From contig DAIDIW010000002.1 in NCBI GenBank assembly GCA_027451665.1, forward strand, positions 212,254 to 276,253: a DNA stretch of 64,000 nucleotides, written 5' to 3'. Below are positions 1 through 64,000 of this stretch, piece by piece. Positions within the stretch are counted from its first letter, which is position 1, and every line of letters begins with the position of its first letter. The notes under the pieces are model-generated. The model ran no database searches, had not been told where the DNA came from, and saw nothing but the letters and a program-made list of their open reading frames with translations. Made by a program: the position numbers and the translations under genes. The DNA comes from Candidatus Kaiserbacteria bacterium. Lineage in GTDB: Bacteria > Patescibacteriota > Minisyncoccia > Phycocordibacterales > Phycocordibacteraceae.

Positions 1-589
1 GCGCTGATAGGACTTCGGCTGAGTGCTCGTACGCGGAGGATGCCTTCTCCTTCGCACTCTTTCCGCCTTTCTGGGCGCCTTCGATGAGCTCCGCAAGCTT
101 CGTTCGCCACTCCTTCTTTGTCCGATATTCAGAACCCTCGCCCGTGTGCAAGGAGCTATCCAAGACCTGAAAATAGCCCCGTTCCTCAACGGGCGGCAAG
201 CTCGCGTTCGGCTGTATACCATCTTCAGGTTCAGCGTCGGCTCCCGGCCCGCCAGCGCTACTCGCGAGCGACTCATTCTCCTTTCCGGCGCGCTCCCTAC
301 CGGGAGAAAGACGCATGGCGTCGTTAAGTGACGCATTCGGCGATTCATCGGCATCGTTTTCCTCATTGCTCAATGCGGTCTGCCCCGCAATCTCACTGGG
401 AACCGCTTGCGTCTCCTCCTCGTGCGGAACGGCTTTATCGTGCTCGGGAGCATGCCCTTCCTCGCTTGTCGCTACCAGTTCGGCGTCCTCAGCCGTAGCG
501 CGCATCCTATCCCATTTCCCTCTCGGGTCGCGTACCGCCTTGGGGCTTCCACCCGACTTCGGAGGAACATCCATGCGGTTATTCTTCAT
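1..589 (-). CDS. partial CDS (runs off window start): acidic, Glu/Ala-rich, probably disordered hypothetical protein; the ATG at 589-587 overlaps the upstream stop (ATGA), so the two genes are translationally coupled
   Basis: Manual translation of the minus strand from the ATG at 589 gives MKNNRMDVPPKSGGSPKAVRD...EEETQAVPSEIAG...AEPEDG...KKEWRTKLAELIEGAQKGGKSAKEK with no stop before position 1. It is absent from the ORF track because it is open-ended. The listed + strand ORFs at 23-655 are antisense to it. Confidence 0.4.
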   Translation of the reverse strand, partial: MKNNRMDVPPKSGGSPKAVRDPRGKWDRMRATAEDAELVATSEEGHAPEHDKAVPHEEETQAVPSEIAGQTALSNEENDADESPNASLNDAMRLSPGRERAGKENESLASSAGGPGADAEPEDGIQPNASLPPVEERGYFQVLDSSLHTGEGSEYRTKKEWRTKLAELIEGAQKGGKSAKEKASSAYEHSAEVLSA

Positions 590-3465
590 ACGCGTGCGTG
601 CGAGAGATACCGCTCGCGAATCATGTTTTCAACGGTAGCACGGTCGCGTCCGTAGGTCAGCATTGAAAGCTGGATAAGGTCTTCAACCTGCGCACCGTTG
701 CCCTCCGGCAGATCCGCAGTGCGCATATCGAACGGTTTCTGCGGCACGCCCTGCGCAAGGAGACGCAAAAGCGCGTGACGATTCTCGAGATTGACGAAGT
801 CAGACGCGCCGAACACCGGCGCGAATTGCTTTGCGAAGAATTCCGCGTCGTCCTCACCCACCCGGAAGACCGCCATGTTGCCCACGTTGCCGAAGACCGC
901 ATCACGCACCTTCTCGTCGATCTGCGCGAGGAACTGGTGGGCCATCGTAAGCGAAAGCTTATATTTTCGGGCCTCAGAGAGAATACCGGGTATAGAGTCA
1001 GTCGTGATGTTTTGGAACTCGTCGATATACAGATAGAACGGTGGAAAGGAAGCCCCGGGAGAATCAGCGCGAGAGAGCGCCGCCATGAAGAGCTTGCCAA
1101 CGATGATGAGCCCGAGGAGATTGGCGTTGCGTTCTCCCAGGCGGCCCTTAGAGAGATTCACAAGCAGTATCTTCTTCGTATCCATGACGTCACGGAACCG
1201 GAACGACGACTCCTGCTGACCAACGATTGGGCGTATGAAATCATTTGCGGTAAAATCATCGAACTTGTTAGTGATGTAGGGCACTATATTCTCCAACGCC
1301 GCGTCTCCGCCTGCTTTCGTCGCAATGTCTGTCCAGAATTGATTCACGATGGGATTCATCGAGCGCGAGAGCTTCAGTCTGCGGAATTCGCTATTGCTCA
1401 AGACCCGAGCGATGTCGAGGATGGTCGAGCCCGACAACGGATCCTCCATTACGAGCATGGTCGCATTACGAAAATACTGCTCGAAGGCGGGACCCATGGA
1501 CTCCGGGACGTCTCCATAGAGGCGCCGGAAGATCATGAGCAGTTCGTTCACGATAAACGTCTTCTGCTCCGGCCTCGAGAGATCGTACTCAAGAAAATTG
1601 AGACCGAAGGGGCGTGAGATATCCGCGGGATCAAAATAGATGACATCGTTATAACGCTCCGGCGGGACGGCCGCGAGCACATCGAATATGTCGTTCCCGT
1701 GCGGGTCAATAAAGCAGCAGCCCTCCCCTGCTTGAATATCCTGCACGATCATACCTTTCAGGAATCCCGTTTTCCCCGCCCCAGTCTGTCCGATCGCGTA
1801 TAGGTGGCGTAGACGATCCTCTCGCGCAAGCCGTACGGACGTACGAGCGCCGCGGAACTCGTTGTAGCCGAGGAGAACGCCCTCAGCAGGCAGCGTGAGC
1901 GGCGGTGCCGCACGCGGCGTACGCGATTGCCTCAGATGCGGCGCCGACGCCATGCCCTCCGGCGGGAAGTGGTACAAGCTCGTCACCTCGCGCAGGGAAA
2001 GCGGGAGCGCGTGCGGATCCGGCACGCGAAATGAGAAGTCCTCGAGTACACTCGACGCACGCCGTGCCGGAATGCGCTCGAATACGAGCCGATTGCCGGT
2101 CGTATTTGCAAACTGGTTGAAAGAGGCTTCCAGATCGCCAAGCACCTGTTCTGCGCGCGACGGGTCCTTCGAAGAAACGGCGAGACGTATGGTCGTTCCT
2201 ACGATCGGCGTAGTGATCTTCTTCTCTACCTGTTGCGCATACGTCTTATTGGCCTCTACCTGACGGGTCTCCGCTTCCTTCGCCCTCTGTTCATCCTTTG
2301 GTTTGCTCGAGAACAACGTACGCCCGAAGTCGCGGAGCACCTCACCGGCAATCGTTTCTGGCGTCGTGAGCGCTGCCTGGTGGTGTTCGCCCTTACGTAG
2401 CGCCTGGAGGATCTTCGTGTAGTGCGCAACGTGGCGCTGCCCGCGCGGCTCGATGATGAGCTGCAGTGCGGCGCCTTCTCCCACGTGCTCGATCTTCGCG
2501 AATGCATTCGTAATCGCGTTCAACGGGTCATAGTCGAAATCTGTATAATCTTTGAGCGGTAGCGCGGGACTCTCAGCGAGTCGCGCAACCGCGCCGGCGA
2601 ACACGCCGTCCTCGGTAAAAATGTTGTAGTCATTCGGTTGTTGAACGAGATGCGCATCCGGAAAGATAGCCAGGAGCTGCTTCTCGAAGAGGTCGCGCTT
2701 GCCGTTCGGTATGGCCGCATAGAATTGGAGCTCTGCCCCTTCGGCGGGAACGGCAAGCTCGAGCGCAAAGTATGCGGGCTCGCCGGCCGAAGCGTGCGCA
2801 ACGGCAAGCAGTCCCGCGTAAAACTGCTCCATAGCCGACACGAGCTCCTTCAAGGTCTTTTCCCGCGCCCCGGGCGCGGGCGCCTCGAGCGCAGGGAGCG
2901 CGATCTCATAGAGCGTCATGTGGAGCGCCCTGAAGCGCGGCGCCGTCTGATCGATGCCCGCGACCGGAAGACCGGCGGCCAGATAACGAACGAGGAAGCG
3001 ATGGAAGTCGTCGCCGACTTTCGGATCATTGAGCCGTTCGGCCACGGAAAGCGCGTTCTTGACGCCCTTCTGCTCCATGGTACGGATGAGGTCGCGGACG
3101 GCGACCTCGCTGCCGCCCAGATTGAGGGACACGACGATACGTGACGCCGCATCGTCCTGCGCGGACGCTTCAAGCGCGTAGCGTTCATCGAGAATCGTGC
3201 TCGGCGTCGCTGCATGCGCCCTGATGCGTTCTGAGATGATCTGCGCGCGCGCTTCGGGTCCGACGGCTCCCTCGCGCGCAGCAAGCTGCGCTTCCTTCTG
3301 CGCGATTTGCTCGCGCAAGTACGCTATCTCTTCCTCCGGCGTCGTAAGTGTCGGGGCCCATTCCATAGAACGATTGTACCAATGAACGGCGCAAGAAACC
3401 GCGCAATCCACGCGTAGTGCGTTTGCTGCTACACTAGGGGCGAATGAGCCAGTTCCTCTACGCAT
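586..3465 (-). CDS. FtsK/HerA-VirB4/VirD4-superfamily P-loop ATPase (DUF87-like, type IV secretion/conjugation-type), 959 aa; the ATPase module is in the C-terminal half, after an ~500-aa Ala-rich N-terminal region of unknown function
   Basis: Walker A GQTGAGKTGF is followed by FIDPHGND (HerA/DUF87-like D-P-H-G). Walker B is YLYIDEFQN, followed by TMAHQFLAQ. There are no obvious TM helices. Confidence 0.6.
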   Translation of the reverse strand: MRRGTGSFAPSVAANALRVDCAVSCAVHWYNRSMEWAPTLTTPEEEIAYLREQIAQKEAQLAAREGAVGPEARAQIISERIRAHAATPSTILDERYALEASAQDDAASRIVVSLNLGGSEVAVRDLIRTMEQKGVKNALSVAERLNDPKVGDDFHRFLVRYLAAGLPVAGIDQTAPRFRALHMTLYEIALPALEAPAPGAREKTLKELVSAMEQFYAGLLAVAHASAGEPAYFALELAVPAEGAELQFYAAIPNGKRDLFEKQLLAIFPDAHLVQQPNDYNIFTEDGVFAGAVARLAESPALPLKDYTDFDYDPLNAITNAFAKIEHVGEGAALQLIIEPRGQRHVAHYTKILQALRKGEHHQAALTTPETIAGEVLRDFGRTLFSSKPKDEQRAKEAETRQVEANKTYAQQVEKKITTPIVGTTIRLAVSSKDPSRAEQVLGDLEASFNQFANTTGNRLVFERIPARRASSVLEDFSFRVPDPHALPLSLREVTSLYHFPPEGMASAPHLRQSRTPRAAPPLTLPAEGVLLGYNEFRGARTSVRLAREDRLRHLYAIGQTGAGKTGFLKGMIVQDIQAGEGCCFIDPHGNDIFDVLAAVPPERYNDVIYFDPADISRPFGLNFLEYDLSRPEQKTFIVNELLMIFRRLYGDVPESMGPAFEQYFRNATMLVMEDPLSGSTILDIARVLSNSEFRRLKLSRSMNPIVNQFWTDIATKAGGDAALENIVPYITNKFDDFTANDFIRPIVGQQESSFRFRDVMDTKKILLVNLSKGRLGERNANLLGLIIVGKLFMAALSRADSPGASFPPFYLYIDEFQNITTDSIPGILSEARKYKLSLTMAHQFLAQIDEKVRDAVFGNVGNMAVFRVGEDDAEFFAKQFAPVFGASDFVNLENRHALLRLLAQGVPQKPFDMRTADLPEGNGAQVEDLIQLSMLTYGRDRATVENMIRERYLSHARV

Positions 3466-4061
3466 GCCTTCAATTCAACCCGCTAGCGATCGTGCAGGCC
3501 GGCGGCTATCTCGGGATCATTGCGTTCGTATTCGCTGAGTCGGGACTTATGATCGGCATCTTCTTGCCGGGCGATTCGCTCTTGTTCGCTGCCGGACTCG
3601 TTGCCGGTGGCGGCTTTCTTTCCTACCCCCTCCTGCTCGGAGCAGCCCTCCTCGCGGCTATCGCTGGCGATTCGGTCGGTTATTGGTTCGGCCGAAATGT
3701 GGGCGTGAATTTCTTCCGACGGGAGGAATCCCTCTTTTTCAAGCGTTCGTACGTCGCGCGCACGCGCGCGTTCTACAAGGCGTATGGCGGGCGGGCAGTA
3801 GTCCTCGCACGGTTTGTACCGGTAATACGGACAGTCGCCCCGATTATGGCGGGCATCGGCAAGATGCGCTACGGCCGATTCCTCGCCTATAACGCGGCCG
3901 GTGGTCTGTTCTGGACTGCGGGCATGATTTCGTTCGGCTATTTCCTCGGCGCCACACTTCCCAACAGCGAACGCTATGTGCTTCCGCTTTCACTCGGGAT
4001 TATTATGATTTCATTCCTGCCACTTGCCTGGAGTCTCGTTAGACGGCGCGCGCTCGCCTAA
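3444..4061 (+). CDS. dedA: DedA family (SNARE-associated/TVP38-like) membrane protein
   Basis: Canonical motif G(I)FLPGDSLLFAAGLVAG...GDSVGYWFGR plus multiple TM segments. Confidence 0.85.
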   Translation: MSQFLYACLQFNPLAIVQAGGYLGIIAFVFAESGLMIGIFLPGDSLLFAAGLVAGGGFLSYPLLLGAALLAAIAGDSVGYWFGRNVGVNFFRREESLFFKRSYVARTRAFYKAYGGRAVVLARFVPVIRTVAPIMAGIGKMRYGRFLAYNAAGGLFWTAGMISFGYFLGATLPNSERYVLPLSLGIIMISFLPLAWSLVRRRALA

Positions 4062-4327
4062 AGTCCGAGCATCTGTAGTACGGATGCCGTAGGGGTGGTT
4101 TGGTGCAGCACGCTCGTTGGTAGCGTCATGAGCGAGTTGTAGGTGCCGGCGGTAGCGTTCAAGAAATACGGGATCGCGAATACGAGTCCGATGAGTGGCA
4201 CTACGAAGAGCACGATCGTGATAACGCCCGTCCAAAAGAGATACTGCTGCGCACGGTGCGCAGCTCTATACGCTGCGTCCACCTTCTGTTCTATCTCCTC
4301 GAGCTTCGCCTTGAGTTCAGGATCCAT
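4058..4327 (-). CDS. hypothetical small single-TM protein
   Basis: 89-aa ORF with an N-terminal coiled segment then a hydrophobic helix (VITIVLFVVPLIGLVFAIPYF). It is co-directional and abutting 4330-4662. Confidence 0.35.
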   Translation of the reverse strand: MDPELKAKLEEIEQKVDAAYRAAHRAQQYLFWTGVITIVLFVVPLIGLVFAIPYFLNATAGTYNSLMTLPTSVLHQTTPTASVLQMLGL

Positions 4328-4329
4328 GC

Positions 4330-4662
4330 TTAGACACGCCAGATGGAGAACACCCAGTTCACGATCGAAAGCACAATCGCAAAGAAGAACGCCGGCCAGA
4401 AACCGGAGACCGCAAATCCCGGCACGACAACCGCCGCGAGCAAGACAAGAAGCGCGTTGATCACGAGCGTAAAGAGGCCAAGCGTGAGGATCGTGAGTGG
4501 AAGCGTGAGCAGAAAGATGAGCGGACGCACGAGGAGGTTCAGAGCGCCGAGCACGACGGCCGTGATGAGCGCTCCCGTTATCGTGACGGAAACCCCCGGG
4601 ATGAGGTACGCGGCCACGCCGATGGCGACTGCCGATACGAGCCAGTGGAAGAAAAGTCTCAT
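4330..4662 (-). CDS. small 4-TM membrane protein, phage-holin-4_2/DUF360-like
   Basis: 110 aa, almost entirely hydrophobic helices (LVSAVAIGVAAYLIPGVSV...LLTLPLTILTLGLFTLVINALLVLLAA). Confidence 0.5.
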   Translation of the reverse strand: MRLFFHWLVSAVAIGVAAYLIPGVSVTITGALITAVVLGALNLLVRPLIFLLTLPLTILTLGLFTLVINALLVLLAAVVVPGFAVSGFWPAFFFAIVLSIVNWVFSIWRV

Positions 4663-4723
4663 GCGGGTAATGCTAGCACGACCGGGCCGCCTACTCCGGT
4701 CGTGCTACGCGCCATCGGGCGTC

Positions 4724-5419
4724 CTACGCGAGGTGATCCGCAAGGAAAGCGTCGGCGAGCGCCCACGCTTCGTTCGCCGAGGTCTTGTGATAGTGCGCTC
4801 CCACGTCGCGCGCAAAGGCATGATCAGCCTCCGAAAACGTCACATCTACGAACGGTTTGCTCGCGTTAGCCAGCGCATCAGCGACCGCGCGCGTCTTCTC
4901 AACGAGAATGTGTGCATCCTTCCCACCCCAAAAGAAAAGCTGTGGACCTGAAAGCGCGTCCACACGATCGAGAAGCTGCTCACTGATACCGCCACCGTAG
5001 AACGAGACAGCGCATGCAAGCGGCAGCGTAGCATTCGCGAGGAAGCTCGCACGGCCGCCCATGCAGAATCCGAGCGCCGCGATTTTCCCCTTCGGCGCTC
5101 CCTCTCGCACGAGAAGATCGTAGGACGCCTTCAAATCGACCTCCTGACCTTCGAGCGTAAGCGCCGCCATGTGCGGTTTAACCTGCTCGAAATCATCATA
5201 TGAGAACGCCGCGCCGACCTCTGCCGATCGATGGAATACTTCGGGCGCCACGGCGAGATATCCCGCTGCGGTAAATCGCGCCGTCATGCGCTCAATGTAG
5301 TCGGTCACGCCGAACGCCTCCTGAATCACGATGATGCCTGCCTTCGGCGCGCCCTCGGGACGCGCGACGTGGACCTGCATCTCCGTCCCATCTGTTACCT
5401 GAATCGTCATTAGTTCCAT
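4724..5419 (-). CDS. dienelactone hydrolase family alpha/beta hydrolase
   Basis: GIIVIQEAFGV...nucleophile elbow GFCMGG...GGKDAHI. Length 231 aa is typical for DLH. Confidence 0.8.
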   Translation of the reverse strand: MELMTIQVTDGTEMQVHVARPEGAPKAGIIVIQEAFGVTDYIERMTARFTAAGYLAVAPEVFHRSAEVGAAFSYDDFEQVKPHMAALTLEGQEVDLKASYDLLVREGAPKGKIAALGFCMGGRASFLANATLPLACAVSFYGGGISEQLLDRVDALSGPQLFFWGGKDAHILVEKTRAVADALANASKPFVDVTFSEADHAFARDVGAHYHKTSANEAWALADAFLADHLA

Positions 5420-5467
5420 ATCTACGTACTATACCGCGGATGCCGGTGAGCCTGCTGTGAATACCGT

Positions 5468-6193
5468 TCAGCCGGCGAGATGGACGACCGCATAGAGAAC
5501 CCCTGCGCCGAGGAGCGTGAGCACCGTTGTAAGGACGCGCGGATGCCGGTGATGGCTCTCGGGGATGAGGTCGCTCGCGGAAAGATACAGGAAGCTCCCT
5601 ACGAATACGGCGAGTACGAGCCCTATCGCCTGTTCCGGGATCGCAAAAAATAGCGTCGATGCGGCGCCAAGTACCGGCGCAAACGCATCTGCGAAAAGCC
5701 ACCGCGAGGCAAGCTTCCATGATCCGTGATTGCGCAGCACGAGGCTCACCGTATTTATGCCATCGGAGAAATCATGTGTAAGAACCGCGGCAGTGACAAC
5801 AAGGCCGATCGCTGCGGACGCTTGGAAGCCGAGGCCGATCGCAACGCCGTCGAGGAAGCTATGCAGGGAGAGCGTAAGCGCGCCGAATGCGCCGCGCGAG
5901 GAGTGGGAATGCTCAACATGCGTTTCATCATCGTGCGAATGAAGCAATATGAGGCGATCGAGGATGAGATAGCCGAAAAGGCCGCTTGCGATAAAGAGCG
6001 CGACCGTGTCTGGCGTGTGGTAGCGCGTTCCGAGACTGATCGCTTCAGGCAAGAGATCAAAAAGCGCGACACCCGCCACAGCACCCGCGGCAAAGCCGAG
6101 GATGAGATGAAGTTTGTCACGAAACTTAAGCGCAAAGGTTCCGCCGATGAAGGTTGCAAGGAATGCGGCAAACGCGTAGGCGAGTACGATCAT
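5468..6193 (-). CDS. zupT: ZIP family metal (Zn/Fe) transporter
   Basis: His-rich loop HSHDDETHVEHSHSS plus HSFLDGVAIGLGF and a multi-TM architecture. Confidence 0.8.
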   Translation of the reverse strand: MIVLAYAFAAFLATFIGGTFALKFRDKLHLILGFAAGAVAGVALFDLLPEAISLGTRYHTPDTVALFIASGLFGYLILDRLILLHSHDDETHVEHSHSSRGAFGALTLSLHSFLDGVAIGLGFQASAAIGLVVTAAVLTHDFSDGINTVSLVLRNHGSWKLASRWLFADAFAPVLGAASTLFFAIPEQAIGLVLAVFVGSFLYLSASDLIPESHHRHPRVLTTVLTLLGAGVLYAVVHLAG

Positions 6194-6207
6194 GACGTCA
6201 TAATAGC

Positions 6208-6672
6208 CTAAAATCGGAGCGGCTTCACCGGCGTCATGATTGCGTTCGGGTCGCGCCTCCAGTCGTCCCGCACGTCCGCGTAAAGCTCGAGCTCGTTACC
6301 GTCAGGGTCGAGGACGTAGATGCTGTGCGTGACCTGGTGGTCAGCCGTCCCGACGATAAGTACACCCTTCTTATGCAACTCCTCGTATGCCGCCTTCGCA
6401 GCGGCAGGTCCGTCGCCTATCTTGAAGCCGATATGATAGAGGCCCGGTCGCATCTCGTGAGCGCGCGCAGGTGACCTCGGCGCCCCGCCCACTTCGATGA
6501 GCAGCAATTCGTGATGCGTGCGGCCACCTGAGAAAAGCGCCGTTGGCCACTGCCGTACGACCTCCGTAAAGCCGAGGGTATCGCGATAGAAATCCGCCAT
6601 CCGTTCGAGGTCAGTTACGTAGAGCACAACGTGGCCGAGTTCCTGGATTTGCATACTCCTACTATACGACAC
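6208..6672 (-). CDS. VOC family protein (glyoxalase/bleomycin resistance/dioxygenase fold)
   Basis: LGHVVLYVTDLERMADFYRDTLGF...HIGFKI...H..YVLDPDGNELEL. Confidence 0.75.
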   Translation of the reverse strand: MSYSRSMQIQELGHVVLYVTDLERMADFYRDTLGFTEVVRQWPTALFSGGRTHHELLLIEVGGAPRSPARAHEMRPGLYHIGFKIGDGPAAAKAAYEELHKKGVLIVGTADHQVTHSIYVLDPDGNELELYADVRDDWRRDPNAIMTPVKPLRF

Positions 6673-6718
6673 GGCCCGCCAGAGGCTGGCCGTGCACGCC
6701 GGACTCAGGTTCTGAGTA

Positions 6719-7426
6719 TTACTTGTTGAGCTGTGCGTCTATCGCCTGCTGGAACACCGCATACGGTTGCGCGCCGGCGATAAGCTGCGTGCCGATTATG
6801 AACGACGGGGTCGCATTCACGCCCTCCTTCGTACCCTCGGCCTTGTCGTTATTGATGGCCGCGTCGTACGCAGGCTGGTTGGCCTGCACGGCAGCGACAA
6901 TCTTCGTCCAATCGAGACCGGACACCGACTGCGTAGTCTTCTTGAGGAAGGCAAGGTTAGCTGAAGCGCTCAAGCTATTCTCCTGGGGCTGATTGGTGAA
7001 GAGCGCTGTGCGCCACTCGTAATAGAGACTCGGATAAAGACTCCAAATCGCGCGCGCATATTCAGCATCAGTCATGGAATCCGGACCGAGGAACGGGAAG
7101 TCCATGAAGACGACCTTCACCTTTCCCTGATTCACATAATTCTGCACGACTTGTGGAAGCGTCTGCATCTCGAACATCTTGCAGAACGGGCACTGGAAAT
7201 CGCTCCAAAAGGCAATCGTCACCGGCGCGTTCGCCTGGCCGAGGTACGGACTATTCGAAGTATTCACATCAGCAATATTTACTGTGGGCGCGGTCCCGCC
7301 GCCCGGCGTCCCTGCGGCCGAAGGAGTCGCTGGGTGCTGGCCGTTCCAGAGCACAGCGCCCGCTATCAAAATTCCTGCGACGATCACCGATCCCGCGAGG
7401 AAAAGAGGATTATTTCCGTTATTCAT
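6719..7426 (-). CDS. DsbA-like thioredoxin-fold thiol:disulfide oxidoreductase, membrane-anchored
   Basis: Active site FQCPFCKMF. A plausible start MNNGNNPLFLAGSVIVAGIL (ATG at 7426) follows a TM anchor. The track ORF extends to 7759, but the 5' part looks non-coding. Confidence 0.75.
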   Translation of the reverse strand: MNNGNNPLFLAGSVIVAGILIAGAVLWNGQHPATPSAAGTPGGGTAPTVNIADVNTSNSPYLGQANAPVTIAFWSDFQCPFCKMFEMQTLPQVVQNYVNQGKVKVVFMDFPFLGPDSMTDAEYARAIWSLYPSLYYEWRTALFTNQPQENSLSASANLAFLKKTTQSVSGLDWTKIVAAVQANQPAYDAAINNDKAEGTKEGVNATPSFIIGTQLIAGAQPYAVFQQAIDAQLNK

Positions 7427-7513
7427 AGCGCAATCATACCATGACGACTCTGATTGCAACGAGCTTGCCCTTCGCGTAGGGTATGACAGGAACACGTTCA
7501 TGAAGGAGCTGCC

Positions 7514-7888
7514 ATGCAACCCGCACCATTCGCCGACGAAGCCGCTGCACTTGCGGAACTTGCGAAGGACGAGGCGGCCGACCGCACCGCCATCCGCGCT
7601 CGCTTTACTGTCCTCCTCACGCAGAGCACGCAGGGCCTCTGGCGGGAGCTCGATCGTGCGGGAGGCGCGCCGAAGACGTTCGCATATATCGTTTCTTGCG
7701 CCGCACGGCTCGAGATTCCAATCGAATGTACGGATCCCGAACTTGGGCTGAAGCGCCACATCTCCTTCCTCGACCTTATTCCTGAAATCGATCGAGGAGC
7801 GTATGTACCCGGCGATATGATACGCATCTGCGCCTGGCTCTCACGGTGGAGCCGTGAGCAGACGAAGACATCACTCGCCTTCCCATGA
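7514..7888 (+). CDS. hypothetical protein
   Basis: Strong RBS AAGGAG 5 nt upstream of the ATG at 7514. 124 aa with no recognisable motif. Confidence 0.4.
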   Translation: MQPAPFADEAAALAELAKDEAADRTAIRARFTVLLTQSTQGLWRELDRAGGAPKTFAYIVSCAARLEIPIECTDPELGLKRHISFLDLIPEIDRGAYVPGDMIRICAWLSRWSREQTKTSLAFP

Positions 7889-7952
7889 ACCACAAGCGAG
7901 AGAACTGCTCATAGCGCGGCCTTTAGAGGCCGCGCTTTGCTATCATGCGCAT

Positions 7953-8261
7953 ATGGACATGCGCATGCAGGTATACGATGCAGTTGCGAAGATTCCACGC
8001 GGCAAAGTGGCTACCTATGGCCAGATCGCCCGTATCGTCGGCGCGCCGCAAGCGGCGCGCGCGGTCGGCTATTTCATGCGCACGAATACGGACACCAACC
8101 GAGTTCCCTGCCACAGGGTCGTCGGACATGACGGGGCACTTGTGGGCTACGCCTTCGATGGTGTCGCGGAAAAACGGAAGCTGCTTATCGATGAGGGCGT
8201 CTCCTTCAGAGGACCGCGCGTGAATCTAAGTGTTTCGCTCTGGACGCCCGACCGCACCTAG
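7953..8261 (+). CDS. MGMT-family (methylated-DNA-protein-cysteine methyltransferase DNA-binding/active-site domain) protein
   Basis: GKVATYGQIARIVGAPQAARAVG...NRVPCHRVVG contains the PCHR active-site motif. The internal start MDMRMQVYDAV gives a ~100-aa single-domain protein. Confidence 0.75.
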   Translation: MDMRMQVYDAVAKIPRGKVATYGQIARIVGAPQAARAVGYFMRTNTDTNRVPCHRVVGHDGALVGYAFDGVAEKRKLLIDEGVSFRGPRVNLSVSLWTPDRT

Positions 8262-8278
8262 CACTCGGAGCATATGCG

Positions 8279-9439
8279 CTATTGGTACTGGATGTAAATG
8301 GGCGTCGGCGTCAAGCCAAGCACTTCGCTCGTCGTGAGAAGGCGCGTCGAGGGTGGCTTCAGGTCTGCCTTATAGAAGAGCTTCATACCTGTAAACTGCA
8401 CCGGATAGGGCGCTATCACATGATAATACGTATTGAACTTGCGCGCGGGCTCTCCCCATCCGTCCATATCCATTACAATCTCCACTTGTGGAAGCGGATG
8501 GATGTCTTCGGTATGCGTCACCATGTCGTACGTGAAGCGGTGTACGATGAGGACTTTTGGTGCGAGACGATTCTTGTTCACGATGTTCGCGAGAAACGAT
8601 GCCGCGTAATTTATATCCTGGGCGTCGAATGTTCCGATCACCGTGCCCGGCGCATTCCCGTATTTCATGGAAAACTCGGGGTCGATTGCTAGCTCCACAT
8701 TCGGGAGCGCCAGCCATTTCGCAAGGAGTGGGAGTTCAGCTTGAAGCGTGCTCTTGCCAACCTGCACGTCAAGTATGAGAAGCCCGTGGATCTGATCAGC
8801 CATCGAGAGTGCTTTCTCGATCTGGGTGTCAGGCATCCGGGCGCGCCACATACCATCCGGCCCCGGCTGCCCCTGTGCGACTACCGCGATGTACTGGATC
8901 GCCGGGATGGTAGGCATATTCGGATCAGCTTTCGCCCACATCTCTGAGGTCGATGCAAGCATCGCGAGCAACTCTTCGCGCGGATATTCGCCAAGCACGC
9001 CCATCTGCTTCGAATAGAAATTGCCGTAGTAGGCAACGATACGATGGAACGGTAGGATGGCCCCGCCTTCTGGATACACGGTCGATGCGGGCCACTTCTG
9101 CCCCGGCACCATGACACTCGTGGTCGCCGTCGCGATAGGCTGTTTTCGCGTTATGGTGGAACTGGCCGTCGACGTGCCCACTACCGGTGGCACCATGTAG
9201 TGCGCGAGGTAGAGCATCTTCGCGTTGTAGGCGGTCTTATCGAGTTTCGCGGGCCATGTGGGCGCCTGCGACACTTGTGCGCCCGCGCGCTCGTAGCGAA
9301 TCGGGAATAAGTTAGCGAACACGAGCAGGTAAACGACGAGACACGCAAGCGCGAGCAAGCCCCCGGCCGGGATTACTTTTCGATGCGTCCGTTTTACGTG
9401 CGATTCAGAGTGCGCGCGCTCTTTGTTCTCACGTGTCAT
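8279..9439 (-). CDS. hypothetical membrane-anchored protein, possibly glycoside-hydrolase-like TIM-barrel fold
   Basis: Likely start MTRENKERAH (ATG 9439), a TM anchor LLALACLVVYLLVFANLF, then a ~330-aa extracytoplasmic domain. The family call is weak. Confidence 0.45.
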   Translation of the reverse strand: MTRENKERAHSESHVKRTHRKVIPAGGLLALACLVVYLLVFANLFPIRYERAGAQVSQAPTWPAKLDKTAYNAKMLYLAHYMVPPVVGTSTASSTITRKQPIATATTSVMVPGQKWPASTVYPEGGAILPFHRIVAYYGNFYSKQMGVLGEYPREELLAMLASTSEMWAKADPNMPTIPAIQYIAVVAQGQPGPDGMWRARMPDTQIEKALSMADQIHGLLILDVQVGKSTLQAELPLLAKWLALPNVELAIDPEFSMKYGNAPGTVIGTFDAQDINYAASFLANIVNKNRLAPKVLIVHRFTYDMVTHTEDIHPLPQVEIVMDMDGWGEPARKFNTYYHVIAPYPVQFTGMKLFYKADLKPPSTRLLTTSEVLGLTPTPIYIQYQ

Positions 9440-9656
9440 GAATGAAGCAATTCTAAGACCTGGCAGGCTAATCCACAAATGAAGACGCACCGCGCAGATT
9501 CACACACGCTACATCATGCGTATGCGAAGGTATCGTCGTGCGACGTGCGGCACCGAGTCTGATCTGCAAAGATCCGATACGTCACGCATGCAGCAGCGGG
9601 CCGGTCGAACGCGTCGCGTAGCAATTACCAGCGTGTAATCGACAACCTTTATCTAT

Positions 9657-9863
9657 ATGTGGCAGCAATGGATAAATGCCATTCTTGGCGTATGGACGAT
9701 CATCGTCCCCTTCCTCGGCTTTACGGCCGCGACCTTTACGTGGGTCCTCGCGATTACTGGTATAGTAATCGCAGTACTTGCAATCTGGGGTGTTGGCGAG
9801 GAATCGACGGAGCGTCAGCATACGGCTGAGCTAGAATACCGTCTGGAGCATCAGCGCAGCTAG
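9657..9863 (+). CDS. small 2-TM membrane protein
   Basis: 68 aa with two hydrophobic helices, followed directly by the intrinsic terminator at 9882-9920. Confidence 0.45.
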   Translation: MWQQWINAILGVWTIIVPFLGFTAATFTWVLAITGIVIAVLAIWGVGEESTERQHTAELEYRLEHQRS

Positions 9864-9881
9864 GTGCGACACACCTCTCCA

Positions 9882-9920
9882 AGAGCGCGGGAGCCGCCGA
9901 AGCGGCTCCCGCGCTCTTTT
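9882..9920 (+). terminator. rho-independent terminator
   Basis: agagcgcgggagccg-ccgaag-cggctcccgcgctct followed by TTTT. Confidence 0.6.
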
Positions 9921-9932
9921 CGATCAACTTTG

Positions 9933-10541
9933 CTAGAACGTCATACCCGCGGGCGGCGTAAGGAGCGACGTGTCGATATTCCAGCTCGTACAGCTGAATG
10001 AAAGATTCGTGTTCGGATCAAGCGCGCCGTAACTTGCCATGACGCTTCCGTTGGCGCTCGTCGACGCCAGCAGCCTCAAGCCGCTCGTCGTGCTCGTGTA
10101 CCAGGCGTAGAGATAACTGCCGTCATCGAGCATCGAAGTAGCGACGGTACGGCCTCCAGGGACGCGAGCGATGTTTACCCGAGCTACGCCGTCAGCTACG
10201 AAGATATTCCCGGTCCGGCGTGCGCCATCGGCAAATCCGTCGAATGAACAGAAAAGGGGCTGCTTCTGGGTGCGCAAGTACGAAAGCGAATTAAAGCCCG
10301 TAAGCACGACTTTGGCCGTCATGGTCGGCGCTGGGGTTGACGCAGGCGCTGCCAGCCTCTTGGTCGTCACCTTCACGGCGGGCGTCGTGGGCGGTGTGCT
10401 GCTCGTAGCCATCGTCGTGGTTGCAGTCGCCGACGCCTGTCGTGTCGGCGATGACCAGTCCGTAGTGAAGTACCACGCACCAATAGCGAGCACGATGATG
10501 AGCACAGCCCATGCGAGTATCTGGTCTGTTTTCATATCCAT
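9933..10541 (-). CDS. hypothetical secreted/membrane-anchored protein with a Thr/Ala/Pro-rich linker
   Basis: Start MDMKTDQILAWAVLIIVLAIGAWYF (ATG 10541), then a TM, then TTTMATSSTPPTTPA. Confidence 0.5.
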   Translation of the reverse strand: MDMKTDQILAWAVLIIVLAIGAWYFTTDWSSPTRQASATATTTMATSSTPPTTPAVKVTTKRLAAPASTPAPTMTAKVVLTGFNSLSYLRTQKQPLFCSFDGFADGARRTGNIFVADGVARVNIARVPGGRTVATSMLDDGSYLYAWYTSTTSGLRLLASTSANGSVMASYGALDPNTNLSFSCTSWNIDTSLLTPPAGMTF

Positions 10542-10647
10542 ACCTCGCATGCTAGCACTCCACCGGGCATTATGAAGAACTGCAGAGAGCGCTTCGGGGA
10601 TTGCGGGCGAATGGCTTACCGCAGGGCGTATGCGCCGCCATAGGAAA

Positions 10648-10675
10648 GGGGTCCGTCGCGTACGCGACGGACCCC
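10648..10675. repeat. 13-bp perfect inverted repeat/hairpin at the left edge of the low-GC island
   Basis: ggggtccgtcgcg-t-acgcgacggacccc. No T-tract follows and no adjacent ORF ends here. Confidence 0.4.
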
Positions 10676-10949
10676 TCATTGCTGCCGGCATTCACTCATC
10701 GAGCAGCTCGCAACGGTCCTTCGGAAAGCAGAATTACTCCGAAGTCGTATATCTCAGCCCGCACCGGTCATCTCAATGTCACAAAGAGCGCAGTTGGGTT
10801 TCTGTGTGTGGACAGCCTGCATGGTAAATTTGATGAGGATGTCTGTGTGCCAATACTTAGCCTAATTGCTGAGATTTTGTACCGGCATCTTTGGAACTTG
10901 TCCGATTCCCTATGGGAATCATCGGAATAGCTGCATAAGGAGAGTGAAT

Positions 10950-11126
10950 ATGCCTACTAACGAGGGTCGTGCGCAAAAGAAAGGTCGCGATATCGGGTTC
11001 ACGTTCACGGAGGTCGGGACGATTACTTTTCCTAATGGGCAGACGGTGCCCAAGCTCGAAGGTCACCCGAACGATCCAGAAGCCCATCGCCGTCTCATGG
11101 AGCTAATCGAGAGTGAAGAAAACTAG
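10950..11126 (+). CDS. small hypothetical protein (58 aa)
   Basis: RBS AAGGAG 8 nt upstream of ATG 10950. A terminator follows. Sequence MPTNEGRAQKKGRDIGFTFTEVG. Confidence 0.4.
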   Translation: MPTNEGRAQKKGRDIGFTFTEVGTITFPNGQTVPKLEGHPNDPEAHRRLMELIESEEN

Positions 11127-11151
11127 GACGCCGGCAAAAAGATCCCCACTC

Positions 11152-11177
11152 GCGCCTGACACAGTCAGGCGCTTTTG
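11152..11177 (+). terminator. rho-independent terminator
   Basis: gcgcctgac-acag-tcaggcgc followed by TTTTG. Confidence 0.5.
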
Positions 11178-11200
11178 TTACGACACGAATGCATGGAGTA

Positions 11201-11245
11201 GCTAGGCAGCACTTTATGACGTGGTGTCATAAAGTGCTGCCTAGC
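11201..11245. repeat. perfect 20-bp inverted repeat with a 5-bp spacer
   Basis: gctaggcagcactttatgac gtggt gtcataaagtgctgcctagc. It lies between a small gene and an IS256 transposase remnant. Confidence 0.6.
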
Positions 11246-11360
11246 CAAGTACCGTTCGCGGGCAGAAAATTCTTGCATGCCTGCACGTTCCTGCCGTTTG
11301 CTCGATACCGTCAATCGTCCGGTTTAGTCGTCTCGTCTGCCAGCACGGCCTGTGTAAGGC

Positions 11361-11597
11361 TCAGGCGATGATCGAGGCGCAGCAGCACGCGCGGCAGTCG
11401 GGAGACGCCTCCATGCCGTAGATCTCGCGCAGATGCTCGCAGATCTCCCGCGTGCTCATGCCCCGGCCGTACATCGAGATGATCTTCTCATCAAAGCCCG
11501 GAAACCGGCGCTGATATTTGGCGATCAGCTGGGGATCAAAACGCCCCTCCCGGTCCCGCGACACCGCGATGTCCACCTTGCCCGTACTGGTGGTCAC
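11361..11597 (-). mobile_element. IS256-family transposase internal fragment (pseudogene remnant)
   Basis: DREGRFDPQLIAKYQRRFPGFDEKIISMYGRGMSTREICEHLREIYGMEASP matches the conserved IS256/mutator transposase core (DR.G.F.P.L..K.Q.R....D.I...Y..G.STR.I...L...YG...SP). Both the N- and C-terminal parts are missing. Confidence 0.65.
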
Positions 11598-11675
11598 GGC
11601 TCAAGGGGTTGACTTGCAAAACTTTCCGCCACTGATAAATTTGTTCTTGGAACGTTCTGTGAACAGGAGGAGCCA

Positions 11676-11930
11676 TTGTCATCACAGCAGTCACTACTTG
11701 CATCACAAATGACCCTGACGATTCACCTAAATCCAACCAAGGAAGATCGTCGAGCTGTCACTTTGCTTCAAGAATTCAATGGGTCCGTAGCAATCATGCG
11801 CCTTGCGGCAGAGAAGAAGTTACTGTTACCTTCACTTGAAGTGAGGGGTGCACAATTCAGTGGTATCGAGCAAATTGAGCAATTCGTGGACAGCGCCCGG
11901 TCCGAAGGCGCGCCTGCTATTGCAATCTAA
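11676..11930 (+). CDS. small hypothetical protein, possible TTG start
   Basis: AGGAGG is 4 nt upstream and a terminator follows downstream. 84 aa. Confidence 0.35.
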   Translation: MSSQQSLLASQMTLTIHLNPTKEDRRAVTLLQEFNGSVAIMRLAAEKKLLLPSLEVRGAQFSGIEQIEQFVDSARSEGAPAIAI

Positions 11931-11942
11931 TCGTTCGCTCTA

Positions 11943-11975
11943 AGAGCGCCCCTTTCCGGGGCGCTGTCTTTATCT
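11943..11975 (+). terminator. rho-independent terminator
   Basis: agagcgcccc-tttcc-ggggcgct followed by a T-rich tail. Confidence 0.5.
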
Positions 11976-12020
11976 GCATCTGACCTTCGCCGAGAAGCGC
12001 TCCTCTGGAGGACGTGACAG

Positions 12021-12425
12021 ATGAGCGAGTTTCAATCGGGCGTCACCGCACAAGACAAATACAAAACACTCAAAGACGGCACAGTCGCCAAGTACATCTA
12101 CTACGGCTGTACACGATCGAAGGACATACACTGTAAAGGTGGGTACCTCGAAGAAAAAGTACTGCTCGCCCAGTTGTTAGAGATAATTGAAAAGCTGGAT
12201 CTTGATAAGACCGGCATGCGTCGTCAACTCGAGACTGAGATTGAGCGACATAAGGAGTTCAACGCAAGAATCCTTGGTCGTAAAGACGACTACCGAGCCA
12301 AGGATGTTGATATACGAAACTACGCAAAATATATTCTTGAGAATGGGACTGTCTTTGAAAAAAGAAGTCTCCTAGATTGTTTGAAGACTAAGATAATTCT
12401 GAAAAATAAAACTATTAGTACCTGA
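12021..12425 (+). pseudogene. C-terminal fragment of a large serine recombinase (zinc-ribbon + coiled-coil region only)
   Basis: GTVAKYIYYGCTRSKDIHCKGGYLEEKVLLAQLLEIIEKL parallels GGVAHYTYYHCTKRKNPNCSQHSIEETKLEKQIAKELGKL in the intact recombinase at 23394-25031. It lacks the catalytic N-terminal domain and has its own GGAGG RBS. Confidence 0.55.
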
Positions 12426-12430
12426 TGGGA

Positions 12431-14203
12431 TTAGATGATAGACGACAAATTATCAAGGTTGACTCCACTAAGGGCAGATCCTGAGCCGCTTGGCGGTTCA
12501 GCTATTATGACTTTCTTGCCCTCTCCAAAACCAAGAGTGTAGGTGAATTTTCCTTCTTCGTAACTCATGCAATCTGGCAATAAAGTATCTTTCATTAGTT
12601 CTTCGTTCACCATTTTCTCGCCTGCATCGAGAAGTGGTTTTAGGTCAATGTAAAGCAATCTCCTCATTCTCTCTGCTTGTTCGCCGATCCATCCTTGTTT
12701 TTGGTTTCCGCCTGAAGCAAGATAAAACCCAATAAAGATCAGGTATGAACGCAACGCTGCGGGATAGTAACGTCTAATCACATTTGTGCCGATTTGTTCC
12801 CACATCCTTTTCTCGAATGGAGCACGATACCCTTCTTTTAACTGCGGGTCGTATATCATGCCGTGCAATAACTTTTGAACCGTGTGGTATGTATCATTGG
12901 ATTTCTTAATATAGGAAAGCTGATACATGCACTTGTATAAAGCAGCCGCAACACCTTCATTGATCGCTAAATCAGAATAGAAATTTGGCTCTTGGGCGGT
13001 TTTCTCTCGAGCGACGGTGTCGGTATTAAAGGTCTGATCGTTAGCAAGGTACAGATATCCATGCCCAAGGAAGTCTGCAATGATGCCCAAAGACCACCAC
13101 TCATCTTTTAGAGCATACTTTGTGTCTATTCCCCGCCTTTCTTCGATGTTTAGCTTTATACAGATATCAGCAAAAATATCGGCCAAATATTCAAAGCCAT
13201 TATTTATATGTCTTGGAGGAATTGCGCCTGTTTTCAAGTACGTTTCGATTGCTTCGGAAAGAGCCTTGATCAGCACTTCGATACCAGCGATACCAGTGTC
13301 CTTACGTTTAGCATGGCCAAGCGTTGGATAACCAAACAAATCAAAGTTAGTTAGCAGGATCGGAGATTTAAATACGGCCGTGTACACATTCGAAGAAAGA
13401 GCCAGCCCTTTATTGTCCAATTGTTTGTAGAAAAACGATTCATCATCATAGAAAAGACTGCTCATGAGCCTTGGAACTCCTATTCCTGATTGGCGCCGGC
13501 TTATACGATAATGCTCTATCGCGCCGAAAATATACAGGAGGCCGTCAAGGCGTTTTGTTGTTAGAAGGCGAACGATAGACTCATCACTTAAAACTACCTC
13601 GATGATTGAGATTGCATCTCCACTGAAGTCAGCCGATTTTGGATCGCGATTAACAGCGGCCTTGCAGACGGCGTCGAAATTTCTCAATAAAACCTCTAAA
13701 AGCGCGTTTAAACTCTCTTCGGTTGATCTAGAGATTTCTTGAACCATTACTTCATAGAATTTCCGAGATGTCTTTCTATTGAAAAGGCCTCGAGTCCTGC
13801 TTGCAAGGAACAACAAAGAAATGGGTGACGCGATGAAAAACAAATAAGCTAGGAGTTCATAGAAAAGAGTAAAATTCAGCGGGTAAGGCAAATACATCTC
13901 TGGGAATTGCGTGATGAGCACTCCAAGGAGAGTAAGAAAAAGTCCCATTCCTCCAAACACCCAAAACAGATTCCGTTCCCAGACGCTTCGAATTCTCAAA
14001 GCTATGTCCCACTTTGATCTTCTGAGCTGGTATACAGCAAAAATGAGACCGAAAGCAGCAAGGGCGGCTCCAAGATCAAGAGAGGATGGGAAGATGACTA
14101 TGTTGCCAGCACCACAAATAGGCTGAGAAGAGAAACTCAAGAGACAAGAGTGCAGGCCTGTACTGGATGCTTGTGTTAAGGTCGATATTTGAGTTTGGGA
14201 CAT
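12431..14203 (-). CDS. hypothetical 590-aa protein with three N-terminal TM helices and a large soluble domain
   Basis: GC is ~38-40% versus ~65% for the core. TM helices at ~45-65, ~85-105 and ~115-140. No recognisable motif in the ~440-aa C-terminal part. Confidence 0.55.
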   Translation of the reverse strand: MSQTQISTLTQASSTGLHSCLLSFSSQPICGAGNIVIFPSSLDLGAALAAFGLIFAVYQLRRSKWDIALRIRSVWERNLFWVFGGMGLFLTLLGVLITQFPEMYLPYPLNFTLFYELLAYLFFIASPISLLFLASRTRGLFNRKTSRKFYEVMVQEISRSTEESLNALLEVLLRNFDAVCKAAVNRDPKSADFSGDAISIIEVVLSDESIVRLLTTKRLDGLLYIFGAIEHYRISRRQSGIGVPRLMSSLFYDDESFFYKQLDNKGLALSSNVYTAVFKSPILLTNFDLFGYPTLGHAKRKDTGIAGIEVLIKALSEAIETYLKTGAIPPRHINNGFEYLADIFADICIKLNIEERRGIDTKYALKDEWWSLGIIADFLGHGYLYLANDQTFNTDTVAREKTAQEPNFYSDLAINEGVAAALYKCMYQLSYIKKSNDTYHTVQKLLHGMIYDPQLKEGYRAPFEKRMWEQIGTNVIRRYYPAALRSYLIFIGFYLASGGNQKQGWIGEQAERMRRLLYIDLKPLLDAGEKMVNEELMKDTLLPDCMSYEEGKFTYTLGFGEGKKVIIAEPPSGSGSALSGVNLDNLSSII

Positions 14204-14398
14204 CGTACCTCTGAATGATAGACCTTCTCACCGAAGAAGGCCAAGAATCAAGTATTGATCCCTCTAGGGCGTTCGAGAAGAAAACTAGTGGGCTGCGGGG
14301 CTTGGACGATGTTAGAACTGTCCTTTTGACTGGTAAATCGCATTTCGCATATAAAATCACCATACCAGATTTGTTAGCGCGGGTGTAAACTGCGACGG

Positions 14399-14878
14399 AT
14401 GGACGACCTCTCCAACTACGAAAAGCTCCGCGCGGACGCGCAGCAGTTCTATAACGGCTTACGCCCCGTATTCTCGCCCGCGCTCAATGAGAATGTTCAC
14501 TTCACCGCCGAGGGCTTCAATCACATTATTTTCAAGGGGTCGCGTCGGGAGCGCGAGAAGCCCTCACAGATAATGCGCTTCAAAATGCTGGCGCGAGCGG
14601 CCAAGCTCATTGGCCTCTCCACCACATATCAGGAGTACGAGGAAACGCTACATGATTTTGAGGTCAAGAGCCACAAGAAACGCGTCCGCAAATCCAAACC
14701 CGTAAAGTATTGGGGTATCATCGCTATCATTGATGGACGCAAGATAAAGGTTATCGTGCGTAAAATCGGCGATAACGGGCAGCTTCACTTCTGGAGTGTA
14801 GTGCCCGCGTGGACGACAAACAAATACCGCGACGCCAAGTTCATCACCACGATGAAGGGCGACCCCGAGGAGGATTAG
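14399..14878 (+). CDS. hypothetical protein
   Basis: 159-aa ORF with no recognisable motif. It lies in the island between the AT-rich TM protein and the nucleotidyltransferase. Confidence 0.4.
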   Translation: MDDLSNYEKLRADAQQFYNGLRPVFSPALNENVHFTAEGFNHIIFKGSRREREKPSQIMRFKMLARAAKLIGLSTTYQEYEETLHDFEVKSHKKRVRKSKPVKYWGIIAIIDGRKIKVIVRKIGDNGQLHFWSVVPAWTTNKYRDAKFITTMKGDPEED

Positions 14879-15081
14879 GCATATCAAAAAACACCACACG
14901 GGGTGGTGCTCTTTGATATGCCTGCCTTCGGCTTATGTATTAGCCGAATAGGGCTGACGCCCCACAGGCACGGAACTAGTATACCAGATTGGAGTGAAGC
15001 GGCAATGAGCTGGGGATTTCAAGCCTCGAGCCAAAAGCTTCAAGTTTACTCTTTCAGAAAGTCGTCCCCGAGAGGTATTAT

Positions 15082-15618
15082 TTGCGAATGGAAGCAACAT
15101 CGACGCTTGAACTCGCGAGCAGACTACTTGATTGGAAAGACTTGCTCTTGGCGGGATATTGGCTCGTTGGCGCTACTATTGTTGGCGTTTTGTTTCTCTG
15201 GTTCGTTTTTCGAAAACAGTGGCGCTTTTTCAAAAACATAAATAAACCCATCATCTTCATAAACCTGTCCGGTATAAGCGATGGGATGGACGTTGAAGCG
15301 AAGCTATTGCAGCGCAGTCGCTTCTTTTGTACACCGGAGGTTACGAGCGATTGTAGAAGCATCGACTTGGTCGAAAAGCAGAGCTTGGTCGTAATTGGTG
15401 TTAGCGATGCCACCGACGTGAAGCAGTTTGAGGCAATTTACCAAAAAATCGCTACACTCACGAAGCCGACTGTCATTTACACTCTAGGCGCACGTGGAAC
15501 CAGTTTCGTATCGAAAAGCGAGGCTCTCATAAAGGGATATTCTTTCCACACCATCGCCACGACGCCATTGCGTTTGGTAAGCGACATCTTCGCAATACTC
15601 TCTACATTCCCAGAATAA
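15082..15618 (+). CDS. hypothetical membrane-anchored protein (N-terminal TM + ~130-aa alpha/beta domain)
   Basis: TTG at 15082 or ATG at 15088. TM WLVGATIVGVLFLWFVF. Alternating beta/alpha pattern PIIFINLSGISDG...LVVIGVSDATDV...PTVIYTLGARGTSF, Rossmann-like. Its stop is 3 nt from the stop of the convergent nucleotidyltransferase gene. Confidence 0.4.
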   Translation: MRMEATSTLELASRLLDWKDLLLAGYWLVGATIVGVLFLWFVFRKQWRFFKNINKPIIFINLSGISDGMDVEAKLLQRSRFFCTPEVTSDCRSIDLVEKQSLVVIGVSDATDVKQFEAIYQKIATLTKPTVIYTLGARGTSFVSKSEALIKGYSFHTIATTPLRLVSDIFAILSTFPE

Positions 15619-15621
15619 GGG

Positions 15622-16398
15622 TCAGACGACCACTTGGTTCCAGTTGGTGCAACGAAGAGAAGCGGCAGCGGCATTTGCCACCAGACGCTTCTCGAGTGGG
15701 CTAAGCACGTCCGAAACAGCGTTGCTTCTATTCCCCGGGTCATATACTGTTGCAGTCTCGAAGTCGTCCCGCAAATATTCCAAGAAAGAAACAAATCGCT
15801 TCGAAATGGGTAAAAGAAGACCGAGTGGCATCGAGGCGTTCATGGCTGATAGCTCAAGGTAAAACGATGGAAAATCTAAATGGTGCTGGTCGCGCCAGAT
15901 TTTTGTGAGCTTCATTAAATCAGTCCGACCGGATTTCTTCACGGCCTCTATCTGCATACTCACGTTCGTCTTCACCCAAGTATTCTTTTTCCTCACGTAT
16001 ATCGAATGGTCGTTAGCGAGAAAAGCGCCACTTTGTAGCTTCCCGGGCACGAGGTCGACTTCTATAGCCCCGTAAGTGAGACCTATCGAAGAGTTTTGAA
16101 AGCGAGGTGAGTGACCGTTTGCCATCAAGAAGCTATGCAGGCTTTTATGGACATCGTTGAAGGTATAGGGAAGACCGGTTTTTAGGGAGATAAAAAGGTC
16201 TAAGTCAGCCGACCCTTTTATAGCAGTGCCCTTTGCATTAGAGCCAGAGAGTTGCACATAGTTTAGGTATGAGCCAGTCCATGCGCGTATGACCCTTTCG
16301 AGTTCGGACTGTGCATTACCCAAAGCAAACAGTCTCCGCAAATCAGTGGAAACCGAGTGACGCGTCAAGACGGAGTTTAGGTACGGGTCTGGGTTCAC
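15622..16398 (-). CDS. Pol-beta-superfamily nucleotidyltransferase of the cGAS/DncV-like (CD-NTase/SMODS/OAS-like) type, 258 aa, probable GTG start
   Basis: hG[GS]-x9-13-[DE]h[DE]h motif: SGSNAKGTAIKGSADLDLFISL. Third acidic residue in the OAS/CD-NTase-like [ED]VDLVP context: GAIEVDLVPGK. C-terminal helical domain with LMKLTKIWRDQHHLDFPSFYLELSAM, resembling the CD-NTase/OAS K.W....PSS..LE motif. GC ~47%. Confidence 0.6.
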   Translation of the reverse strand: MNPDPYLNSVLTRHSVSTDLRRLFALGNAQSELERVIRAWTGSYLNYVQLSGSNAKGTAIKGSADLDLFISLKTGLPYTFNDVHKSLHSFLMANGHSPRFQNSSIGLTYGAIEVDLVPGKLQSGAFLANDHSIYVRKKNTWVKTNVSMQIEAVKKSGRTDLMKLTKIWRDQHHLDFPSFYLELSAMNASMPLGLLLPISKRFVSFLEYLRDDFETATVYDPGNRSNAVSDVLSPLEKRLVANAAAASLRCTNWNQVVV

Positions 16399-16431
16399 TA
16401 GGGTATTTTACCTCGTCGAGCACACAAAAGC

Positions 16432-17124
16432 CTAGAAGAACTTCAAAAACTCCTTGGTACGCTGTTCTTGTGGGTTTGAGATAAGCTTCTTGTCGCCGCG
16501 CTCAATGACCGCGCCGCCATCCATAAAGACGATATGGTCGCTGACGCGCTTGGCGAAGTTGATGAGGTGGCTGACTAGGAGTATGCCTACGCCCGAAGCT
16601 CGGAGTTTCTCAAGTAACGCCGCAACACGCTCTATCTGCTCAATATCCAAGGCCGAAGTAATCTCGTCAAGCAGAAGATATTTTGGTTTGAGCGCGATTG
16701 CTCGTGCGACTGCCGCACGCTGACGCTGACCAAGAGAGGTCTGATTAGGATAGCGGTCAATAAACGCTTCCATCCCGAGGGCTGCGACCAGCTCTGCAAT
16801 TTCGTCTTTAGTTGAGAGTTTTGCTAGAGTAATGTTCTGCCACAGCGTTAGATGAGGCCATAGGAATAGCTGCTGGAACACCATCGCCACGCGTGGCGAG
16901 GGGTGAGAGAGAACCTTGTCGTCCACCCGCACCTCTCCACTATCAGGAGCGTCCACCCCCGAAAGCACATTGAGCAGGGTGGTTTTGCCCGCGCCGCTCG
17001 GCCCGATAAGCGATACGATGCTGCTCGGCTCAATGGAAATATCTATGCTGTTCAAAATCAACCGTCCATCGCGCTTCTTTCCTATGTTGTGTGCGGTCAG
17101 CATACTAGCGTTCGGAGAAATCAC
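16432..17124 (-). CDS. ABC transporter ATP-binding protein (polar amino acid type)
   Basis: Walker A GPSGAGKTT, signature LSGGQRQRAAVARA, Walker B LLLDE. Confidence 0.85.
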   Translation of the reverse strand: MISPNASMLTAHNIGKKRDGRLILNSIDISIEPSSIVSLIGPSGAGKTTLLNVLSGVDAPDSGEVRVDDKVLSHPSPRVAMVFQQLFLWPHLTLWQNITLAKLSTKDEIAELVAALGMEAFIDRYPNQTSLGQRQRAAVARAIALKPKYLLLDEITSALDIEQIERVAALLEKLRASGVGILLVSHLINFAKRVSDHIVFMDGGAVIERGDKKLISNPQEQRTKEFLKFF

Positions 17125-17767
17125 GAGTAAATCGCTCTCTCAAAACGTAGGCAAGATAGTAGAGCGGTGCAAGCACGAGCATAAAGAATATCGCGAGCGT
17201 AGTGTAAATCTCTACGGGTCGGTAGAGAACGGCATTGAGGTTCTGTGCTACGCGGAAAATCTCGGGAACCGAAATCAAGCTGGCGAACAGGGTAGCTTGC
17301 AAAATAAACAACTGCGTCGTGAGAACAGACGGGATGATTTGACGAAAAATCATCGGGAACTGGATGCGTCTGAAGATGTCGTTACTGGATAGCCCTGCCA
17401 TTTGTGCCGCGACGATGTACTGCTTCGGGAAGTCGGTGAGCACTCCTCTCACCAGTTCTGCGATAGCCGCGATGTTCACGATTGCGAGGGTGAGCACGGC
17501 CGTCAGGAACGGGCTAATCAAAATGCCGAGAAGCGACTGGAATGGATAGTAAAACCAGAACAGGAGAACGAGCAGCGGGATACCCGCCACAATGAACGAG
17601 GCCGTTTTGACCACCGCCCCTGCGGTTGGATTTCTCGCGCCCAGCACCCCAAACCCTGCGCCAAGGACAATACCGAGAACGGATACCGACAAGAACAGCT
17701 CAACGCTTACCAAGAGGCCTCCGAGAAGCGTTGGGTAGTAGTTCACCAGTATGCCGAGAACGGACAT
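17105..17767 (-). CDS. ABC transporter permease (His/Glu/Gln/Arg/opine family)
   Basis: Multi-TM, EAA-like region, overlaps the ATPase gene by 20 nt. Confidence 0.8.
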   Translation of the reverse strand: MSVLGILVNYYPTLLGGLLVSVELFLSVSVLGIVLGAGFGVLGARNPTAGAVVKTASFIVAGIPLLVLLFWFYYPFQSLLGILISPFLTAVLTLAIVNIAAIAELVRGVLTDFPKQYIVAAQMAGLSSNDIFRRIQFPMIFRQIIPSVLTTQLFILQATLFASLISVPEIFRVAQNLNAVLYRPVEIYTTLAIFFMLVLAPLYYLAYVLRERFTRDFSER

Positions 17768-17772
17768 TGTTG

Positions 17773-18630
17773 TTATTGCGCGTAGGGCGTTGCGGGCAGG
17801 AGATACGAATTAGATGAGGACTGATACTTGGCGACGATTTTTGCGACTGCGCCATCGTCTATGGCCTCTTGAAGCGCGACATTGAGCATCTGTTCCAAGC
17901 TACTTTCGCCAAGCGCAACCGCGTAGGCGTTTCCATAAAGGCGGAGTGGTGGAGTTTGGAGCTGACGCAGGGTGCCTGGGTTTGCTTGCAAGAACTCGGC
18001 GGCAGCATCGGGTTGTAAGAACGCAACATCGGCCTTGTTATCAATCACTTGGAGCGGGATTTGGTCAAAGGGCGCAGTCTGCGGCAGGCTGACCTGCTGC
18101 GCTTTTGGGTAATCCGATTGGGCGATTACTTGGCCGAGTTCACCGTCCTGTGTTGAGATTTTCACCGATGGGTCATTTATTGCCGCGAGATTGTTGTCAA
18201 AGCGATGGTCGCTTGTTCGCACATAGGCGTAGACGCCATTGTAGAACGCAGGGATGGTGAGATAGCCCGCCTTAGCGCGTGTGGAGTTAGCCCACAGACC
18301 GCCGCCAAACACATCGTAGCGACCTGCCGAAAGGTCGGTAAAAATCGTGCCGTATCCTGCCTCCTCAACCCACTGCACTTTCAAGCCGAGCTGTGCGGCA
18401 AGCGTGTTAGTGAGGTCATAGAAGATGCCCGAGAGCGCCCCTGTTTTCGGGTCTTGGATAACATACGGCGGATACGGGATGTAGCCAACGCGCATCGTGC
18501 CTGAGGAAATCACCTTGTTGAAGGCGGTATTTGAGGCAGTGGTTCCTTGCGAGCTATGGGTAAAGAGACCGACTACAATCGCAATAACGGCGAGGCCGAT
18601 AGCGATGTAGGAAAGGGTTTTATTTTCCAT
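17773..18630 (-). CDS. ABC transporter substrate-binding protein (family 3, amino acid)
   Basis: Signal/TM anchor then GTMRVGYIPYPPY...LSGIFYDL...AGRYDV. The start was chosen at MENKTLS (ATG 18630) to avoid overlap with the upstream gene. Confidence 0.75.
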   Translation of the reverse strand: MENKTLSYIAIGLAVIAIVVGLFTHSSQGTTASNTAFNKVISSGTMRVGYIPYPPYVIQDPKTGALSGIFYDLTNTLAAQLGLKVQWVEEAGYGTIFTDLSAGRYDVFGGGLWANSTRAKAGYLTIPAFYNGVYAYVRTSDHRFDNNLAAINDPSVKISTQDGELGQVIAQSDYPKAQQVSLPQTAPFDQIPLQVIDNKADVAFLQPDAAAEFLQANPGTLRQLQTPPLRLYGNAYAVALGESSLEQMLNVALQEAIDDGAVAKIVAKYQSSSNSYLLPATPYAQ

Positions 18631-18643
18631 ACAAAATATTGTA

Positions 18644-19336
18644 TCACCCCACTTGTGGTGCAGTAGCAAAGACAATGATTTCAGATGGCACCTCCACTAC
18701 CTCGGCCGAGTAGCCCTTCTCGGCAAGGAAGCTCTGTATCGTAGCGAGATACTTTTCGGGAAGATGTGGGTCAATGCCTTGCGAGGCGTAGTCATACATT
18801 CCCTTCACCAATCCGCCCTCAATGTTGTAGCCGTTGGAGATGGAGTAGATGACGAACGACCTCGCGACGCGCACGCTTTCTTCAAGCGCCTGTCGGGTAT
18901 CAAGGTTGGAGGCGTGGATTGCCCGCATAGAAACATATCCGTCGAAACTCTTATCGGGGAACGGCAGATGCTGGATGTCGCCGTGGACGACGCGGACTTC
19001 GGGATGCTTCTCGGAAATCTTTCCGAGCGCCGTATCGCTCAAATCCAGTGCAGTGATTTCAAAGTCCTTGAAGAACGGGATTTCAGCACCGCTATTTGCG
19101 CCAGCGATAAGGACTGACGGCCGTCCTGCACCCTGCACTGACGGCAGCACCTTCTCGACAAGCGCAGTCAGGGCGTCATCAAACTTGTGCTCGGTATCGA
19201 GTGCCCGCGCATCTTTTGCATACTCAAAATCGCCGTATTTCTCATTGAGCCGCGCGACCAGTTCGGGCAGTTTGTCTGACCGATTTGCTTGCGAGATTTG
19301 AGGGGCGGGGTTCTTCTGAAACCAGTTCCAGCGCAT
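18644..19336 (-). CDS. class I SAM-dependent methyltransferase
   Basis: VLIAGANSGAEIPFF...LDLSDTAL...VHGDIQHLPFPDKSFD (motifs I/II/III). Confidence 0.7.
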   Translation of the reverse strand: MRWNWFQKNPAPQISQANRSDKLPELVARLNEKYGDFEYAKDARALDTEHKFDDALTALVEKVLPSVQGAGRPSVLIAGANSGAEIPFFKDFEITALDLSDTALGKISEKHPEVRVVHGDIQHLPFPDKSFDGYVSMRAIHASNLDTRQALEESVRVARSFVIYSISNGYNIEGGLVKGMYDYASQGIDPHLPEKYLATIQSFLAEKGYSAEVVEVPSEIIVFATAPQVG

Positions 19337-19360
19337 ATTACATTCGTATTTATGAAAGTG

Positions 19361-19840
19361 TCAGTCAATGAACCCACCGTGGTATGTGGCACGGTAAAGA
19401 GATTTACCGTTAAGTGAAATCTCCTCCGCGCCGCCGAAACGGTCAAGCTCGCCGTCTACGGCATTGCGATAAAGCCAGCCACCTTCCTGATGCACGGAAG
19501 GGCCGCGCACGGGAATTACGCTGCCGTGTGGTTGCATCAATGCCTTGCGCAGAAAATTGTAAACCTCCTTCTCGCTCGTGGCAGGGTCAAGGATGTAGCC
19601 GTAATAGTTCATCCCCCACACAGGCGTACCGCTCTTGTAGACAATCTCTCCACCGATGAAATCCCGTCCGCCGAAATAAGTGTCGTGGTAGGTGAGGTTG
19701 CCCTGCTCAAAGTGATAATCATCGGAGCGCGGGCGTGATGAAGGGGCTTTAGCGGCGTCCTTATTGGCGTAGGTGCTTTTGTTAGCGGCATCCAAGAAAC
19801 GCGTGAGTTCTTGAAGGTCAAGGGGGTTTGCGGCATCCAT
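19361..19840 (-). CDS. hypothetical protein
   Basis: 159 aa with no recognisable motif. Confidence 0.45.
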   Translation of the reverse strand: MDAANPLDLQELTRFLDAANKSTYANKDAAKAPSSRPRSDDYHFEQGNLTYHDTYFGGRDFIGGEIVYKSGTPVWGMNYYGYILDPATSEKEVYNFLRKALMQPHGSVIPVRGPSVHQEGGWLYRNAVDGELDRFGGAEEISLNGKSLYRATYHGGFID

Positions 19841-19869
19841 AACACCACTTTACCACCACCCGTCGTTTT

Positions 19870-20430
19870 TTATTTACCGAGGTCTACGAGCACTGTGCCA
19901 CCTCCCCAAATGCTGCCGTTGTACTGGAACTGCAAGCCCGTAGCGGTCTTGGGTATTTCAAACCCAACCCAGCCCGTGCGTTTGCTGTTAGCGATAATTG
20001 CGCCGTCTAGCGAGCTGCTCGGGTTTGACAGTTCCTTATCCGTAGCTGTTACCTGATAGCTATTGCCCTGCGCATCGCGGACGAACATCTGCCCTAGCGT
20101 TGTAACGTACTGCTGTGAGGATGACGTGTTTTGGATAGTTATGTTGAGGTCAAGCCACTCGTTGCCCGCGCTCGGAGAAGTAAACTGCCCACCGTCCGAA
20201 TAGCTGACACTGTTGACGGTGATGACCGAGCTGCCGAGCTGGATTTGGTCGCCGACCTTGTAAGTCGTCTGCGCCGTCTGTTGCGCAGGCGCTGCGGCGA
20301 TGCCATTGCTCCCGACCTTCTCGCTTGAAGGCGAGCTGCTCGCGCCGATGATTATGAGTACCACGAGAACCAAGCCCCAGAACCACCATCGTTTATAAAA
20401 CTTCTTCTTTGCTCCTTGTTGATTTTCCAT
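19870..20430 (-). CDS. membrane-anchored DUF4352-like (Ig-like beta-sandwich) protein
   Basis: N-terminal TM WWFWGLVLVVLIIIGA then YKVGDQIQLGSSVITVNSV...EWLDLNITIQN...GWVGFEIP. Confidence 0.5.
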   Translation of the reverse strand: MENQQGAKKKFYKRWWFWGLVLVVLIIIGASSSPSSEKVGSNGIAAAPAQQTAQTTYKVGDQIQLGSSVITVNSVSYSDGGQFTSPSAGNEWLDLNITIQNTSSSQQYVTTLGQMFVRDAQGNSYQVTATDKELSNPSSSLDGAIIANSKRTGWVGFEIPKTATGLQFQYNGSIWGGGTVLVDLGK

Positions 20431-20703
20431 ACGAGCGGCTAATGGATAAATCCAAGGGCGGGTACAGGAAACCCGCCACTAGGAAGGCCTTGCGGCCTCT
20501 ATAGGAGTTTCCCCCTATAACGCGATGAACGCCCTAATGACGGGTTTGCTAGGTTCATCGCGATTTTTGACCATACCTTGCGGCAGAGCGCCACTAGGGT
20601 TAGGTCAGCATCAACCTTTACCGGCTGACGGGTACCATCTTAACACGTCAAAACTCGGCTTTGAAAACAGCTCGAGGAAGCGTAGATTTGAGGCAAAGAT
20701 TCA

Positions 20704-21447
20704 ATGAACCCCGAACAGAAAATCAAGCACGAAATCTGGCTCGTATTACAGCAGCTCAAAGAGGACTATCTGCTTACACCCGAGAATAACTACGCGGTCT
20801 ACGAAATCGCACAAGCCCGCGAGCACCCTAACTTCCCAACGCTTCATAATCAACTCAAAATCCTAAAGAAGCTAGAGCACGATGGAGCACTCAAGATAGT
20901 GCGCAGCTACTACGTAACTCGACGTGGCACGAGCCTCGCGGACGCAGTTGATTTTGGTATGTACCACGACGCAGACCCGAAAGGTATTTTGCTTGGTGTG
21001 CTGTTTCCGAGGTTTGATGAGCTATATGCCGAGTATTCGCAATACAGCGCCGAACCGATAACGCCTGAGATTGAGACAAAAAAGTACGTCATTGAGCTCA
21101 AAGACCGAGGGGTTTGGGTCAATGAATTTCTATTGAGCAGGCCGCACGCTACCGGTAAGAATATGGGCTTCTTTGAGTACGTGTTTGAGCATCCCGACAA
21201 ACTCATCTCACGCGATAGTTTGCCGAAGTTCGTACAACAGGACGTAGCCGCCCGCAGTTTTTCCAAGGTGCTCAATGACCTCGGCTTCAAGGGTGAGATA
21301 CTCAAGGTATTCTTCCCCGAACGGGGTAAAAGTCAGCTGCGGTTCAGAAAGGAAGTCACCTTGAGCCAGCTCGCTAAAAGCGGCATAAATACCGACTTGC
21401 TATTACAGGAGCTACGCCTCGCGCATTTGAAGAGCAGTCCGAAATAG
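20704..21447 (+). CDS. hypothetical protein (possible N-terminal winged-helix)
   Basis: 247 aa. It is the first of five co-directional genes ending in the serine recombinase. Confidence 0.45.
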   Translation: MNPEQKIKHEIWLVLQQLKEDYLLTPENNYAVYEIAQAREHPNFPTLHNQLKILKKLEHDGALKIVRSYYVTRRGTSLADAVDFGMYHDADPKGILLGVLFPRFDELYAEYSQYSAEPITPEIETKKYVIELKDRGVWVNEFLLSRPHATGKNMGFFEYVFEHPDKLISRDSLPKFVQQDVAARSFSKVLNDLGFKGEILKVFFPERGKSQLRFRKEVTLSQLAKSGINTDLLLQELRLAHLKSSPK

Positions 21448-21516
21448 TCCGAAGTCATCCAGTTCAATCCGGAAACCAAGACCGCTTTATTTCAACGACC
21501 ATACTGCCAAGACAGT

Positions 21517-21702
21517 ATGGTCGTTTCTGATGCCCACATCGCCGAGTTCCAAAAACTCTACAGGGAGCATTTTGGCATTGAACTCCCGAAAGCGCAAGCG
21601 CTTGAGAAGAGCATCCGTCTCGTCCGTCTGATTGAAACCGTCAGCCGCGCTCTTGCAAAGGAGCAGGCCGAAATCCCTACCAACCTAATACCACCAACAT
21701 AA
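21517..21702 (+). CDS. small hypothetical protein
   Basis: 61-aa ORF directly abutting the next ORF (stop/start 21702/21704). Confidence 0.3.
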   Translation: MVVSDAHIAEFQKLYREHFGIELPKAQALEKSIRLVRLIETVSRALAKEQAEIPTNLIPPT

Positions 21703-21703
21703 T

Positions 21704-22063
21704 ATGGAAACGCGTGATGATACCCAGCCTGCAACCGAAGAAGATATGAAAGCAACCTTTAAGAGCAGCGAGTGGCAGAAGTTAAAGGTTCTCATTGATG
21801 AGACAGAACAGCAAATGGAAGCGATGAACCTCGTCCCACTCAATAAGGGCGGTGAACAATATATCCGCGACCGCTACCCAATCGCCGTGCTCTATCACCG
21901 AGCTTATCTTCAAGATGTTGCGATGACCGAGTGCAATACGATGCTCACAGAAGAAGAAATCCAAAATATAGGATGCTCCTTCTTTGACGACTTTCCGGAT
22001 GAAATTTGGCTTGCGATTATCGAAGCAGTGAAGTTGGTCGTCAGCGAGCGCAATTCCTCTTGA
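21704..22063 (+). CDS. hypothetical protein
   Basis: 119-aa acidic protein, co-directional. Confidence 0.35.
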   Translation: METRDDTQPATEEDMKATFKSSEWQKLKVLIDETEQQMEAMNLVPLNKGGEQYIRDRYPIAVLYHRAYLQDVAMTECNTMLTEEEIQNIGCSFFDDFPDEIWLAIIEAVKLVVSERNSS

Positions 22064-22112
22064 GCTGCCTCGCAGGGTTCCTTGAAAAACACCGACAACA
22101 ACGAAAACAGCT

Positions 22113-23279
22113 ATGGATACCGTCATCATCAAACTCAATGGGTTCAAAGTCGCCAACATCTCGCTATTCCTGCCAGAACTCAATAAGCGTCGTTTCCAAG
22201 ACCTCTCGCCTACGGAGCGGCAGTCAACGCGTACTTACCTCCGTGCGTTTCGCTTTGAACCACCACACCAAGACGCGTACCTGCCAAAAATAGAGGTTTA
22301 CGAGGCACTGAATGATGACCGTAACGAGCTAACCTACACACTCCAAGCGAGGTTCTCTGTCCCGAAGCTCCTCTACGGCAACAGCGTGCAGGAGGTGAAC
22401 GATAACGACCTTGAACGCGTCATCTATGCTTTTACGAAGGCGCTAACAGGAGCAGGCATTGTCGTCAGTAGCACGACCGTCGCTAATGCTCGCGTTTCGC
22501 AGGTGGACTTCTGCAAAAATATAATCCTGCCACGCGACATACGGATGCAGGAGGTCTTGACCGAGTTGCAGCGCACAGATATCAGCAAAGCGATTGATAT
22601 GACCCAGAAGGAGTACAAGCACGGTGGCCGTACTCTCCACATTTATTCGCAAACCGTGGAGCGTGTCTTTTACGACAAGGTGAACGACGCCACGCGGCCC
22701 AAGGGCAAACGCAAGGATAAAGGGCATATTGAGCGCGAACGCGAAGTGATAGACCGCTATGGGTTAGCGAACCGCGAGATTTTCCGCTACGAGTATCGCT
22801 TGAAGAAAAATCAGGCCGTGAAGCAGAAAGTGAACGCCGCACTTAGGCGACCGTATCCAACAGTCGTTCAACTCAAAGACCTTTTCACGCCCAACCTTTG
22901 CAAAACGATTTTATTGCAATCGTGGCGCGACCTCATCCAACGCCCCGAGAACCAGCTCGCACTTCTCGGCCCAAAGGACGACCTTGCGCTCCTGCAGCAC
23001 ATAATGGGTGGAGCGCGTGAGCAGGGCGCGGTACACAGTATGAACCGTGCTTTCACCTCCTACGGCCTTACACGCGCCATACGCGACCACGGAGCAAAAG
23101 AAGTGCGTAAGGCAGCTGCGGGTTGGAACGCCAACCACGGCGAGCGCCTTACCAAGAAAATGAGAGTTGCGGCCGCACTTACCGAAGGGCTGCCGTATTC
23201 AAATAGTATCGCCGTTGTGTCTGCGTCACTTGAGCAGTTTGAGTACATTTCCCTTTCAACACTTGAAAATGTGGTATAA
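22113..23279 (+). CDS. hypothetical protein, possibly a replication-initiator-like protein of the integrated element
   Basis: 388 aa, placed immediately upstream of the recombinase. The Rep call is from position and size only. No firm motif was recognised. Confidence 0.35.
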   Translation: MDTVIIKLNGFKVANISLFLPELNKRRFQDLSPTERQSTRTYLRAFRFEPPHQDAYLPKIEVYEALNDDRNELTYTLQARFSVPKLLYGNSVQEVNDNDLERVIYAFTKALTGAGIVVSSTTVANARVSQVDFCKNIILPRDIRMQEVLTELQRTDISKAIDMTQKEYKHGGRTLHIYSQTVERVFYDKVNDATRPKGKRKDKGHIEREREVIDRYGLANREIFRYEYRLKKNQAVKQKVNAALRRPYPTVVQLKDLFTPNLCKTILLQSWRDLIQRPENQLALLGPKDDLALLQHIMGGAREQGAVHSMNRAFTSYGLTRAIRDHGAKEVRKAAAGWNANHGERLTKKMRVAAALTEGLPYSNSIAVVSASLEQFEYISLSTLENVV

Positions 23280-23393
23280 TAAACTCGTTGACCCACTTGT
23301 GAGCCGTTTGTCGCCAGAGGTTTTATCATTTATAGATAGCGGGGCGAAAGGGGCGGTCTGCCACTATCTGTATTCCTCTGGTTTACGGCATAA

Positions 23394-25031
23394 GTGGGTC
23401 AACCAGACCGTCCCTTTTGCTATATGAAAACTCACCAAAAAATCAAATACTTCGCCTACCTCCGTAAGTCGTCGGAAGGAAAAGAAAAACAGGCGCTCTC
23501 CATTCCTGCGCAACGTGCCCAGCTTTCAGAGCGCTTCTCTGATTTAGATATTGAGTTTGTGGAAGAGGAACGTAGCGCTTTTCTGCCACTCAATCGGCCG
23601 AGGTTCAGCGATATGCTCCTGCGCGTCCGTAGTGGCGAGCGGCAAGGACTGCTCGCGTGGCATCCCGACCGCCTTTCTCGCAATGAGGTGGATGCGAGCG
23701 CGATTACTTATATGCTCCGCACGGGCGAACTCAAAGACCTCAAGTTTGCCACCTATCATTTTGAGAACAACTCGCCCGAGGGTATTTGGATGTTGCAAAT
23801 GGCACTCTCGCAGTCGCAATACGAGAGCGCGAAGAAGGGGCGCGATGTGAAGCGCGGTACCGCACAGAGCGCAAAGAGCGGTTTTTATCCCGCGCCAGCA
23901 CCTATCGGATACCTCAATGACAAGTTCACCGAGCGTGGAAAGAAAAAGAAGCGCCCCGACCCCGAGCGCTTTGCTCTCACACGCAGACTTTTTGACTTGA
24001 TGCTGACAGGCAACTATACGCCTCCGCAAATCCACGACATAGCCGTAAACGAGTGGGGCTTCCGTGGGCCGAAGGGCCGCAAACTTTCCCGCAGTAGTGT
24101 CTACAACATCTTCACTCGGCCGTTCTATTTCGGCGAGTTCGAGCATCCCGCAGGAAGCGGTATTTGGTATAAAGGCGACCACGAACCGATGATTACCCGC
24201 GAGGAATATGACCGTATCCAGTTCCTGCTTGGGCGTAAGGGTAACCCGCGACCGAAGGAACATAAAGACATCGCTTATCGCGGCCCCATGAAATGCGGCG
24301 AATGCGGAGCAGCGATTACCGCCGAGGAGAAGATGAAAAAGCTCGCCAAGGGCGGTGTCGCACACTATACCTACTACCACTGCACTAAGCGCAAGAACCC
24401 GAACTGCTCGCAGCATTCCATTGAGGAGACAAAGCTGGAAAAGCAAATCGCTAAGGAACTTGGGAAGCTCAAAATCCCCGCTGGCTTTACCGCGTGGGCG
24501 GTCGCGCGGCTGAAAGACCAGAACGCCAAAGAGATTACTGACCGCGAGGTGGTCTACAGCAATCAACGCAAGGAGTACGAGGCATGCGTCCGCAAGATAG
24601 ACAACCTGATTGATATGCGGGCAAACAGCGAGATTGACGAGCAGGAGTTCAGGAGCAGAAAGGAAACGCTTCTCGCCGAAAAGGAACGCACTCAAGCACT
24701 CCTGCTAGACACAGACAAGCGCGTAGAGAATTGGCTTGAGGTCGCAGAGCGCGGCTTCAATTTCGCAGAGAAAGCGCCAGCCGTATTCGCCAAGGCAGCG
24801 GCAGATGAGGACTTTGCGACCTGCAAGGAGATATTTACGGCTCTGGGTTCGAACTACACGCTCATAGACGGAAAGTTGAGCATTTCCTTGGATAATCTGC
24901 TGTTCCCGATACAGGAAATCGCGGATGCAATCTGCGACATTCCCTCTCCGTTAGAACTAGAGAAAAACAAAGGAGATGCAAAGGATTTCGGACAACTCTA
25001 CGCCGAAAATCCACGAGTGCTGGGGGACTAG
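23394..25031 (+). CDS. large serine recombinase (phage/ICE-type integrase)
   Basis: N-terminal resolvase catalytic motif YLRKSSEGKEKQALSIPAQ (Y.R.S....Q). Recombinase domain. Zinc ribbon (KCGECG...YYHCTKRKNPNC). Coiled coil. The stop codon overlaps the 3' end of tRNA-Gln. Confidence 0.8.
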   Translation: MGQPDRPFCYMKTHQKIKYFAYLRKSSEGKEKQALSIPAQRAQLSERFSDLDIEFVEEERSAFLPLNRPRFSDMLLRVRSGERQGLLAWHPDRLSRNEVDASAITYMLRTGELKDLKFATYHFENNSPEGIWMLQMALSQSQYESAKKGRDVKRGTAQSAKSGFYPAPAPIGYLNDKFTERGKKKKRPDPERFALTRRLFDLMLTGNYTPPQIHDIAVNEWGFRGPKGRKLSRSSVYNIFTRPFYFGEFEHPAGSGIWYKGDHEPMITREEYDRIQFLLGRKGNPRPKEHKDIAYRGPMKCGECGAAITAEEKMKKLAKGGVAHYTYYHCTKRKNPNCSQHSIEETKLEKQIAKELGKLKIPAGFTAWAVARLKDQNAKEITDREVVYSNQRKEYEACVRKIDNLIDMRANSEIDEQEFRSRKETLLAEKERTQALLLDTDKRVENWLEVAERGFNFAEKAPAVFAKAAADEDFATCKEIFTALGSNYTLIDGKLSISLDNLLFPIQEIADAICDIPSPLELEKNKGDAKDFGQLYAENPRVLGD

Positions 25032-25090
25032 GATTCGAACCTAGATTGACGGGACCAAAACCCGCTGTCCTACCATTAGACGATCCCCCA
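25020..25090 (-). tRNA. tRNA-Gln (anticodon TTG)
   Basis: The reverse complement folds as a cloverleaf: acceptor TGGGGGA/TCCCCCA, anticodon loop TTTTGGT, T-arm GGTTCGAATCC. It resembles E. coli tRNA-Gln. Confidence 0.8.
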
Positions 25091-25112
25091 ATGTGCGGAC
25101 CTACGCACTCTA

Positions 25113-26156
25113 TCACTCGCCCGGGAAGAGTTCGAGAACGGCAAGCTCAAGCGGAATCGCAGGAATAGGCGCGAAGCGGATGCGCTCCGAGGCATTTAGG
25201 AACGCGAGGAGCGTCTTCTCAGTAATTCCCTTCTCCTTCGCGAATGCTTCGAGTGCACCGAACTCGTCGGGGCCGAGCTCTTGTGCCAAGCTCGCTTTGA
25301 AGTCAGGCGCGTAGCGGATGAGGAGCGTCGAACGAAGAGCTTCGAGGGTAAGCTCGAGAAAGAGCTTCAGGTCTGCCCCGTTCTTCGCGGCTCCTTCGAT
25401 CGCGGTAAGGGCTGCATTACGGTCGCCGTTCGCGAGTGCGGAAATGAGCGCATGGACCTGCGCACGTTTCGGTGCGCCGGTCACCCGCTCGACAAATTCT
25501 CGCATAATTCGCATGCTCCCGAATTCATTTGGATCATATGCGCTCAAGACACGTTGGAGCACCGACAATGCATCACGGTAAGAACCCTCTGCAAGTATTG
25601 CTATGAGCTCGGCAGCGTCCGGAGCAAGCTTGCGCTCTTCTTGCTTCGCCACCTTCGTCACGACGTCGACGAGTCCTGCGCGCGTCGGCTTCTTGAACTC
25701 GAAGACCTGACAGCGACTCTGCACGGTGTCCGGAACACGATCAAGCTCCGTCGTCGCGAGGATAAATACCGCGTAGGGCGGCGGTTCTTCGAGCGTCTTC
25801 AGGAATGCGTTCCACGCGGCTTTCGAGAGCATGTGCACTTCGTCAAGTATGTAGACTTTGTAGGGAGACTCGAACGGGAGCGTATAGACCCCTTCGGTGA
25901 GTGCACGGATATCCTCAACGCTGTTGTTCGAGGCAGCATCTACCTCATAGAGATCATTATTCGAACAGCCGATCTCGCGCGCGAAGATGCGTGCCACGCT
26001 CGTCTTCCCGAGCCCGCGAGTGCCGGCGAAAAGATACGCGTGCCCTATCTTCTTGGCCTTAATGGCCTCGGAGAGCGGTTTCGTCACCTGTTCCTGACCG
26101 ACGACGTCGTCAAACGTCTGCGGACGATACGCGCGATAAAGTGACTCGTGAGCCAT
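25113..26156 (-). CDS. dnaX: DNA polymerase III subunit gamma/tau (short form)
   Basis: HAYLFAGTRGLGKTS Walker A, DEVHML, SRCQ.F box. Confidence 0.85.
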   Translation of the reverse strand: MAHESLYRAYRPQTFDDVVGQEQVTKPLSEAIKAKKIGHAYLFAGTRGLGKTSVARIFAREIGCSNNDLYEVDAASNNSVEDIRALTEGVYTLPFESPYKVYILDEVHMLSKAAWNAFLKTLEEPPPYAVFILATTELDRVPDTVQSRCQVFEFKKPTRAGLVDVVTKVAKQEERKLAPDAAELIAILAEGSYRDALSVLQRVLSAYDPNEFGSMRIMREFVERVTGAPKRAQVHALISALANGDRNAALTAIEGAAKNGADLKLFLELTLEALRSTLLIRYAPDFKASLAQELGPDEFGALEAFAKEKGITEKTLLAFLNASERIRFAPIPAIPLELAVLELFPGE

Positions 26157-26172
26157 TAGCCGACAGTATAGC

Positions 26173-27147
26173 TTACGCGAGGCCCTGCGCGCGGATAGCC
26201 GCCTCGAGCGCCTCGGCGTTCTCCGCCTCCATGAGCTTCGCGCGAATCTCGGCGGCGCCGTCGAACCCGAGGACGAACGCCTTGATGTGCTTTTTCAGGA
26301 TCGCGAAGTTCTTATGCGGGTGGAGCTTCTCGAAATCGTGCGCGAGTTCGATGAGCGCGGAGAGCTTCTCCCGAAGTGGCGTATCCTCCGCCTTACGGCC
26401 GGCGAAGACCCAGGGATTGCCGAACATACCGCGGCCGATCATGACGCCATCGCACCCGGTCTCTGCGACCTTCTGCTTCGCATTGTCGAGGTCCTTCACA
26501 TCGCCATTGCCGATGACGAGCACCGCAGGCGCGAGCCGGTCGCGGATCTCAACCACCTTCTTCATGAGTTCCCAGTTGGCAGGCACTAAGGACATCTCCT
26601 TGCGCGTGCGCAGATGCATGGTAATTGCCACTGGCTTCGCCTCGAGGAGCGCTGGCATCCACGTGTCGAGCTCTTCGCGGTTATATCCCAGGCGCGTCTT
26701 TACGCTTACCGGTAGGTCGCTTGCCTCTTTCGCAGCACGGATGACCGCCTGAGCGACTTCCGGCGTCTTGATCATGCCTGCACCGCAGCCCTGACGCTCA
26801 ATGGCACGATCGGGGCAACCCATATTTATATCAACGCCATCAAAGCCGAGCTCCTTCGCGAGCTTCGTCGCGTAGGCTATGTGCTTCGGGGCGTTCGAGA
26901 AGATCTGCGCGACGATCGGGTGCTCGTCATCCGTAAAGGCGAGGTCGCGCATCAGGGGACTCTCGTGGTCCGTCATCTTTCCTATCTCACGCGTGTGATA
27001 GAGCCCATCTGCGGAAACGAACTCCGTCCAGAAGGCGTGGGGTTTCCCGCACTTGGCGACGAGCTTCCGCCACGCGGGATCAGTGACATCCGCCATGGGA
27101 GCCATGACGAAAAAAGGCCGCGGAAGGCCATTCCAGAACGACTGCAT
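26173..27147 (-). CDS. dus: tRNA-dihydrouridine synthase
   Basis: FVMAPMADVTD...GVDINMGCP... Confidence 0.8.
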   Translation of the reverse strand: MQSFWNGLPRPFFVMAPMADVTDPAWRKLVAKCGKPHAFWTEFVSADGLYHTREIGKMTDHESPLMRDLAFTDDEHPIVAQIFSNAPKHIAYATKLAKELGFDGVDINMGCPDRAIERQGCGAGMIKTPEVAQAVIRAAKEASDLPVSVKTRLGYNREELDTWMPALLEAKPVAITMHLRTRKEMSLVPANWELMKKVVEIRDRLAPAVLVIGNGDVKDLDNAKQKVAETGCDGVMIGRGMFGNPWVFAGRKAEDTPLREKLSALIELAHDFEKLHPHKNFAILKKHIKAFVLGFDGAAEIRAKLMEAENAEALEAAIRAQGLA

Positions 27148-27168
27148 GGGTCCACTATACCAGGAGAT

Positions 27169-28017
27169 TCAATGCTTCGGTTTTACGTAGAGTTTGCCGG
27201 AAAAACGGGCGTCGACATACGCTACAGATCCATCCGCGAGGTTGAACTGTCCCTGTGCCGATTTAAGCGCTGTATACGCACCATTTTCGTTCCCAAGGAG
27301 ATACAGGATGACAGATCCCGAGGCGAGCGTGTCGTCTGCCTCCCCGTCATGGATCGCGATGCTTGTGACCGGCGAACCGAATGCCGAGAGTTCCCGTGCA
27401 AAGTTAAAAGCTGCAGGCAGCGCATCAGCGGCCGCAATCGTCGCGCGTACAGCCTCCGTCGTGGAACTCACGAGCGGCGCATACAGCACGAAGTCGTTCA
27501 GCGTCTCACCAGTCGAGGTGGCAGCGGTCGAGGTGGCAGTCGTCGGCGCACTCGCGTAGATGAAGCCGCTCGGATCGAATAGATAGCAGCTCGGGATGAC
27601 ACCCTGTCCTGGTGGGGTCGTCCCGCACCAGCGCGCGACCGGTGTGCGCGCATCGGCTCGTATTGCGAGCGTATTGAGACCCGCGTGGTACACAGAAACC
27701 GCGGCGATCTCGGGATGCGCTGCAAGTATTGCTCTGCGAATAGCGCCCTCGGGCGGCAGGAGCGTCGTGTCGCGCGGCAGAATCCAGAAATCGCGACCTG
27801 AAAGTGCCGCATCGGCATAGGACGCGAGCGATGGATCTCCGGCGATGACAATTACTGCGCGAATGCGCAGAAAGGGCTGCCAAAGTCCCCAGATAACGCC
27901 TCCCATGATGAGCGCGCACAGTACGCTCAGCGCTATAGCGAGCCGCTTTCGCGCGCGCTTCCGGCGTGCCGCAAGCCGCTCAGTTCCCGGGCTTCGAGAT
28001 AACGTCCTTGCCGACAT
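27169..28017 (-). CDS. ftsQ: FtsQ/DivIB-like cell division protein (TM + POTRA); start uncertain
   Basis: Basic N-terminus, then TM LAIALSVLCALIMGGVIWGLW, then a POTRA-like region IRAVIVIAGDPSLASYADAALSG...LPPEGAIRRAILAAHPEIAAVSVYHAGLNTLAIRADARTPVARW. The track ORF extends to 28104, overlapping serS. Confidence 0.5.
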   Translation of the reverse strand: MSARTLSRSPGTERLAARRKRARKRLAIALSVLCALIMGGVIWGLWQPFLRIRAVIVIAGDPSLASYADAALSGRDFWILPRDTTLLPPEGAIRRAILAAHPEIAAVSVYHAGLNTLAIRADARTPVARWCGTTPPGQGVIPSCYLFDPSGFIYASAPTTATSTAATSTGETLNDFVLYAPLVSSTTEAVRATIAAADALPAAFNFARELSAFGSPVTSIAIHDGEADDTLASGSVILYLLGNENGAYTALKSAQGQFNLADGSVAYVDARFSGKLYVKPKH

Positions 28018-29251
28018 ACGGAACCAATACGTCCGGCACGCGGATAGTGCCATCGGCTTGCTGATAATTCTCGACGAGTACCGCAAGGAAGCGCGGCGTC
28101 GCAAGCGCGGTGTTATTTAGCGAATGGGCGAATTGCATGTTCCCCGCGGCATCGCGATAGCGAATATTGAGGCGGCGCGTCTGGAAATCATGGAAATACG
28201 AGGACGAGTGCGTCTCGCGGTATTTCCTTTCGCTCGGCATCCAGCATTCAATGTCATATTTCTTAACCTGGCCGAGGCCGAGGTCTCCGCCGCAGTTCAC
28301 AACCACGTGGTACGGAATCTTGAGCGCTTGGATCATCTCTTCCGCATTATGCGTCAGTTCTTCGTGATGACGCACGCTCGTCTCGTGCGAGGCTTCGCAG
28401 AGGATGACCTGCTCGAACTTGTAGAACTCGTGCACGCGCACGAGCCCCTTCGTGTCCTTGCCGTGCGCGCCGGCCTCTCGGCGAAATGCGGGCGAAAAGG
28501 AAAAGAACTTGAGGGGGAACCGGGATCCATCGAGAACCTCGTCCATGTAGTAGGCCATGGTCGCGACCTCGGCCGTACCCGAGAGGTACTCACCGTCCTG
28601 TGTCTTGTAGAGATCTTCCTCCGATTGCGGCAGATAGCCCGTTCCCATGAATCCTTCGCGGCGCATGAGGCTCGGTACGATCATCGGAGTAAAGCCTCCT
28701 TTCTTCCTAAAATGGTCACTCATGAATTGCCAGAGCGCGTAGGAAAGCAGCGCGCCATCGTTTTTGAGGAAGTAGCCGCGAAAGCCCGCAACCTTCGCAC
28801 CACGATCGAAATCCGCCATGTCGAGCGAGGTCATGAGATCGACGTGCGACTTCGGCACCTCGATCACCGGCTTCTCGCCCCACACCCGCACCTCCACGTT
28901 CGCCTCGTCGCTGTCGCCTTCCGGGACGCTCATGTCGGGCACGTTCGGCACGAGGAGCATAAGCTTCTGCCACTCCTCCATCACCGCTTTATAGCGCTCT
29001 TCCGCCTCGATCATGCCGCTTTTCAGCTGACGCATCGCCTCGAGGAGATGCTCCTTCTCCTGCCCTTGCGCGCGCTGTATCTCCCCACTCCGGCGATTCT
29101 GCTCCGCCTTCTTAGCGTCAAGTTCCGCGCGCAGGCTTTTCCGCTCGTCATCGAGCACGAGCAGGCGGTCGATGTCTGCCTGCATGCGCTTCTTCGCAGC
29201 ACCCATCTTCACGATGTCTGCATTCTCCCGAATGAATTTGATGTCGAGCAT
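27980..29251 (-). CDS. serS: seryl-tRNA synthetase
   Basis: Starts MLDIKFIRENADIV (ATG 29251), N-terminal coiled coil, class II motifs. The track ORF's extra 86 N-terminal codons are unlikely to be translated. Confidence 0.85.
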   Translation of the reverse strand: MLDIKFIRENADIVKMGAAKKRMQADIDRLLVLDDERKSLRAELDAKKAEQNRRSGEIQRAQGQEKEHLLEAMRQLKSGMIEAEERYKAVMEEWQKLMLLVPNVPDMSVPEGDSDEANVEVRVWGEKPVIEVPKSHVDLMTSLDMADFDRGAKVAGFRGYFLKNDGALLSYALWQFMSDHFRKKGGFTPMIVPSLMRREGFMGTGYLPQSEEDLYKTQDGEYLSGTAEVATMAYYMDEVLDGSRFPLKFFSFSPAFRREAGAHGKDTKGLVRVHEFYKFEQVILCEASHETSVRHHEELTHNAEEMIQALKIPYHVVVNCGGDLGLGQVKKYDIECWMPSERKYRETHSSSYFHDFQTRRLNIRYRDAAGNMQFAHSLNNTALATPRFLAVLVENYQQADGTIRVPDVLVPYVGKDVISKPGN

Positions 29252-29569
29252 GTCGTGGCTAGTATACACTCTCTCTATGGACGTTCGCACTCTCACCCGT
29301 GCAGAGTGACCTGCCGAGCTCCACGAGATCCCCAGACCTCCCGGTACGCTGTCAGTGCGTCTCACATTGCTCGTGCCCGGCGCCAAACGGATCGTCTGGG
29401 AACTGTTTGAGACACCTATGCCGCGCGGCGAGCTGCTGCGCGATCGTACGGCACACGTCGACAATCTTCTGACAACGCCCATCTCACTCGGGCTTGCAGG
29501 CCGTGTCAAAGAGGAATACGGTCTCTGAAGACGGTGCTAACAAGGACTCCACGGGAAGAGGAGACATCC

Positions 29570-29884
29570 ATGACCGGAGAGACCATGGCCGGGCTCCTCC
29601 TCGTCTCGTTCTATGGCGAGCAGGAAGCACGGAGACGTATCCATTCAATCATCATCCGCGATATACTCGAGGATGCCTGCCACAAGAGCGGGACGCCTGC
29701 GACGAAGAATATGCTTCGGGATGATATCGTCGCGACAGCCGAGATCCTGACACGGATCGAGGATGAGTTCCCACGCGCGGAGCGAGAGCGAATATACCGC
29801 CGCATCTGGCGCGCGCTCGACTCGTATGAGCGAGAGAAGCTGAAAAGAGTACGCGCCGAGCAGATCGGCGCGAACAATCGATAG
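29570..29884 (+). CDS. hypothetical protein
   Basis: GAGGAG RBS 7 nt upstream of ATG 29570 (MTGETMAGLL...). A terminator follows. Confidence 0.4.
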   Translation: MTGETMAGLLLVSFYGEQEARRRIHSIIIRDILEDACHKSGTPATKNMLRDDIVATAEILTRIEDEFPRAERERIYRRIWRALDSYEREKLKRVRAEQIGANNR

Positions 29885-29900
29885 AAGTGCCGCACACCTT

Positions 29901-29930
29901 CGCGCCCGCAAGAGCGGGCGCGTTCCTTTT
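29901..29930 (+). terminator. rho-independent terminator
   Basis: cgcgcccgc-aaga-gcgggcgcg followed by ttcctttt. Confidence 0.55.
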
Positions 29931-29957
29931 AATGGTCGAAAGCTCTATAGTGCGGGC

Positions 29958-30740
29958 ATGACCGTGCTCTCCTGGAACATGCTCTTCAGCAACGCACGAC
30001 TCGATGACGCATTCGCGTTCATCCGGAACTCCGATGCCGATCTTATCTGCCTACAGGAAATCCCCGACGCATTCCTCGAACGTTTGCGATCGTTGCCCTA
30101 CTCGCTCGTAAGCGCGGTCGAGACGAGCCGCCGCACGCGGCATGGTGACTCGACCCAGCATCTCGCGATACTGTCTCGCTGGCCCGTCATGCGCCATGCG
30201 CGCGTACCGCTCCCAGAGCGCATGCAGGAGCCACTGCGAACGCGCCTCTTCACAAACGCGATGATAGCGCTCGGGCTCTGGGGACGCGGATTCGGCGTTC
30301 GGCACCAGCTCGTCGCGGATATCGAGACGCCCGAGAACCCCCTTCGCGTGATCGATGTGCATCTGCCACTCGCCCGCGCCGCGTGGCGCGCGGAAGAATT
30401 CGAGCGTTCGCTCATGAATGTAGACCACGCGCTCCCAACACTCATCTGCGGCGATTTCAATGTCCTCGAGTCTCGCCGCATTGCGCCCCTCTATTGGCTC
30501 CTCGGTGGTTTGCTCTCGGAGACCCTCTTCTGGCGGCGCGAGCGTGCTCGGATGGAGGAACGCTTCGCCGCACGCGATCTCGCGAATCCGTTGCGCGGAC
30601 AGGTAACCCATCCGACCTCCCGCTCACAACTCGACCATATCCTCTGTTCAAAACATTTCGCTGTAAATAGCGCGCAGGTAGTGAAGAATCGTCATGGCTC
30701 GGACCATCATCCCATCATCACCGAGCTTGACTATATATAG
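29958..30740 (+). CDS. endonuclease/exonuclease/phosphatase (EEP) family protein
   Basis: LSWNM...DLICLQEI...VIDVHL...GDFN...GSDHHPIITEL. Confidence 0.8.
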   Translation: MTVLSWNMLFSNARLDDAFAFIRNSDADLICLQEIPDAFLERLRSLPYSLVSAVETSRRTRHGDSTQHLAILSRWPVMRHARVPLPERMQEPLRTRLFTNAMIALGLWGRGFGVRHQLVADIETPENPLRVIDVHLPLARAAWRAEEFERSLMNVDHALPTLICGDFNVLESRRIAPLYWLLGGLLSETLFWRRERARMEERFAARDLANPLRGQVTHPTSRSQLDHILCSKHFAVNSAQVVKNRHGSDHHPIITELDYI

Positions 30741-30766
30741 GTACGCACGCTATCTGTTAAACCACC

Positions 30767-33133
30767 GTGGCGAAGAAACTACTCATCGTCGAGTCGCCGA
30801 CGAAGGCGCGCACCATAGGGAACTACCTCGGCAAGGACTACACCGTCCTTGCCTCGGTCGGTCACGTCCGTGATCTCCCGAAATCGAACAAGGACGCAGT
30901 CGACATCGAGGACGGCTTTATCCCGAAATACGTCGTCCCTGCCGAGAAGCGCGAGGTCATCGAGAAGATACGCAGGGCTGCAGCGAGCGCCGACGAGGTC
31001 TATCTCGCGACTGACCCCGACCGCGAAGGCGAAGCGATCGCCTGGCATATCAAGCAAGTCGCTGACCTGAAGTCGCCGCATCGGGTCGTCTTCCACGAGA
31101 TCACCCGGCACGCGATCGAGGAAGCGCTCAAGCATCCGCGTAAGATCGACGAGCATCTGCGCGAGGCGCAGGAGGCGCGTCGCGTACTCGATCGCATCGT
31201 CGGCTACGATCTCTCCGGACTCATCTGGAAGAAAGTCCGCTATGGTCTTTCCGCAGGCCGCGTCCAGTCTCCGGCGATGCGCATACTCGCCGAGCGTGAG
31301 CGAGAGATCACTGCATTCGTGCCGGAGACGTACTTCGTGCTCTCCGCGCGGTTCAAGGGCAAGGACGAGGAGTTCCCCGCGACGTGCGCGGAACAGCCGA
31401 AGACACAGGCTGAAGCAGACCGCATCGTGTCGCTCGGCCGCAGCGCACACTGGATGGTGGCGAAAGTGAGCGAGCGAGAGGAGGAACGGAACCCGCGTCC
31501 GCCGTTCACGACCTCGACCCTTCAGCAGACGGCTTCCACGCGCCTCGGCTTCACCCCGAGCCGCACCATGCGCGCGGCGCAGAAGCTCTATGAAGCGGGG
31601 CACATCACCTATATGCGCACTGACTCTGTCAATCTCGCGGGCGAGGCGATCGCTCGCATGGCGACGCTCATTGAGAAGGATTTCGGCAAGGAATACCTCA
31701 CGGTCCGCGCATACAAGACGAAGAGCAAGAACGCGCAGGAAGCACACGAGGCGGTACGCCCCACCGATCCGGCGAAGCAAAGCACAGGCGCGACACCCGA
31801 CGAACAGCGCCTCTACGAGCTCATCCGCACGCGCGCGCTCGCTTCCCAAATGGCCTCTGCGAAGATTATGCGCACGAGCGTCTCGGCCCAGGCCGACGCG
31901 GAGATCCCGCAATTTACCGCGAACGGCTCGCGGGTGCTCTTCCCCGGCTGGCTCGCACTCGATACCCGCGCGCGCGGCGAAGACGTCGAGCTCCCGAAGC
32001 TCGCCGAGAGCGACGCGCTGACCCTCGTCTCGCTCGGCGCGGAAGAGAAGCAGACGGAACCGCCTAACCGCTATACCGAAGCAGGCCTCATCAAGGAGCT
32101 CGAGAAGCGCGGCATCGGTCGCCCGTCCACCTACGCTTCTATCATGCAGACCATCCAGAACCGAGGCTATGTCGAGAAAGAAGGCCGTACGCTCCGCCCC
32201 ACGGCTACCGGCATGGTCGTGTCCGGGTGGCTTGAGGAAAATTTTCCGGAGTACATCAGCGACGATTTCACGGCCGAGATGGAGAATGAGCTCGATGAGA
32301 TCGCGCGCGGCGAACGCGGATACCGCGAGACGCTTTCTGAATTCTATACGCCGTTCGAGAAGGCGGTGCGTTCGAAGGATAAGCTCCCGAAAGCGACCTC
32401 GCTCGGAGATGCGCCCGAGGAATTCCCCTGTCCGATCTGCGGCGGACCGATGGAGTACAAGCTCGGACGCGGCGGCGTCTTCATGAGCTGCAAGCGTTAT
32501 CCGGATTGCACAGGCGCGCGCACAGAATCGGGCGGCGAACTGAAGGGCGACGAGCCAATCGGTACGCACCCGGATACCGGCGCCCCGATCTATGTGAAGA
32601 GCGGACGGTTCGGCCCCTATGTAGAGATGGATCTGCCTGAGGAGGATGCGAAGGAGCGCGGGGACGAGAAACCGAAGAAGGGGCGCGGCCGCCCGAAGAA
32701 ACACGCGAAGCGCGCTTCGATCCCGAAGGATGTCGACCCATCGCGCGTGACGTTGGCTGACGCAGTCCGTTACCTCTCCCTTCCGCGCGAGCTCGGACGT
32801 CATCCCGGTACGGGCAAGATGGTATTCGCGAATACCGGACGCTTCGGGCCCTATGTCGGCATGGACGGCGAGTTCCGCTCGATCAAGAAGAGTGATCCGT
32901 ACACCATCACCCTCGATGAGGCGCTCGCACTCCTCTCCATCCCGAAGAAGCTGCCGAAGGGCGTTGAGCTCGTCCGCGAGGTCGGGAAACATCCGAAGAC
33001 AGGAAAATCCATCCAGCTCCTGAAGACCCGGCAAGGCTATTTCTTGAAGAAGGGTTTGCGGAGGATCTACCTTCCCCAATCGGTTGACGTGAACGGGCTT
33101 ACCGCCGAACAAGCCGCTGAATATCTCAAGTAG
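30767..33133 (+). CDS. topA: DNA topoisomerase I (GTG start)
   Basis: Toprim LLIVESPTKARTIG, active-site region, C-terminal zinc-ribbon repeats (GRFGPYV x2) and a Lys-rich tail. Confidence 0.9.
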   Translation: MAKKLLIVESPTKARTIGNYLGKDYTVLASVGHVRDLPKSNKDAVDIEDGFIPKYVVPAEKREVIEKIRRAAASADEVYLATDPDREGEAIAWHIKQVADLKSPHRVVFHEITRHAIEEALKHPRKIDEHLREAQEARRVLDRIVGYDLSGLIWKKVRYGLSAGRVQSPAMRILAEREREITAFVPETYFVLSARFKGKDEEFPATCAEQPKTQAEADRIVSLGRSAHWMVAKVSEREEERNPRPPFTTSTLQQTASTRLGFTPSRTMRAAQKLYEAGHITYMRTDSVNLAGEAIARMATLIEKDFGKEYLTVRAYKTKSKNAQEAHEAVRPTDPAKQSTGATPDEQRLYELIRTRALASQMASAKIMRTSVSAQADAEIPQFTANGSRVLFPGWLALDTRARGEDVELPKLAESDALTLVSLGAEEKQTEPPNRYTEAGLIKELEKRGIGRPSTYASIMQTIQNRGYVEKEGRTLRPTATGMVVSGWLEENFPEYISDDFTAEMENELDEIARGERGYRETLSEFYTPFEKAVRSKDKLPKATSLGDAPEEFPCPICGGPMEYKLGRGGVFMSCKRYPDCTGARTESGGELKGDEPIGTHPDTGAPIYVKSGRFGPYVEMDLPEEDAKERGDEKPKKGRGRPKKHAKRASIPKDVDPSRVTLADAVRYLSLPRELGRHPGTGKMVFANTGRFGPYVGMDGEFRSIKKSDPYTITLDEALALLSIPKKLPKGVELVREVGKHPKTGKSIQLLKTRQGYFLKKGLRRIYLPQSVDVNGLTAEQAAEYLK

Positions 33134-33156
33134 AGCTGATTTGCTATGCTATCCGC

Positions 33157-34734
33157 ATGACGCCCGTCAAGGACATCATCGCGGAAATGAGCATCGCGAC
33201 GCCGGAGGAGACGGCGCTTGTCGAGAAAGCGTATGGGTTCGCGAAGAAGGCGCATGAAGGTCATACGCGCTACTCGGGCGAACCTTATTTCATGCATCCG
33301 GCAGCAGTCGCCAAGATGCTCGCGGAGTACGGAATGGACAGCGCGACCATCGCCGCCGGCTTACTCCATGATACCGTCGAGGACGGTCTAGCTTCGCGCG
33401 ATGAGGTCGAACGGGAATTCGGCAAGGACGTGCTCTTCCTTGTCGATGGCGTGACAAAACTCGGGCACCATAAGTATCGCGGCGCCGAGCGTCATGCGGA
33501 AAGCCTTCGACGGCTCCTCGTCGCGACCGCGAGCGACATACGCGTCCTCATCGTGAAGCTCGCCGATCGCTACCACAATATGACGACGCTCGAGCACGTG
33601 CCGGAGCACAAGCGGCGACGCATCGCTCTTGAGACGCTCGAGATCTTCGCGCCGATCGCGGATCGACTCGGCATGGGAAAAATGAAGCGGGATCTCGAGG
33701 ACCTCGCCTTCCCCTACGTTGATCCGGACGCGTACGCGCACGCCGCGCAAGTCCGTAAGCTGAAGACGAAGGAGACGGAGGACGGACTCGCGAAGGTGCA
33801 GAAGACGCTACAGAAGGACTTCGCGAAGAAAGGCTTGACCGAATTCCGCACGGAGATCCGCATGAAGGGACTCTGGTCGCTCCATCAAAAGCTGAAGCGC
33901 AAGGATGACGACATCACGCTCATTCACGACATCGCTGCACTCCGCATCATCCTGCCGAAGATCGAGGACTGCTACACCGCCCTCGGGGCGGTACATGCTC
34001 TGTATAAGCCCTTGCCGGGCGAGTTCAAAGACTATATCGCTTTCCCGAAGCCAAACGGCTACCAGTCACTCCACACGACGGTCGTAACCCCGGACGCAGG
34101 CATCGTCGAGATCCAGATCCGCAGCGAAGATATGCACCGTCGCGCGCAGTTCGGCATCGCGAGCCACATGTCCTACAAACAACTCGGCAAGAATGCGCCC
34201 AAGAGCTCATTCGCCGGCCTGTCCTTCGCCTGGGTGCGTTCGCTCATACCTTCTCTCATGAAAGTCTCAAGGCCTACGACTGAGACCGGCGGGAGAGCCG
34301 CGCCGGCTCCTGCGTGGCTTACGGAGCTCGCTGACGCGCATACCTCGATTATCGGCTCAGAGGAGTTCGTCGAGGGGCTTAAGGAGGATTTCTTCTCCCA
34401 TCGCGTATTCCTATTCACACCGAAGGGCGACGTGGTGGACTTGCCCGCGCAGTCCACGCCGATCGATTTCGCGTATGCGATCCACAGCGATATCGGCAAT
34501 CATCTCCAAGGAGCGAAAGTGAACGGGAAGCTTGTCTCCTTCGAGACGCCGCTTCATAACGGCGACGTGGTCGATATTATGACGCGCGACGCTGCGCACC
34601 CGTCTCCGAAATGGCTCGAGGAGTGCAAGACATCGCTCGCGCGCAAGCACATCAAGGCAGCGCTTGGCATGACGGAACCGGAACGACCGCGGCGCAGAAC
34701 GCTCCGCAAGCCGGGAAAGCGCGAACGAAAATAG
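33157..34734 (+). CDS. relA: bifunctional (p)ppGpp synthetase/hydrolase, short RelA/SpoT homolog (HD + synthetase + TGS, no ACT)
   Basis: HD motif HPAAVA...LLHDTVED. Synthetase domain LWSLHQKL...ALRIIL. TGS VFLFTPKGDVVDLP...DFAYAIHSDIG. Confidence 0.85.
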   Translation: MTPVKDIIAEMSIATPEETALVEKAYGFAKKAHEGHTRYSGEPYFMHPAAVAKMLAEYGMDSATIAAGLLHDTVEDGLASRDEVEREFGKDVLFLVDGVTKLGHHKYRGAERHAESLRRLLVATASDIRVLIVKLADRYHNMTTLEHVPEHKRRRIALETLEIFAPIADRLGMGKMKRDLEDLAFPYVDPDAYAHAAQVRKLKTKETEDGLAKVQKTLQKDFAKKGLTEFRTEIRMKGLWSLHQKLKRKDDDITLIHDIAALRIILPKIEDCYTALGAVHALYKPLPGEFKDYIAFPKPNGYQSLHTTVVTPDAGIVEIQIRSEDMHRRAQFGIASHMSYKQLGKNAPKSSFAGLSFAWVRSLIPSLMKVSRPTTETGGRAAPAPAWLTELADAHTSIIGSEEFVEGLKEDFFSHRVFLFTPKGDVVDLPAQSTPIDFAYAIHSDIGNHLQGAKVNGKLVSFETPLHNGDVVDIMTRDAAHPSPKWLEECKTSLARKHIKAALGMTEPERPRRRTLRKPGKRERK

Positions 34735-34763
34735 CACCGCGCCCTTAGCGCAGTACCCACACG

Positions 34764-35756
34764 TCAGATCGAGAAATTGCTGATTGAGTACAGGTCTCCC
34801 TCATCCGGTTCCTCGGGCGCCGGCGGGGCGATCGGATCCGCGTCGAGCTGCGTCGTGTTCGGATAGAGCGTCTGCGCTGCATCCACGCACGCCGCCGCCT
34901 CGGCAATCTGCTGCTCCTGCTCGCGCAAGAATGCCTCTACCAGATGATTCAGATCCTCGTTCGAGAAGAAGTCGATGAGCAGACGTCCGCCTTCGGCTCC
35001 GGCTTCGATGATGACGCGCGTGCCGAGCTTCTCAGTGAGCGATTTCTCGAGCTCGACCATCTCCCGTGTCTTCTTGTGATGCTTCCGCACGCGTTCCTGC
35101 GCGATCGAGCGCGCGATCCGCTCAGCCGCGCGGACTGGGAGCTTCTTAAGCACGATCTCCTTATAGAGCGTCTCGCGCTCCTCTGGACGATCGTTCAGCG
35201 CAAGCAGCGCGCGCGCATGACCTTCCGAGATCTCCTTGTCGACGATCGCCTGCTGCATGCTCTCCGGAAGCATGAGGAGGCGCAGGGAGTTCGATACGTA
35301 CTCGCGGCTGCGGCCCACCTTAGCCGCCGTTTCCGTATGCGAGATGCCGAATTCTTCGATGAGCTGCCTGAGCGCTTTCGCGCGATCGATCGCGTTCAGA
35401 TCCTCGCGCTGAAGGTTCTCGATGATCGCGAGTTCGAGCTTCGTCTTACTTGTCTCGCCTTCGCGAATGACCACGGGTACCTGCTTCAGCCCGATAAGCT
35501 TCGAAGCTCTGAGACGGCGCTCGCCGGCGATGAGCTCGTACTGCGTCTCGAGTCCGCCGTCGGGCTTCTCGACCTCGTTGCGGGTTACCGTGAGCGGCTG
35601 CAAGAGCCCGTACTGGCGTATCGAATCTGCGAGCGATTTCAGGCCTTCCTCGCTGAATTCCCGGCGCGGCTGATAGGGGTTCGGGGCGATCTTGTCAGTC
35701 TCGACCCAATAGACTGAGTCGTACTTGGTCGGTATGTATTTCGCGTCCTCGCTCAT
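34764..35756 (-). CDS. parB: ParB/Spo0J chromosome partitioning protein
   Basis: IAPNPYQPRREF...GLLQPL...GERRLRASKLIGLKQVPVVI. Confidence 0.85.
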   Translation of the reverse strand: MSEDAKYIPTKYDSVYWVETDKIAPNPYQPRREFSEEGLKSLADSIRQYGLLQPLTVTRNEVEKPDGGLETQYELIAGERRLRASKLIGLKQVPVVIREGETSKTKLELAIIENLQREDLNAIDRAKALRQLIEEFGISHTETAAKVGRSREYVSNSLRLLMLPESMQQAIVDKEISEGHARALLALNDRPEERETLYKEIVLKKLPVRAAERIARSIAQERVRKHHKKTREMVELEKSLTEKLGTRVIIEAGAEGGRLLIDFFSNEDLNHLVEAFLREQEQQIAEAAACVDAAQTLYPNTTQLDADPIAPPAPEEPDEGDLYSISNFSI

Positions 35757-35813
35757 TTGCCGTTAGTTTACCAGATGAAAAATGTCGTGCGAAATGATAC
35801 TGTGCATCCGACG

Positions 35814-35894
35814 CCGGGATGGCGGAATGGTAGACGCGGTGGATTCAAAACCCACTGTCGCAAGACATGAGAGTTCGAGTCTCTCTCCCGGCAC
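35814..35894 (+). tRNA. tRNA-Leu (anticodon CAA), long variable arm
   Basis: GCCGGGATGGCGGAATGGTAGACGCGGTGGATTCAAAACCCAC...GAGAGTTCGAGTCTCTCTCCCGGCA. The track ORF 35768-35977 overlaps it and is spurious. Confidence 0.8.
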
Positions 35895-35998
35895 AATTGA
35901 ATCTGATAGGAGGCGGCTAGAGGCGCGCTCAGCTTCTTGCGTCCATAAGCGCTAGTGTTATGGTTCCCCCAGACCATGCCATCAGAAGGAGGCTACGC

Positions 35999-36760
35999 AT
36001 GGATACCCGCTCTCTTGTAAATTGGAAGAAAAAGTTCGAGGACGTAGGTGCATTCTGGCGCCATGATCAGAACCCCTTGCGCCCTTACGCGCGGCTGACT
36101 TCAGGCCGCATTTCCGATGGATTCTTCGATGCCGATCGAGTTACCGCGCACCCGTCTCTGGTATATCAGGCGATCGGCCATCTGATGCAGGCGTCTGAGC
36201 TCGAACGGGCGCTCCGCCTGATACGGACGCCTGAAGAGTGTGCGCTCAGAAAGCACGCAGTCGCTTCAACTCTGAACGATCTGCGCCCCTCGTACGTCGA
36301 AGAGCGCCGAGGGCCGCGCATTACGCTTGTGGTCGGTGCCGCCTATGGCGCAATCACGCCAGCCTACGCGGCAGCGCATCACGCAGAGGCGAGAATGGCC
36401 TTCGCCGTAAAGCGAGAGGACGGCACCTTCACCTTCGACCGGTTTGAGGCATCCATCGGCGAGCAAGAGGTCGTCCTCATCATTGAGGACACAGTTACTA
36501 CCGGAGGCACCGTGCGCAAGATTCGTGATGCACTCATACGCATCCGTCCCAAGTCTCGGTTCATACCGTGCGTACTCTCGTTTTGTAACCGTTCAAACAC
36601 GATCGCAATCGACGATATGGAAATCGCCTCGCTCATCTCCCCGGACATTAGAAGCTGGAAAGAGGGCGAGAACCCGTATACGCCCGACGGTCGTGAGCTC
36701 GTACCGCCAGTGAGTGAGCCCAAGCTGCATTCGCACGAACTCACGCGCACATATCCGTAA
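35999..36760 (+). CDS. type I phosphoribosyltransferase family protein (orotate PRTase-like)
   Basis: PRPP-binding loop VVLIIEDTVTTGGTV. Upstream VGAFWRHDQNPLRPYARLTSGRISDGFFD resembles OPRTase. The start was chosen at MDTRSLV. Confidence 0.6.
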   Translation: MDTRSLVNWKKKFEDVGAFWRHDQNPLRPYARLTSGRISDGFFDADRVTAHPSLVYQAIGHLMQASELERALRLIRTPEECALRKHAVASTLNDLRPSYVEERRGPRITLVVGAAYGAITPAYAAAHHAEARMAFAVKREDGTFTFDRFEASIGEQEVVLIIEDTVTTGGTVRKIRDALIRIRPKSRFIPCVLSFCNRSNTIAIDDMEIASLISPDIRSWKEGENPYTPDGRELVPPVSEPKLHSHELTRTYP

Positions 36761-36802
36761 ACTCCAAGATGCGCCGTATGCTTCCTACGATGCGAAGTAC
36801 AA

Positions 36803-36835
36803 ACGGCGGACTCCCGAGTCCGCCGTTTTTTCTTT
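36803..36835 (+). terminator. rho-independent terminator
   Basis: acggcggactc-ccg-agtccgccgt followed by TTTTTTCTTTT. Confidence 0.65.
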
Positions 36836-36851
36836 TGCGTCTTGCGTACCC

Positions 36852-37514
36852 CTAAAGCTTGCCGACCAAGTCGAGGTCGCCGCCCGTGAGCGTATCGTCA
36901 CCGGGCTCCCAGGATGCCGGGCACACCTGCCCCTTATGCGTGTCTACGAACTGTGCGGCCTGCAGCTTGCGATACGTCTCCGCGGCTTTACGGCCCATGG
37001 AGTTATCGTTTACCTCCATCGCGCGCAGGACGCCTGACGGATCGATGATGAAGGAGCCACGCAAGGCGAGGCCTTCATCCGGCGTGAGCTCGGCTTCCCC
37101 ACCCTCGATGAGCACACCAAAGGCATACGCAAGCTTTCCCGAGGGATCCGCCGCCATAGGGTATCGGATAGCCCTGATGCCCTCTGAGACGTCGTGCCAG
37201 GCCTTATGGACGAAGACGGTATCGGTGGAAACGGAAATGATCTCCGCGTTTAACGCTTTGAATTTCGGGTACAACTTCGCGAGATCCTCGAGCTCGGTAG
37301 GACACACAAAGGTGAAGTCAGCGGGATAGAACACGAGCACGATCCATTTCCCGCGAAGCTTCGAGAGCGACATCGTCTTCACGTCGCCCCCGTGAAAGGC
37401 TTCGAACTCGAAGTCTGGCACGGGCTCGCCCACTTTTACTTGGGCCGTGTAATCGCGGACCTGATCATGGAATTCTCCGCAATGCTCGCAGTAGTTGCTC
37501 TTGGTTTCCTTCAT
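36852..37514 (-). CDS. 2-Cys peroxiredoxin (AhpC/TSA family) with an N-terminal ~30-aa Cys-containing extension
   Basis: Peroxidatic FTFVCPTE, resolving-Cys region, extension MKETKSNYCEHCGEFHD. Confidence 0.85.
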   Translation of the reverse strand: MKETKSNYCEHCGEFHDQVRDYTAQVKVGEPVPDFEFEAFHGGDVKTMSLSKLRGKWIVLVFYPADFTFVCPTELEDLAKLYPKFKALNAEIISVSTDTVFVHKAWHDVSEGIRAIRYPMAADPSGKLAYAFGVLIEGGEAELTPDEGLALRGSFIIDPSGVLRAMEVNDNSMGRKAAETYRKLQAAQFVDTHKGQVCPASWEPGDDTLTGGDLDLVGKL

Positions 37515-37519
37515 AGGCG

Positions 37520-38401
37520 TTGTCGGTTAGTGGGTCCATGGTACCATCGCCCTCGATGGCCACCAAGATTCTCTGCATTGCCGGCCCTACCGCTTCTGGG
37601 AAGACGGCGCGCGCGGTGGCGGAGGCTCTCGCGCGCGGTGGCGAGGTCATATCCGTCGATAGCCGTCAGGTCTATCGGGGACTCGATATCGGGACTGAGA
37701 AGATCGCTCCTGCCGAGATGCGCGGGGTGCCGCATCATCTCATCGACATACGCAATCCGGGAGACCCGTACTCTGCCGGCGATTTCGTGCATGACGCCGA
37801 GCGCTGCATCCGCGATATCGTCGCGTGCAGGAAGATACCTATCCTCGCAGGTGGCACCCACTTCTATTTTGATGCGCTCTTCCACGGATTGCCTCCCGAG
37901 ACGCCCGCGAATGCGAAGCTGCGAGCCTTCCTTGAGACGCTTCCGGATGCGGACCTTTACGCGCGGATACAGCAACAGGATCCGAAGCGTGCGGCGCAGC
38001 TCGACCCAAAGAACCGACGACGCCTCATACGAGCGCTCGAGATCATTGAGCGGCACGGCAAAGTGCCGAAACGCACCGCGCTCCCGAAGCCGCCCTATGC
38101 GGCCGAATGGATCTTGCTCGAGCCGTCAGACGAGAAGCTTCGCATCGCGATTCGACATCGCCTTGAGGAAACGCTCGCGAAAGGCCTCATCGAAGAGACA
38201 CGTCGCGTGCGGACTGCGGTTGGTGACGCGCGCCTCGCTGAACTCGGCCTCGAGTATCGAATCATAGGCGAATATATCCGTGGAGAACGTAACGAGGCGA
38301 GTCTCCTTCCGGCCCTCACCTCGAAGCTCTGGCAGTACGCGCGACGCCAGAGGGCGTGGCTAAGAAAGCTGCGCGACGAGACGGTATCGTCCGGTTCCTA
38401 A
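37520..38401 (+). CDS. miaA: tRNA dimethylallyltransferase
   Basis: ILCIAGPTASGKT...ISVDSRQVYRGLDIGT(E)KI. The true start may be an internal Met (MATKIL). Confidence 0.85.
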   Translation: MSVSGSMVPSPSMATKILCIAGPTASGKTARAVAEALARGGEVISVDSRQVYRGLDIGTEKIAPAEMRGVPHHLIDIRNPGDPYSAGDFVHDAERCIRDIVACRKIPILAGGTHFYFDALFHGLPPETPANAKLRAFLETLPDADLYARIQQQDPKRAAQLDPKNRRRLIRALEIIERHGKVPKRTALPKPPYAAEWILLEPSDEKLRIAIRHRLEETLAKGLIEETRRVRTAVGDARLAELGLEYRIIGEYIRGERNEASLLPALTSKLWQYARRQRAWLRKLRDETVSSGS

Positions 38402-38970
38402 TTTGGCAATTCCGTTGCGCCCGGGCAGAAGCTGAAGCCGAGGTTCGTTCCCGAATAGAATTGATTCACGTAATAGGGCGTGCCCACATAATAGTTGATC
38501 GAGCACAGCTGCGTTTGAGGGATGCCGAGCGTCTTTACGAGAAACGTCTGCGCCTCCTCTCGCACGGGACCGAGCGGTTCCTTGAGGAGAACCACGTTGA
38601 AGAACGAATCGCTCGTCGTATACGAGATTGAGAAGTCGGTCGTTGAGGCGGCCGAGGGACACGTTCCATTCGCAAGGCAATAGCCCGTCGATCCAGCGAG
38701 CAGATAGCGGCCAGGGTTCGCGGGATCCGGGACCGTGACGCCATTATGCAAGAAGTCAGTCGTCTGCGCCGTCGTCGAGCCCTGGACGGTTATCGTCGCA
38801 AGCGGGCGTGCAACGGTCGAACCTGCGACCGGAAGGCTGGGCGTCGTCGAGGTAGCGATCACAGGTGGCGTATCCTTCCCCTGGACGGCATAGGCGAGTA
38901 TCACCCCGATAAGGACGAGCATCGCGAATACTCCGAGGATGATGAGGATCGTCCGCTTCATACGCCGCAT
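38398..38970 (-). CDS. hypothetical secreted protein (TM anchor, Thr/Ser-rich, Cys-containing)
   Basis: MRRMKRTILIILGVFAMLVLIGVILAYA then a ~150-aa domain. Confidence 0.45.
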   Translation of the reverse strand: MRRMKRTILIILGVFAMLVLIGVILAYAVQGKDTPPVIATSTTPSLPVAGSTVARPLATITVQGSTTAQTTDFLHNGVTVPDPANPGRYLLAGSTGYCLANGTCPSAASTTDFSISYTTSDSFFNVVLLKEPLGPVREEAQTFLVKTLGIPQTQLCSINYYVGTPYYVNQFYSGTNLGFSFCPGATELPN

Positions 38971-39908
38971 TTGCTAGCCGTAGCCCAATTCTTATAACCG
39001 CCACTATGGTCATAGAGCCACTGCGCAGCGGTGGCGTTGCAGGAGGCGTTGCTTGCGGCGGCTGCGCATGCGTTATAGAGCGTGATTTGCGTCGGATTGG
39101 GCGCGCCACCCGGGAGAACTGCCGTATGGCAGTTCAGACTGCCGCTCACCGCAAAGCCTGCGGTTTGCGCGGCCTGCGTACAGACCGGGAAATTCAAGTT
39201 ATGTCCCGCATCATTCCAGCCGAAGGTAATCTGAAAAAGGCCGGTCGCCGAGCTTCCCGGATTCTTCGCGGTGAGATTGCAGCTGCTCTCTTGCTGAGCG
39301 ATGCACGACATTGCAGTCGCGATCGAGGCGCTTATGCCGTCCGCCTGAATCGCCGCAGGCGAGCAATCTCCGGTCTGTGGCGCGAGCTGCTGCACGCCGT
39401 TCTGCGAGATGCTCGTTACGACATTCGGATTCTGGTATTGCGCCTGGTTAAGCGCAGCTGCGACGGGAAGGCACTGCGGAGCGCCTTGCGAGGAAATGAG
39501 GCTTTGCCAACGCATGCCGAATGGCTGCCCGTTGTTCGGCGTAAGCGCGACCATGATCGCGTCGACGATGAGCCACGCCGAAAGCGCCACGACGATGCCC
39601 ACAATCGTGTTTACGAGGATGCTATTAGCCTTGCGGCGATCTCCAGCGCTCGTGGGGCTCAGCACATAGAGGAAGCCCGCGTAGGCGATCGCGAGCGGCG
39701 CTATGAACACGATCGCGACCGTGAGCGCGAAGCTGATGATGTTGTTGATCACCGTTATGACCATGCCCCAATCGGCGGGACACACGTTCAGATTGTTCCC
39801 TTGCGGGATGATCGGCCCGAAGAACGGAATCGAAGCATGCGCCAGCGGCGGGAGCACGAAAGCTGCAGAGAGAACGAATATGAAGAAAGCCGACGAGCGC
39901 GAACGCAT
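38958..39908 (-). CDS. TrbC/VirB2-like pilin-type N-terminal module fused to a Cys-rich secreted C-terminal domain
   Basis: Signal MRSRSSAFFIFVLSAAFVLPPLAHA, then hydrophobic helices (ITVINNIISFALTVAIVFIAPLAIAYAGFLYV) resembling the pilin paralogs at 50-52.6 kb, then ~200 aa with >10 Cys. Confidence 0.5.
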   Translation of the reverse strand: MRSRSSAFFIFVLSAAFVLPPLAHASIPFFGPIIPQGNNLNVCPADWGMVITVINNIISFALTVAIVFIAPLAIAYAGFLYVLSPTSAGDRRKANSILVNTIVGIVVALSAWLIVDAIMVALTPNNGQPFGMRWQSLISSQGAPQCLPVAAALNQAQYQNPNVVTSISQNGVQQLAPQTGDCSPAAIQADGISASIATAMSCIAQQESSCNLTAKNPGSSATGLFQITFGWNDAGHNLNFPVCTQAAQTAGFAVSGSLNCHTAVLPGGAPNPTQITLYNACAAAASNASCNATAAQWLYDHSGGYKNWATASKCGV

Positions 39909-39995
39909 AGGTCCATGATACCCTCATCATGAGCTCGTGCTTGACGCTTTCCCCACCGAACGCTATCTGCTATCGTTTCCCTATCCGTGCGACAC

Positions 39996-40066
39996 GGGTC
40001 TATAGTTCAATGGTAGAACGCCGGTCTCCAAAACCGGTAATCCAGGTTCGAGTCCTGGTGGACCCG
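39996..40066 (+). tRNA. tRNA-Trp (anticodon CCA)
   Basis: GGGTCTATAGTTCAATGGTAGAACGCCGGTCTCCAAAACCGG...CCAGGTTCGAGTCCTGGTGGACCCG. Confidence 0.8.
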
Positions 40067-40090
40067 CCCGAAAAATGAGAATGGACTTGC

Positions 40091-40133
40091 AAAACGACAA
40101 CTGCCCGGAAGGGGCAGTTGTCGTTTTCTTTAT
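40091..40133 (+). terminator. rho-independent terminator after tRNA-Trp (abuts the rpmG stop, possibly bidirectional)
   Basis: aaaacgacaactgccc-ggaa-ggggcagttgtcgtttt followed by ctttatttctt. Confidence 0.5.
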
Positions 40134-40285
40134 TTCTTCGCCTCCTTGTAGGCGACGCGCTTGCGAATCGTCGGATCGAACTTCTGAAGCTCGATCTTAC
40201 GCGTCACGAGCTTCTTGTTCTTCCGCGTGTAGTACACGTGGTCGGACTCGGACGACTTCAGCTTGATAAGACGGTCTTGAGACAT
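40130..40285 (-). CDS. rpmG: 50S ribosomal protein L33
   Basis: MSQDRLIKLKSSESDHVYYTRKNKKLVTRKIELQKFDPTIRKRVAYKEAK, compared with the E. coli L33 pattern K..IKL.S......YTT.KNK......LEL.KFDP..R.HV.YKE.K. ATG at 40285. Confidence 0.8.
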   Translation of the reverse strand: MSQDRLIKLKSSESDHVYYTRKNKKLVTRKIELQKFDPTIRKRVAYKEAKK

Positions 40286-40360
40286 AGGTAGAGCTAATAT
40301 ACCAGCCGCTGCGCCTCTCCGCAAGCACAAACGGCGGGCGGCGAATTCGAGCGGAGGACC

Positions 40361-43039
40361 TTAGGCGGCAGCCTTAGCCTGCGCGCGCGACGCTCGGTTC
40401 GCCTTCCGCTTCACGTCGAAGTATGGCTCACCATTCTTAAGCGAAACCGTCACCGTACCCCCCTCCATGACGCCATGAGCGACCATCATGGTCGCGAGTG
40501 GGGTCAGGATCGCATCCTGGATCGTACGCCGCAACGGGCGCGCGCCATACTGCGGATTGTAGCCCTTCTCTGCGAGCCACGTCTTCACATCGTCGGCGAC
40601 TGAAAGTGCAATGCGCTTCTCAGCAAGCCGCTTCACGACCTCATCCACTTGTGTATCGACGATGCGAGCGAGCGCATCCCTCGAGAGCACGTCGAAGATG
40701 ATGATGTCGTCGAGGCGGTTCAAGAACTCCGGACGGAAGTGTTCTCGCAAGGCGCCCATCACCTTGTCCTTCGTCTCTTCGTAGAGGGTCGCATCAGAGG
40801 CGCCCGCGTGGCCGAAGCCGATATTCGCCAGCCGATCGATGTACTCGCTGCCGATATTGCTCGTGAGGATCACGATCGTATTCTTGAAATTGACCTTGCG
40901 GCCCTTGCCGTCGGTCAGGTGGCCCGAGTCGAGCACTTGTAGGAGAATATTGAAGACTTCGGGATGCGCCTTCTCAATTTCGTCGAACAGGACCACCGCG
41001 TACGGGCGATGACGGATGCGTTCTGTCAACGTTCCCGATTCCTCGTAGCCCACGTAGCCGGGCGGCGCGCCGATGAGCTTCGCCACCGAATGCTTCTCCA
41101 TGAACTCCGACATGTCGACACGCACAAGCGCATCCTTATCGTTGAACATAAACTCTGCGAGCTGACGCGAAAGTTCCGTCTTTCCGACGCCCGTGGGTCC
41201 GAGAAAGAGGAAGGAGCCGATCGGGCGATTCGGATCCGAGATGCCCACACGTGATCGCTTCACCGCGTCGGTCACCTTCTTTACTGCCGCATCCTGTCCG
41301 ATGATGCCTGCTCTGAGCGCCTCCTCCATCCGGGCAAGTTTTGCCGCCTCCTCTTCGAGCATCTTCTGCACCGGAATACCCGTCCAGCGCGAGACTACCG
41401 CAGCGATGTCCTGCTCGGTCACTTCCTCGTTAAGGATTCGCCGCGATTTTTGCAGCGTCTTGAGGCGCTTGAGCTTCGTTTCGAGATCCTTCTGGATGCT
41501 CGGGATGCGGCCGTAACGTATCTCAGCTGCGGTGCCGAGATCGGCAGTCGCCTCGGCGTTGTCGGCCTGGACCTTGAGCTCTTCGAGCTCCTTCTTCGCG
41601 CTGCGGATGCCCTCGAGCACCTCCCTCTCATTCTTCCACTTGAGTTCGAGCTCGGAGGTCTTCTCACGGAGATCGGCTATCTCTGCATCGATATCCTTGA
41701 TGCGCTCCCGTATCTGCTTCGAGTCCTCGCCGTCCTTATCCTTCTCGAGCGCCTGTTTCTCGATTTCGAGTCGGCGGATGCGACGATCGGTCTCCTCAAG
41801 GAGCGGCGGTTTGTTCTCGAGCGCGATGCGTAAGCCAGAAGCGGCTTCGTCAATGAGGTCGATTGCCTTATCAGGAAGATACCGATCGCTTATATACCGG
41901 GAAGAAAGCTCTACCGCAGCAACGATCGCGCCGTCGGTAATGCGCACGCCATGGAAAAGCTCGTATCGGTCGCGCAATCCGCGCAAAATCGCGATGCCGT
42001 CTTCGATCGAGGGTTCGTTCACGAAGACCGGCTGGAACCGGCGCGTGAGTGCGGCGTCCTTTTCAATATGCTTCTGGTATTCCTTGAGCGTCGTCGCGCC
42101 GATCATGCGAAGCTCGCCGCGCGCGAGCGCCGGCTTCAGCATGTTCGAGGCATCCATCGCGCCATCGGCCGCTCCGGCGCCCACGAGCGTATGCAGCTCG
42201 TCAATGAAGAGGATCACCTTCCCCTCGGAGCGTTCGACCTCCTTCATGACATTCTTCATGCGCTCTTCGAATTCGCCGCGATATTTGGTACCGGCGATCA
42301 TGAGCCCCAGATCGAGTGAAAGCAGCTCCTTCCCTTTGATCGATTCGGGGACATCACCTGCCGCCATGCGTCCGGCAAGTCCCTCCGCGATTGCGGTCTT
42401 GCCGACGCCCGCCTCGCCGATGAGTACCGGGTTATTCTTCGTACGACGCGCGAGTATCTGTATGACACGATTTATCTCCGCATCCCGTCCGATGACCGGA
42501 TCTAGCTTGTTCTCATGCGCAAGTCGCGTGAGATTGCGGGCATATTTTGCAAGCGCGCGGAAACGCTTCGGTTCCGCATCACCGCCCTCTTTCGCGCTCT
42601 TGAGCTCTTTGAGTATCGCGCCCGCATTCTCGCGGGTGATCGAGAAGCGCGCAAGAATATCCGCGGCCGGTCCGGGGTGTTCGATCACCGCAAGGAAGAG
42701 GTGCTCGGTGCCTACGAACGAATCGTTCATACGGGCCGCTATCTTTCCCGCTGCTTCAAGCGCCTGCGCAAGATCCGGCGTCAGGTAGATCTGATACGAG
42801 GGCGAGAGCGTCGCGGTCGACTCCGGTGATTCGAGATGTTCGAGTACCATGTCTGCTAGCATGATCGTGTCTATCTCCATGCGATCAAGAATCGAGAACA
42901 CCAGTGATTCTTCCTGGAGAACGAGCGCAGCCAACAGATGCAGCGGCGACACATGGTTCTGGCCGCGCTCGATCGCAAGCTCATGCGCGCGGCGCACTGC
43001 TTCTTTAGCTTTCGTAGTGAAATTGGTAAATGGAGGCAT
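40361..43039 (-). CDS. clpB: ATP-dependent chaperone ClpB
   Basis: Clp N domain, two AAA+ modules ([15 protein letters not shown]; [11 protein letters not shown]), a long M-domain coiled coil. 892 aa. Confidence 0.9.
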
Positions 43040-43159
43040 AGAGATATATGGTACGGCCTATCATCGGCCCGAGCAAATAGCGGATAAGACCGCCGATCCG
43101 CAAAATCGCAGTCCCGCTATGCACTGAATGGGCGCATAGCGCGCCATTCACACTAGCTA

Positions 43160-43945
43160 TTACGCATGCGGCGTTGTCGATGTTCCTATCGCGGGCGTCG
43201 AAGTGGAGTTCAGAAGCTTCGTGATCGTGTCGGAGGGGAACAGAAGACCTGGCGTCGCGCCCTGCGCGATCCCGATGAGGTTCCCGGAGAGATCGACGAC
43301 GGCGCTCCCCGCGCCAATATCCGGCAGCGTCGTGTAGACGCTTTTGCTATCAACGCGCGCGACGATGCCCGTCGATGCGGCGCCGTCCGCACCAATGGCA
43401 AGCGCCGTCTCACCGAGCTTGAGCGACGCGGCACTCACGAGCTTCGGTGGATTCGCCTTCGGGAGCTTCGCGCCGTTTGCAAACCCGTAAATGGCAATGC
43501 CGTCCCCTTCATGAGAAAGCGAGGCAGGCGCGGAGGAGTCGTCGGCGAAACGCACCACGATCTCGAGCGGCAGCGAGTCCTTTGCGGCGGTCACAATCGC
43601 TTCTGCAGACGGAAGATAGGTACCGACTGCGAGCGCGGGTGTCGAGGTGCCCGCGGAGGCCGGATAGAGCGCGACGACACGCGCGGCGTCAGCGCCGATT
43701 GCCTCGGTCACAAGATCCTGGTTCGACGGCGCAGGCGCGCTCGCGGCAGCCGCGGGCTGCGCGGGCGTCGCCTGCGTGACCGTCTCAATCGTGTGCTCGA
43801 CGACGCGATTCACCGTCTGGGTGACAAAAGGCGGTGCCTGGTCGAGGAGCGAGACCGTGATAATGCCGGTAGCGACCGAAGTCACGAAGTTCACGAGGAT
43901 GGTGAGCAGGATGAGCTGCGATTTGGAGAGTTCCTCGATATTCAT
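43160..43945 (-). CDS. membrane-anchored trypsin-like (HtrA/DegP-like) serine protease-fold protein with a degenerate catalytic motif
   Basis: N-terminal TM, then segments resembling the chymotrypsin fold (...GETALAIGADGAASTGIVARVDS...TLPDIGAGSAVVDLSGNLIGIAQG), but GAGSA replaces GNSGG. Confidence 0.4.
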   Translation of the reverse strand: MNIEELSKSQLILLTILVNFVTSVATGIITVSLLDQAPPFVTQTVNRVVEHTIETVTQATPAQPAAAASAPAPSNQDLVTEAIGADAARVVALYPASAGTSTPALAVGTYLPSAEAIVTAAKDSLPLEIVVRFADDSSAPASLSHEGDGIAIYGFANGAKLPKANPPKLVSAASLKLGETALAIGADGAASTGIVARVDSKSVYTTLPDIGAGSAVVDLSGNLIGIAQGATPGLLFPSDTITKLLNSTSTPAIGTSTTPHA

Positions 43946-43957
43946 GAGGATATATTG

Positions 43958-45103
43958 CTACGTAAGCCGATGCGCGTCAATGAACGCGACTGCCTCGCGG
44001 AGCGCACGCGAAAATCGCAGGAGCCCCCGCCGAGTCGTCGCGCCTCCCCAGGAGATTCGAAGGGTGGCACGAGCGCGCTCGGTGTCTCCGGTAAGCGCGA
44101 AGACTGCGCGAGAGCCCTCGTCCGAGTCCGTCTCACAGGCGCTGCGGGTCGAGACGGCAAATCCTGCCGCATCGAGAAGCATTGCGAGATAATCGGTATC
44201 GCGTCCCGTGAGCGATATGTTCAGGATCTGCGGCGCCTGCGTACGGCCCTCATTCACCGCAAGGCCTTCGATTCCATCCATAGCCGACACGAGAGCTGCG
44301 CGCTCGCGCGACGCCGTTTCGCGGAAGCGCTCACGGCGGGATACTGCTTTCTGAAGTGCTCGCGCGAAGGTTGCTTGCGCGCTCACGTTCGGCGTCCCAC
44401 TCATGAGCGTACGCTCCTGCCCGCCGCCGCCATAGAGCGACGTAAGCGGGATCGTGCGATGCGCAATGAGACATCCCGCGCCCGGAACTCCGAGCTTGCC
44501 TCCGTCGAACACGAGAAGATCAGCGCCATAGTGACTCATCTCGAGCTTCTCCGTAAACGGCGCCTGGCTCGCGTCCACGTGCAACAGCGGACGACGATCG
44601 TTCGCTTGGATGCGGTGCCCCTCAAGCATCGTTCGCACTGCCCGCGTATTCCACACGACGCCCGTCTCCCCGCAAACCGCTTCAAGCGAGACGAGCACCG
44701 TATCGTCGGTCAACTGCGCTTCGAGCCGTTCAAGGTCGATGCTCCCGTCCTTCAACACGAGCGGCTCGACTGCGACGCCCTCGCGCTCGAGTAGCCGCAC
44801 ATTCTCCACGATCGAGGCGTGTGCGCCAGGGTGATAGAGCACGTGCCGCTTCCCTTCGCGCGCACGGACGGTGCCGAGGATCGCGAGCGCGTTCGCGGGA
44901 GTGGCGCCAGACGTGAAGACCACATCGTCGGCCTTACACTCGACGAGACGCGCGATCGCGGTCCGCGCCGCTTCGAGGCGTTCGCGCGCCGCACGGCCCT
45001 CGGCGTGTGGCGACGACGGATTCGGCTCCATTCCGGCCGCAACGTCGAGATACATCCTATGCGCAAAGAAGCTCATACGACCGTTGTAACGCATGACGCC
45101 CAT
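43958..45103 (-). CDS. cysteine desulfurase / class V aminotransferase family protein
   Basis: YLDVAAG..P...FTSGATPANALA...LHVDASQA...GGKLGVPGAG. The fold-type I PLP pattern matches, but the His before the Lys is absent. Confidence 0.7.
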   Translation of the reverse strand: MGVMRYNGRMSFFAHRMYLDVAAGMEPNPSSPHAEGRAARERLEAARTAIARLVECKADDVVFTSGATPANALAILGTVRAREGKRHVLYHPGAHASIVENVRLLEREGVAVEPLVLKDGSIDLERLEAQLTDDTVLVSLEAVCGETGVVWNTRAVRTMLEGHRIQANDRRPLLHVDASQAPFTEKLEMSHYGADLLVFDGGKLGVPGAGCLIAHRTIPLTSLYGGGGQERTLMSGTPNVSAQATFARALQKAVSRRERFRETASRERAALVSAMDGIEGLAVNEGRTQAPQILNISLTGRDTDYLAMLLDAAGFAVSTRSACETDSDEGSRAVFALTGDTERARATLRISWGGATTRRGLLRFSRALREAVAFIDAHRLT

Positions 45104-45158
45104 ATACGCTAGACGAGACTTTGCGGAAAGTCATTTTTCATGATGAAATGAGGCCACT

Positions 45159-46631
45159 ATGGCGAAGTCCGCACGGCCGCCCGTCATCGCGGTGATGGGT
45201 CATATAGACCATGGCAAGTCCTCGCTTCTGGATTACATCCGGAAGGAGAATGTCGTCGACGGCGAGGTCGGAGGCATCACTCAACACGTTGCCGCCTATA
45301 TCGCGGAACATAACGGCCGCCACATCACCTTCCTCGATACGCCGGGACACGAAGCGTTCAAGACCCTCAGGAGCCGCGGCGCAGCCGCCGCAGACATCGC
45401 GATTCTCGTCGTCGCGGCAGACGAAGGCGTCATGCCCCAGACGCTCGATGCGCTCGCGGCCATAACGGAATCGAGCATCCCCTACCTCGTCGCTATCACG
45501 AAGATCGATAAGAACAATGCGGACATCGAGCGCGCGAAGAACTCCATGCTCGAGCACGGCATCTATCTCGAAGGACTCGGCGGCGATATCGCCTATGCCC
45601 CCATCTCCTCGAAGACCGGAGAGGGTATCCCCGAGCTCCTCGACCTCGTCCTGCTCGCGTCGGATATCGCGGAACCGTTGGCGGATGCTGCGGCAGCTGC
45701 GTCGGGCTTCGTACTCGAATCTTCCATGGATCCGAAACGCGGCGCCTCCGCCACGCTCATCGTGAAGGATGGGACGCTCTCGCAGGGCGACTTCGTCGTG
45801 GCTGGCGGCGCGTTCGCACCGGTGCGATACATCGAGAACTTCCGCGGCGAGCGCGTCGATTCCGTGGGCCCGTCGGCGCCCGCGCGCATCGCCGGATTCA
45901 GTGCGCTTCCGGAGGCGGGTGCGATATTCACGGTCGAGAAGACGAAGAAGCTCGCCGAAGCGGCAGCCCAGCGCAATGCGCAGCTCGCGAAGTCTGTGGC
46001 CGCCCAGGCTACAGCAACGCCCGAGGGTGCAGCCGAACTCCCGCTCATCGTGAAGGCCGATGTCGCAGGCTCCGTGGACGCGATACTCCATGAGCTCGCG
46101 AAGATTACTCACGAGCGCGCTTCGATCCGCATCGTAGCTACCGGCGTCGGCAGCGTTTCCGAGAACGATGTGAAGACCGCGTATGCTTCGGGCGCCACGA
46201 TTATCGGTTTCAACGTCGGTACTGAACCGCTTGCCCGCGATCTCGCCGATCGCGATCATGTTGCGGTGCGTACCTTCAGCATTATTTATGAGCTTTCACA
46301 GGAGGTCGTGAACCTCCTCACGGCCGCTGCGCCCGAGATCGATGTCGAACAGGAGCTTGGACGCGCGAAAGTCTTAAAGACCTTCTCCTCCGGCTCGAAG
46401 AAACAGGTGCTGGGCGCACGGCTCGTCTCGGGCGGATTCACACTCGGTGCAAAGATGAAAGTACTTCGCGGGGATGCCGAGATAACCCGCGGCTCAATCA
46501 CGAACCTTCAGCAGGCGCGCGCGGACGTGAAAGAGATCCGCACCGAAGGCGAGTTCGGGCTCGAGATCGAGGCGAGAGAAGATGCTCACCCGGGCGACTT
46601 CCTTGTGACGTTCACTGTCGTAAAAGCATGA
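45159..46631 (+). CDS. infB: translation initiation factor IF-2, short form (G domain to C2 only, 490 aa)
   Basis: [17 protein letters not shown]...[10 protein letters not shown]...NKIDK. It lacks the long N-terminal region of proteobacterial IF-2. Confidence 0.9.
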
Positions 46632-46951
46632 GCCTCCACACCGAACGAGCGGCACACGTCATCAGCCGGGCGGCGGCTGAGTTCATCGAACGCAACGCGG
46701 GGCGTGATTCGCTCATCACCGTAACCAGAGCCGTGCCGAACGCCCATGGCGACACCTACACGGTGTTTGTCTCTGTTCTCCCGGACGATAAGATTCGCCC
46801 TGCACTCGCCTTTCTCGAACGGCAGCGTGAAGAATTCTCCGAATACTTGAAAAGACACGCACGATTACGCCCCATGCCGCGTATCGACTTCACGCTCGAC
46901 GAGGGCGAGAAGAATCGGCAGCGCTTAGACGAACTTTCAAACGAGGTATAG
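46628..46951 (+). CDS. rbfA: ribosome-binding factor A
   Basis: Overlaps the infB stop in the canonical infB-rbfA order. KH-like pattern (...LITVTRAVPNAHGDTYTVFVSVL...). Confidence 0.75.
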   Translation: MSLHTERAAHVISRAAAEFIERNAGRDSLITVTRAVPNAHGDTYTVFVSVLPDDKIRPALAFLERQREEFSEYLKRHARLRPMPRIDFTLDEGEKNRQRLDELSNEV

Positions 46952-46966
46952 TAGAATCGGTTGAAC

Positions 46967-47041
46967 GGCCTGATGGTGAAGTGGTAACACGACGGTCTGC
47001 AAAACCGTTATGCGCGGGTCCGATTCCCGCTCAGGCCTCCA
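46967..47041 (+). tRNA. tRNA-Cys (anticodon GCA), CCA encoded
   Basis: GGCCTGATGGTGAAGTGGTAACACGACGGTCTGCAAAACCGT...GCGGGTCCGATTCCCGCTCAGGCCTCCA. Confidence 0.8.
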
Positions 47042-47065
47042 GAGTCCATCCGACTCATGTTCCTT

Positions 47066-47154
47066 GCCGAGGTGATGGAATGGTAGACATACAGGACTTA
47101 AAATCCTGAGAGGGCCTAAAAATCCTCATGTGGGTTCGAGTCCCACCCTCGGTA
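47066..47154 (+). tRNA. tRNA-Leu (anticodon TAA), long variable arm
   Basis: GCCGAGGTGATGGAATGGTAGACATACAGGACTTAAAATCCTG...GTGGGTTCGAGTCCCACCCTCGGTA. Confidence 0.75.
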
Positions 47155-47176
47155 CTCGTGCTACGATGGAGCGACT

Positions 47177-48013
47177 ATGGAACCCATGGTCTGGCTGAAC
47201 GGATCGCTCAAACCGCTTTCGGAGGCGACGATCGGCGTCTACGACCTCTCGCTTTTACGCGGCTACGGTATCTATGAAGGGCTCGCTGCGCATGACGGAG
47301 AACCCTTCCGCTTCCACGATCACTGGCAACGCTTCGGCCGCTCCGCCGCAACGCTCGATCTCGCGCTTCCCTATGCCGAAGGTGAGGTGCTCCTCGCCAT
47401 GCGCGACGTCGTTCGCGCGAACGCGCCGCACGGACGAGCGACGATCCGCATGATTCTCACCGGCGGTACCGCCGAGGGCGGTATCGTGCACGTACGCGGA
47501 CGCGAGGTGCTCTACCTGCTTGCCGAGCCCATGGCACCCTATCCTGCACCCTGGTATGAACAGGGTGCGCGCGCAATCACGCATGAGCACAGGCGCGTCT
47601 TGCCGGAGTTCAAGACTATCGACTATATCGCCGCGGTCAGATTACAACCAAAGCTCAGGGAGACGGGCGCGGCGGAAGCAATCTACGTCTCGGAAGGATG
47701 CGCGCTCGAATGCACGGGGAGCAACTTGTTCGCTGTGAAGGACGAGGTCATCATTACGCCGGCAGAGGGAATGCTTCACGGCATCACAAGAAACGTCACG
47801 CTCGAGCTCGCGCGCGCCGCCGGCATGAAGGTTGAAGAGCGCACGCTGCCCCTCTCGGAGCTGCTCTCCTCCGACGAGGCGTTTATCACCTCTTCATTCA
47901 AGGACATCGTTCCCCTCGCCTCGGTGGACGATACGCCCATACCGTCTCCGGGACCGATCACGAGGAATCTCATGGCGCGATTTGCGCAGTACGCAAATGG
48001 TTTCAGAAACTGA
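47177..48013 (+). CDS. class IV aminotransferase (branched-chain amino acid / D-amino acid aminotransferase family)
   Basis: LLRGYGIYEGL...F....H..R...S...L...EAIYV....ECTGSNLFAV...ITP....LHGITR. Confidence 0.8.
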   Translation: MEPMVWLNGSLKPLSEATIGVYDLSLLRGYGIYEGLAAHDGEPFRFHDHWQRFGRSAATLDLALPYAEGEVLLAMRDVVRANAPHGRATIRMILTGGTAEGGIVHVRGREVLYLLAEPMAPYPAPWYEQGARAITHEHRRVLPEFKTIDYIAAVRLQPKLRETGAAEAIYVSEGCALECTGSNLFAVKDEVIITPAEGMLHGITRNVTLELARAAGMKVEERTLPLSELLSSDEAFITSSFKDIVPLASVDDTPIPSPGPITRNLMARFAQYANGFRN

Positions 48014-48023
48014 TCGTTCAGCA

Positions 48024-48062
48024 AAATGCGGAAGCGTCTGAAAGCGCATCCGCATTTTCTCT
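48024..48062. terminator. hairpin terminator between the aminotransferase (+) and tRNA-Lys (-), possibly bidirectional
   Basis: aaatgcgga-agcgtctgaaagcgca-tccgcattt followed by TCTCTC. Confidence 0.5.
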
Positions 48063-48065
48063 CAG

Positions 48066-48138
48066 TGCGCCCAGTAGGATTCGAACCTACGACCAGCCGA
48101 TTAAGAGTCGGATGCTCTACCAACTGAGCTATGGGCGC
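48066..48138 (-). tRNA. tRNA-Lys (anticodon CTT)
   Basis: Reverse complement GCGCCCATAGCTCAGTTGGTAGAGCATCCGACTCTTAATCGGCTGGTCGTAGGTTCGAATCCTACTGGGCGCA. It is close to E. coli tRNA-Lys. Confidence 0.75.
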
Positions 48139-48201
48139 GTAGCCAAAATATAGCAGAATAGAGTATTGTTTCAACACGTAGGTCCTTCAGGGCCTGGATA
48201 T

Positions 48202-48283
48202 GCGCGGGTGGCGAAATTGGTAGACGCACTAGCCTTAGGAGCTAGCGCCGCAAGGCATGGAGGTTCGAGTCCTCTCCCGCGCA
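48202..48283 (+). tRNA. tRNA-Leu (anticodon TAG), long variable arm
   Basis: GCGCGGGTGGCGAAATTGGTAGACGCACTAGCCTTAGGAGCTAG...GGAGGTTCGAGTCCTCTCCCGCGCA. The track ORFs 48166-48381 and 48257-48670 overlap it and are spurious. Confidence 0.75.
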
Positions 48284-48377
48284 CCCGCTACCGATGTATG
48301 CCGCGCGCTGACGCGCGGCATACGATACTTGACATTATGTATATCTCATGTAGTATGCTTATCCAGGAAACCGAACC

Positions 48378-49283
48378 TTGAGGTACGAAATGTGGAGATT
48401 AATCGTCTGGTATGTGCCGATGGCTATAGCTATAACCGTCGGCCGTGTGCTCCAGGTCTGGGGCCTCGGCTACGGCCTCGCGTTCGCATGGCTTGGTTTC
48501 TGCATTTATGCAGGCTCTCTTGTGCTGAGGGAACAGGAATTCGCTGTCATCGAAAGGAATGGGGTATACCGAACGGTATACTTTCGCGGCTGGCATATCC
48601 GGGTTATTGGAGTCGATACCATCCGGAAATACGGCGATATGCGCGCGTCGGAATACGAACTCTATTCTGACGACCGCGCTACCGAAATCGACTTTACCGA
48701 CGGCGTTTCTGCACCCGTGGTAGTGAAGCTTTGGTGGCGCATCGGTAATCCCGGGCACGCTGCCGTGGGTAAGGAGGATTGGAAGGAGCTCACTGAAGCA
48801 GTACAACGGTGGACCTACCGATACCAGGACGCTCGTATCCGCGCCTTCTCACTCGTCGACGCCGAGCTTCGCCCGCGTTTACAGGCGAAGACATCGGATC
48901 AGGCATCGGTCGATCGTAACGGCATTGCTGACGAGACTGTTGCCGCAATCCGCGACAGCTTCGAAGAGATCGGCATCTATGAACCGACGGGCAAAAAACT
49001 GCTCGTTATCGAAGATATCGCCTTTTCAGAGGAGGTCATCCGGGCACGGCAGGAGGTATTGGTAGGCGACAAGCGTGCAAAGGAAATGGAAGCGGAGTCC
49101 AGTGGATACTGGAAGGCGATCAAAAGCATCTCTGAGCATCTCAATATCTCTACTGAAGAAGCACGTAAGATCTACGAAACGCAGCGCGGCCTCGACGCAT
49201 TGCGCGAGATTAAGCCGTCCATGAACTTGGTGGGTAAAGACGTAGGCAGCGTGCTGGCCACGCTAAACCTCGGATCAAAGTAG
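48378..49283 (+). CDS. SPFH domain / band-7 (stomatin-prohibitin-like) family protein
   Basis: N-terminal TM then REQEFAVIERNGVYRTVYFRGWHIRVIGVDTIRKY...VVVKLWWRI, an SPFH-type beta-alpha core. Confidence 0.65.
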   Translation: MRYEMWRLIVWYVPMAIAITVGRVLQVWGLGYGLAFAWLGFCIYAGSLVLREQEFAVIERNGVYRTVYFRGWHIRVIGVDTIRKYGDMRASEYELYSDDRATEIDFTDGVSAPVVVKLWWRIGNPGHAAVGKEDWKELTEAVQRWTYRYQDARIRAFSLVDAELRPRLQAKTSDQASVDRNGIADETVAAIRDSFEEIGIYEPTGKKLLVIEDIAFSEEVIRARQEVLVGDKRAKEMEAESSGYWKAIKSISEHLNISTEEARKIYETQRGLDALREIKPSMNLVGKDVGSVLATLNLGSK

Positions 49284-49292
49284 GAGGATGAA

Positions 49293-49985
49293 ATGACGTT
49301 TAACATCATTTACCTGGCGATCGGGCTTCTGTTCTTAATGCTAGGCACTGTTGCTGCGCTCACGGAGTTCTCCGGGAAAACTATCGGCGGCTTCGTACGT
49401 GGCAAGATACCCTGGCGGACCGTAGGCGAGACATTACTGGTGCTTAGCACATTCGGCGAAGGCCTTTCCGGTTTCTTTCTGTTTGGCGGAGAAATTCCAC
49501 ACTGGAAAAATCCGAGCTTTGCCGAAGTGAGCAGCTGGGCATGGGGAACGAAGCCTGAATGGCTGCCACTCTTCATGTTCCTTGGCCCCGGAGTAATAGG
49601 CACCTTGATGCTTTTGCAGAAGTTTATACCTTCGTGGAAGGACTCCTGTAAGAATCTCATGTTCGTCGCTGCAGGAGTCTACGCGGGCCTCGTGTTCATC
49701 ATCCCGGCAATCTCCTGGATGATAGGAACGAGGACACCTACAGTGCCTTCCGGATTCTATGTGAATGCAGGAGCGGCTTCACCGCGTATTCCGACCAAAC
49801 CGGGATATGCGGTACAGTTTTCCGGCGCTCGCATTGAGACACACTGTCTCTACCGAGATAGCCGCCCGGAAGGCATCGTGGGGAATCCCCTTACACCCTG
49901 CTCAAATGGACCTATGTTCGCTGTCTTTGCTCGAAACATTGGCGCTGATCGCGAATATATTACCTGGCGGTACGTCCTCCGATGA
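49293..49985 (+). CDS. hypothetical multi-TM membrane protein (possible NfeD-like partner of the SPFH protein)
   Basis: Strong RBS AGGAGG. 4-5 TM helices then a soluble C-terminal ~90 aa. The NfeD call is from position and architecture only. Confidence 0.45.
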   Translation: MTFNIIYLAIGLLFLMLGTVAALTEFSGKTIGGFVRGKIPWRTVGETLLVLSTFGEGLSGFFLFGGEIPHWKNPSFAEVSSWAWGTKPEWLPLFMFLGPGVIGTLMLLQKFIPSWKDSCKNLMFVAAGVYAGLVFIIPAISWMIGTRTPTVPSGFYVNAGAASPRIPTKPGYAVQFSGARIETHCLYRDSRPEGIVGNPLTPCSNGPMFAVFARNIGADREYITWRYVLR

Positions 49986-50010
49986 ATGGAGGCCGGCCTC
50001 CGTACTTCAA

Positions 50011-50045
50011 AGCCGCACGACTGTTGTCGTGCGGCTTATTCTTTA
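50011..50045. terminator. hairpin terminator between convergent genes
   Basis: agccgcacgac-tgtt-gtcgtgcggct followed by TATTCTTTA. Confidence 0.5.
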
Positions 50046-50336
50046 CGAGCCCGCCTGTACCGTATGCGTCGGGAGCTGAGACTGAATAGTACCGAGATTG
50101 AAGGTGCCGAGCGCGAGATTCAGGATTCCATATGCACCGAATATGATCACAAAACCGACAAGACCCCAGAGTATCGCCCTCCTCCCCTCTTCGCGCTTAT
50201 GCTCATCTGCGGCGTTCGCAATGAATTCAAATAAACCCCAGATGAATACCACGAAGGCGCCTGCGGTGAGGAGCAGGATGATTGGATTCACGATCTGGAC
50301 GACGACCCTCGTGAGAAAAGCATTCAATACGGACAT
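50043..50336 (-). CDS. TrbC/VirB2-like small pilin-type membrane protein
   Basis: 97 aa with two long hydrophobic helices separated by a charged loop (...FVVFIWGLFEFIANAADEHKREEGRRAILWGLVGFVIIFGAYGILN...). Confidence 0.65.
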   Translation of the reverse strand: MSVLNAFLTRVVVQIVNPIILLLTAGAFVVFIWGLFEFIANAADEHKREEGRRAILWGLVGFVIIFGAYGILNLALGTFNLGTIQSQLPTHTVQAGS

Positions 50337-50384
50337 GGTGCCCTAAGCATACGGCGCCGATGTCCGCGAAACAATACGCGAATA

Positions 50385-50414
50385 GGGAAAACCCGCGGTC
50401 TCCCGCGGGTTTCC
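50385..50414 (-). terminator. intrinsic terminator after the pilin gene at 50441-50809
   Basis: aaacccgcgg-tctc-ccgcgggttt, T-tract on the minus strand. Confidence 0.45.
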
Positions 50415-50440
50415 TGCCGTGACGCTATATCCGAAATCGT

Positions 50441-50809
50441 TTACCCGCCGACCTGCACACCAGCCTGCGGCGTGCCGCCGTTAATGTTCGAGTTATTCCC
50501 GAAGGTAATCGTACCCGTGAGAATGTTCACCAATCCCCAGACCGAAACCATGACGAAGAATCCAATGAGTCCCCAGAGCATCAGGTTCCTGCCGTGCTCC
50601 TTCGGGGCTTCGCTCGTCGCCCCAAGTATGAACGTCTGGAAGGCACCCCAAAGGAACACGATGAATGCGAGAGCGAACAAGACCGGGACGATGATGTTGT
50701 TAATCGTATTGATGATGAATGATCCGACATCTGAGATATTGTTCAGAGCGGCACTCGACACGAGCGGGAGCGCAAAGGCGAGAGCTGATATAGCGAAGGC
50801 TTTTTTCAT
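50441..50809 (-). CDS. TrbC/VirB2-like pilin-type protein with signal peptide
   Basis: Start MKKAFAISALAFALPLVSSAA (ATG 50809), then ...IIVPVLFALAFIVFLWGAFQTF...HGRNLMLWGLIGFFVMVSVWGLVNIL. The track ORF's 5' extension is unlikely. Confidence 0.65.
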   Translation of the reverse strand: MKKAFAISALAFALPLVSSAALNNISDVGSFIINTINNIIVPVLFALAFIVFLWGAFQTFILGATSEAPKEHGRNLMLWGLIGFFVMVSVWGLVNILTGTITFGNNSNINGGTPQAGVQVGG

Positions 50810-50891
50810 AGATGAAATGAGAGGGTAACGATGTAATTGTAGCCTGCGGTATCCTCCGTACAACGGGTCCTCAGGGGCTCTGTGGATAGCC

Positions 50892-51377
50892 TTAGAGCTG
50901 CGGTGGCGTAAGGCCAGCACCTGAGGCGCTCGTGCCCACCGCACCCCCGAGGCCGAGTATCTGGATTACGACCCAAATGATGCCCCAGACGGAGAAAATG
51001 ATCACAAAGCCGGCGATGCCCCACTTGATGATTTCATGGCCCTTCTCGCGATCAGATTCGCTTGCGCCATGTATGATGTAGGCCTTCGCGACACCCCAGA
51101 GGAACACGAGGAACGCGATCGCCACCAGGACCGGCATTGCAATGCTGTTTATGACCAAGAGGATACCGCCTTTATAGAGATTGAGCTCCGTGGTATTTAT
51201 ACCGCTCGGCGCACTGCCGCTTACGTAACTCCCTGTGTTCTGATTCGGCGTGACCGTCTGCAACTGTATGGCACTGTTGTTACCCACCGTAGCTGCAGAC
51301 TGTTGCGCGTGCGCAAGCGGTACGGAAAGCAAAAGCATCAGGACAAGAGCCGGAGCAAGTAGGAAGGTCTTCTTCAT
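50892..51377 (-). CDS. TrbC/VirB2-like pilin-type protein with signal peptide
   Basis: MKKTFLLAPALVLMLLLSVPLAHA ... AMPVLVAIAFLVFLWGVAKAYI...KGHEIIKWGIAGFVIIFSVWGIIWVV. Confidence 0.65.
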   Translation of the reverse strand: MKKTFLLAPALVLMLLLSVPLAHAQQSAATVGNNSAIQLQTVTPNQNTGSYVSGSAPSGINTTELNLYKGGILLVINSIAMPVLVAIAFLVFLWGVAKAYIIHGASESDREKGHEIIKWGIAGFVIIFSVWGIIWVVIQILGLGGAVGTSASGAGLTPPQL

Positions 51378-51380
51378 GGC

Positions 51381-51830
51381 TCAATAGCCGACCGTGCCGG
51401 CAGAATACGAGGTCGGTGTCGGAGGCGCAGAATACCCGGCGAGCCCGAACGTGTTTGCGACGATATTCACGAGGCCCCATATCGAGACCATGACCGCAAA
51501 ACCGACGAGACCCCAGAGGATGAGCCTATGTCCGTGCTCAACAGCCGTTTCGTCGCCGCGCGAGATGATGTATGTACTCGCAACTCCCCAAAGAAACACA
51601 ATGAAAGAGATTGCGAAAACGAGCGGCACGAGCACCGCGTTAATCAGATACAGAATGGTTTGGGCGATATAACAAATCGTCGCGCCGCAGGCCGCAATGC
51701 CTGCGTTACCGCTCCCGAATGAAAAGAACCAGCTGCCATTCGAGCTCGCACCAACCGCGAATGCGGCAAACGCCGCGAACGGGGCGAGTAATGATGCCGC
51801 GAGCAGGCTTGTCCGAATGAGATTCTTCAT
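51381..51830 (-). CDS. TrbC/VirB2-like pilin-type protein with signal peptide (start at internal Met MKNLIRTSLL)
   Basis: ...VLVPLVFAISFIVFLWGVASTYII...HGHRLILWGLVGFAVMVSIWGLVNIV. Coordinates here are +/-1 because of a local mismatch between the printed sequence and the ORF track. Confidence 0.6.
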   Translation of the reverse strand: MKNLIRTSLLAASLLAPFAAFAAFAVGASSNGSWFFSFGSGNAGIAACGATICYIAQTILYLINAVLVPLVFAISFIVFLWGVASTYIISRGDETAVEHGHRLILWGLVGFAVMVSIWGLVNIVANTFGLAGYSAPPTPTSYSAGTVGY

Positions 51831-51856
51831 ACGCTGTAAGTATCGCATCTCCAGGA

Positions 51857-52150
51857 TTATCCGCCGAAGCCGAGTGTTGATAGCAGCAGATTCACGAGGC
51901 CCCATATGCTGAGAAGCACGACGATGCCAAGGAGTCCCCAGAGCGCAAACTCCCGACCCTTCTCGATCTTGCCCTCGTCGCCCTGGGAGAGCAGAAAGTA
52001 CTGGACAATTCCCCAGACGAATACCGCGAGCGCGAGCGCGAAGATTATCGGGACGATAATCGTATTGATGACACCGATAATGCCCGTCGAACCGCTGCCA
52101 ATGAATTGCTTCAAAGTGACGCCTCCCGAAGGATTGATGAAGTTCGGCAT
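51857..52150 (-). CDS. TrbC/VirB2-like pilin-type protein
   Basis: ...IIVPIIFALALAVFVWGIVQYFLL...KGREFALWGLLGIVVLLSIWGLVNLL. Confidence 0.65.
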   Translation of the reverse strand: MPNFINPSGGVTLKQFIGSGSTGIIGVINTIIVPIIFALALAVFVWGIVQYFLLSQGDEGKIEKGREFALWGLLGIVVLLSIWGLVNLLLSTLGFGG

Positions 52151-52151
52151 A

Positions 52152-52589
52152 CTAGCCTCCGACTGAGAGCGCCTGCACGGTCGCGGCTATGCCCTGTGCA
52201 ATCGCTTCCGCGCCGAGAAGAATAAGCGCACCCACGATGGTCCACATGAGCGCTTCCTTTGCCTGCGAGATTTTCCCGGGTTCGCCTTGCGCCGTCACAA
52301 AGAGGAAGCCGATATAGATGAGCATAAAGACGACCACCACGGCGCCAATCTTTACGAAGAACTGCAGGATATCGGTGAGAAGGACCGGGAGGCTCGTGCC
52401 GGCTCCGAGAGGGTTCAGGAGAGTGACATCCGAACCGTTATTCGCCTGACTCCCCGTGGTGTCCACCCCGGTAGTCTGTGTCTGGCTCGTGTCTGCGCCC
52501 GTGGTCTGGGTTGCCGCCTGTGTTCCCAGCGGACTACACACGACAGCGAGCGCAAAGATGAGTACACAAATGAAAATACGAGGGTTCAT
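52152..52589 (-). CDS. TrbC/VirB2-like pilin-type protein with signal peptide and a Thr/Gln-rich spacer
   Basis: MNPRIFICVLIFALAVVCSPLGTQA ... FFVKIGAVVVVFMLIYIGFLFV...AKEALMWTIVGALILLGAEAIAQ. Confidence 0.65.
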   Translation of the reverse strand: MNPRIFICVLIFALAVVCSPLGTQAATQTTGADTSQTQTTGVDTTGSQANNGSDVTLLNPLGAGTSLPVLLTDILQFFVKIGAVVVVFMLIYIGFLFVTAQGEPGKISQAKEALMWTIVGALILLGAEAIAQGIAATVQALSVGG

Positions 52590-53896
52590 TGCAGTAACGA
52601 ATCAAGCGAACGTTCGGCAAGCGAGAGGGCTGTCGCGAGCGTCGTATTTCCCGTTATCACGTTGTTAATCATAGTCGAGAACACTTGATCGGTGTCGGAA
52701 GGCGCTGGGGACAGCCACGCGTGACTATAGAGCGCGGAAGCGTAGGCGACCGCAGCTGTCGCATCATCCGAGGGGGGCGTCGCAAGCGCAGAGCGCGTCG
52801 CCGGTGCAAGACCGGTAGCGGCGGCGCTCGACTGCTGCTCGGTCAGGTTCGTCATGAGCGCGGCCGCCTGATACGCACCCGTGCTGTTTGCGGCCCCCTT
52901 CGGGAGCATAAAAGCGTAAATACGGCCGTACGTGACCTTCGTGGTCGCGGTCGAGGGCTGCGGCAACGGACTCACTGAGAAATCCAGGTTCGGGTTGGCC
53001 TGCACGAAATAGCGCGCCTCGGAGGCATACCCGAGATAGAGCGCGAGATTACCGGCCAGGAAAACCGACTGGGAATCATCGAGCGAACCGTTCCAGGTAT
53101 ACGAGACCTTCGCAGGGTCTGCGAACTGGGTGTAGAAGCGCAGTACCGCTTGACCAGGCGGCACGCCCCCGTTCGCACTGCCGCCCAAGTCAGCGCTGAT
53201 AAGCCCGCTCGGCCCCCGCGCAGAGATGGGTACGCCCGTCTGCAGGAAGAGCGCCGAGAGTATGCCGAGCGCGTCGTGAACGTTCGAGTAGGTACCGAGA
53301 GCGATAAGTCCGCGCGTAATCTGCTGCGACGGAGTAAGCTGCGCCACCTGCGGCACGAGTCCCGTGAGGCCGTCCCAATTCGAAGGCGGCTTCGCGATTC
53401 CGTCCGAAGAGAGAATTGCGTTATTGCTGAAGAGGACGAGCGGATCTACAAGGAACGGGATGCCGTAGTAGCCACCGTCGGGCGCAGTGAAGACGGACGC
53501 ACCGTCGATGAATGTGCTCTTGAACGTATGCGCCGAGAGCTGCGATGACGGGATCTCTTCAAGGAATGGCGCGAGCGTCGCCAGTTCCTGCTGCGAGGCA
53601 AGCACGAGGTCAGGCGCATTTCCGGTCGCGATGGCGCTCGTGAGATCGTTCTTCAGATTCGCCGGATCCTTCTGAACATAGGTCACGCCCTTGAGGCTCT
53701 GGTCGCTCTTCGTGGCTTGCGTGAGTGCTGCGGCCATATCGCTTTTCGACAAGGTGCCCCATATGAGGACCGTCCCTACCTGACTACCACCGCCTCCACC
53801 GCCTCCCGTATAGGAAGCGAACACGAACAGGCCGATTGCCGCACAGAGCGCGAAGACGCCGAGCAGGATGCCTTGGAAGAGCGAGATGTTTTTCAT
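52586..53896 (-). CDS. extracellular solute-binding-protein-like (SBP family 1-like) secreted protein with a poly-Gly linker
   Basis: TM/signal, GGGGGGGS, then LIWGTLSK...GVTYVQKDPANLKNDL...APDLVL and a size of ~400 aa, consistent with the periplasmic binding fold. It overlaps the first pilin gene by 4 nt. Confidence 0.55.
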   Translation of the reverse strand: MKNISLFQGILLGVFALCAAIGLFVFASYTGGGGGGGSQVGTVLIWGTLSKSDMAAALTQATKSDQSLKGVTYVQKDPANLKNDLTSAIATGNAPDLVLASQQELATLAPFLEEIPSSQLSAHTFKSTFIDGASVFTAPDGGYYGIPFLVDPLVLFSNNAILSSDGIAKPPSNWDGLTGLVPQVAQLTPSQQITRGLIALGTYSNVHDALGILSALFLQTGVPISARGPSGLISADLGGSANGGVPPGQAVLRFYTQFADPAKVSYTWNGSLDDSQSVFLAGNLALYLGYASEARYFVQANPNLDFSVSPLPQPSTATTKVTYGRIYAFMLPKGAANSTGAYQAAALMTNLTEQQSSAAATGLAPATRSALATPPSDDATAAVAYASALYSHAWLSPAPSDTDQVFSTMINNVITGNTTLATALSLAERSLDSLLQ

Positions 53897-53898
53897 GA

Positions 53899-54552
53899 TT
53901 ATTGAGGTGCGGTGAATACGATGCCGTAATGATGCGGGCCGGCGCGGAAATCCTTCTGCTTATAGAAACCGCCGCCAATGAAGAGCTCTTCGGCTTCGTA
54001 CTCCGGAATCACCCGTTCAGGCACGGGGCCCATGCCGCCGTAGCTCCCCGCCCAGTCGACGACGAGAAGCTTGCTGCCCGGCTTCAGTACGCGCCGGAGC
54101 TCGCGCAAGAGCCCTGCGCGGTCGTCCACCTGAAATAGCGTGTTTGCAAGCACCGCCGCGTCGAGCGACCGGTCGCGCAGATGGGTGCCGCCGAGTTTCT
54201 CGACATCGCCCCAGATCGTCTCGATTGTGCGCGTGAGCCGGTCATGCGTATTCAGTTTCAGGTGTTTGAGGACGTCTTCCTGGACGTCGATCGCGTATAC
54301 TTTCCCCTGCTTCCCGACCACGTGGGCAAGCGCGCGGGCATAGTGGCCAGAGCCGGCGCCGAATTCGCCGACTTTCATGCCTTCGCTAAGGGCCATCTGC
54401 ATGACATTCTCCATCGGAGAACTGAACGCCGCACTCATGGCTCTAAAAATAGCATGGCCGCCGCTATGCGGCGTCCGTATAGGTGTGTACATGGACGGCG
54501 CATGCTCCTTGGTGTACTCTCCCCGCGGATACCGTTCAGAAAGGAACCTCAT
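53899..54552 (-). CDS. class I SAM-dependent methyltransferase; start uncertain
   Basis: GMKVGEFGAGSGHYARALAHVVGKQGKVYAIDVQ (motif I), ...LLVVDW. Its stop is 3 nt from the SBP-like gene start. Confidence 0.65.
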   Translation of the reverse strand: MRFLSERYPRGEYTKEHAPSMYTPIRTPHSGGHAIFRAMSAAFSSPMENVMQMALSEGMKVGEFGAGSGHYARALAHVVGKQGKVYAIDVQEDVLKHLKLNTHDRLTRTIETIWGDVEKLGGTHLRDRSLDAAVLANTLFQVDDRAGLLRELRRVLKPGSKLLVVDWAGSYGGMGPVPERVIPEYEAEELFIGGGFYKQKDFRAGPHHYGIVFTAPQ

Positions 54553-54994
54553 GTCTCAAGATCCCGTGCGCAAAGCGCTTACGGAACTGTATCGCGCTTC
54601 ATGGAAACACGCGCAAATCTGCATCTCTCGTCGCCACTCCCTGAAGGCGCTCAAGAAAGACTCGCTCTACACTCATGCCGTTCGAGAATGCCGTTCCGTG
54701 AGCGACGCCATCGTCGCCTACCGGAAGGGCACGATTCCGACGGTGCAACACCTCCTAATCCGGAAGCAACGCTTCTTCATGCAGGAAATCCGCGTGCTCA
54801 CAAACGCGCTAGAGGAGCATGCGAGAAGAAGCCTGAGAGGTAGCTCCGTTGACCGCGATGAATACCTTGAAGCAAGGTTACAGTCTAAACTTCTGCATGA
54901 CGAACTTTGTGAAGCGCAGGCGATGATGCAGATGGTCGGGGAGGCCATGCTCGTGCTCAAGCAGCTACAAGATGCCAAACGCGCTCGCAGCTGA
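54551..54994 (+). CDS. hypothetical protein
   Basis: Start MSQDPVRKAL, just outside the divergent MTase gene. 147 aa helical. A terminator follows. Confidence 0.4.
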   Translation: MSQDPVRKALTELYRASWKHAQICISRRHSLKALKKDSLYTHAVRECRSVSDAIVAYRKGTIPTVQHLLIRKQRFFMQEIRVLTNALEEHARRSLRGSSVDRDEYLEARLQSKLLHDELCEAQAMMQMVGEAMLVLKQLQDAKRARS

Positions 54995-55034
54995 GCCCGC
55001 TACGTCGATTCCCCAACATACGTATATATAAAAG

Positions 55035-55069
55035 AACGGGCCGTCCTATGGACGGCCCGTTTTCGATTT
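55035..55069 (+). terminator. rho-independent terminator
   Basis: aacgggccgtcc-tat-ggacggcccgtt followed by TTCGATTTC. Confidence 0.55.
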
Positions 55070-55070
55070 C

Positions 55071-55232
55071 TCAATGACAGATCAGTCGCGTCGCTTCAAG
55101 CGCTACGCCCGCGAGCTCCTCGGCCGTCGTACCGAGCTCCGTCGTAGTATTTGTACGCTCCGCGAGCTCCGCCTCGGAGATATCCCTTCCATAAAACGCG
55201 AACACCATCTTCAGGGATACCGGCCCGCACAT
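55071..55232 (-). pseudogene. truncated peptidase C39-like domain (N-terminal 53 codons only)
   Basis: Manual translation MCGPVSLKMVFAFYGRDISEAELAERTNTTTELGTTAEELAGVALEATRLICH* matches the start of C39/bacteriocin-processing peptidase domains (CG.a.L.M....yG.di....L.e......G.t...l...A...GL). A stop falls before the catalytic His region. Confidence 0.3.
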
Positions 55233-55354
55233 GCCCGCGCGTTCAACGTCTCCTGAAATGGCTTTACATCGAGGATCATGGTTCCAAGGTATTGGCCAGG
55301 TGAGTGAGCACCAGAGCGAGTAATGGAGCAGATCGTACCCTTGGAGCGCTAGCC

Positions 55355-57835
55355 CTAGAGTGCCACCATGGAGGCGATCGAATCGCCTTCGCGCATCTTC
55401 ATGATACGCACGCCCTGCGTCGCGCGACCGGCAGAGCGGATCTCGCCGATCGACGTGCGAATGACCTGTCCTTTCCTCGAGACCACCACGAGTTCGTCAT
55501 CCTTGAAATCGCCTGTGAGCACGCGCGCGCCGATGACTTCGCCGGTCTTCGGCGTCACCTCGGCGGTCTTGATGCCTGAGCCGCCGCGGCCCTGTACCTT
55601 GTATTCAGAAAGCGCCGTGTGCTTGCCGTAGCCCTTGCTCATCACGACGAGGAGCGCGGCACTTTTCGCTTTCTCGGCCGGAATGACTTCGGCGGAGACG
55701 ACCTTGTCACCCTTCTTCACCGTCATACCCTTCACGCCGCCGGCAGTGCGGCCCATCTCGCGAACGTCCTCGACGTCGAAGCGGATGGACTGCCCCTTTG
55801 CAGAAACGAGCGAGACGGTATCTTCCGGGGCCGCAGTGGCGGCGGCGATAAGCGTGTCTCCCGCTTTCAGATTGATTGCGATAATGCCGGACTTGCGGAC
55901 ATCCGAGAACGACTTCGCCGCAACGCGCTTCACGACGCCTTCCTGGGTTACGAGCACGACCGAAGACGCATCGAGCGCCGCACCCTTTGGAACTTCGAGG
56001 ATCCCAGTCACCCACTCGTCCCCTGCAAGCGGCAGGAAGTTCATGATGGACTTGCCCTTGGTCGCACGCTTCCCTTCCGGAATCTCGTACATCTTGAGCT
56101 GATACACCTTGCCCGCGGTCGTAAAGAAGAGGAGATTCGAGTGCGTATTCGCAACGAGGAAGTGGCGCACGACATCCTCTTCCTTGGTCGCGATATCGAC
56201 GACGCCCACGCCGCCGCGCTTCTGGCGGCGATACTCGGAAGGATTCGTGCGCTTCACGTAGCCGCCCTGCGTGAGCACCAGCATGCTTTCCTCGTCGGGC
56301 ACGAGGTCTTCTACGGAAATGTTCTTCACGCCGCCCTTCAGTATCTTCGTGCGCCGGTCATCGCCGTACTTGTCGGCGAGCTCGCGCAATTCGTCCTTCA
56401 CAACCGCGCGGATGTTGTCGCGCGAGGAGAGGATCTTTTTCAAGCTCTTGATGAGCTCCTGAATACTCGCAAGTTCGTCGTCGATCTTCTTGCGCTCGAG
56501 GCCGGCGAGGGTCTGCAGGCGCATCGCGAGGATGGCTGCCGTCTGCCGCTCTGAGAACTTGAACTTCTTCTGGAGCTCGAGGTCCGCGGTCGGCACGTCC
56601 TTCGCAGCCTTAATGATCCTGATGACCTCGTCGATATGATCGAGCGCCTTCGAAAGACCGAGCAAGATGTGCTCGCGCTCCTCCGCCTTGCGCAGATCGT
56701 ATTCGGTGCGCCGCTTCACCACCTCCTCTCGATGGTCGGCAAAGTGTCCGAGCATCGACGGGAGCGAGAGCATCTCCGGAACACCGTCGACGAGCGCGAG
56801 CATGTTGTAGTGGAAGGTGCTCTCAAGTTCTGTGTGCTTGTAGAGCGCATTCAGCACCGCCTGCGGATGCGCAGTGCCCTTCAACTCGATGACGATGCGA
56901 ATGTCGTCCGTGGACTCATCGCGTATATCGCGGATGCCCTCGAGCTTCTTGTCGTTCACGAGGCTCGCGATGCGCGCGATGAGGTCAGACTTCACCACGC
57001 GATACGGGATCGACGTGATGACGATCTGCATGTCCTTCTTGCTGTCGTCGATGATCTCGGCCTCGCCGCGGCAAACGACCGGCCCCTTGCCGGTGGAGTA
57101 GGCGTGCCGCATGTCGGCCTGATTGAAAGCCATGCCGCCCATCGGGAAATCCGGACCTTTCACGAACTCGAGGAGTTCGTCCGTGGTCGCGTCCGGATGG
57201 TCGATGAGATGGATCGCGGCATCCACCACCTCGCGGAGATTGTGCGGAGGGATGTTCGTCGCCATACCGACCGCGATGCCGAGCGTGCCATTCAAAAGCA
57301 GATTCGGGAGAGCGGACGGGAGCACGTGCGGCTCCTTCCGTGTCGCGTCATAGTTCGGGTCCCACTCGACCGTGTCCTTGTCGAGGTCCTGAAGGAGCGC
57401 TTCGCCCACGCGGCTCATCTTCGCTTCGGTGTAGCGCATAGCGGCCGGGCTATCCCCGTCGATTGAACCGAAATTGCCCTGGCCGATGACGAGCGGATAG
57501 CGCGTCGAGAAATCCTGCGCGAGCTTAGCCATCGCATCATACACCGCCACGTCGCCGTGCGGGTGGTACTTACCAAGCACGTCGCCCACGACCGTCGCCG
57601 ACTTGCGGAACTTCGCGGAGGCAGTGAGCCCGATGTCCTTCATCGCAAAAAGGATGCGGCGATGCACGGGCTTCAGTCCGTCGCGCACGTCCGGAAGCGC
57701 ACGACTCGTGATGACCGACATCGCGTAGTCCACATAAGACTGCCGCATCTCTGCAACGATCGGCTGATCTATGACGTTCGCCGCGGTCGGTGCCGCCGAT
57801 ACGTCCTGCGTCTTGTCTTTATCGCCTTTAGCCAT
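55355..57835 (-). CDS. gyrA: DNA gyrase subunit A
   Basis: Active-site region [24 protein letters not shown] and C-terminal beta-pinwheel repeats. 826 aa. Confidence 0.9.
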
Positions 57836-57851
57836 ACCTACGAAAACGAGA

Positions 57852-58202
57852 CTAGAACGGGATTACGGTAGACGTCGCCGCGCTCGAAGTGGCGGCCGGG
57901 TTCGGCGCATTTACGATCTCGATATGCGCGCTCTGGCTCGAGCCGGAATAGAGCGCCGCTGCCGCGCCGGCGAGCTGCGTCGATTGCGGCGCGGTGGTTC
58001 CCCCCGATTCTGCCGGAGCGATGCCCGCTGCTGCCGCGAAATTGCCGTCCTTGAGCGCGTACGCATTCGTCGCAAGCGAAACGCCGAGCCATAGCAATCC
58101 GATAAACAGGGCGATACCGCCGGCCATCCCGTACGCAATCGACTTGCGCACATGATGCGGCTTTGCCTTCACGGAATCGAGCTTTTTGAAAAGGGCCTGC
58201 AT
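57852..58202 (-). CDS. hypothetical single-TM protein
   Basis: 116 aa, [24 protein letters not shown], Ala/Ser-rich tail. It sits upstream of gyrA on the same strand. Confidence 0.4.
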
Positions 58203-58210
58203 GGTGTGAC

Positions 58211-58852
58211 CTAGGGGAGTATCACGATTATACTCCCGTCGCGTCCGACGAGATCCTTCCGCTTGAGCGTGAGCTTATCCGTCTTCTCGGTCCCGTTTCC
58301 GGATTCCTTGAGGAAAGCGTCGAGTGCTTTCGGCTGACCCATGCCGCTCCAGTGCATCGGGACGATGATCTTCGGCTCGAGCGAAACCGCAAGCTCGTGC
58401 GCGTCCGCCGGCGAAAGAACGCCCTCTCCACCCACCGGGACGAAGAGCACGTCGATCTCGTCGATGCCTTCGCGCGCGGATTTCGGCAGTTCCGTATCCG
58501 AGAGCGCGCCCAAATGCACGAGCGTCATTTCCTCAAGCTCGACCGAGTAGATGGTATTCACGCCCTTTTCCTTACCCTTCTCGAGACCGAACCGGCTGTT
58601 CGAGAGGAATCCCTGCACGGTAACGCCCGCTTTCTCGTACTCACCAGGCCCGGAGATCACAAAGGGTACCTTCTCGCCGTAAGTCACCTCCTCGGCGCCA
58701 TTCATGGCTGAGTTATCACGCGAGATGAGCGCGATATCGGCGCCGAAGCGCACAGACGGTAGCGAAGCGCCTTTCGCAATGGGGTCGAATACGAGCGTAA
58801 GATCGCCGAGGGTCACTTTGAAGCACTGACCGCCGTGATGGGTAATCACCAT
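58211..58852 (-). CDS. MBL-fold metallo-hydrolase (UPF0173-like)
   Basis: MVITHHGGQCFKV...DP...ALISRDN..M (HxHxDH-like region). 213 aa. Confidence 0.65.
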   Translation of the reverse strand: MVITHHGGQCFKVTLGDLTLVFDPIAKGASLPSVRFGADIALISRDNSAMNGAEEVTYGEKVPFVISGPGEYEKAGVTVQGFLSNSRFGLEKGKEKGVNTIYSVELEEMTLVHLGALSDTELPKSAREGIDEIDVLFVPVGGEGVLSPADAHELAVSLEPKIIVPMHWSGMGQPKALDAFLKESGNGTEKTDKLTLKRKDLVGRDGSIIVILP

Positions 58853-58933
58853 ATATGTGCATATTCTACTGCAAAAATGAGCCTCATGCTAGCGTAAGAC
58901 GAGGTGCATTCAGACGCCTAGATAAGGAGTCCC

Positions 58934-59047
58934 GATGAGAATCATCCTCAAGAACCTCGGCGTGCGAGGAGAAGGTTGGGGTGGAGACATTCACCCGATG
59001 ACCGACGAAGGCGAGATCACCGACGGCGGCACACTCCTCTGGGTCTG
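58934..59047 (+). CDS. possible 37-aa small protein
   Basis: AAGGAG RBS 5 nt upstream of ATG. MRIILKNLGVRGEGWGGDIHPMTDEGEITDGGTLLWV. A terminator hairpin lies 30 nt downstream. Confidence 0.3.
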
Positions 59048-59075
59048 AGTCGGATCGCACGGGAAGGGCCGACAG

Positions 59076-59106
59076 GGCGGCGCGTGAGCGACGCGCCGCC
59101 CTTTTC
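59076..59106 (+). terminator. rho-independent terminator
   Basis: gcggcgcgt-gagcg-acgcgccgc followed by CCTTTTC. Confidence 0.5.
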
Positions 59107-59521
59107 ATGCGACGCCGTAACCGGCCTGTGGATACCCGCGCTGCGGGACGCGTCTCTTGCTATGATTCGTTCGTTCGCAGCTCTTTGTGGGCGTTCGCCC
59201 ACCCTGCCCCGCAGCAGCGCGGATGTCGCGAGACGATCCGCAACGAGGAGCAGCTCTCAGTCGCCGGATCACGCTACGGGGTCCGGAGTGACCGGGCGGT
59301 ACCGGAATCGACGGATTCATGGTCCAAGCTCCCGGTCGGGCATTCCTGCCACGCGCGATTACGTGGCCCTTCCCTTCCATGGGAACCCTTTTGACGGCAC
59401 GCCGGACTTCCGGACGTGGCCGTCTTCATTTATAGGACGACGCGTGCTATAGTTCGCCTCGAATGGTGCTGGCAGTAGCGGGGGACTAACCCCCTGCCAT
59501 CGGAGGGCGCTGCCCTCCTGG

Positions 59522-60679
59522 ATGACAGGTACCCTCCGTGAGAATCCGCACCGCCAAGATATGGAAGTAGAAGAGAAGAAGGCTGCGCCGGCAGCCATGA
59601 TGATGCACGTCGCGGAAGGTCACCCTATGGCGGCCTTTATAAACGATATCCCGATGCCGCCGTCTTCTGGCGACCTCGTCGAGGGCACTATCGTCGCTAT
59701 TAATCGCGGCCGCGTGTATGTGGACCTGCCGCCGTTCGGCACCGGCCTTATCTACGGGCGCGAGTACCTGAACGCGGCGGACATGCTGCGCAAGGCGAAT
59801 ATTGGTGATGCGATCAGCGCGAAGGTCGTCGATCCGGCTGGCCGCGACGGCTATATCGAGCTCTCGCTCAAGGAGGCGCGCCAGGCGGCCATCTGGGGCG
59901 AAGCTGAACAGGCTATCGTTGCGGAAACGGTGTACACGATTCCGGTCGAGGAAGCAAACAAGGGAGGCCTCATCCTCTCGTGGCAGGGCATCAAGGGCTT
60001 TCTCCCTGCATCCCAGCTTACAAAGGAACACTATCCGAGGGTCCCTGAGGGCGACAAGGATAAGATACTCTCCGAACTCATGAAGTTCGTCGGCCATCCG
60101 CTCTCGGTCCGTATCATTACCGCCGACCCGAAGGAGGGCAAGCTCATTTTCTCCGAGCGCACCGGCAACGAGGCTGAAGAAAAGGCATCGCTCATCGACA
60201 AGTACCAGGTCGGCGACACGGTTGAAGGCGAAATCACGGGCGTCGTCGATTTCGGCGTCTTCGTGAAGCTCGAGCCGGGTCTCGAAGGTCTCGTGCATAT
60301 CAGCGAACTCGACTGGGGCCTCGTCGAGGATCCTCGCGCGCTCTTCAGCGTGGGCGATGCGGTAAAGGTAAAGGTCATCGAGATCAAGGACGGCAAGGTC
60401 TCGCTCTCCATCAAGGCGCTCAAGGAGAATCCGTGGCACACCGCGGCGGAGCGTTACAAAAAGGGCATGGAGGTACCGGGCGTCATCATTAAGTACAACA
60501 AGCACGGTGCGCTTGCTTCGATCGAGGAAGGCGTCGCCGGCCTCGTACACGTGAGCGAATTCTCTTCCCCGCAGGAACTGCGCGAGAAGCTCGAGCTCGG
60601 CAAGACGTATCCGTTCACCATCTCGCTCTTCGAGCCGAAGGAGCAGCGTATGACGCTCTCCTACGTCGAGAAGAAGTAA
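59522..60679 (+). CDS. rpsA: 30S ribosomal protein S1, 4 S1 domains; start uncertain (59522/59561/59597)
   Basis: Four S1 repeats (GDLVEGTIVAINRGRVYVDL; ...GLILSWQGIKGFLPASQL; GDTVEGEITGVVDFGVFVKL; ...GVIIKYNKHGALASIE). Confidence 0.8.
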   Translation: MTGTLRENPHRQDMEVEEKKAAPAAMMMHVAEGHPMAAFINDIPMPPSSGDLVEGTIVAINRGRVYVDLPPFGTGLIYGREYLNAADMLRKANIGDAISAKVVDPAGRDGYIELSLKEARQAAIWGEAEQAIVAETVYTIPVEEANKGGLILSWQGIKGFLPASQLTKEHYPRVPEGDKDKILSELMKFVGHPLSVRIITADPKEGKLIFSERTGNEAEEKASLIDKYQVGDTVEGEITGVVDFGVFVKLEPGLEGLVHISELDWGLVEDPRALFSVGDAVKVKVIEIKDGKVSLSIKALKENPWHTAAERYKKGMEVPGVIIKYNKHGALASIEEGVAGLVHVSEFSSPQELREKLELGKTYPFTISLFEPKEQRMTLSYVEKK

Positions 60680-60733
60680 CAAGCTTGATAAAAGGATTCG
60701 CCGGACCGCAAAGCGGTCCGGCGTTTTCCGTAC

Positions 60734-61273
60734 TCATACCTTTACCTTGAACCAGCGATACCGGTTTGCCCATCCCGCGTTCCGCCAGTGTTCCTTCCAT
60801 TCCTTATCGGTGAGCCTGAGCGTGAAGTATGCGTGGCATATGCGTATGTACGTCAAGGCTGGATGCGGAAAGGTCCGACTATAGGAAACCCCACCTTTGG
60901 TCGACGTGATCCGTTCAGGATCTACCTTTCGGCCGATCGTCTCGATCAGGTGCATGACGAGCGCCTCGCGCGGATCCATGAGATCCGGAAAGAGATGCGT
61001 GAAGCTCGGCGAAGAAGTACGACTTTCCGTAGGCGTACGATCGGACTCGTCTTTGCCAAGCTTGATGAAGCCCCATGTCCGGCTATGCGCGACCACCTCG
61101 AGCTCCGCACATTGTTCGAAGAGCATGAGACTCTCGTCGTCCGACAATTTCGCATCGAGCTGATGGCAATGGACGGATTCGCATAAATGGTCGAACTGGT
61201 TCAGTGGAATACTCTGTAGCATGCAGCGCTTACGCAGCTCACATTTGAATTGCTCAGCAGTCAACTGGCGCAT
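60734..61273 (-). CDS. hypothetical Cys/His-containing protein
   Basis: Likely start MRQLTAEQFKCELRKRC (ATG 61273). 180 aa. The track ORF's longer 5' end is unsupported. Confidence 0.4.
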   Translation of the reverse strand: MRQLTAEQFKCELRKRCMLQSIPLNQFDHLCESVHCHQLDAKLSDDESLMLFEQCAELEVVAHSRTWGFIKLGKDESDRTPTESRTSSPSFTHLFPDLMDPREALVMHLIETIGRKVDPERITSTKGGVSYSRTFPHPALTYIRICHAYFTLRLTDKEWKEHWRNAGWANRYRWFKVKV

Positions 61274-61359
61274 TGCGTTCTCCCCTGTGATGTTATAGGC
61301 GTACAGTCTGGTGCGAACTATGCACCTCGGGGGGCGCTCCCGCAACGGGTATCGCACCC

Positions 61360-61389
61360 TTGACAGTGCAGAATCGGCTCTAGTAAAGT
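61360..61389 (+). promoter_or_regulatory. candidate sigma70-type promoter (TTGACA - 18 bp - TAAAGT)
   Basis: A perfect -35 hexamer at 61360-61365. The -10-like TAAAGT is at 61384-61389, alternatively TAGTAA with a 15-bp spacer. Confidence 0.35.
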
Positions 61390-61395
61390 GGGGGA

Positions 61396-61552
61396 AGTAG
61401 CTTACCTGCAGCAGCTGTGGCCCAACCTCGGACCGTGGCTTCGTCCCCAGAGTCACGGTCCGAGGAACGGGTCCTTAGAGCCCCTGCACACGAGTCGGAA
61501 GACTCACACTGTTCTTTCTTTTTCCGACCATGTCCTTCGGACATGGTTTTTC
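61396..61552 (+). ncRNA. candidate ~155-nt structured small RNA of unknown family
   Basis: A 12-bp perfect stem (cctcggaccgtg...cacggtccgagg, 61426-61466). A GNRA hairpin gagtc-GGAA-gactc (61492-61505). An intrinsic terminator ccatgtcc-ttcg-ggacatgg followed by TTTTTCTTTT (61528-61556). No + strand ORF is present. Confidence 0.35.
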
Positions 61553-61554
61553 TT

Positions 61555-62316
61555 TTACCCGAGGAATGCCTCGATGCGCCGCCAAAGGTGCGGCTTGAGC
61601 GCACTCGACGCGCCGAAGTGGCCGCCGCGCGGCAGTCCTGAAAATTGTGCGCCCACCTCTTCCGCGAATCGCTTCGCCGGAGCAAACGGCACGACCTCGT
61701 CATCCTTCGCGTGGATGATCATGAGCTTCTTCCCTGCTACTCCTTTCTTCTTGTGCTCCGGGTTGTAAAATTTCCCGCTCGCGAGCTTCCTCCAGACCGA
61801 AACCTTGCCGCGATACGCAGAGCCGAATGCCTCGTGCACGAAGCGCGCCATTATATCGACCGGCTCGGTCGTCTTGTCTTGCGCGCGCCAGTCGATGACT
61901 GGCGAGAGCGCGACCACCTTATTAACGAGTGCATCCCTCGTCGACAGTATCGCCGCCGCTCCGCCGAAGGACGCGCCGATCACATACACTTGCGGATTCG
62001 CGACTTTCAGTACCTTCTGACTCCACGCGTCCATAAAACCCCTCCCGACGCCGTGTACGACTGCGAGGACGTCGTCAGTCGGTTCATGTGCGAGGAACAT
62101 GCCCGCGCTCTCCCAGCTACCTGCGTAGCGCGGGACGAATACCCAATACCCGCGCTCGGCGAGCGTGCGTATCGCTCGTCCGTTCCCACCCGGATACCCC
62201 GGCATTCCCGAGCACAAAACGATTACTTTGCGCGATTTCGTGAGCGGCGCCATGTACTCGCACGCGATGCCGCCGAAACGCGTCCGCCCTGGGTATTTCG
62301 GCAATTCTCGTTTCAT
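61555..62316 (-). CDS. alpha/beta hydrolase (prolyl-oligopeptidase/dienelactone-hydrolase-like)
   Basis: Nucleophile elbow GASFGG, HGxxD-like C-terminal motif IIHAKDDEVVPF...GGHF. Confidence 0.75.
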   Translation of the reverse strand: MKRELPKYPGRTRFGGIACEYMAPLTKSRKVIVLCSGMPGYPGGNGRAIRTLAERGYWVFVPRYAGSWESAGMFLAHEPTDDVLAVVHGVGRGFMDAWSQKVLKVANPQVYVIGASFGGAAAILSTRDALVNKVVALSPVIDWRAQDKTTEPVDIMARFVHEAFGSAYRGKVSVWRKLASGKFYNPEHKKKGVAGKKLMIIHAKDDEVVPFAPAKRFAEEVGAQFSGLPRGGHFGASSALKPHLWRRIEAFLG

Positions 62317-62900
62317 CGTGTATTCGCGAATTGCATCGCGGCTTCGAGTCCGTCCTCGACGAATAACTGCATGGTTTCGACCGACTTCTTGATCGCCTTC
62401 TTAAGTTCAACTTCTTCTGTCGGCTTGAACTTCCCAATCACGTGTTTGATGACCTTCTCCTCATCTTTTAGCTTCTTCGCCTGATTTTTCTTGCCCGACG
62501 GTGCGACCCCGATCCTGATGCGCGCATAGTCCTTCGTCTTCACCGCACGATTCACGCTCTCGATGCCCTTGTGGCCGCCGCTGCCGCGCCCAGAGACCAT
62601 TTTTATGGTGCCAATCGGCAGATCAAGATCGTCCTGCACCACGAGCAGGCTTTTCGCCGCAGCGCCCGACGTCTTTAAGAACATCACGACCGCTTTGCCC
62701 GAGTTATTCATAAAGGTCTCGGGGAGCACAAGGGTCACGCTGCCCTCCTTCGATACGAGTGCATTCGCCTTCTTGTTGAACGCGAACGCGCCGACGCCTT
62801 CCTTCTTCGCGTACGCCTCGACCGCCATGCGGCCGGCATTATGTCGGGTCTTTTCGTATTCCGTGCCGGGGTTCCCGAGCCCTACGATAACGAGCGCCAT
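62313..62900 (-). CDS. pth: peptidyl-tRNA hydrolase
   Basis: MALVIVGLGNPGTEYEKTRHNAG... Confidence 0.9.
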   Translation of the reverse strand: MALVIVGLGNPGTEYEKTRHNAGRMAVEAYAKKEGVGAFAFNKKANALVSKEGSVTLVLPETFMNNSGKAVVMFLKTSGAAAKSLLVVQDDLDLPIGTIKMVSGRGSGGHKGIESVNRAVKTKDYARIRIGVAPSGKKNQAKKLKDEEKVIKHVIGKFKPTEEVELKKAIKKSVETMQLFVEDGLEAAMQFANTR

Positions 62901-63058
62901 GACCGCTATTGTAGCTTACTGCACACGCAATGGAAAAATCGCATCCGGGAGGCTGCGCGCCATTCGGAAAATGCACATGCGGCCTCGCCTCTTCCACGAG
63001 CACCTAACGAAACTCGCGGAAAAGTTGACGCGCACGACGAGAGGAATACAATGCACGC

Positions 63059-63655
63059 ATGAATGACTCTGGAAAAGGTCTTCTCAAGGATCTTTTCACG
63101 CTTGCGCTCCTCATCGTAATCGTCGTCATCCCTATCCGCGTGTTCGTGGCTTCGCCATTCGTAGTGGACGGCGAGTCGATGCACCCCACGTTCGAGAACA
63201 TGGATTACCTTATCGTAGACGAGCTCGTCTACGATTTCCATAAGCCGGAGCGCGGCGACGTCATCGTGTTCCGCTATCCGAACGATCCTTCGATCTTCTA
63301 CATCAAGCGCATCATCGGCCTCCCCGGCGAGACGGTCTCCATAAGCCATGGCAAGGTCACGATCACGAAAGTGGACGGCATGAAGGTCACGCTAAACGAA
63401 CCGTACGTCGTAAACGAGGACGCAACCTACTCTAATAGTGTCACCCTCTCGAAGAGCCAGTATTTCGTCATGGGCGATAACCGCCCGAATTCATCCGACA
63501 GCCGCGTCTGGGGACCGCTCCCCGCAAAGGACATCATCGGCCGGGTGGATCTCCGCCTTCTCCCGCTCTCAAGAGCGGGCTTCTTCCCAGGCGAAGCGCA
63601 CTATCAGCCGAATGCATACGAGACGGGAACGATGACTGCTACAAGTACTCCATGA
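63059..63655 (+). CDS. lepB: signal peptidase I
   Basis: VVDGESMHPTF (Ser box), GDVIVF, YIKRIIGLPGE (Lys box), YFVMGDNRPNSSDSR. Confidence 0.85.
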   Translation: MNDSGKGLLKDLFTLALLIVIVVIPIRVFVASPFVVDGESMHPTFENMDYLIVDELVYDFHKPERGDVIVFRYPNDPSIFYIKRIIGLPGETVSISHGKVTITKVDGMKVTLNEPYVVNEDATYSNSVTLSKSQYFVMGDNRPNSSDSRVWGPLPAKDIIGRVDLRLLPLSRAGFFPGEAHYQPNAYETGTMTATSTP

Positions 63656-64000
63656 GAGAAGTCATTCCCGGTGACGAACTGCTAAAGAAAGCGCATTCGG
63701 TCGGTCAGTATTACGGATTCATGCCGCTCTCAGTACTTGCGGCGGAAACGCGCGGCGAGAAGAAGACGAAGCAGCGGCCGCTTCCGGAGATGCTCTCTGG
63801 GCTCACGCTCGATCCCATCGCGGAAACGGTCGCCGGCTTCCTGAAGCAATGTAAGACGATGAATATTGCGCCGAGTGCGAAGCTGCCGCTCTTTATCTGG
63901 CACACGAATATCGCGCCCGGTAGGCCGGCGCCGAAGAAGGCGGTGGTGCAGTTCCACGCGATCGGGACGGATCGTGCGATCGCGGACGCTGTAGTCATAC
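63652..64000 (+). CDS. hisS: partial CDS (runs off window end), class II aaRS HisRS/HisZ-like N-terminal region
   Basis: The ATG overlaps the lepB stop (ATGA). Manual translation MREVIPGDELLKKAHSVGQYYGFMPLSVLAAE...LSGLTLDPIAETVAGF resembles HisRS N-terminal motifs (G..D.LP....G..E...P..E...SLTLRPEGTA). There is no stop before the window end. Confidence 0.4.
   Translation, partial: MREVIPGDELLKKAHSVGQYYGFMPLSVLAAETRGEKKTKQRPLPEMLSGLTLDPIAETVAGFLKQCKTMNIAPSAKLPLFIWHTNIAPGRPAPKKAVVQFHAIGTDRAIADAVVI

What the first reader, a model, noticed from the sequence alone, without database searches (positions are those of the whole stretch)
50043..54552. Tight operon of five tandem TrbC/VirB2-like pilin paralogs behind an SBP-like secreted protein and a SAM methyltransferase
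On the minus strand, 54552 to 50043 reads MTase (3-nt gap), SBP-like protein with a Gly7 linker (4-nt overlap), then four pilin-like genes separated by 1-40 nt. A hairpin terminator follows, then a fifth pilin gene. All pilin paralogs share the signal or TM1, charged loop (HG..L.WGL) and TM2 architecture of conjugative or T4SS pilins but are highly diverged from each other. A sixth pilin-like module is fused to a >10-Cys secreted domain at 38958-39908. The cognate VirB4/HerA-like ATPase (586-3465) is 47 kb away. Such expanded pilin arrays are characteristic of CPR/Patescibacteria surface appendage systems. The coupling to an SBP-fold protein and a methyltransferase is not a described arrangement.
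Basis: partly seen in the sequence, partly recalled or inferred. Interest (0 to 1): 0.65.

Follow-up and report, generated by a model that had tools for sequence, protein, structure and literature searches.

The report
Conserved six-pilin operon with sugar-binding protein
A tiny uncultured bacterium (Candidatus Kaiserbacteria) carries a deeply conserved gene cluster joining six different conjugation-type pilin-like proteins to a sugar-binding protein and a methyltransferase; pilin arrays of this kind were already known, but this linkage and the fixed six-member set apparently were not.

Summary
The operon is real, but it holds SIX tandem PF18895 "T4SS_pilin" (VirB2/TrbC-like) genes, not five. 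They follow a SAM methyltransferase and a membrane-anchored MalE-fold solute-binding protein (SBP).

The organism is a Ca. Kaiserbacteria (Paceibacteria, CPR). VirB2-like pilin arrays in Patescibacteria are already published (Wang 2023; Quinonero-Coronel 2025), so that part is known.

What I found beyond the literature I could search:
- MTase-SBP-pilin order recurs in 74/75 and 57/59 informative Kaiserbacteria-like loci. It also recurs in distant Paceibacteria whose SBP is only 31-40% identical to the window's.
- The six genes are six ancient orthogroups in fixed order: 393/396 best cross-genome hits fall at the same array position. P5 and P6 are nearly as conserved as the MTase. This argues against antigenic-variation-type amplification.
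- MTase-SBP-P1-P2 are translationally coupled.
- A conserved sigma70-like promoter (TTGACC-N16-TACAAT, preceded by CTATCCACA) sits before P5-P6.

The "cognate VirB4" is instead a VirD4/TraG-type, DUF87-containing ATPase in an unrelated neighbourhood. No virB4 or virB6 lies in the window.

Best reading: a heteromeric T4SS-type pilus or envelope fibre with an associated glycan-binding protein. The mechanism is inferred, not shown. Verdict: new variant of a known kind, moderate interest.

The parts
53899..54552 (-). Class I SAM-dependent methyltransferase. The maximal ORF is 217 aa; the probable start is M39 at 54438, giving 179 aa. It has no signal peptide or TM segment, so it is cytoplasmic.
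   Evidence: Pfam Methyltransf_11 at 59.9 bits, plus Methyltransf_25/31 and Ubie. The nearest solved structure is 3dh0, of unknown function (E 3e-20). Homologues are 175-194 aa. It is adjacent to the SBP in 74/75 loci. The modal spacing to the SBP start is a 4-nt overlap (35/63).
52586..53896 (-). Membrane-anchored MalE-fold (CUT1-type) solute-binding protein, 436 aa. It has an N-terminal TM helix carrying a conserved S-x-F-Q motif, a variable Gly/Ser linker (G7 in this genome), and a two-lobe SBP domain.
   Evidence: SBP_bac_8 at 75.6 bits. The AF2 model has pLDDT 95.3 and pTM 0.89. Top Foldseek hits are oligosaccharide SBPs: 4r9g, 4qsd, 7bvt (TM 0.73/0.81) and MalE. A PDB profile search returns 4r9f and 1elj. 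There is no conserved Cys or lipobox. No permease or ATPase genes lie in the operon in any locus.
52152..52589 (-). P1: a signal-peptide-bearing, Thr/Gln-rich pilin-like protein of 145 aa. It is the most TrbC/VirB2-like member and the outlier of the set.
   Evidence: PF18895 at 38.1 bits and PF04956 TrbC at 23.6 bits. 15 of 16 orthologues hit TrbC at E<=0.01. Profile comparison with P2-P6 gives hhalign probability 93%. Same-position orthology holds in 66/66 cases.
51857..52150 (-). P2: 97-aa pilin-like 2-TM protein with no signal peptide.
   Evidence: PF18895 at 40.6 bits. Orthology at position 2 in 64/66 cases. It starts 1 nt after the P1 stop.
51381..51830 (-). P3: roughly 149-aa pilin-like protein with a signal peptide. 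An alternative start lies at 51848; the maximal ORF runs to 51905.
   Evidence: PF18895 at 21.2 bits, below the gathering score. It aligns with P2-P6. Orthology at position 3 in 65/66 cases.
50892..51377 (-). P4: 161-aa pilin-like protein with a signal peptide and a variable N-terminal spacer. It is the least conserved member.
   Evidence: PF18895 at 37.2 bits. Orthology in 66/66 cases. Median identity to relatives is 43%.
50810..50891 (-). P4-P5 spacer carrying an internal sigma70-like promoter. Window elements: CTATCCACA box (TATCCACA at 50888..50881), -35 TTGTAC (50863..50858, degenerate here), 16-nt spacer, -10 TACAAT (50841..50836).
   Evidence: The alignment of 42 spacers and a regex scan of 63 loci find TTGACC-N16-TACAAT in about 60/63 loci, preceded by TATCC[AC]CA about 25 nt upstream. 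It is the only recurrent (conserved-position) promoter-like match in the operon; a few loci have isolated extra matches to the loose pattern elsewhere. The median P4-P5 gap is 81 nt against 1-18 nt for the other junctions. Similar elements occur in distant Paceibacteria. Function is inferred.
50441..50809 (-). P5: 122-aa pilin-like protein with a signal peptide. It is the most conserved member and a candidate major subunit.
   Evidence: PF18895 at 37.0 bits. Orthology in 66/66 cases, with a median same-position identity of 73%. It lies downstream of the conserved promoter.
50387..50414 (-). GC-rich 12-bp hairpin, a terminator-like element (CCCGCGG-GAGA-CCGCGGG followed by UUUU) between P5 and P6.
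   Evidence: strand folding gives an MFE of -31.7 kcal/mol for the 76-nt region folded, z = -3.1, with 0 of 200 shuffles as stable. It is atypical: the median P5-P6 gap in 65 relatives is 3 nt and the maximum is 105.
50043..50336 (-). P6: 97-aa pilin-like 2-TM protein with no signal peptide. It is the last gene of the array and is highly conserved.
   Evidence: PF18895 at 38.6 bits. Orthology in 66/66 cases. Median identity is about 69-70%.
50010..50037 (.). Bidirectional terminator hairpin shared with the convergent plus-strand genes.
   Evidence: Listed by the terminator scan. Strand folding gives an MFE of -22.7 kcal/mol for the 51-nt region folded, z = -5.6.
38958..39908 (-). Unlinked seventh PF18895 module. 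It consists of a signal peptide, a pilin-like 2-TM domain and a 10-Cys C-terminal domain with an ES...GLFQ lysozyme/SLT-like motif.
   Evidence: PF18895 at 27.4 bits. NCBIfam Mbov_0395 pilin-like, weak. Weak hits to SLT, Phage_lysozyme2 and Destabilase at E 1e-3 to 5e-3, all below cut-offs.

Best explanation
This is a core, vertically inherited surface-appendage locus of Paceibacteria; the organism here is a Ca. Kaiserbacteria.

What the data show:
- Six non-redundant VirB2/TrbC-like (PF18895) proteins are encoded in fixed order behind a cytoplasmic SAM methyltransferase and a TM-anchored MalE-fold oligosaccharide-type binding protein.
- MTase, SBP, P1 and P2 are translationally coupled.
- P5-P6 have their own conserved sigma70-type promoter.

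What I infer:
- The six proteins insert in the membrane as helical hairpins, with termini outside and the basic loop in the cytoplasm.
- A T4SS encoded elsewhere in the genome extracts them into a hetero-oligomeric T4SS-type pilus or envelope-spanning fibre. P5 and P6 would be the abundant structural subunits, and P1-P4 would be minor, initiating or adaptor subunits.
- The SBP, held at the membrane or fibre base by its conserved TM helix, binds a glycan or oligosaccharide. This could be host cell-surface recognition or capture of host-derived sugars.
- The MTase modifies a component, most plausibly the cytoplasm-exposed pilin loop or an N-terminus.

Confidence by step:
- About 0.9 that this is a conserved MTase-SBP-six-pilin operon of the Patescibacteria VirB2-array kind.
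- About 0.5 that the SBP acts together with the pilins.
- About 0.25 that the MTase acts on the pilins or the SBP.
For: Identity of the parts:
- Pfam hits for all parts.
- P1 orthologues hit both PF18895 (16/16) and TrbC PF04956 (15/16).
- SBP fold: AF2 pLDDT 95.3, with top PDB matches to oligosaccharide SBPs.

Conservation:
- The SBP family is 58-85% identical in 80 species-level genomes.
- The MTase is adjacent in 74/75 loci. Exactly six pilins follow in 57/59 loci.
- The same block occurs in distant Paceibacteria whose SBP is only 31-40% identical to the window's.

Fixed, non-redundant set:
- 393/396 best cross-genome hits fall at the same array position.
- Identity of window proteins to relatives: P5 73% and P6 69%, against GyrA 78%, MTase 70% and SBP 62%.

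Coupling:
- Modal spacings are -4 nt (MT-SBP), -4 nt (SBP-P1) and +1 nt (P1-P2).
- The gyrA-MTase spacer varies from 48 to 3825 nt and takes IS200-type insertions. The packed unit therefore starts at the MTase.

Other:
- An internal promoter is conserved in about 60/63 loci.
- The SBP's N-terminal TM region is as conserved as its globular part and carries an S-x-F-Q motif.
- Literature: six essential PF18895 pilins lie in the Southlakia T4SS cluster, and a pilus or conduit for uptake has been proposed for them. Pilin arrays of 2-11 genes are reported in 383 assemblies.
Against: - No virB4, virB6, virB3 or virB8 lies within the 64-kb window. The only T4SS-superfamily ATPase is coupling-protein-like and sits in an unrelated neighbourhood.
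- The pilin profiles find no solved VirB2/TraA pilin by sequence. TrbC scores are below Pfam's gathering cut-off.
- P2 and P6 lack signal peptides.
- The whole neighbourhood (S1, lactamase_B_3, gyrA ... Band_7, rbfA, infB) is also syntenic across the class. Gene order alone is therefore weak evidence for function.
- The Southlakia array has no SBP or MTase, so these two genes are not general requirements of such arrays.
- There is no expression, proteomic or imaging data, and I could not run a multimer model.
Confidence: 0.5

Rival explanations
1. Passive neighbours. The pilin array is a genuine T4SS pilin array, but the SBP is an ordinary receptor of a CUT1 sugar ABC importer whose permease and ATPase are encoded elsewhere. 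The MTase is a housekeeping enzyme. They stay next to the array only because this chromosomal region is frozen in Paceibacteria.
For: - Extended synteny of housekeeping genes surrounds the locus across the class.
- The SBP has a canonical, high-confidence MalE fold most similar to real transporter SBPs.
- The MTase's nearest relatives are generic small-molecule or unknown methyltransferases.
- The Southlakia pilin array lacks both genes.
Against: - ATGA-type overlaps and 1-nt gaps join MTase-SBP-P1-P2 in most of 65 genomes.
- The adjacent gyrA-MTase spacer is highly variable and tolerates IS insertion, yet no insertion separates the MTase, the SBP and the pilins.
- No permease or ATPase partner lies next to this SBP in any of more than 85 loci.
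- The SBP's TM anchor is unusually conserved.
Confidence: 0.25
2. Membrane complex, not a pilus. The six 2-TM proteins stay in the cytoplasmic membrane as a hetero-oligomer (6 x 2 TM). Together with the anchored SBP they form a binding-protein-dependent uptake or sensing device. This would be a functional analogue of the Sulfolobus bindosome or of the archaeal Ced import system, independent of a classical T4SS.
For: - The stoichiometry-like set of six orthogroups is fixed.
- The SBP is translationally coupled to the first of them.
- No virB4 or virB6 is nearby.
- Monoderm T4SSs normally lack pili (PMC12102498, PMC12857230).
- There is precedent for sugar-binding proteins assembled by a pilin-like system (PMC3047682), and for Ced, a dedicated DNA-import system with several small Ced components (CedA/CedA1/CedA2; PMC11868833 abstract). 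That CedA1/CedA2 are VirB2-like is my own recollection, not taken from a paper read here.
Against: - Homology is to pilus-forming VirB2/TrbC.
- A separate strong promoter for P5-P6 suggests unequal subunit abundance, which is typical of major and minor pilins.
- No energising ATPase lies in the operon.
- The SBP signal is not a class III (prepilin-type) signal.
Confidence: 0.12
3. Variation array. The tandem paralogs are interchangeable variants that broaden host range or evade recognition, as proposed for Bartonella and Anaplasma VirB2 arrays and suggested for Patescibacteria.
For: - Identity between paralogs in the array is low (32-46% to P5; P1 is lower).
- The published interpretation takes this view.
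- The N-terminal extensions of P1, P3 and P4 vary in length.
Against: - One-to-one positional orthology holds in 393/396 comparisons.
- The copy number is constant at six in 57/59 genomes.
- Purifying conservation of P5 and P6 is close to that of the MTase (70%) and approaches GyrA (78%).
- There is no sign of recent duplication or gene conversion.
Confidence: 0.05

Closest known systems
VirB2-like pilin arrays of Patescibacteria T4SSs (Ca. Southlakia epibionticum SEML1_0014-0019; arrays of 2-11 genes in 383 assemblies; PMC10633639, PMC12102498, PMC12857230)
   Same: - Tandem PF18895/PF04956-type small 2-TM proteins with low mutual identity.
- Six members, as in Southlakia.
- A monoderm CPR host.
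- No relaxase context.
   Different: - The array here is not inside or beside the virB4/virB6 cluster.
- It is fused into an operon with a MalE-fold SBP and a SAM methyltransferase next to gyrA.
- It has an internal conserved promoter.
- It is shown here to be six fixed orthogroups across a class, rather than a variable amplification.
- The published survey reported arrays as most abundant in Microgenomatia and Saccharimonadia, not Paceibacteria.
TrbC/VirB2 conjugative pilins of diderm T4SSs (PF04956; T-pilus, RP4, F-like pili)
   Same: - Signal peptide plus two hydrophobic helices joined by a short basic loop.
- P1 orthologues give sub-threshold but consistent TrbC profile hits.
- Pilin-modifying enzymes are a known theme (F-pilin acetylation by TraX, cyclisation by TraF; this is my own knowledge).
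   Different: - There is no adjacent virB operon.
- There are six distinct subunits instead of one.
- Two members lack signal peptides.
- No sequence match to solved pilins.
- The candidate modifying enzyme is a methyltransferase, which is not a known VirB2 modification.
CUT1-family ABC-transporter solute-binding proteins (MalE, CpMnBP1, Atu4361, cyclodextrin-binding proteins)
   Same: - Two-lobe MalE fold (TM-score 0.65-0.73).
- SBP_bac_1/8 profiles.
- Many invariant aromatic and Asn/Gln residues, typical of sugar clefts.
   Different: - 14-18% identity only.
- A TM anchor with a conserved S-x-F-Q motif instead of a lipobox or a cleaved signal.
- It is never next to permease or ATPase genes.
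- It is always followed by pilin-like genes.
Sulfolobus bindosome assembly system (Bas) (PMC3047682)
   Same: This is a functional analogy only: sugar-binding proteins whose surface deployment depends on small pilin-like proteins.
   Different: - Bas uses type IV-pilin-like proteins, a PilB/PilC-type machine and class III signal peptides.
- Here the small proteins are VirB2-type and the SBP has no prepilin-type signal.

Membership tests
T4SS_pilin (PF18895) / TrbC-VirB2 (PF04956) pilin family | Profile match at or above the curated threshold | tested here: met
   PF18895: P1, P2, P4, P5 and P6 score 37.0-40.6 bits against a gathering score of 26.6. P3 scores 21.2, below it. The fusion protein scores 27.4. 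PF04956: P1 scores 23.6-25.3 against 27.9, which is below threshold, but 15/16 P1 orthologues match at E<=0.01.
T4SS_pilin (PF18895) / TrbC-VirB2 (PF04956) pilin family | Signal peptide followed by two TM helices joined by a short positively charged loop | tested here: inconclusive
   All six have the two-helix hairpin with a charged loop. P1, P3, P4 and P5 have Sec-type signal peptides with AxA-like sites, read from the sequence. P2 and P6 have none. No signal-peptide predictor was available.
T4SS_pilin (PF18895) / TrbC-VirB2 (PF04956) pilin family | Encoded with a T4SS (virB4, virB6, virB3 nearby) | tested here: not met
   No VirB4, VirB6 or VirB3 profile hit among the ORFs of at least 150 aa that were profile-scanned across the 64-kb window (most, not all, of them). 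None appears in the flanks of more than 85 related loci. A T4SS elsewhere in the genome is expected from the literature but was not seen here.
T4SS_pilin (PF18895) / TrbC-VirB2 (PF04956) pilin family | Detectable similarity to experimentally solved conjugative pilins | tested here: not met
   Profile searches with the P1 alignment and the P2-P6 alignment against all PDB sequences gave only chance hits with E>0.1.
T4SS_pilin (PF18895) / TrbC-VirB2 (PF04956) pilin family | Polymerises into an extracellular filament | not testable with these tools
   This needs cryo-ET, proteomics or genetics.
Patescibacteria VirB2 pilin array (PMC12102498) | Two to eleven tandem pilin genes, low pairwise identity, Patescibacteria genome | tested here: met
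   Six tandem genes. Identity to P5 is 32-46%, and P1 is lower. Homologues are named Kaiserbacteria or Paceibacterota.
ABC-transporter solute-binding protein, CUT1 / SBP_bac_1-8 | Two-lobe periplasmic-binding-protein fold and family profile | tested here: met
   SBP_bac_8 at 75.6 bits. AF2 pLDDT 95.3. Foldseek probability 1.00 to oligosaccharide SBPs.
ABC-transporter solute-binding protein, CUT1 / SBP_bac_1-8 | Genetic linkage to cognate permease (MalFG-type) and ATPase | tested here: not met
   None lies in the operon or its flanks in any locus. The only ABC transporter in the window is a polar-amino-acid type on a low-GC island. Whole genomes could not be searched.
ABC-transporter solute-binding protein, CUT1 / SBP_bac_1-8 | Lipoprotein signal or cleaved signal peptide | tested here: not met
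   There is no conserved Cys or lipobox. The protein has a conserved uncleaved-type TM helix plus a Gly/Ser linker.
Class I SAM-dependent methyltransferase | Rossmann-type SAM-binding domain profile | tested here: met
   Methyltransf_11, 25, 31 and 12 all score above their cut-offs. PDB 3dh0 matches at E 3e-20. The substrate cannot be tested here.
Bindosome (Bas) type system | Class III (prepilin) signal on the SBP and type IV-pilin-like partners with PilB/PilC homologues | tested here: not met
   The SBP N-terminus (K-x-x-S-x-F-Q plus a TM helix) has no prepilin motif. Its partners are VirB2-type. The operon has no PilB or PilC homologue.
VirB4 ATPase (claim for 586-3465) | VirB4/CagE/TraC profile and linkage to virB3/virB6 | tested here: not met
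   The hits are TraG-D_C (29.7 bits), weak TraD, VirD4-like CD1115 and TrwB, and in homologues DUF87 plus DUF8128. Its neighbours are DedA, dienelactone hydrolase, ZIP and DsbA here, and an 820-aa mostly soluble protein in a relative.

The most novel reading that the evidence does not exclude
The locus encodes a T4SS-derived 'harvesting' appendage peculiar to Paceibacteria. It would be a heteromeric VirB2-type fibre whose base or tip carries a MalE-fold lectin-like protein. It would capture host-surface or host-released oligosaccharides and feed them inward without an ABC permease. This would give the enigmatic, essential Patescibacteria T4SS an import function. The pilins (or the SBP) would be methylated by the co-encoded MTase, which would be a new pilin modification.
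Probability: 0.1. Interest if true: 0.85.

Novelty: new variant of a known kind. Interest (0 to 1): 0.55.

Why it matters
The function of the Patescibacteria T4SS and its pilin array is an open question. It is essential in the one species with genetics, has no relaxase, and its cargo is unknown.

This analysis adds three things:
- In Paceibacteria, the largest class, the array is a fixed set of six orthogroups. That points to a heteromeric structure rather than interchangeable variants.
- The array is hard-wired to an oligosaccharide-type binding protein and a methyltransferase.
- It has a conserved internal promoter with an upstream operator-like box.

Together these give concrete hypotheses about glycan recognition or uptake and about pilin modification. 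They also give handles for experiments: the recombinant SBP for ligand screening, the P5/P6 proteins as antigens for imaging, and the CTATCCACA box for finding the regulator.

If the SBP link is only positional, the finding reduces to a well-characterised example of a known array.

Tried and rejected
- A first AF2 run of the SBP with 22 close homologues gave pLDDT 59 and was discarded. A 140-sequence alignment fixed it.
- Profile searches of the pilin alignments against PDB sequences gave only chance hits: COX2 and FliL.
- phmmer of the ATPase against PDB found nothing at E<=0.01. At E<=10 only weak hits appeared: the top hit was a DnaA-related protein (2kjq, E 0.025), with TrwB at E 0.28.
- Three exact-sequence look-ups of the window's ATPase failed. 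A relative's locus was used instead. Its 820-aa neighbour has only one or two hydrophobic segments, so it is not VirB6-like.
- The built-in promoter scan found no site in 49500-55400, because the window's -35 is degenerate. The promoter became visible only by comparison across genomes.
- A second TATCCACA at 59127-59134 has no promoter after it. It is compatible with chance: 19 of 100 shuffles gave at least two matches.
- The second MTase-SBP adjacency at 17773-19336 involves an unrelated MTase (BLASTP E 2.3) and a family-3 SBP with its own permease and ATPase. It is not a paralogous module.
- Rfam found no RNA element in the operon.
- I could not test linkage outside Paceibacteria.

Full report
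**Observation**

On the minus strand the window carries a compact gene string:
- MTase: 54552..53899. Its homologues are 175-194 aa, so the true start is probably M39 at 54438.
- SBP-like protein of 436 aa: 53896..52586.
- Six small ORFs, not five: P1 52589..52152, P2 52150..51857, P3 51830..51381, P4 51377..50892, P5 50809..50441 and P6 50336..50043.

The junctions are a 2-nt gap, a 4-nt overlap, then gaps of 1, 26, 3, 82 and 104 nt. The last spacer contains a 12-bp GC-rich hairpin followed by U residues (MFE of the 76-nt region folded -31.7 kcal/mol, z = -3.1). A second hairpin closes the array at 50037..50010. Otherwise the description holds.

**Identity of the parts**

All six small ORFs match Pfam PF18895 (T4SS_pilin). 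Five exceed the gathering score and P3 scores 21.2 bits. P1 also gives a sub-threshold TrbC/VirB2 (PF04956) hit, and 15 of 16 P1 orthologues do so at E<=0.01. P1 and P2-P6 are related at profile level (hhalign probability 93%).

The alignment shows TM1, a charged loop (E..G[HR]..LWGL) and TM2. P1, P3, P4 and P5 begin with Sec-type signal peptides. P2 and P6 do not.

The SBP is SBP_bac_8 at 75.6 bits. With a 140-sequence alignment, AlphaFold gives pLDDT 95.3. Foldseek places the model among oligosaccharide-binding CUT1 proteins: CpMnBP1, Atu4361, cyclodextrin- and maltodextrin-binding proteins and MalE, at 14-18% identity (sequence level).

The SBP has no lipobox. Its N-terminus is a TM helix with a conserved S-x-F-Q motif, and that helix is as conserved as the globular part. 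The linker, Gly7 in this genome, is variable.

The MTase is a class I SAM enzyme whose nearest solved relative has no known function.

**Comparative genomics**

SBP homologues come from Ca. Kaiserbacteria and Paceibacterota at 58-85% identity. In 80 species-level loci I found the following:
- The MTase is adjacent to the SBP in 74/75 informative cases.
- Exactly six pilin-HMM ORFs follow in 57/59 cases.
- Best cross-genome hits fall at the same array position in 393/396 cases.
- Identity of the window's proteins to relatives is GyrA 78%, MTase 70%, SBP 62%, P1 55%, P2 60%, P3 58%, P4 43%, P5 73% and P6 69%.

The six genes are therefore six ancient orthogroups under purifying selection. They are not recently amplified or interchangeable variants.

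A library-wide search shows that the SBP family extends to 792 cluster representatives at E<=1e-30. Five loci with SBPs only 31-40% identical to the window's show the same block:
- S1, lactamase_B_3 and gyrA upstream;
- MTase, SBP and 4-6 pilins;
- a convergent unknown gene plus Band_7, then rbfA and infB.

In these distant loci the P1-like gene, the P5-like gene (penultimate) and the P6-like gene (last) are still recognisable.

This wide synteny is a caveat, because order alone does not prove function. Two features single out MTase-SBP-pilins as a unit:
- ATGA overlaps or 1-nt gaps are the modal spacing at MT-SBP, SBP-P1 and P1-P2.
- The neighbouring gyrA-MTase spacer ranges from 48 to 3825 nt and accepts IS200-type insertions.

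**Transcription architecture**

The P4-P5 spacer has a median of 81 nt, while the other junctions are 1-18 nt. In about 60 of 63 loci it holds TTGACC-N16-TACAAT, preceded about 25 nt upstream by CTATCC[AC]CA. This is the only recurrent (conserved-position) promoter-like match in the operon; a few loci have isolated extra matches to the loose pattern elsewhere. Degenerate versions persist in distant Paceibacteria.

In the window the elements are TATCCACA at 50888..50881, -35 TTGTAC at 50863..50858 and -10 TACAAT at 50841..50836.

I infer two transcription units: MTase-SBP-P1-P4 and P5-P6. P5 and P6 would then be the highly expressed, most conserved subunits. The window, and possibly only its closest relative, additionally has the terminator-like hairpin between P5 and P6. 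Most genomes have 0-4 nt there.

**Other T4SS-related genes in the window**

The 959-aa protein at 586-3465 has Walker A and B motifs and no TM segment. It matches TraG-D_C, and weakly matches TraD, VirD4-like CD1115 and TrwB. Its homologues carry DUF8128 and DUF87 and are named 'type IV secretory system conjugative DNA transfer family protein'.

It sits among DedA, dienelactone hydrolase, ZIP and DsbA genes. In a relative it is followed by an 820-aa mostly soluble protein and then by housekeeping genes. It therefore fits the dispersed T4CP homologues reported for Patescibacteria. It is not a VirB4, and nothing ties it to the pilin operon.

The ORF at 38958..39908 is a seventh PF18895 module. 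It is fused to a 10-Cys domain with an ES...GLFQ motif and weak SLT/lysozyme hits, which is possibly VirB1-like.

**Literature**

- Six essential PF18895 pilins lie in the Ca. Southlakia epibionticum T4SS cluster, with no SBP or MTase there (PMC10633639).
- Arrays of 2-11 VirB2-like genes were catalogued in 383 Patescibacteria assemblies. They were interpreted as possible variation devices and reported as most abundant in Microgenomatia and Saccharimonadia (PMC12102498).
- A review proposes a pilus acting as a conduit for uptake (PMC12857230).
- None of these papers, nor two further full-text searches, mentions a solute-binding protein or methyltransferase linked to the array. The library is limited to open-access papers and bioRxiv.

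**Mechanism**

Shown:
- composition, order, coupling and conservation of the locus;
- the SBP fold;
- the conserved promoter motif.

Inferred:
- The six hairpin proteins insert with termini outside and the basic loop in the cytoplasm.
- A T4SS encoded elsewhere polymerises them into a heteromeric VirB2-type fibre.
- P5 and P6 are the major subunits, because they have their own promoter and the highest conservation. P1-P4 are minor subunits.
- The SBP is tethered by a conserved TM helix and produced in fixed ratio with P1. It would act as the glycan-recognition module, for host-surface binding or capture of host oligosaccharides.
- The cytoplasmic MTase can reach only cytoplasmic segments or pre-export proteins. 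The pilin loop or an N-terminus is therefore the most plausible target, but this is the weakest step.

Rivals:
- SBP and MTase as passive neighbours (0.25).
- A non-filamentous membrane complex or bindosome-like device (0.12; analogy PMC3047682).
- A variation array (0.05). This is contradicted by the orthology pattern.

**Verdict**

The pilin interpretation is supported at family level. The VirB4 claim is not supported.

Pilin arrays themselves are known. The following appear new:
- a class-wide, fixed six-orthogroup array detached from virB4;
- its hard-wiring to a MalE-fold SBP and an MTase;
- its conserved internal promoter and upstream box.

This is a new variant of a known kind, with interest about 0.55.

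Noticed in passing
window 38398-39908 (minus strand): A seventh PF18895 pilin-like module is fused to a 10-Cys C-terminal domain with an ES...GLFQ lysozyme/SLT-like motif (only weak Pfam hits, E about 1e-3). It overlaps by 13 nt a downstream 190-aa TM-anchored secreted protein with no family. It may be a VirB1-like wall hydrolase tethered by a pilin domain.
   Followed up: partly
window 586-3465 (minus strand); L093 10001-15290: A 926-959-aa P-loop ATPase (DUF8128 + DUF87 + TraG-D_C) is 72-75% identical in nearly all of the 120 listed homologues (named Kaiserbacteria/Paceibacterota where named; range 71-83%), nearly as conserved as GyrA. It has no TM segment. In a relative it is followed by an 820-aa mostly soluble protein with no Pfam hit. 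The window's left end seems to lie inside that gene. The function of this two-gene module is unknown.
   Followed up: partly
window ~12000-25100: This is a low-GC island (43-53% against about 59%). It ends at a serine recombinase (23394-25031) abutting tRNA-Gln (25019-25090). It also carries a Phage_CRI/G2P-like rolling-circle replication protein (22113-23279), DUF5680 and DUF4352 proteins, and a polar-amino-acid ABC transporter (16432-18675). It looks like an integrated mobile element.
   Followed up: partly
window 20484-20606 (minus strand): A LOOT RNA motif (Rfam RF03000, 80.5 bits, full length) lies just upstream of the DUF4352 gene (19870-20430), inside the low-GC island.
   Followed up: no
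window 17773-19336 (minus strand): A second Methyltransf_11 gene lies directly upstream of, and overlaps, a solute-binding protein gene (SBP_bac_3), followed by its permease and ATPase. This MTase is unrelated in sequence to the operon's MTase (BLASTP E 2.3). The repeated MTase-SBP adjacency may be coincidence.
   Followed up: partly
window 50881-50888, and the equivalent position in about 60 related loci: A CTATCC[AC]CA box lies about 25 nt upstream of the -35 of the P5-P6 promoter. It is conserved across Kaiserbacteria and, as (A)TCCACA, in distant Paceibacteria. It is a candidate regulator-binding site. No regulator was identified.
   Followed up: partly
window 54438-55355; L003 6642-7328; L005 6628-7320: The gyrA-MTase spacer is a variable hotspot of 48-3825 nt. 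It holds an IS200-type Y1 transposase in several relatives. In the window it holds a terminator after gyrA (55035-55061) and a plus-strand ORF (54377-54994) that overlaps the over-long N-terminal extension of the MTase ORF.
   Followed up: partly
window 48378-49985 (plus strand): A Band_7/SPFH protein and a 230-aa 3-TM protein with no family converge on the pilin array. A Band_7 gene next to a smaller unannotated gene occupies the same convergent position in several related loci, including three distant Paceibacteria (L005, L087, L088, L089); the other loci show unannotated genes there. Orthology of the 230-aa partner was not tested. A possible link to the membrane complex was not explored.
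   Followed up: no
window 58853-59521: About 670 nt without a convincing ORF lie between the divergent lactamase_B_3 and S1 genes. There is no Rfam hit at gathering thresholds. Two relatives examined (L003, L005) also have 300-470-nt gaps there.
   Followed up: no

What the first reader, a model, noticed from the sequence alone, without database searches (positions are those of the whole stretch)
61360..61556. Candidate orphan structured sRNA with its own promoter and intrinsic terminator
Between two minus-strand genes, the + strand carries a perfect TTGACA -35 with a plausible -10. This is followed by ~155 nt that can form a 12-bp perfect stem, a GNRA-capped hairpin and a strong terminator (8-bp stem, UUCG loop, U-tract). 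There is no + strand ORF. It does not match SRP RNA (no 5'/3' pairing, no GGAAGCAGC), 6S or tmRNA motifs that I can recognise.
Basis: seen in the sequence. Interest (0 to 1): 0.55.

Follow-up and report, generated by a model that had tools for sequence, protein, structure and literature searches.

The report
Clade-restricted small RNA gene in Kaiserbacteria
A roughly 160-base stand-alone non-coding RNA gene, with its own promoter and terminator, sits between two protein genes of an uncultured Kaiserbacteria-like (CPR) bacterium; it is kept at the same spot in a few close relatives, matches no described RNA family, and probably acts as a base-pairing regulator, though its function is untested.

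Summary
On the + strand, TTGACA-18-TAAAGT (61360-61389) is followed by about 160 nt with no credible ORF. This stretch holds a 16-bp hairpin (61426-61465) with a C-rich loop, a GGAA-capped hairpin, a CU-rich stretch, and a terminator whose T-tract overlaps the stop codon of the convergent hydrolase gene. The fold is stronger than shuffles (z = -5.0).

No Rfam family matches, either here or in the relatives, and ARAGORN finds nothing.

The genome is Kaiserbacteria-like (CPR). The pth-S1 interval is a variable hot spot. Only a small clade carries hydrolase, a ~280-nt gap, then a fast-evolving, degenerate Nudix-like gene.

In all five such lineages the gap carries, on the same strand, a TTGAC-type promoter, a GC hairpin with a C-rich loop, and one to four terminators with T-tracts on that strand only. 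Window, L081 and L084 are alignable. All nine hairpin-arm substitutions between window and L084 preserve pairing, including four compensatory pairs, although synonymous sites are only 50-56% identical.

Verdict: a real, narrowly distributed sRNA gene of a new family. It lies back-to-back with the Nudix-like gene's own conserved promoter. The mechanism, probably anti-Shine-Dalgarno pairing through G-poor C/U-rich unpaired segments, is inferred only. Interest is moderate to low.

The parts
61360..61365 (+). -35 box of the sRNA promoter (TTGACA)
   Evidence: 10 of 12 consensus match. TTGAC is kept in all five lineages at the same relative place, and the scan detects it in L081, L085 and L093.
61384..61389 (+). 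-10 box of the sRNA promoter (TAAAGT, 18-nt spacer)
   Evidence: Counterparts are TATACT (L081), TACTTT (L084) and TATCCT (L085, L093), at 17-18 nt spacing.
61396..61556 (+). Predicted sRNA transcript, about 160 nt. The start is inferred from the -10 box (+/-2 nt) and the end from the T-tract.
   Evidence: No conserved ORF. No Rfam family.
61426..61465 (+). P2, the conserved core hairpin. Arms are 61426-61441 and 61450-61465 (16 pairs); the apical loop 61442-61449 is CGUCCCCA.
   Evidence: It aligns without gaps to L081 and L084, with 4 compensatory pairs and 89.6% of cells paired. The RNAalifold consensus agrees. Model R1 scores 69-71 bits on the three lineages.
61492..61505 (+). Small hairpin GAGUC-GGAA-GACUC (GNRA loop)
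   Evidence: L084 has a counterpart at the same place, GAGCC-AAAU-GGCUC, with one U-A to C-G change. L081 and L085 have none.
61508..61525 (+). C/U-rich, G-poor stretch between the hairpins and the terminator. It is single-stranded only if the upstream GGGGG run is not transcribed.
   Evidence: Unpaired bases are 68-85% pyrimidine and only 4-12% G in all five lineages.
61526..61556 (+). Intrinsic terminator of the sRNA: stem-loop 61526-61548 and T-tract 61549-61556. The tract overlaps the hydrolase stop codon at 61555-61557 on the - strand.
   Evidence: Every lineage has 1-4 such terminators with a T-tract only on the sRNA strand and none on the other strand.
61317..61345 (-). Promoter of the divergent Nudix-like gene (-10 CATAGT 61317-61322, -35 TTGCGG 61340-61345, 17-nt spacer). 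It lies back-to-back with the sRNA promoter, 14 bp between the two -35 boxes.
   Evidence: Read from the sequence. ACTATGC is invariant in alignment A1. TTGCnn/TTGTGC-17-CATAGT is found in six lineages including L095.
60734..61273 (-). Neighbouring gene: 179-aa fast-evolving protein with a degenerate Nudix-like sequence. All five sRNA-bearing gaps found lie next to this gene.
   Evidence: Remote relatives carry PF00293 NUDIX. The window protein itself has no Pfam, NCBIfam or PADLOC hit.
61555..62316 (-). Convergent alpha/beta-hydrolase gene whose 3' end abuts the sRNA terminator (context, not part of the RNA)

Best explanation
This is a genuine, independently transcribed, non-coding small RNA gene of a previously undescribed family, restricted to a small clade of Kaiserbacteria-like CPR bacteria.

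Shown or directly readable:
- A sigma-70-type promoter (TTGACA-18-TAAAGT) fires away from the back-to-back promoter of a degenerate Nudix-like gene.
- The RNA contains no ORF.
- Its conserved core is a long GC hairpin that presents a C-rich loop (CCCC/UCCC).
- It ends at an intrinsic terminator placed right against the 3' end of the convergent hydrolase gene.

Inferred mechanism: the RNA acts by base pairing. Its G-poor, C/U-rich unpaired segments (the apical loop and the linker before the terminator) bind purine-rich Shine-Dalgarno regions of mRNAs and lower their translation. The strong G-rich ribosome-binding site of the divergent Nudix-like gene is the nearest candidate target, but no target is established.
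For: Unit anatomy:
- Promoter, fold z = -5.0, and terminator.
- No conserved ORF in any of the five lineages; all ORFs lack an SD and run through the terminators.

Conservation in place:
- Relatives reached through hydrolase homologues (80-70% identity) have the same order: hydrolase, a gap of roughly 270-350 nt, then the ~185-aa protein.
- In each gap, the strand opposite to these genes carries TTGAC[A/G/C]-17/18-TAnnnT. The scan detects it in 4 of 5 lineages, against 0.0-0.7 expected.
- Each gap also has a 12-16-bp GC hairpin with a C-rich loop and terminators with T-tracts on that strand only. L093 has four in tandem.

Selection on structure:
- Synonymous sites of the adjacent hydrolase are only 50-56% identical.
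- P2 nevertheless aligns without gaps. Window and L084 differ at 9 of 24 arm positions, and all 12 pairs are kept (4 double changes, plus G-U to G-C).
- Sliding the partners by +/-1-3 columns drops pairing from 89.6% to 29-46%.
- L096, 99% identical to L084, has all its differences outside P2, the small hairpin and the terminator.

Mechanism hints:
- Unpaired bases are 68-85% pyrimidine and 4-12% G in all five lineages, with recurring UCCC/CCCC/CUCC motifs.
- The L084 apical loop AAGCCCCU is perfectly complementary to AGGGGCUU at the SD of its neighbour gene.
- The window linker UGUUCUUUCUU can pair, with four wobbles, to AGGGGAGAACG at the neighbour's SD.
Against: - There are no transcription data.
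- Only three lineages (window, L081, L084/L096) are demonstrably homologous. Model R1 does not recognise the L085/L093 hairpin (1.6 bits), so those are positional and architectural analogues only.
- With three sequences the covariation statistics are weak (12 of 500 shuffles reach the observed compensatory count).
- Apart from P2 and the terminator, the folds differ between lineages.
- Folding energy does not favour the sense strand in L084, L085 and L093.
- L095/L089 is nested in the clade by hydrolase identity. L095 keeps the Nudix-like gene with only a 91-nt gap and no sRNA, so the RNA is dispensable there.
- Complementarity to the neighbour's SD is short (6-11 nt), uses different sRNA segments in different lineages, and is no longer than runs found against other nearby genes. 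It is what any C/U-rich RNA would show.
- In window and L081 the P2 stem core CGGACCG/CGGTCCG also occurs in the S1 terminator. P2 could therefore be a duplicated terminator hairpin.
Confidence: 0.55

Rival explanations
1. Cis-antisense regulator, similar to GadY. The hydrolase gene has no intrinsic terminator of its own, so its transcript reads through the gap into the Nudix-like gene. The sRNA is perfectly complementary to that spacer. It pairs with it and directs processing, for example by a double-strand RNase, or it collides with the read-through polymerase. Either way the two genes are uncoupled.
For: - The RNA lies on the opposite strand between two co-directional genes.
- No terminator-like site is found on the hydrolase strand in the gap in any of the five lineages.
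- The sRNA T-tract overlaps the hydrolase stop codon.
- Multiple strong terminators (L085, L093) suggest convergent transcription matters here.
Against: - The Nudix-like gene has its own well-conserved promoter, TTGCnn-17-CATAGT, in six lineages, so it does not depend on read-through.
- A purely antisense role would not need a conserved hairpin with compensatory changes or a C-rich loop.
- L095 manages with a weak hairpin and a 91-nt gap.
Confidence: 0.15
2. A two-part RNA-protein module. The sRNA is the ligand, partner or antidote of the fast-evolving, catalytically degenerate Nudix-like protein encoded next to it, for example a dead-Nudix RNA 5'-end binder or a toxin-antitoxin-like pair. The two co-evolve.
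For: - All five lineages with the sRNA have the Nudix-like gene immediately divergent from it.
- Both are absent together from the sister lineages L090, L091 and L031, and neither was detected in the genome loci L001-L080 (no sRNA match; one weak L033 hit to the protein profile).
- Both evolve unusually fast (21-30% protein identity).
- Some Nudix enzymes act on RNA 5' ends (established knowledge for RppH and NudC).
- Back-to-back promoters allow co-regulation.
Against: - L095 has the protein without the RNA.
- The protein has no hit in PADLOC, NCBIfam or Pfam.
- The structure model is poor (pLDDT 60.6), so no RNA-binding surface can be argued.
- Orientation and the lack of RNA repeats do not fit type III toxin-antitoxin systems.
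- Co-occurrence can be explained by common descent of one inserted segment.
Confidence: 0.1
3. No functional RNA. The promoter-like site is fortuitous or weak. The hairpins are DNA or mRNA-level features: a leftover duplicated terminator, 3'-end stabilisers of the hydrolase mRNA, or insulators in a recombination-prone hot spot.
For: - The pth-S1 interval is a variable hot spot.
- The antisense strand folds about as well.
- The P2 core is shared with the S1 terminator in window and L081.
- The element was lost in L095.
- It is narrowly distributed: no relatives in JGI metagenomes, viral contigs, phages or plasmids.
Against: - A TTGAC box with a 17-18-nt spacer and a TAnnnT box recurs on the same strand at the same place in 5 of 5 lineages, although the surrounding sequence is unalignable.
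- T-tracts follow the hairpins only on that strand.
- All arm substitutions in P2 are pair-preserving despite saturated synonymous sites.
Confidence: 0.12
4. A diverged copy of a housekeeping or otherwise known RNA (SRP RNA, 6S RNA, tmRNA, RNase P RNA, a riboswitch or leader), or a small protein gene.
For: CPR genomes often have atypical versions of universal RNAs (general knowledge). The element contains a GGAA tetraloop hairpin.
Against: - No Rfam hit, even at E<=10, in the window or in four homologous contigs.
- ARAGORN finds nothing.
- The locus is empty in most Kaiserbacteria (pth directly followed by S1), which a housekeeping RNA at a conserved site would not be.
- No downstream gene on the same strand, so it is not a leader or riboswitch.
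- No conserved ORF.
Confidence: 0.03

Closest known systems
RsaE/RoxS and other Firmicute sRNAs with C-rich (UCCC/CCCC) unpaired motifs
   Same: It is a stand-alone ~100-160-nt sRNA with its own promoter and Rho-independent terminator. C-rich motifs sit in a hairpin loop and in a single-stranded stretch, and unpaired regions are G-poor. The expected mode of action is pairing with G-rich Shine-Dalgarno sequences (inference from established knowledge of those sRNAs).
   Different: There is no sequence or structure homology: no Rfam match of any kind. The phylum is different (CPR/Patescibacteria). It is much less conserved, being confined to a handful of metagenome-assembled genomes. Targets are unknown.
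GadY of E. coli (cis-encoded antisense sRNA in the gadX-gadW spacer)
   Same: It is encoded on the opposite strand in the spacer between two co-directional genes. Its 3' end faces the 3' end of the upstream gene. There is no same-strand terminator after the upstream gene.
   Different: The downstream gene has its own conserved promoter. The sRNA carries a conserved, covarying hairpin that a purely antisense RNA would not need. There is no homology to GadY.
Divergently transcribed sRNA-and-gene pairs (OxyS-oxyR, GcvB-gcvA, SgrS-sgrR)
   Same: The promoters are back-to-back, with 14 bp between the two -35 boxes, and an sRNA is on one side (and the sequence reading).
   Different: The partner here is a degenerate Nudix-like protein, not a recognisable DNA-binding transcription factor. 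No shared operator is conserved between the promoters.
Type III toxin-antitoxin RNAs (ToxI-like)
   Same: A small structured RNA tightly linked to a ~180-aa fast-evolving protein, present or absent as a unit in most lineages.
   Different: The RNA is divergent from the protein gene, not upstream on the same strand. It has no tandem repeat units in the window. The protein has no PADLOC hit. The protein occurs without the RNA in L095.

Membership tests
Any described RNA family (Rfam 15, 4227 models) | A covariance-model match at the family's gathering score, or at least a consistent weak match in the homologues | tested here: not met
   Nothing in 61200-61700 at gathering threshold. At E<=10 there are only two chance microRNA-model hits, which pick up the long hairpin. 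Nothing in the homologous gaps of L081, L084, L085 and L093 at E<=1.
Bacterial SRP RNA (4.5S) | Helix 8 with a GNRA loop plus conserved symmetric and asymmetric internal loops, and a match to the SRP models | tested here: not met
   No SRP model hit at E<=10. The long hairpin is a perfect helix without internal loops. Most Kaiserbacteria have no such element at this locus.
6S RNA | A ~180-nt rod with a large central bubble, and a match to the 6S models | tested here: not met
   No hit. The MFE fold is a multi-hairpin structure, not a rod with a central bubble.
tmRNA / tRNA-like | A tRNA-like domain and tag reading frame, detected by ARAGORN | tested here: not met
   0 genes in 61000-61900.
Stand-alone bacterial sRNA gene (generic kind) | Own promoter on the RNA strand | tested here: met
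   Window 10 of 12, L081 11 of 12, L085 and L093 9 of 12. L084 has TTGACG-17-TACTTT, seen by eye and below the scan cut-off.
Stand-alone bacterial sRNA gene (generic kind) | Own Rho-independent terminator on the RNA strand | tested here: met
   Present in all five lineages, on the sRNA strand only.
Stand-alone bacterial sRNA gene (generic kind) | No conserved protein-coding frame | tested here: met
   ORFs differ between lineages, lack an SD and run through the terminators.
Stand-alone bacterial sRNA gene (generic kind) | Conserved structure supported by compensatory changes | tested here: inconclusive
   P2 has 4 compensatory pairs and 89.6% of cells paired, against 29-46% when partners are slid, but with only 3 sequences (12 of 500 shuffles reach the count). 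L085 and L093 are not alignable to the model.
Stand-alone bacterial sRNA gene (generic kind) | A discrete transcript detected | not testable with these tools
C-rich-loop anti-Shine-Dalgarno sRNAs (RsaE/RoxS-like, functional class) | C-rich motifs exposed in unpaired regions | tested here: met
   Loop motifs are CGUCCCCA, UUUCCCCACC, AAGCCCCUCC, UCCCUCU and CCCCUCU. Unpaired G is 4-12% and pyrimidines 68-85%.
C-rich-loop anti-Shine-Dalgarno sRNAs (RsaE/RoxS-like, functional class) | Conserved complementarity to the translation-initiation region of defined targets | tested here: inconclusive
   There is an 8-nt perfect match to the neighbour's SD in L084, but only 6-11 nt (with wobbles) elsewhere, and no better than for other genes.
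Type III toxin-antitoxin | Tandem RNA repeats upstream of, and on the same strand as, an endoribonuclease toxin | tested here: not met
   The orientation is divergent. There are no tandem repeats in 60600-61700. The protein has no PADLOC hit.
NUDIX hydrolases (for the neighbouring 179-aa protein) | Nudix box GX5EX7REUXEEXGU and a PF00293 match | tested here: not met
   No Pfam hit for the window protein. Profile-level relatives are PF00293 proteins and the family profile weakly hits solved Nudix enzymes. However, the box is degenerate in the window clade (for example MHLIETIGR where relatives have a canonical box such as RGILEELGI). The fold could not be confirmed (pLDDT 60.6).

The most novel reading that the evidence does not exclude
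The sRNA and the catalytically degenerate Nudix-like protein form a co-evolving RNA-protein module peculiar to a CPR clade. For example, a 'dead' Nudix fold may have been re-purposed as a reader or holder of the sRNA's 5' end or cap, or the two may form an RNA-antidote and protein pair. They would be transcribed from back-to-back promoters and gained or lost together.
Probability: 0.07. Interest if true: 0.75.

Novelty: new member of a known kind. Interest (0 to 1): 0.35.

Why it matters
Regulatory RNAs of CPR/Patescibacteria are almost unknown. My two literature searches returned mainly TIGR-Tas guide-RNA arrays and one Saccharibacteria transcriptome. These bacteria have tiny genomes and are uncultured. 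A concrete, bounded candidate, with a predicted start, end, conserved hairpin and exposed C-rich loop, gives metatranscriptomic studies something precise to look for. It also suggests that anti-Shine-Dalgarno-type riboregulation may exist in this radiation. The finding further documents usable sigma-70-like promoter signals (TTGnnn-17/18-nAnnnT) in Kaiserbacteria. Its narrow distribution and unknown target limit its wider importance.

Tried and rejected
- Direct sequence search (nhmmer and blastn) of the element against 80 related genome loci found nothing.
- Synteny mapping showed that most Kaiserbacteria have pth next to S1, or unrelated inserts. L031 has the hydrolase but two small ORFs instead of the RNA.
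- The word-based protein search made the neighbour gene look like an orphan. Exhaustive profile search then revealed distant Nudix relatives.
- An HMM of the neighbour family against all locus ORFs found only the known members, plus a weak L033 hit that I did not follow.
- A strict P2 pattern gave 0 hits in JGI metagenomes and viral contigs.
- A relaxed pattern gave 8 JGI hits, all unrelated GC-rich hairpins; the best, L104, is on a planctomycete-like contig.
- BLAST against the phage and plasmid collections gave no match.
- Covariance model R1 found no further copies in 808 kb and did not recognise L085/L093.
- Comparing sense and antisense folding energies did not discriminate the strand.
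- Duplex-energy target prediction was uninformative because of huge interior loops. Longest-run complementarity was not specific.
- The AlphaFold model of the neighbour protein was too poor to use, and the afdb50 library was unavailable.
- The papers found held no usable description of the LOOT motif.
Full report
**Observation.** The region 61274-61554 is the gap between two minus-strand genes.

- Right-hand gene: an alpha/beta hydrolase, 61555-62316 (Pfam Hydrolase_4/Peptidase_S9).
- Left-hand gene: a 179-aa protein whose real start is the ATG at 61273, preceded by GGGGAG. The GTG at 61456 listed by the ORF finder is not the start.

On the + strand the scan finds one promoter-like site, TTGACA (61360)-18 nt-TAAAGT (to 61389). 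It matches 10 of 12 positions, against 0.7 expected in 2 kb. It also finds one intrinsic-terminator-like site: a 10-pair stem at 61526-61548 followed by TTTCTTTT.

Between them lie:

- a 16-pair hairpin (61426-61441 with 61450-61465, loop CGUCCCCA);
- a GGAA-capped 5-bp hairpin (61492-61505);
- a C/U-rich stretch (61508-61525).

The 172-nt segment folds to -77.3 kcal/mol, against -53.6 +/- 4.7 for shuffles (z = -5.0). The complementary strand is nearly as good (z = -4.3).

- The terminator loop is a UUC triloop when read in register.
- The '12-bp perfect stem' is the outer part of a 16-pair helix.
- With a start near 61396, the GGGGG run used by the MFE closing stem may not be transcribed.

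**Not a known RNA.** Rfam 15 gives nothing here at gathering threshold. At E<=10 there are only two chance microRNA-model hits on the hairpin. The homologous regions of four related contigs also give nothing. ARAGORN finds no tRNA or tmRNA. There are no matches in the phage or plasmid collections.

**Organism and context.** Peptidyl-tRNA hydrolase relatives place the window in Candidatus Kaiserbacteria / Paceibacterota, part of the CPR.

- Across 36 such genomes the order lepB | pth | ... | S1 | ... | MBL-fold is conserved.
- The pth-S1 interval varies from about 70 bp to 3 kb.
- The element was not found by sequence search in those 80 loci.

Closer relatives were reached through hydrolase homologues of 70-80% identity and their contigs. 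Five lineages share hydrolase, then a gap of roughly 270-350 nt, then a ~185-aa protein, then S1: the window, L081 (=L082/083), L084 (=L096), L085 (=L086-088) and L093 (=L094).

- The ~185-aa proteins are homologous but only 21-30% identical.
- The exhaustive profile search links them to ~190-aa NUDIX-domain proteins.
- In this clade the Nudix box is degenerate, and no Pfam, NCBIfam or PADLOC model matches.
- The AlphaFold model is poor (pLDDT 60.6).

**Comparative evidence for a transcription unit.** In each of the five gaps, on the strand opposite to the flanking genes, three things recur:

1. TTGAC[A/G/C], a 17-18-nt spacer, and TAnnnT (TAAAGT, TATACT, TACTTT, TATCCT, TATCCT), about 80-105 nt from the neighbour gene's start. 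The consensus scan detects four of the five.
2. A 12-16-bp GC-rich hairpin with a C-rich loop.
3. One to four hairpin-plus-T-tract terminators. None is found on the other strand.

On the other strand, every lineage, including L095, has TTGCnn/TTGTGC-17-CATAGT upstream of the Nudix-like gene. The invariant ACTATGC of alignment A1 is this -10 box. The two promoters are therefore back-to-back and the two transcripts do not overlap. No small ORF is shared, and those present lack an SD and run through the terminators.

**Evidence for selection on RNA structure.**

- The 62 nt around the hairpin align without gaps among window, L081 and L084.
- Of 16 pairs, 7 never vary and 4 show changes on both sides that keep the pair (U-A/C-G, A-U/U-A, C-G/G-C, U-A/C-G).
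- 89.6% of cells pair, against 29-46% when the partners are slid by 1-3 columns. 12 of 500 shuffles reach the compensatory count.
- Window and L084 differ at 9 of 24 arm positions and all 12 core pairs survive, although synonymous sites of the adjacent hydrolase are only 50-56% identical.
- RNAalifold recovers the same helix and the terminator.
- L096, 99% identical to L084, has all its differences outside the hairpins.

**Limits of that evidence.**

- Only three sequences contribute to the covariation.
- The rest of the fold is not shared between lineages.
- A covariance model of the hairpin (R1) finds only its three training sequences in 808 kb. It does not recognise the L085/L093 hairpin, so those two are analogues in position and layout, not proven homologues.

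**Distribution.**

- The RNA was found only next to the Nudix-like gene.
- Both are absent from sister lineages where the hydrolase is followed directly by S1 (L090, L091) or by other ORFs (L031).
- L095 is nested within the clade by hydrolase identity (75% to the window, against 70% for L085). It has the Nudix-like gene with its promoter but only a 91-nt gap and no sRNA. The RNA has therefore been lost there, or gained more than once.
- Pattern scans of JGI metagenomes and viral contigs found no true relatives.

**How it may work.**

- Directly readable from the sequence: a promoter, an RNA without an ORF, a conserved hairpin, and a terminator that stops transcription just before it would run antisense into the hydrolase gene.
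- Inferred: the unpaired parts of the RNA are strikingly pyrimidine-rich (68-85%) and G-poor (4-12%) in all five lineages, with repeated UCCC/CCCC/CUCC motifs, one always in the apical loop. In characterised sRNAs such as RsaE/RoxS, such motifs pair with G-rich Shine-Dalgarno sequences (established knowledge). I therefore favour a base-pairing, translation-repressing role.
- The nearest candidate target is the divergent Nudix-like gene, which has strong G-rich ribosome-binding sites (GGGGAG, GAGGAGGG, AAGGGG, AGGAGGG).
- L084 shows a perfect 8-nt loop-SD match. The window shows an 11-nt run with four wobbles from the CU linker. These matches are short, use different sRNA segments and are not better than those to other genes, so the target is open.

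**Rivals.**

1. A GadY-like cis-antisense role on hydrolase read-through. This is supported by the absence of a same-strand terminator after the hydrolase gene. It is weakened by the Nudix-like gene's own promoter and by the covarying hairpin.
2. An RNA-protein module with the Nudix-like protein. This is supported by co-occurrence and weakened by L095 and the lack of any protein annotation.
3. No functional RNA. This is weakened by the recurrent strand-specific promoter and T-tracts and by the pair-preserving substitutions. It is helped by the fact that the P2 stem core CGGACCG/CGGTCCG recurs in the S1 terminator in window and L081 but not in L084, so P2 may descend from a duplicated terminator.
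4. A diverged housekeeping RNA, leader or small ORF. This is effectively excluded.

**Verdict.** This is most likely a real, clade-restricted sRNA gene of an undescribed family, that is, a new member of a known kind. It is of moderate-to-low general interest. Its main value is as one of very few bounded sRNA candidates in CPR bacteria, and for the unexplained link to a degenerate Nudix-like gene.

Noticed in passing
window 20484-20606 (-): A full-length match to the Rfam LOOT RNA family (RF03000): 80.5 bits against a gathering score of 46.4, E = 1.4e-13. The papers found held no usable description of this motif.
   Followed up: partly
window 58853-59521: A 670-bp ORF-poor divergent gap between the MBL-fold gene and rpsA (S1). 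The last ~129 nt are 78% identical to the region upstream of S1 in L081, so this is probably a conserved rpsA leader. The rest is unique and mildly structured (z = -2.1 and -2.5). It contains a perfect GC hairpin followed by TTTT at 59075-59105 (+), so it may hold another small transcription unit.
   Followed up: partly
window 61317-61345 (-); also L081, L084, L085, L093, L095: The promoter of the Nudix-like gene (TTGCnn or TTGTGC, a 17-nt spacer, then CATAGT) is kept in six lineages although the surrounding sequence is unalignable. This gives a usable picture of sigma-70-like promoter signals in Kaiserbacteria.
   Followed up: yes
window 60734-61273 (-): The 179-aa neighbour looked like an orphan in word-based searches. 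Exhaustive profile search shows it to be a remote relative of ~190-aa NUDIX-domain proteins that have a conserved N-terminal WGxGxAKTLxHL domain. The Nudix box is degenerate in this clade, and members are only 21-30% identical to each other.
   Followed up: partly
window 60699-60723 and 61426-61465; L081 5654-5673 and 4879-4912: The stem core CGGACCG...CGGTCCG occurs exactly twice in the window (0.04 expected): in the sRNA hairpin P2 and in the bidirectional terminator between S1 and the Nudix-like gene, so it flanks that gene. The same holds in L081 but not in L084. This may be a duplicated terminator or a trace of how the segment was inserted.
   Followed up: partly
L093 1746-1890 (-) and L094; L085 4786-4855 (-): The sRNA analogue is followed by four (L093/L094) or two (L085) tandem copies of a terminator-like hairpin with the core GUCCCUCGGGAC plus a T-tract. 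This is a local repeat expansion of terminators.
   Followed up: no
L001-L036, interval between pth and S1: The pth-S1 interval is a hot spot of variable content in Kaiserbacteria, ranging from about 70 bp to 3 kb. Depending on the lineage it carries CYTH-domain, hydrolase, Nudix-like or unrelated small ORFs. The S1-MBL interval is similarly variable.
   Followed up: partly
window 60650-61400: GC content dips to 0.53-0.56 across the Nudix-like gene and sRNA promoter region, against 0.58-0.63 in the flanking genes. This is consistent with an accessory or more recently acquired segment.
   Followed up: no
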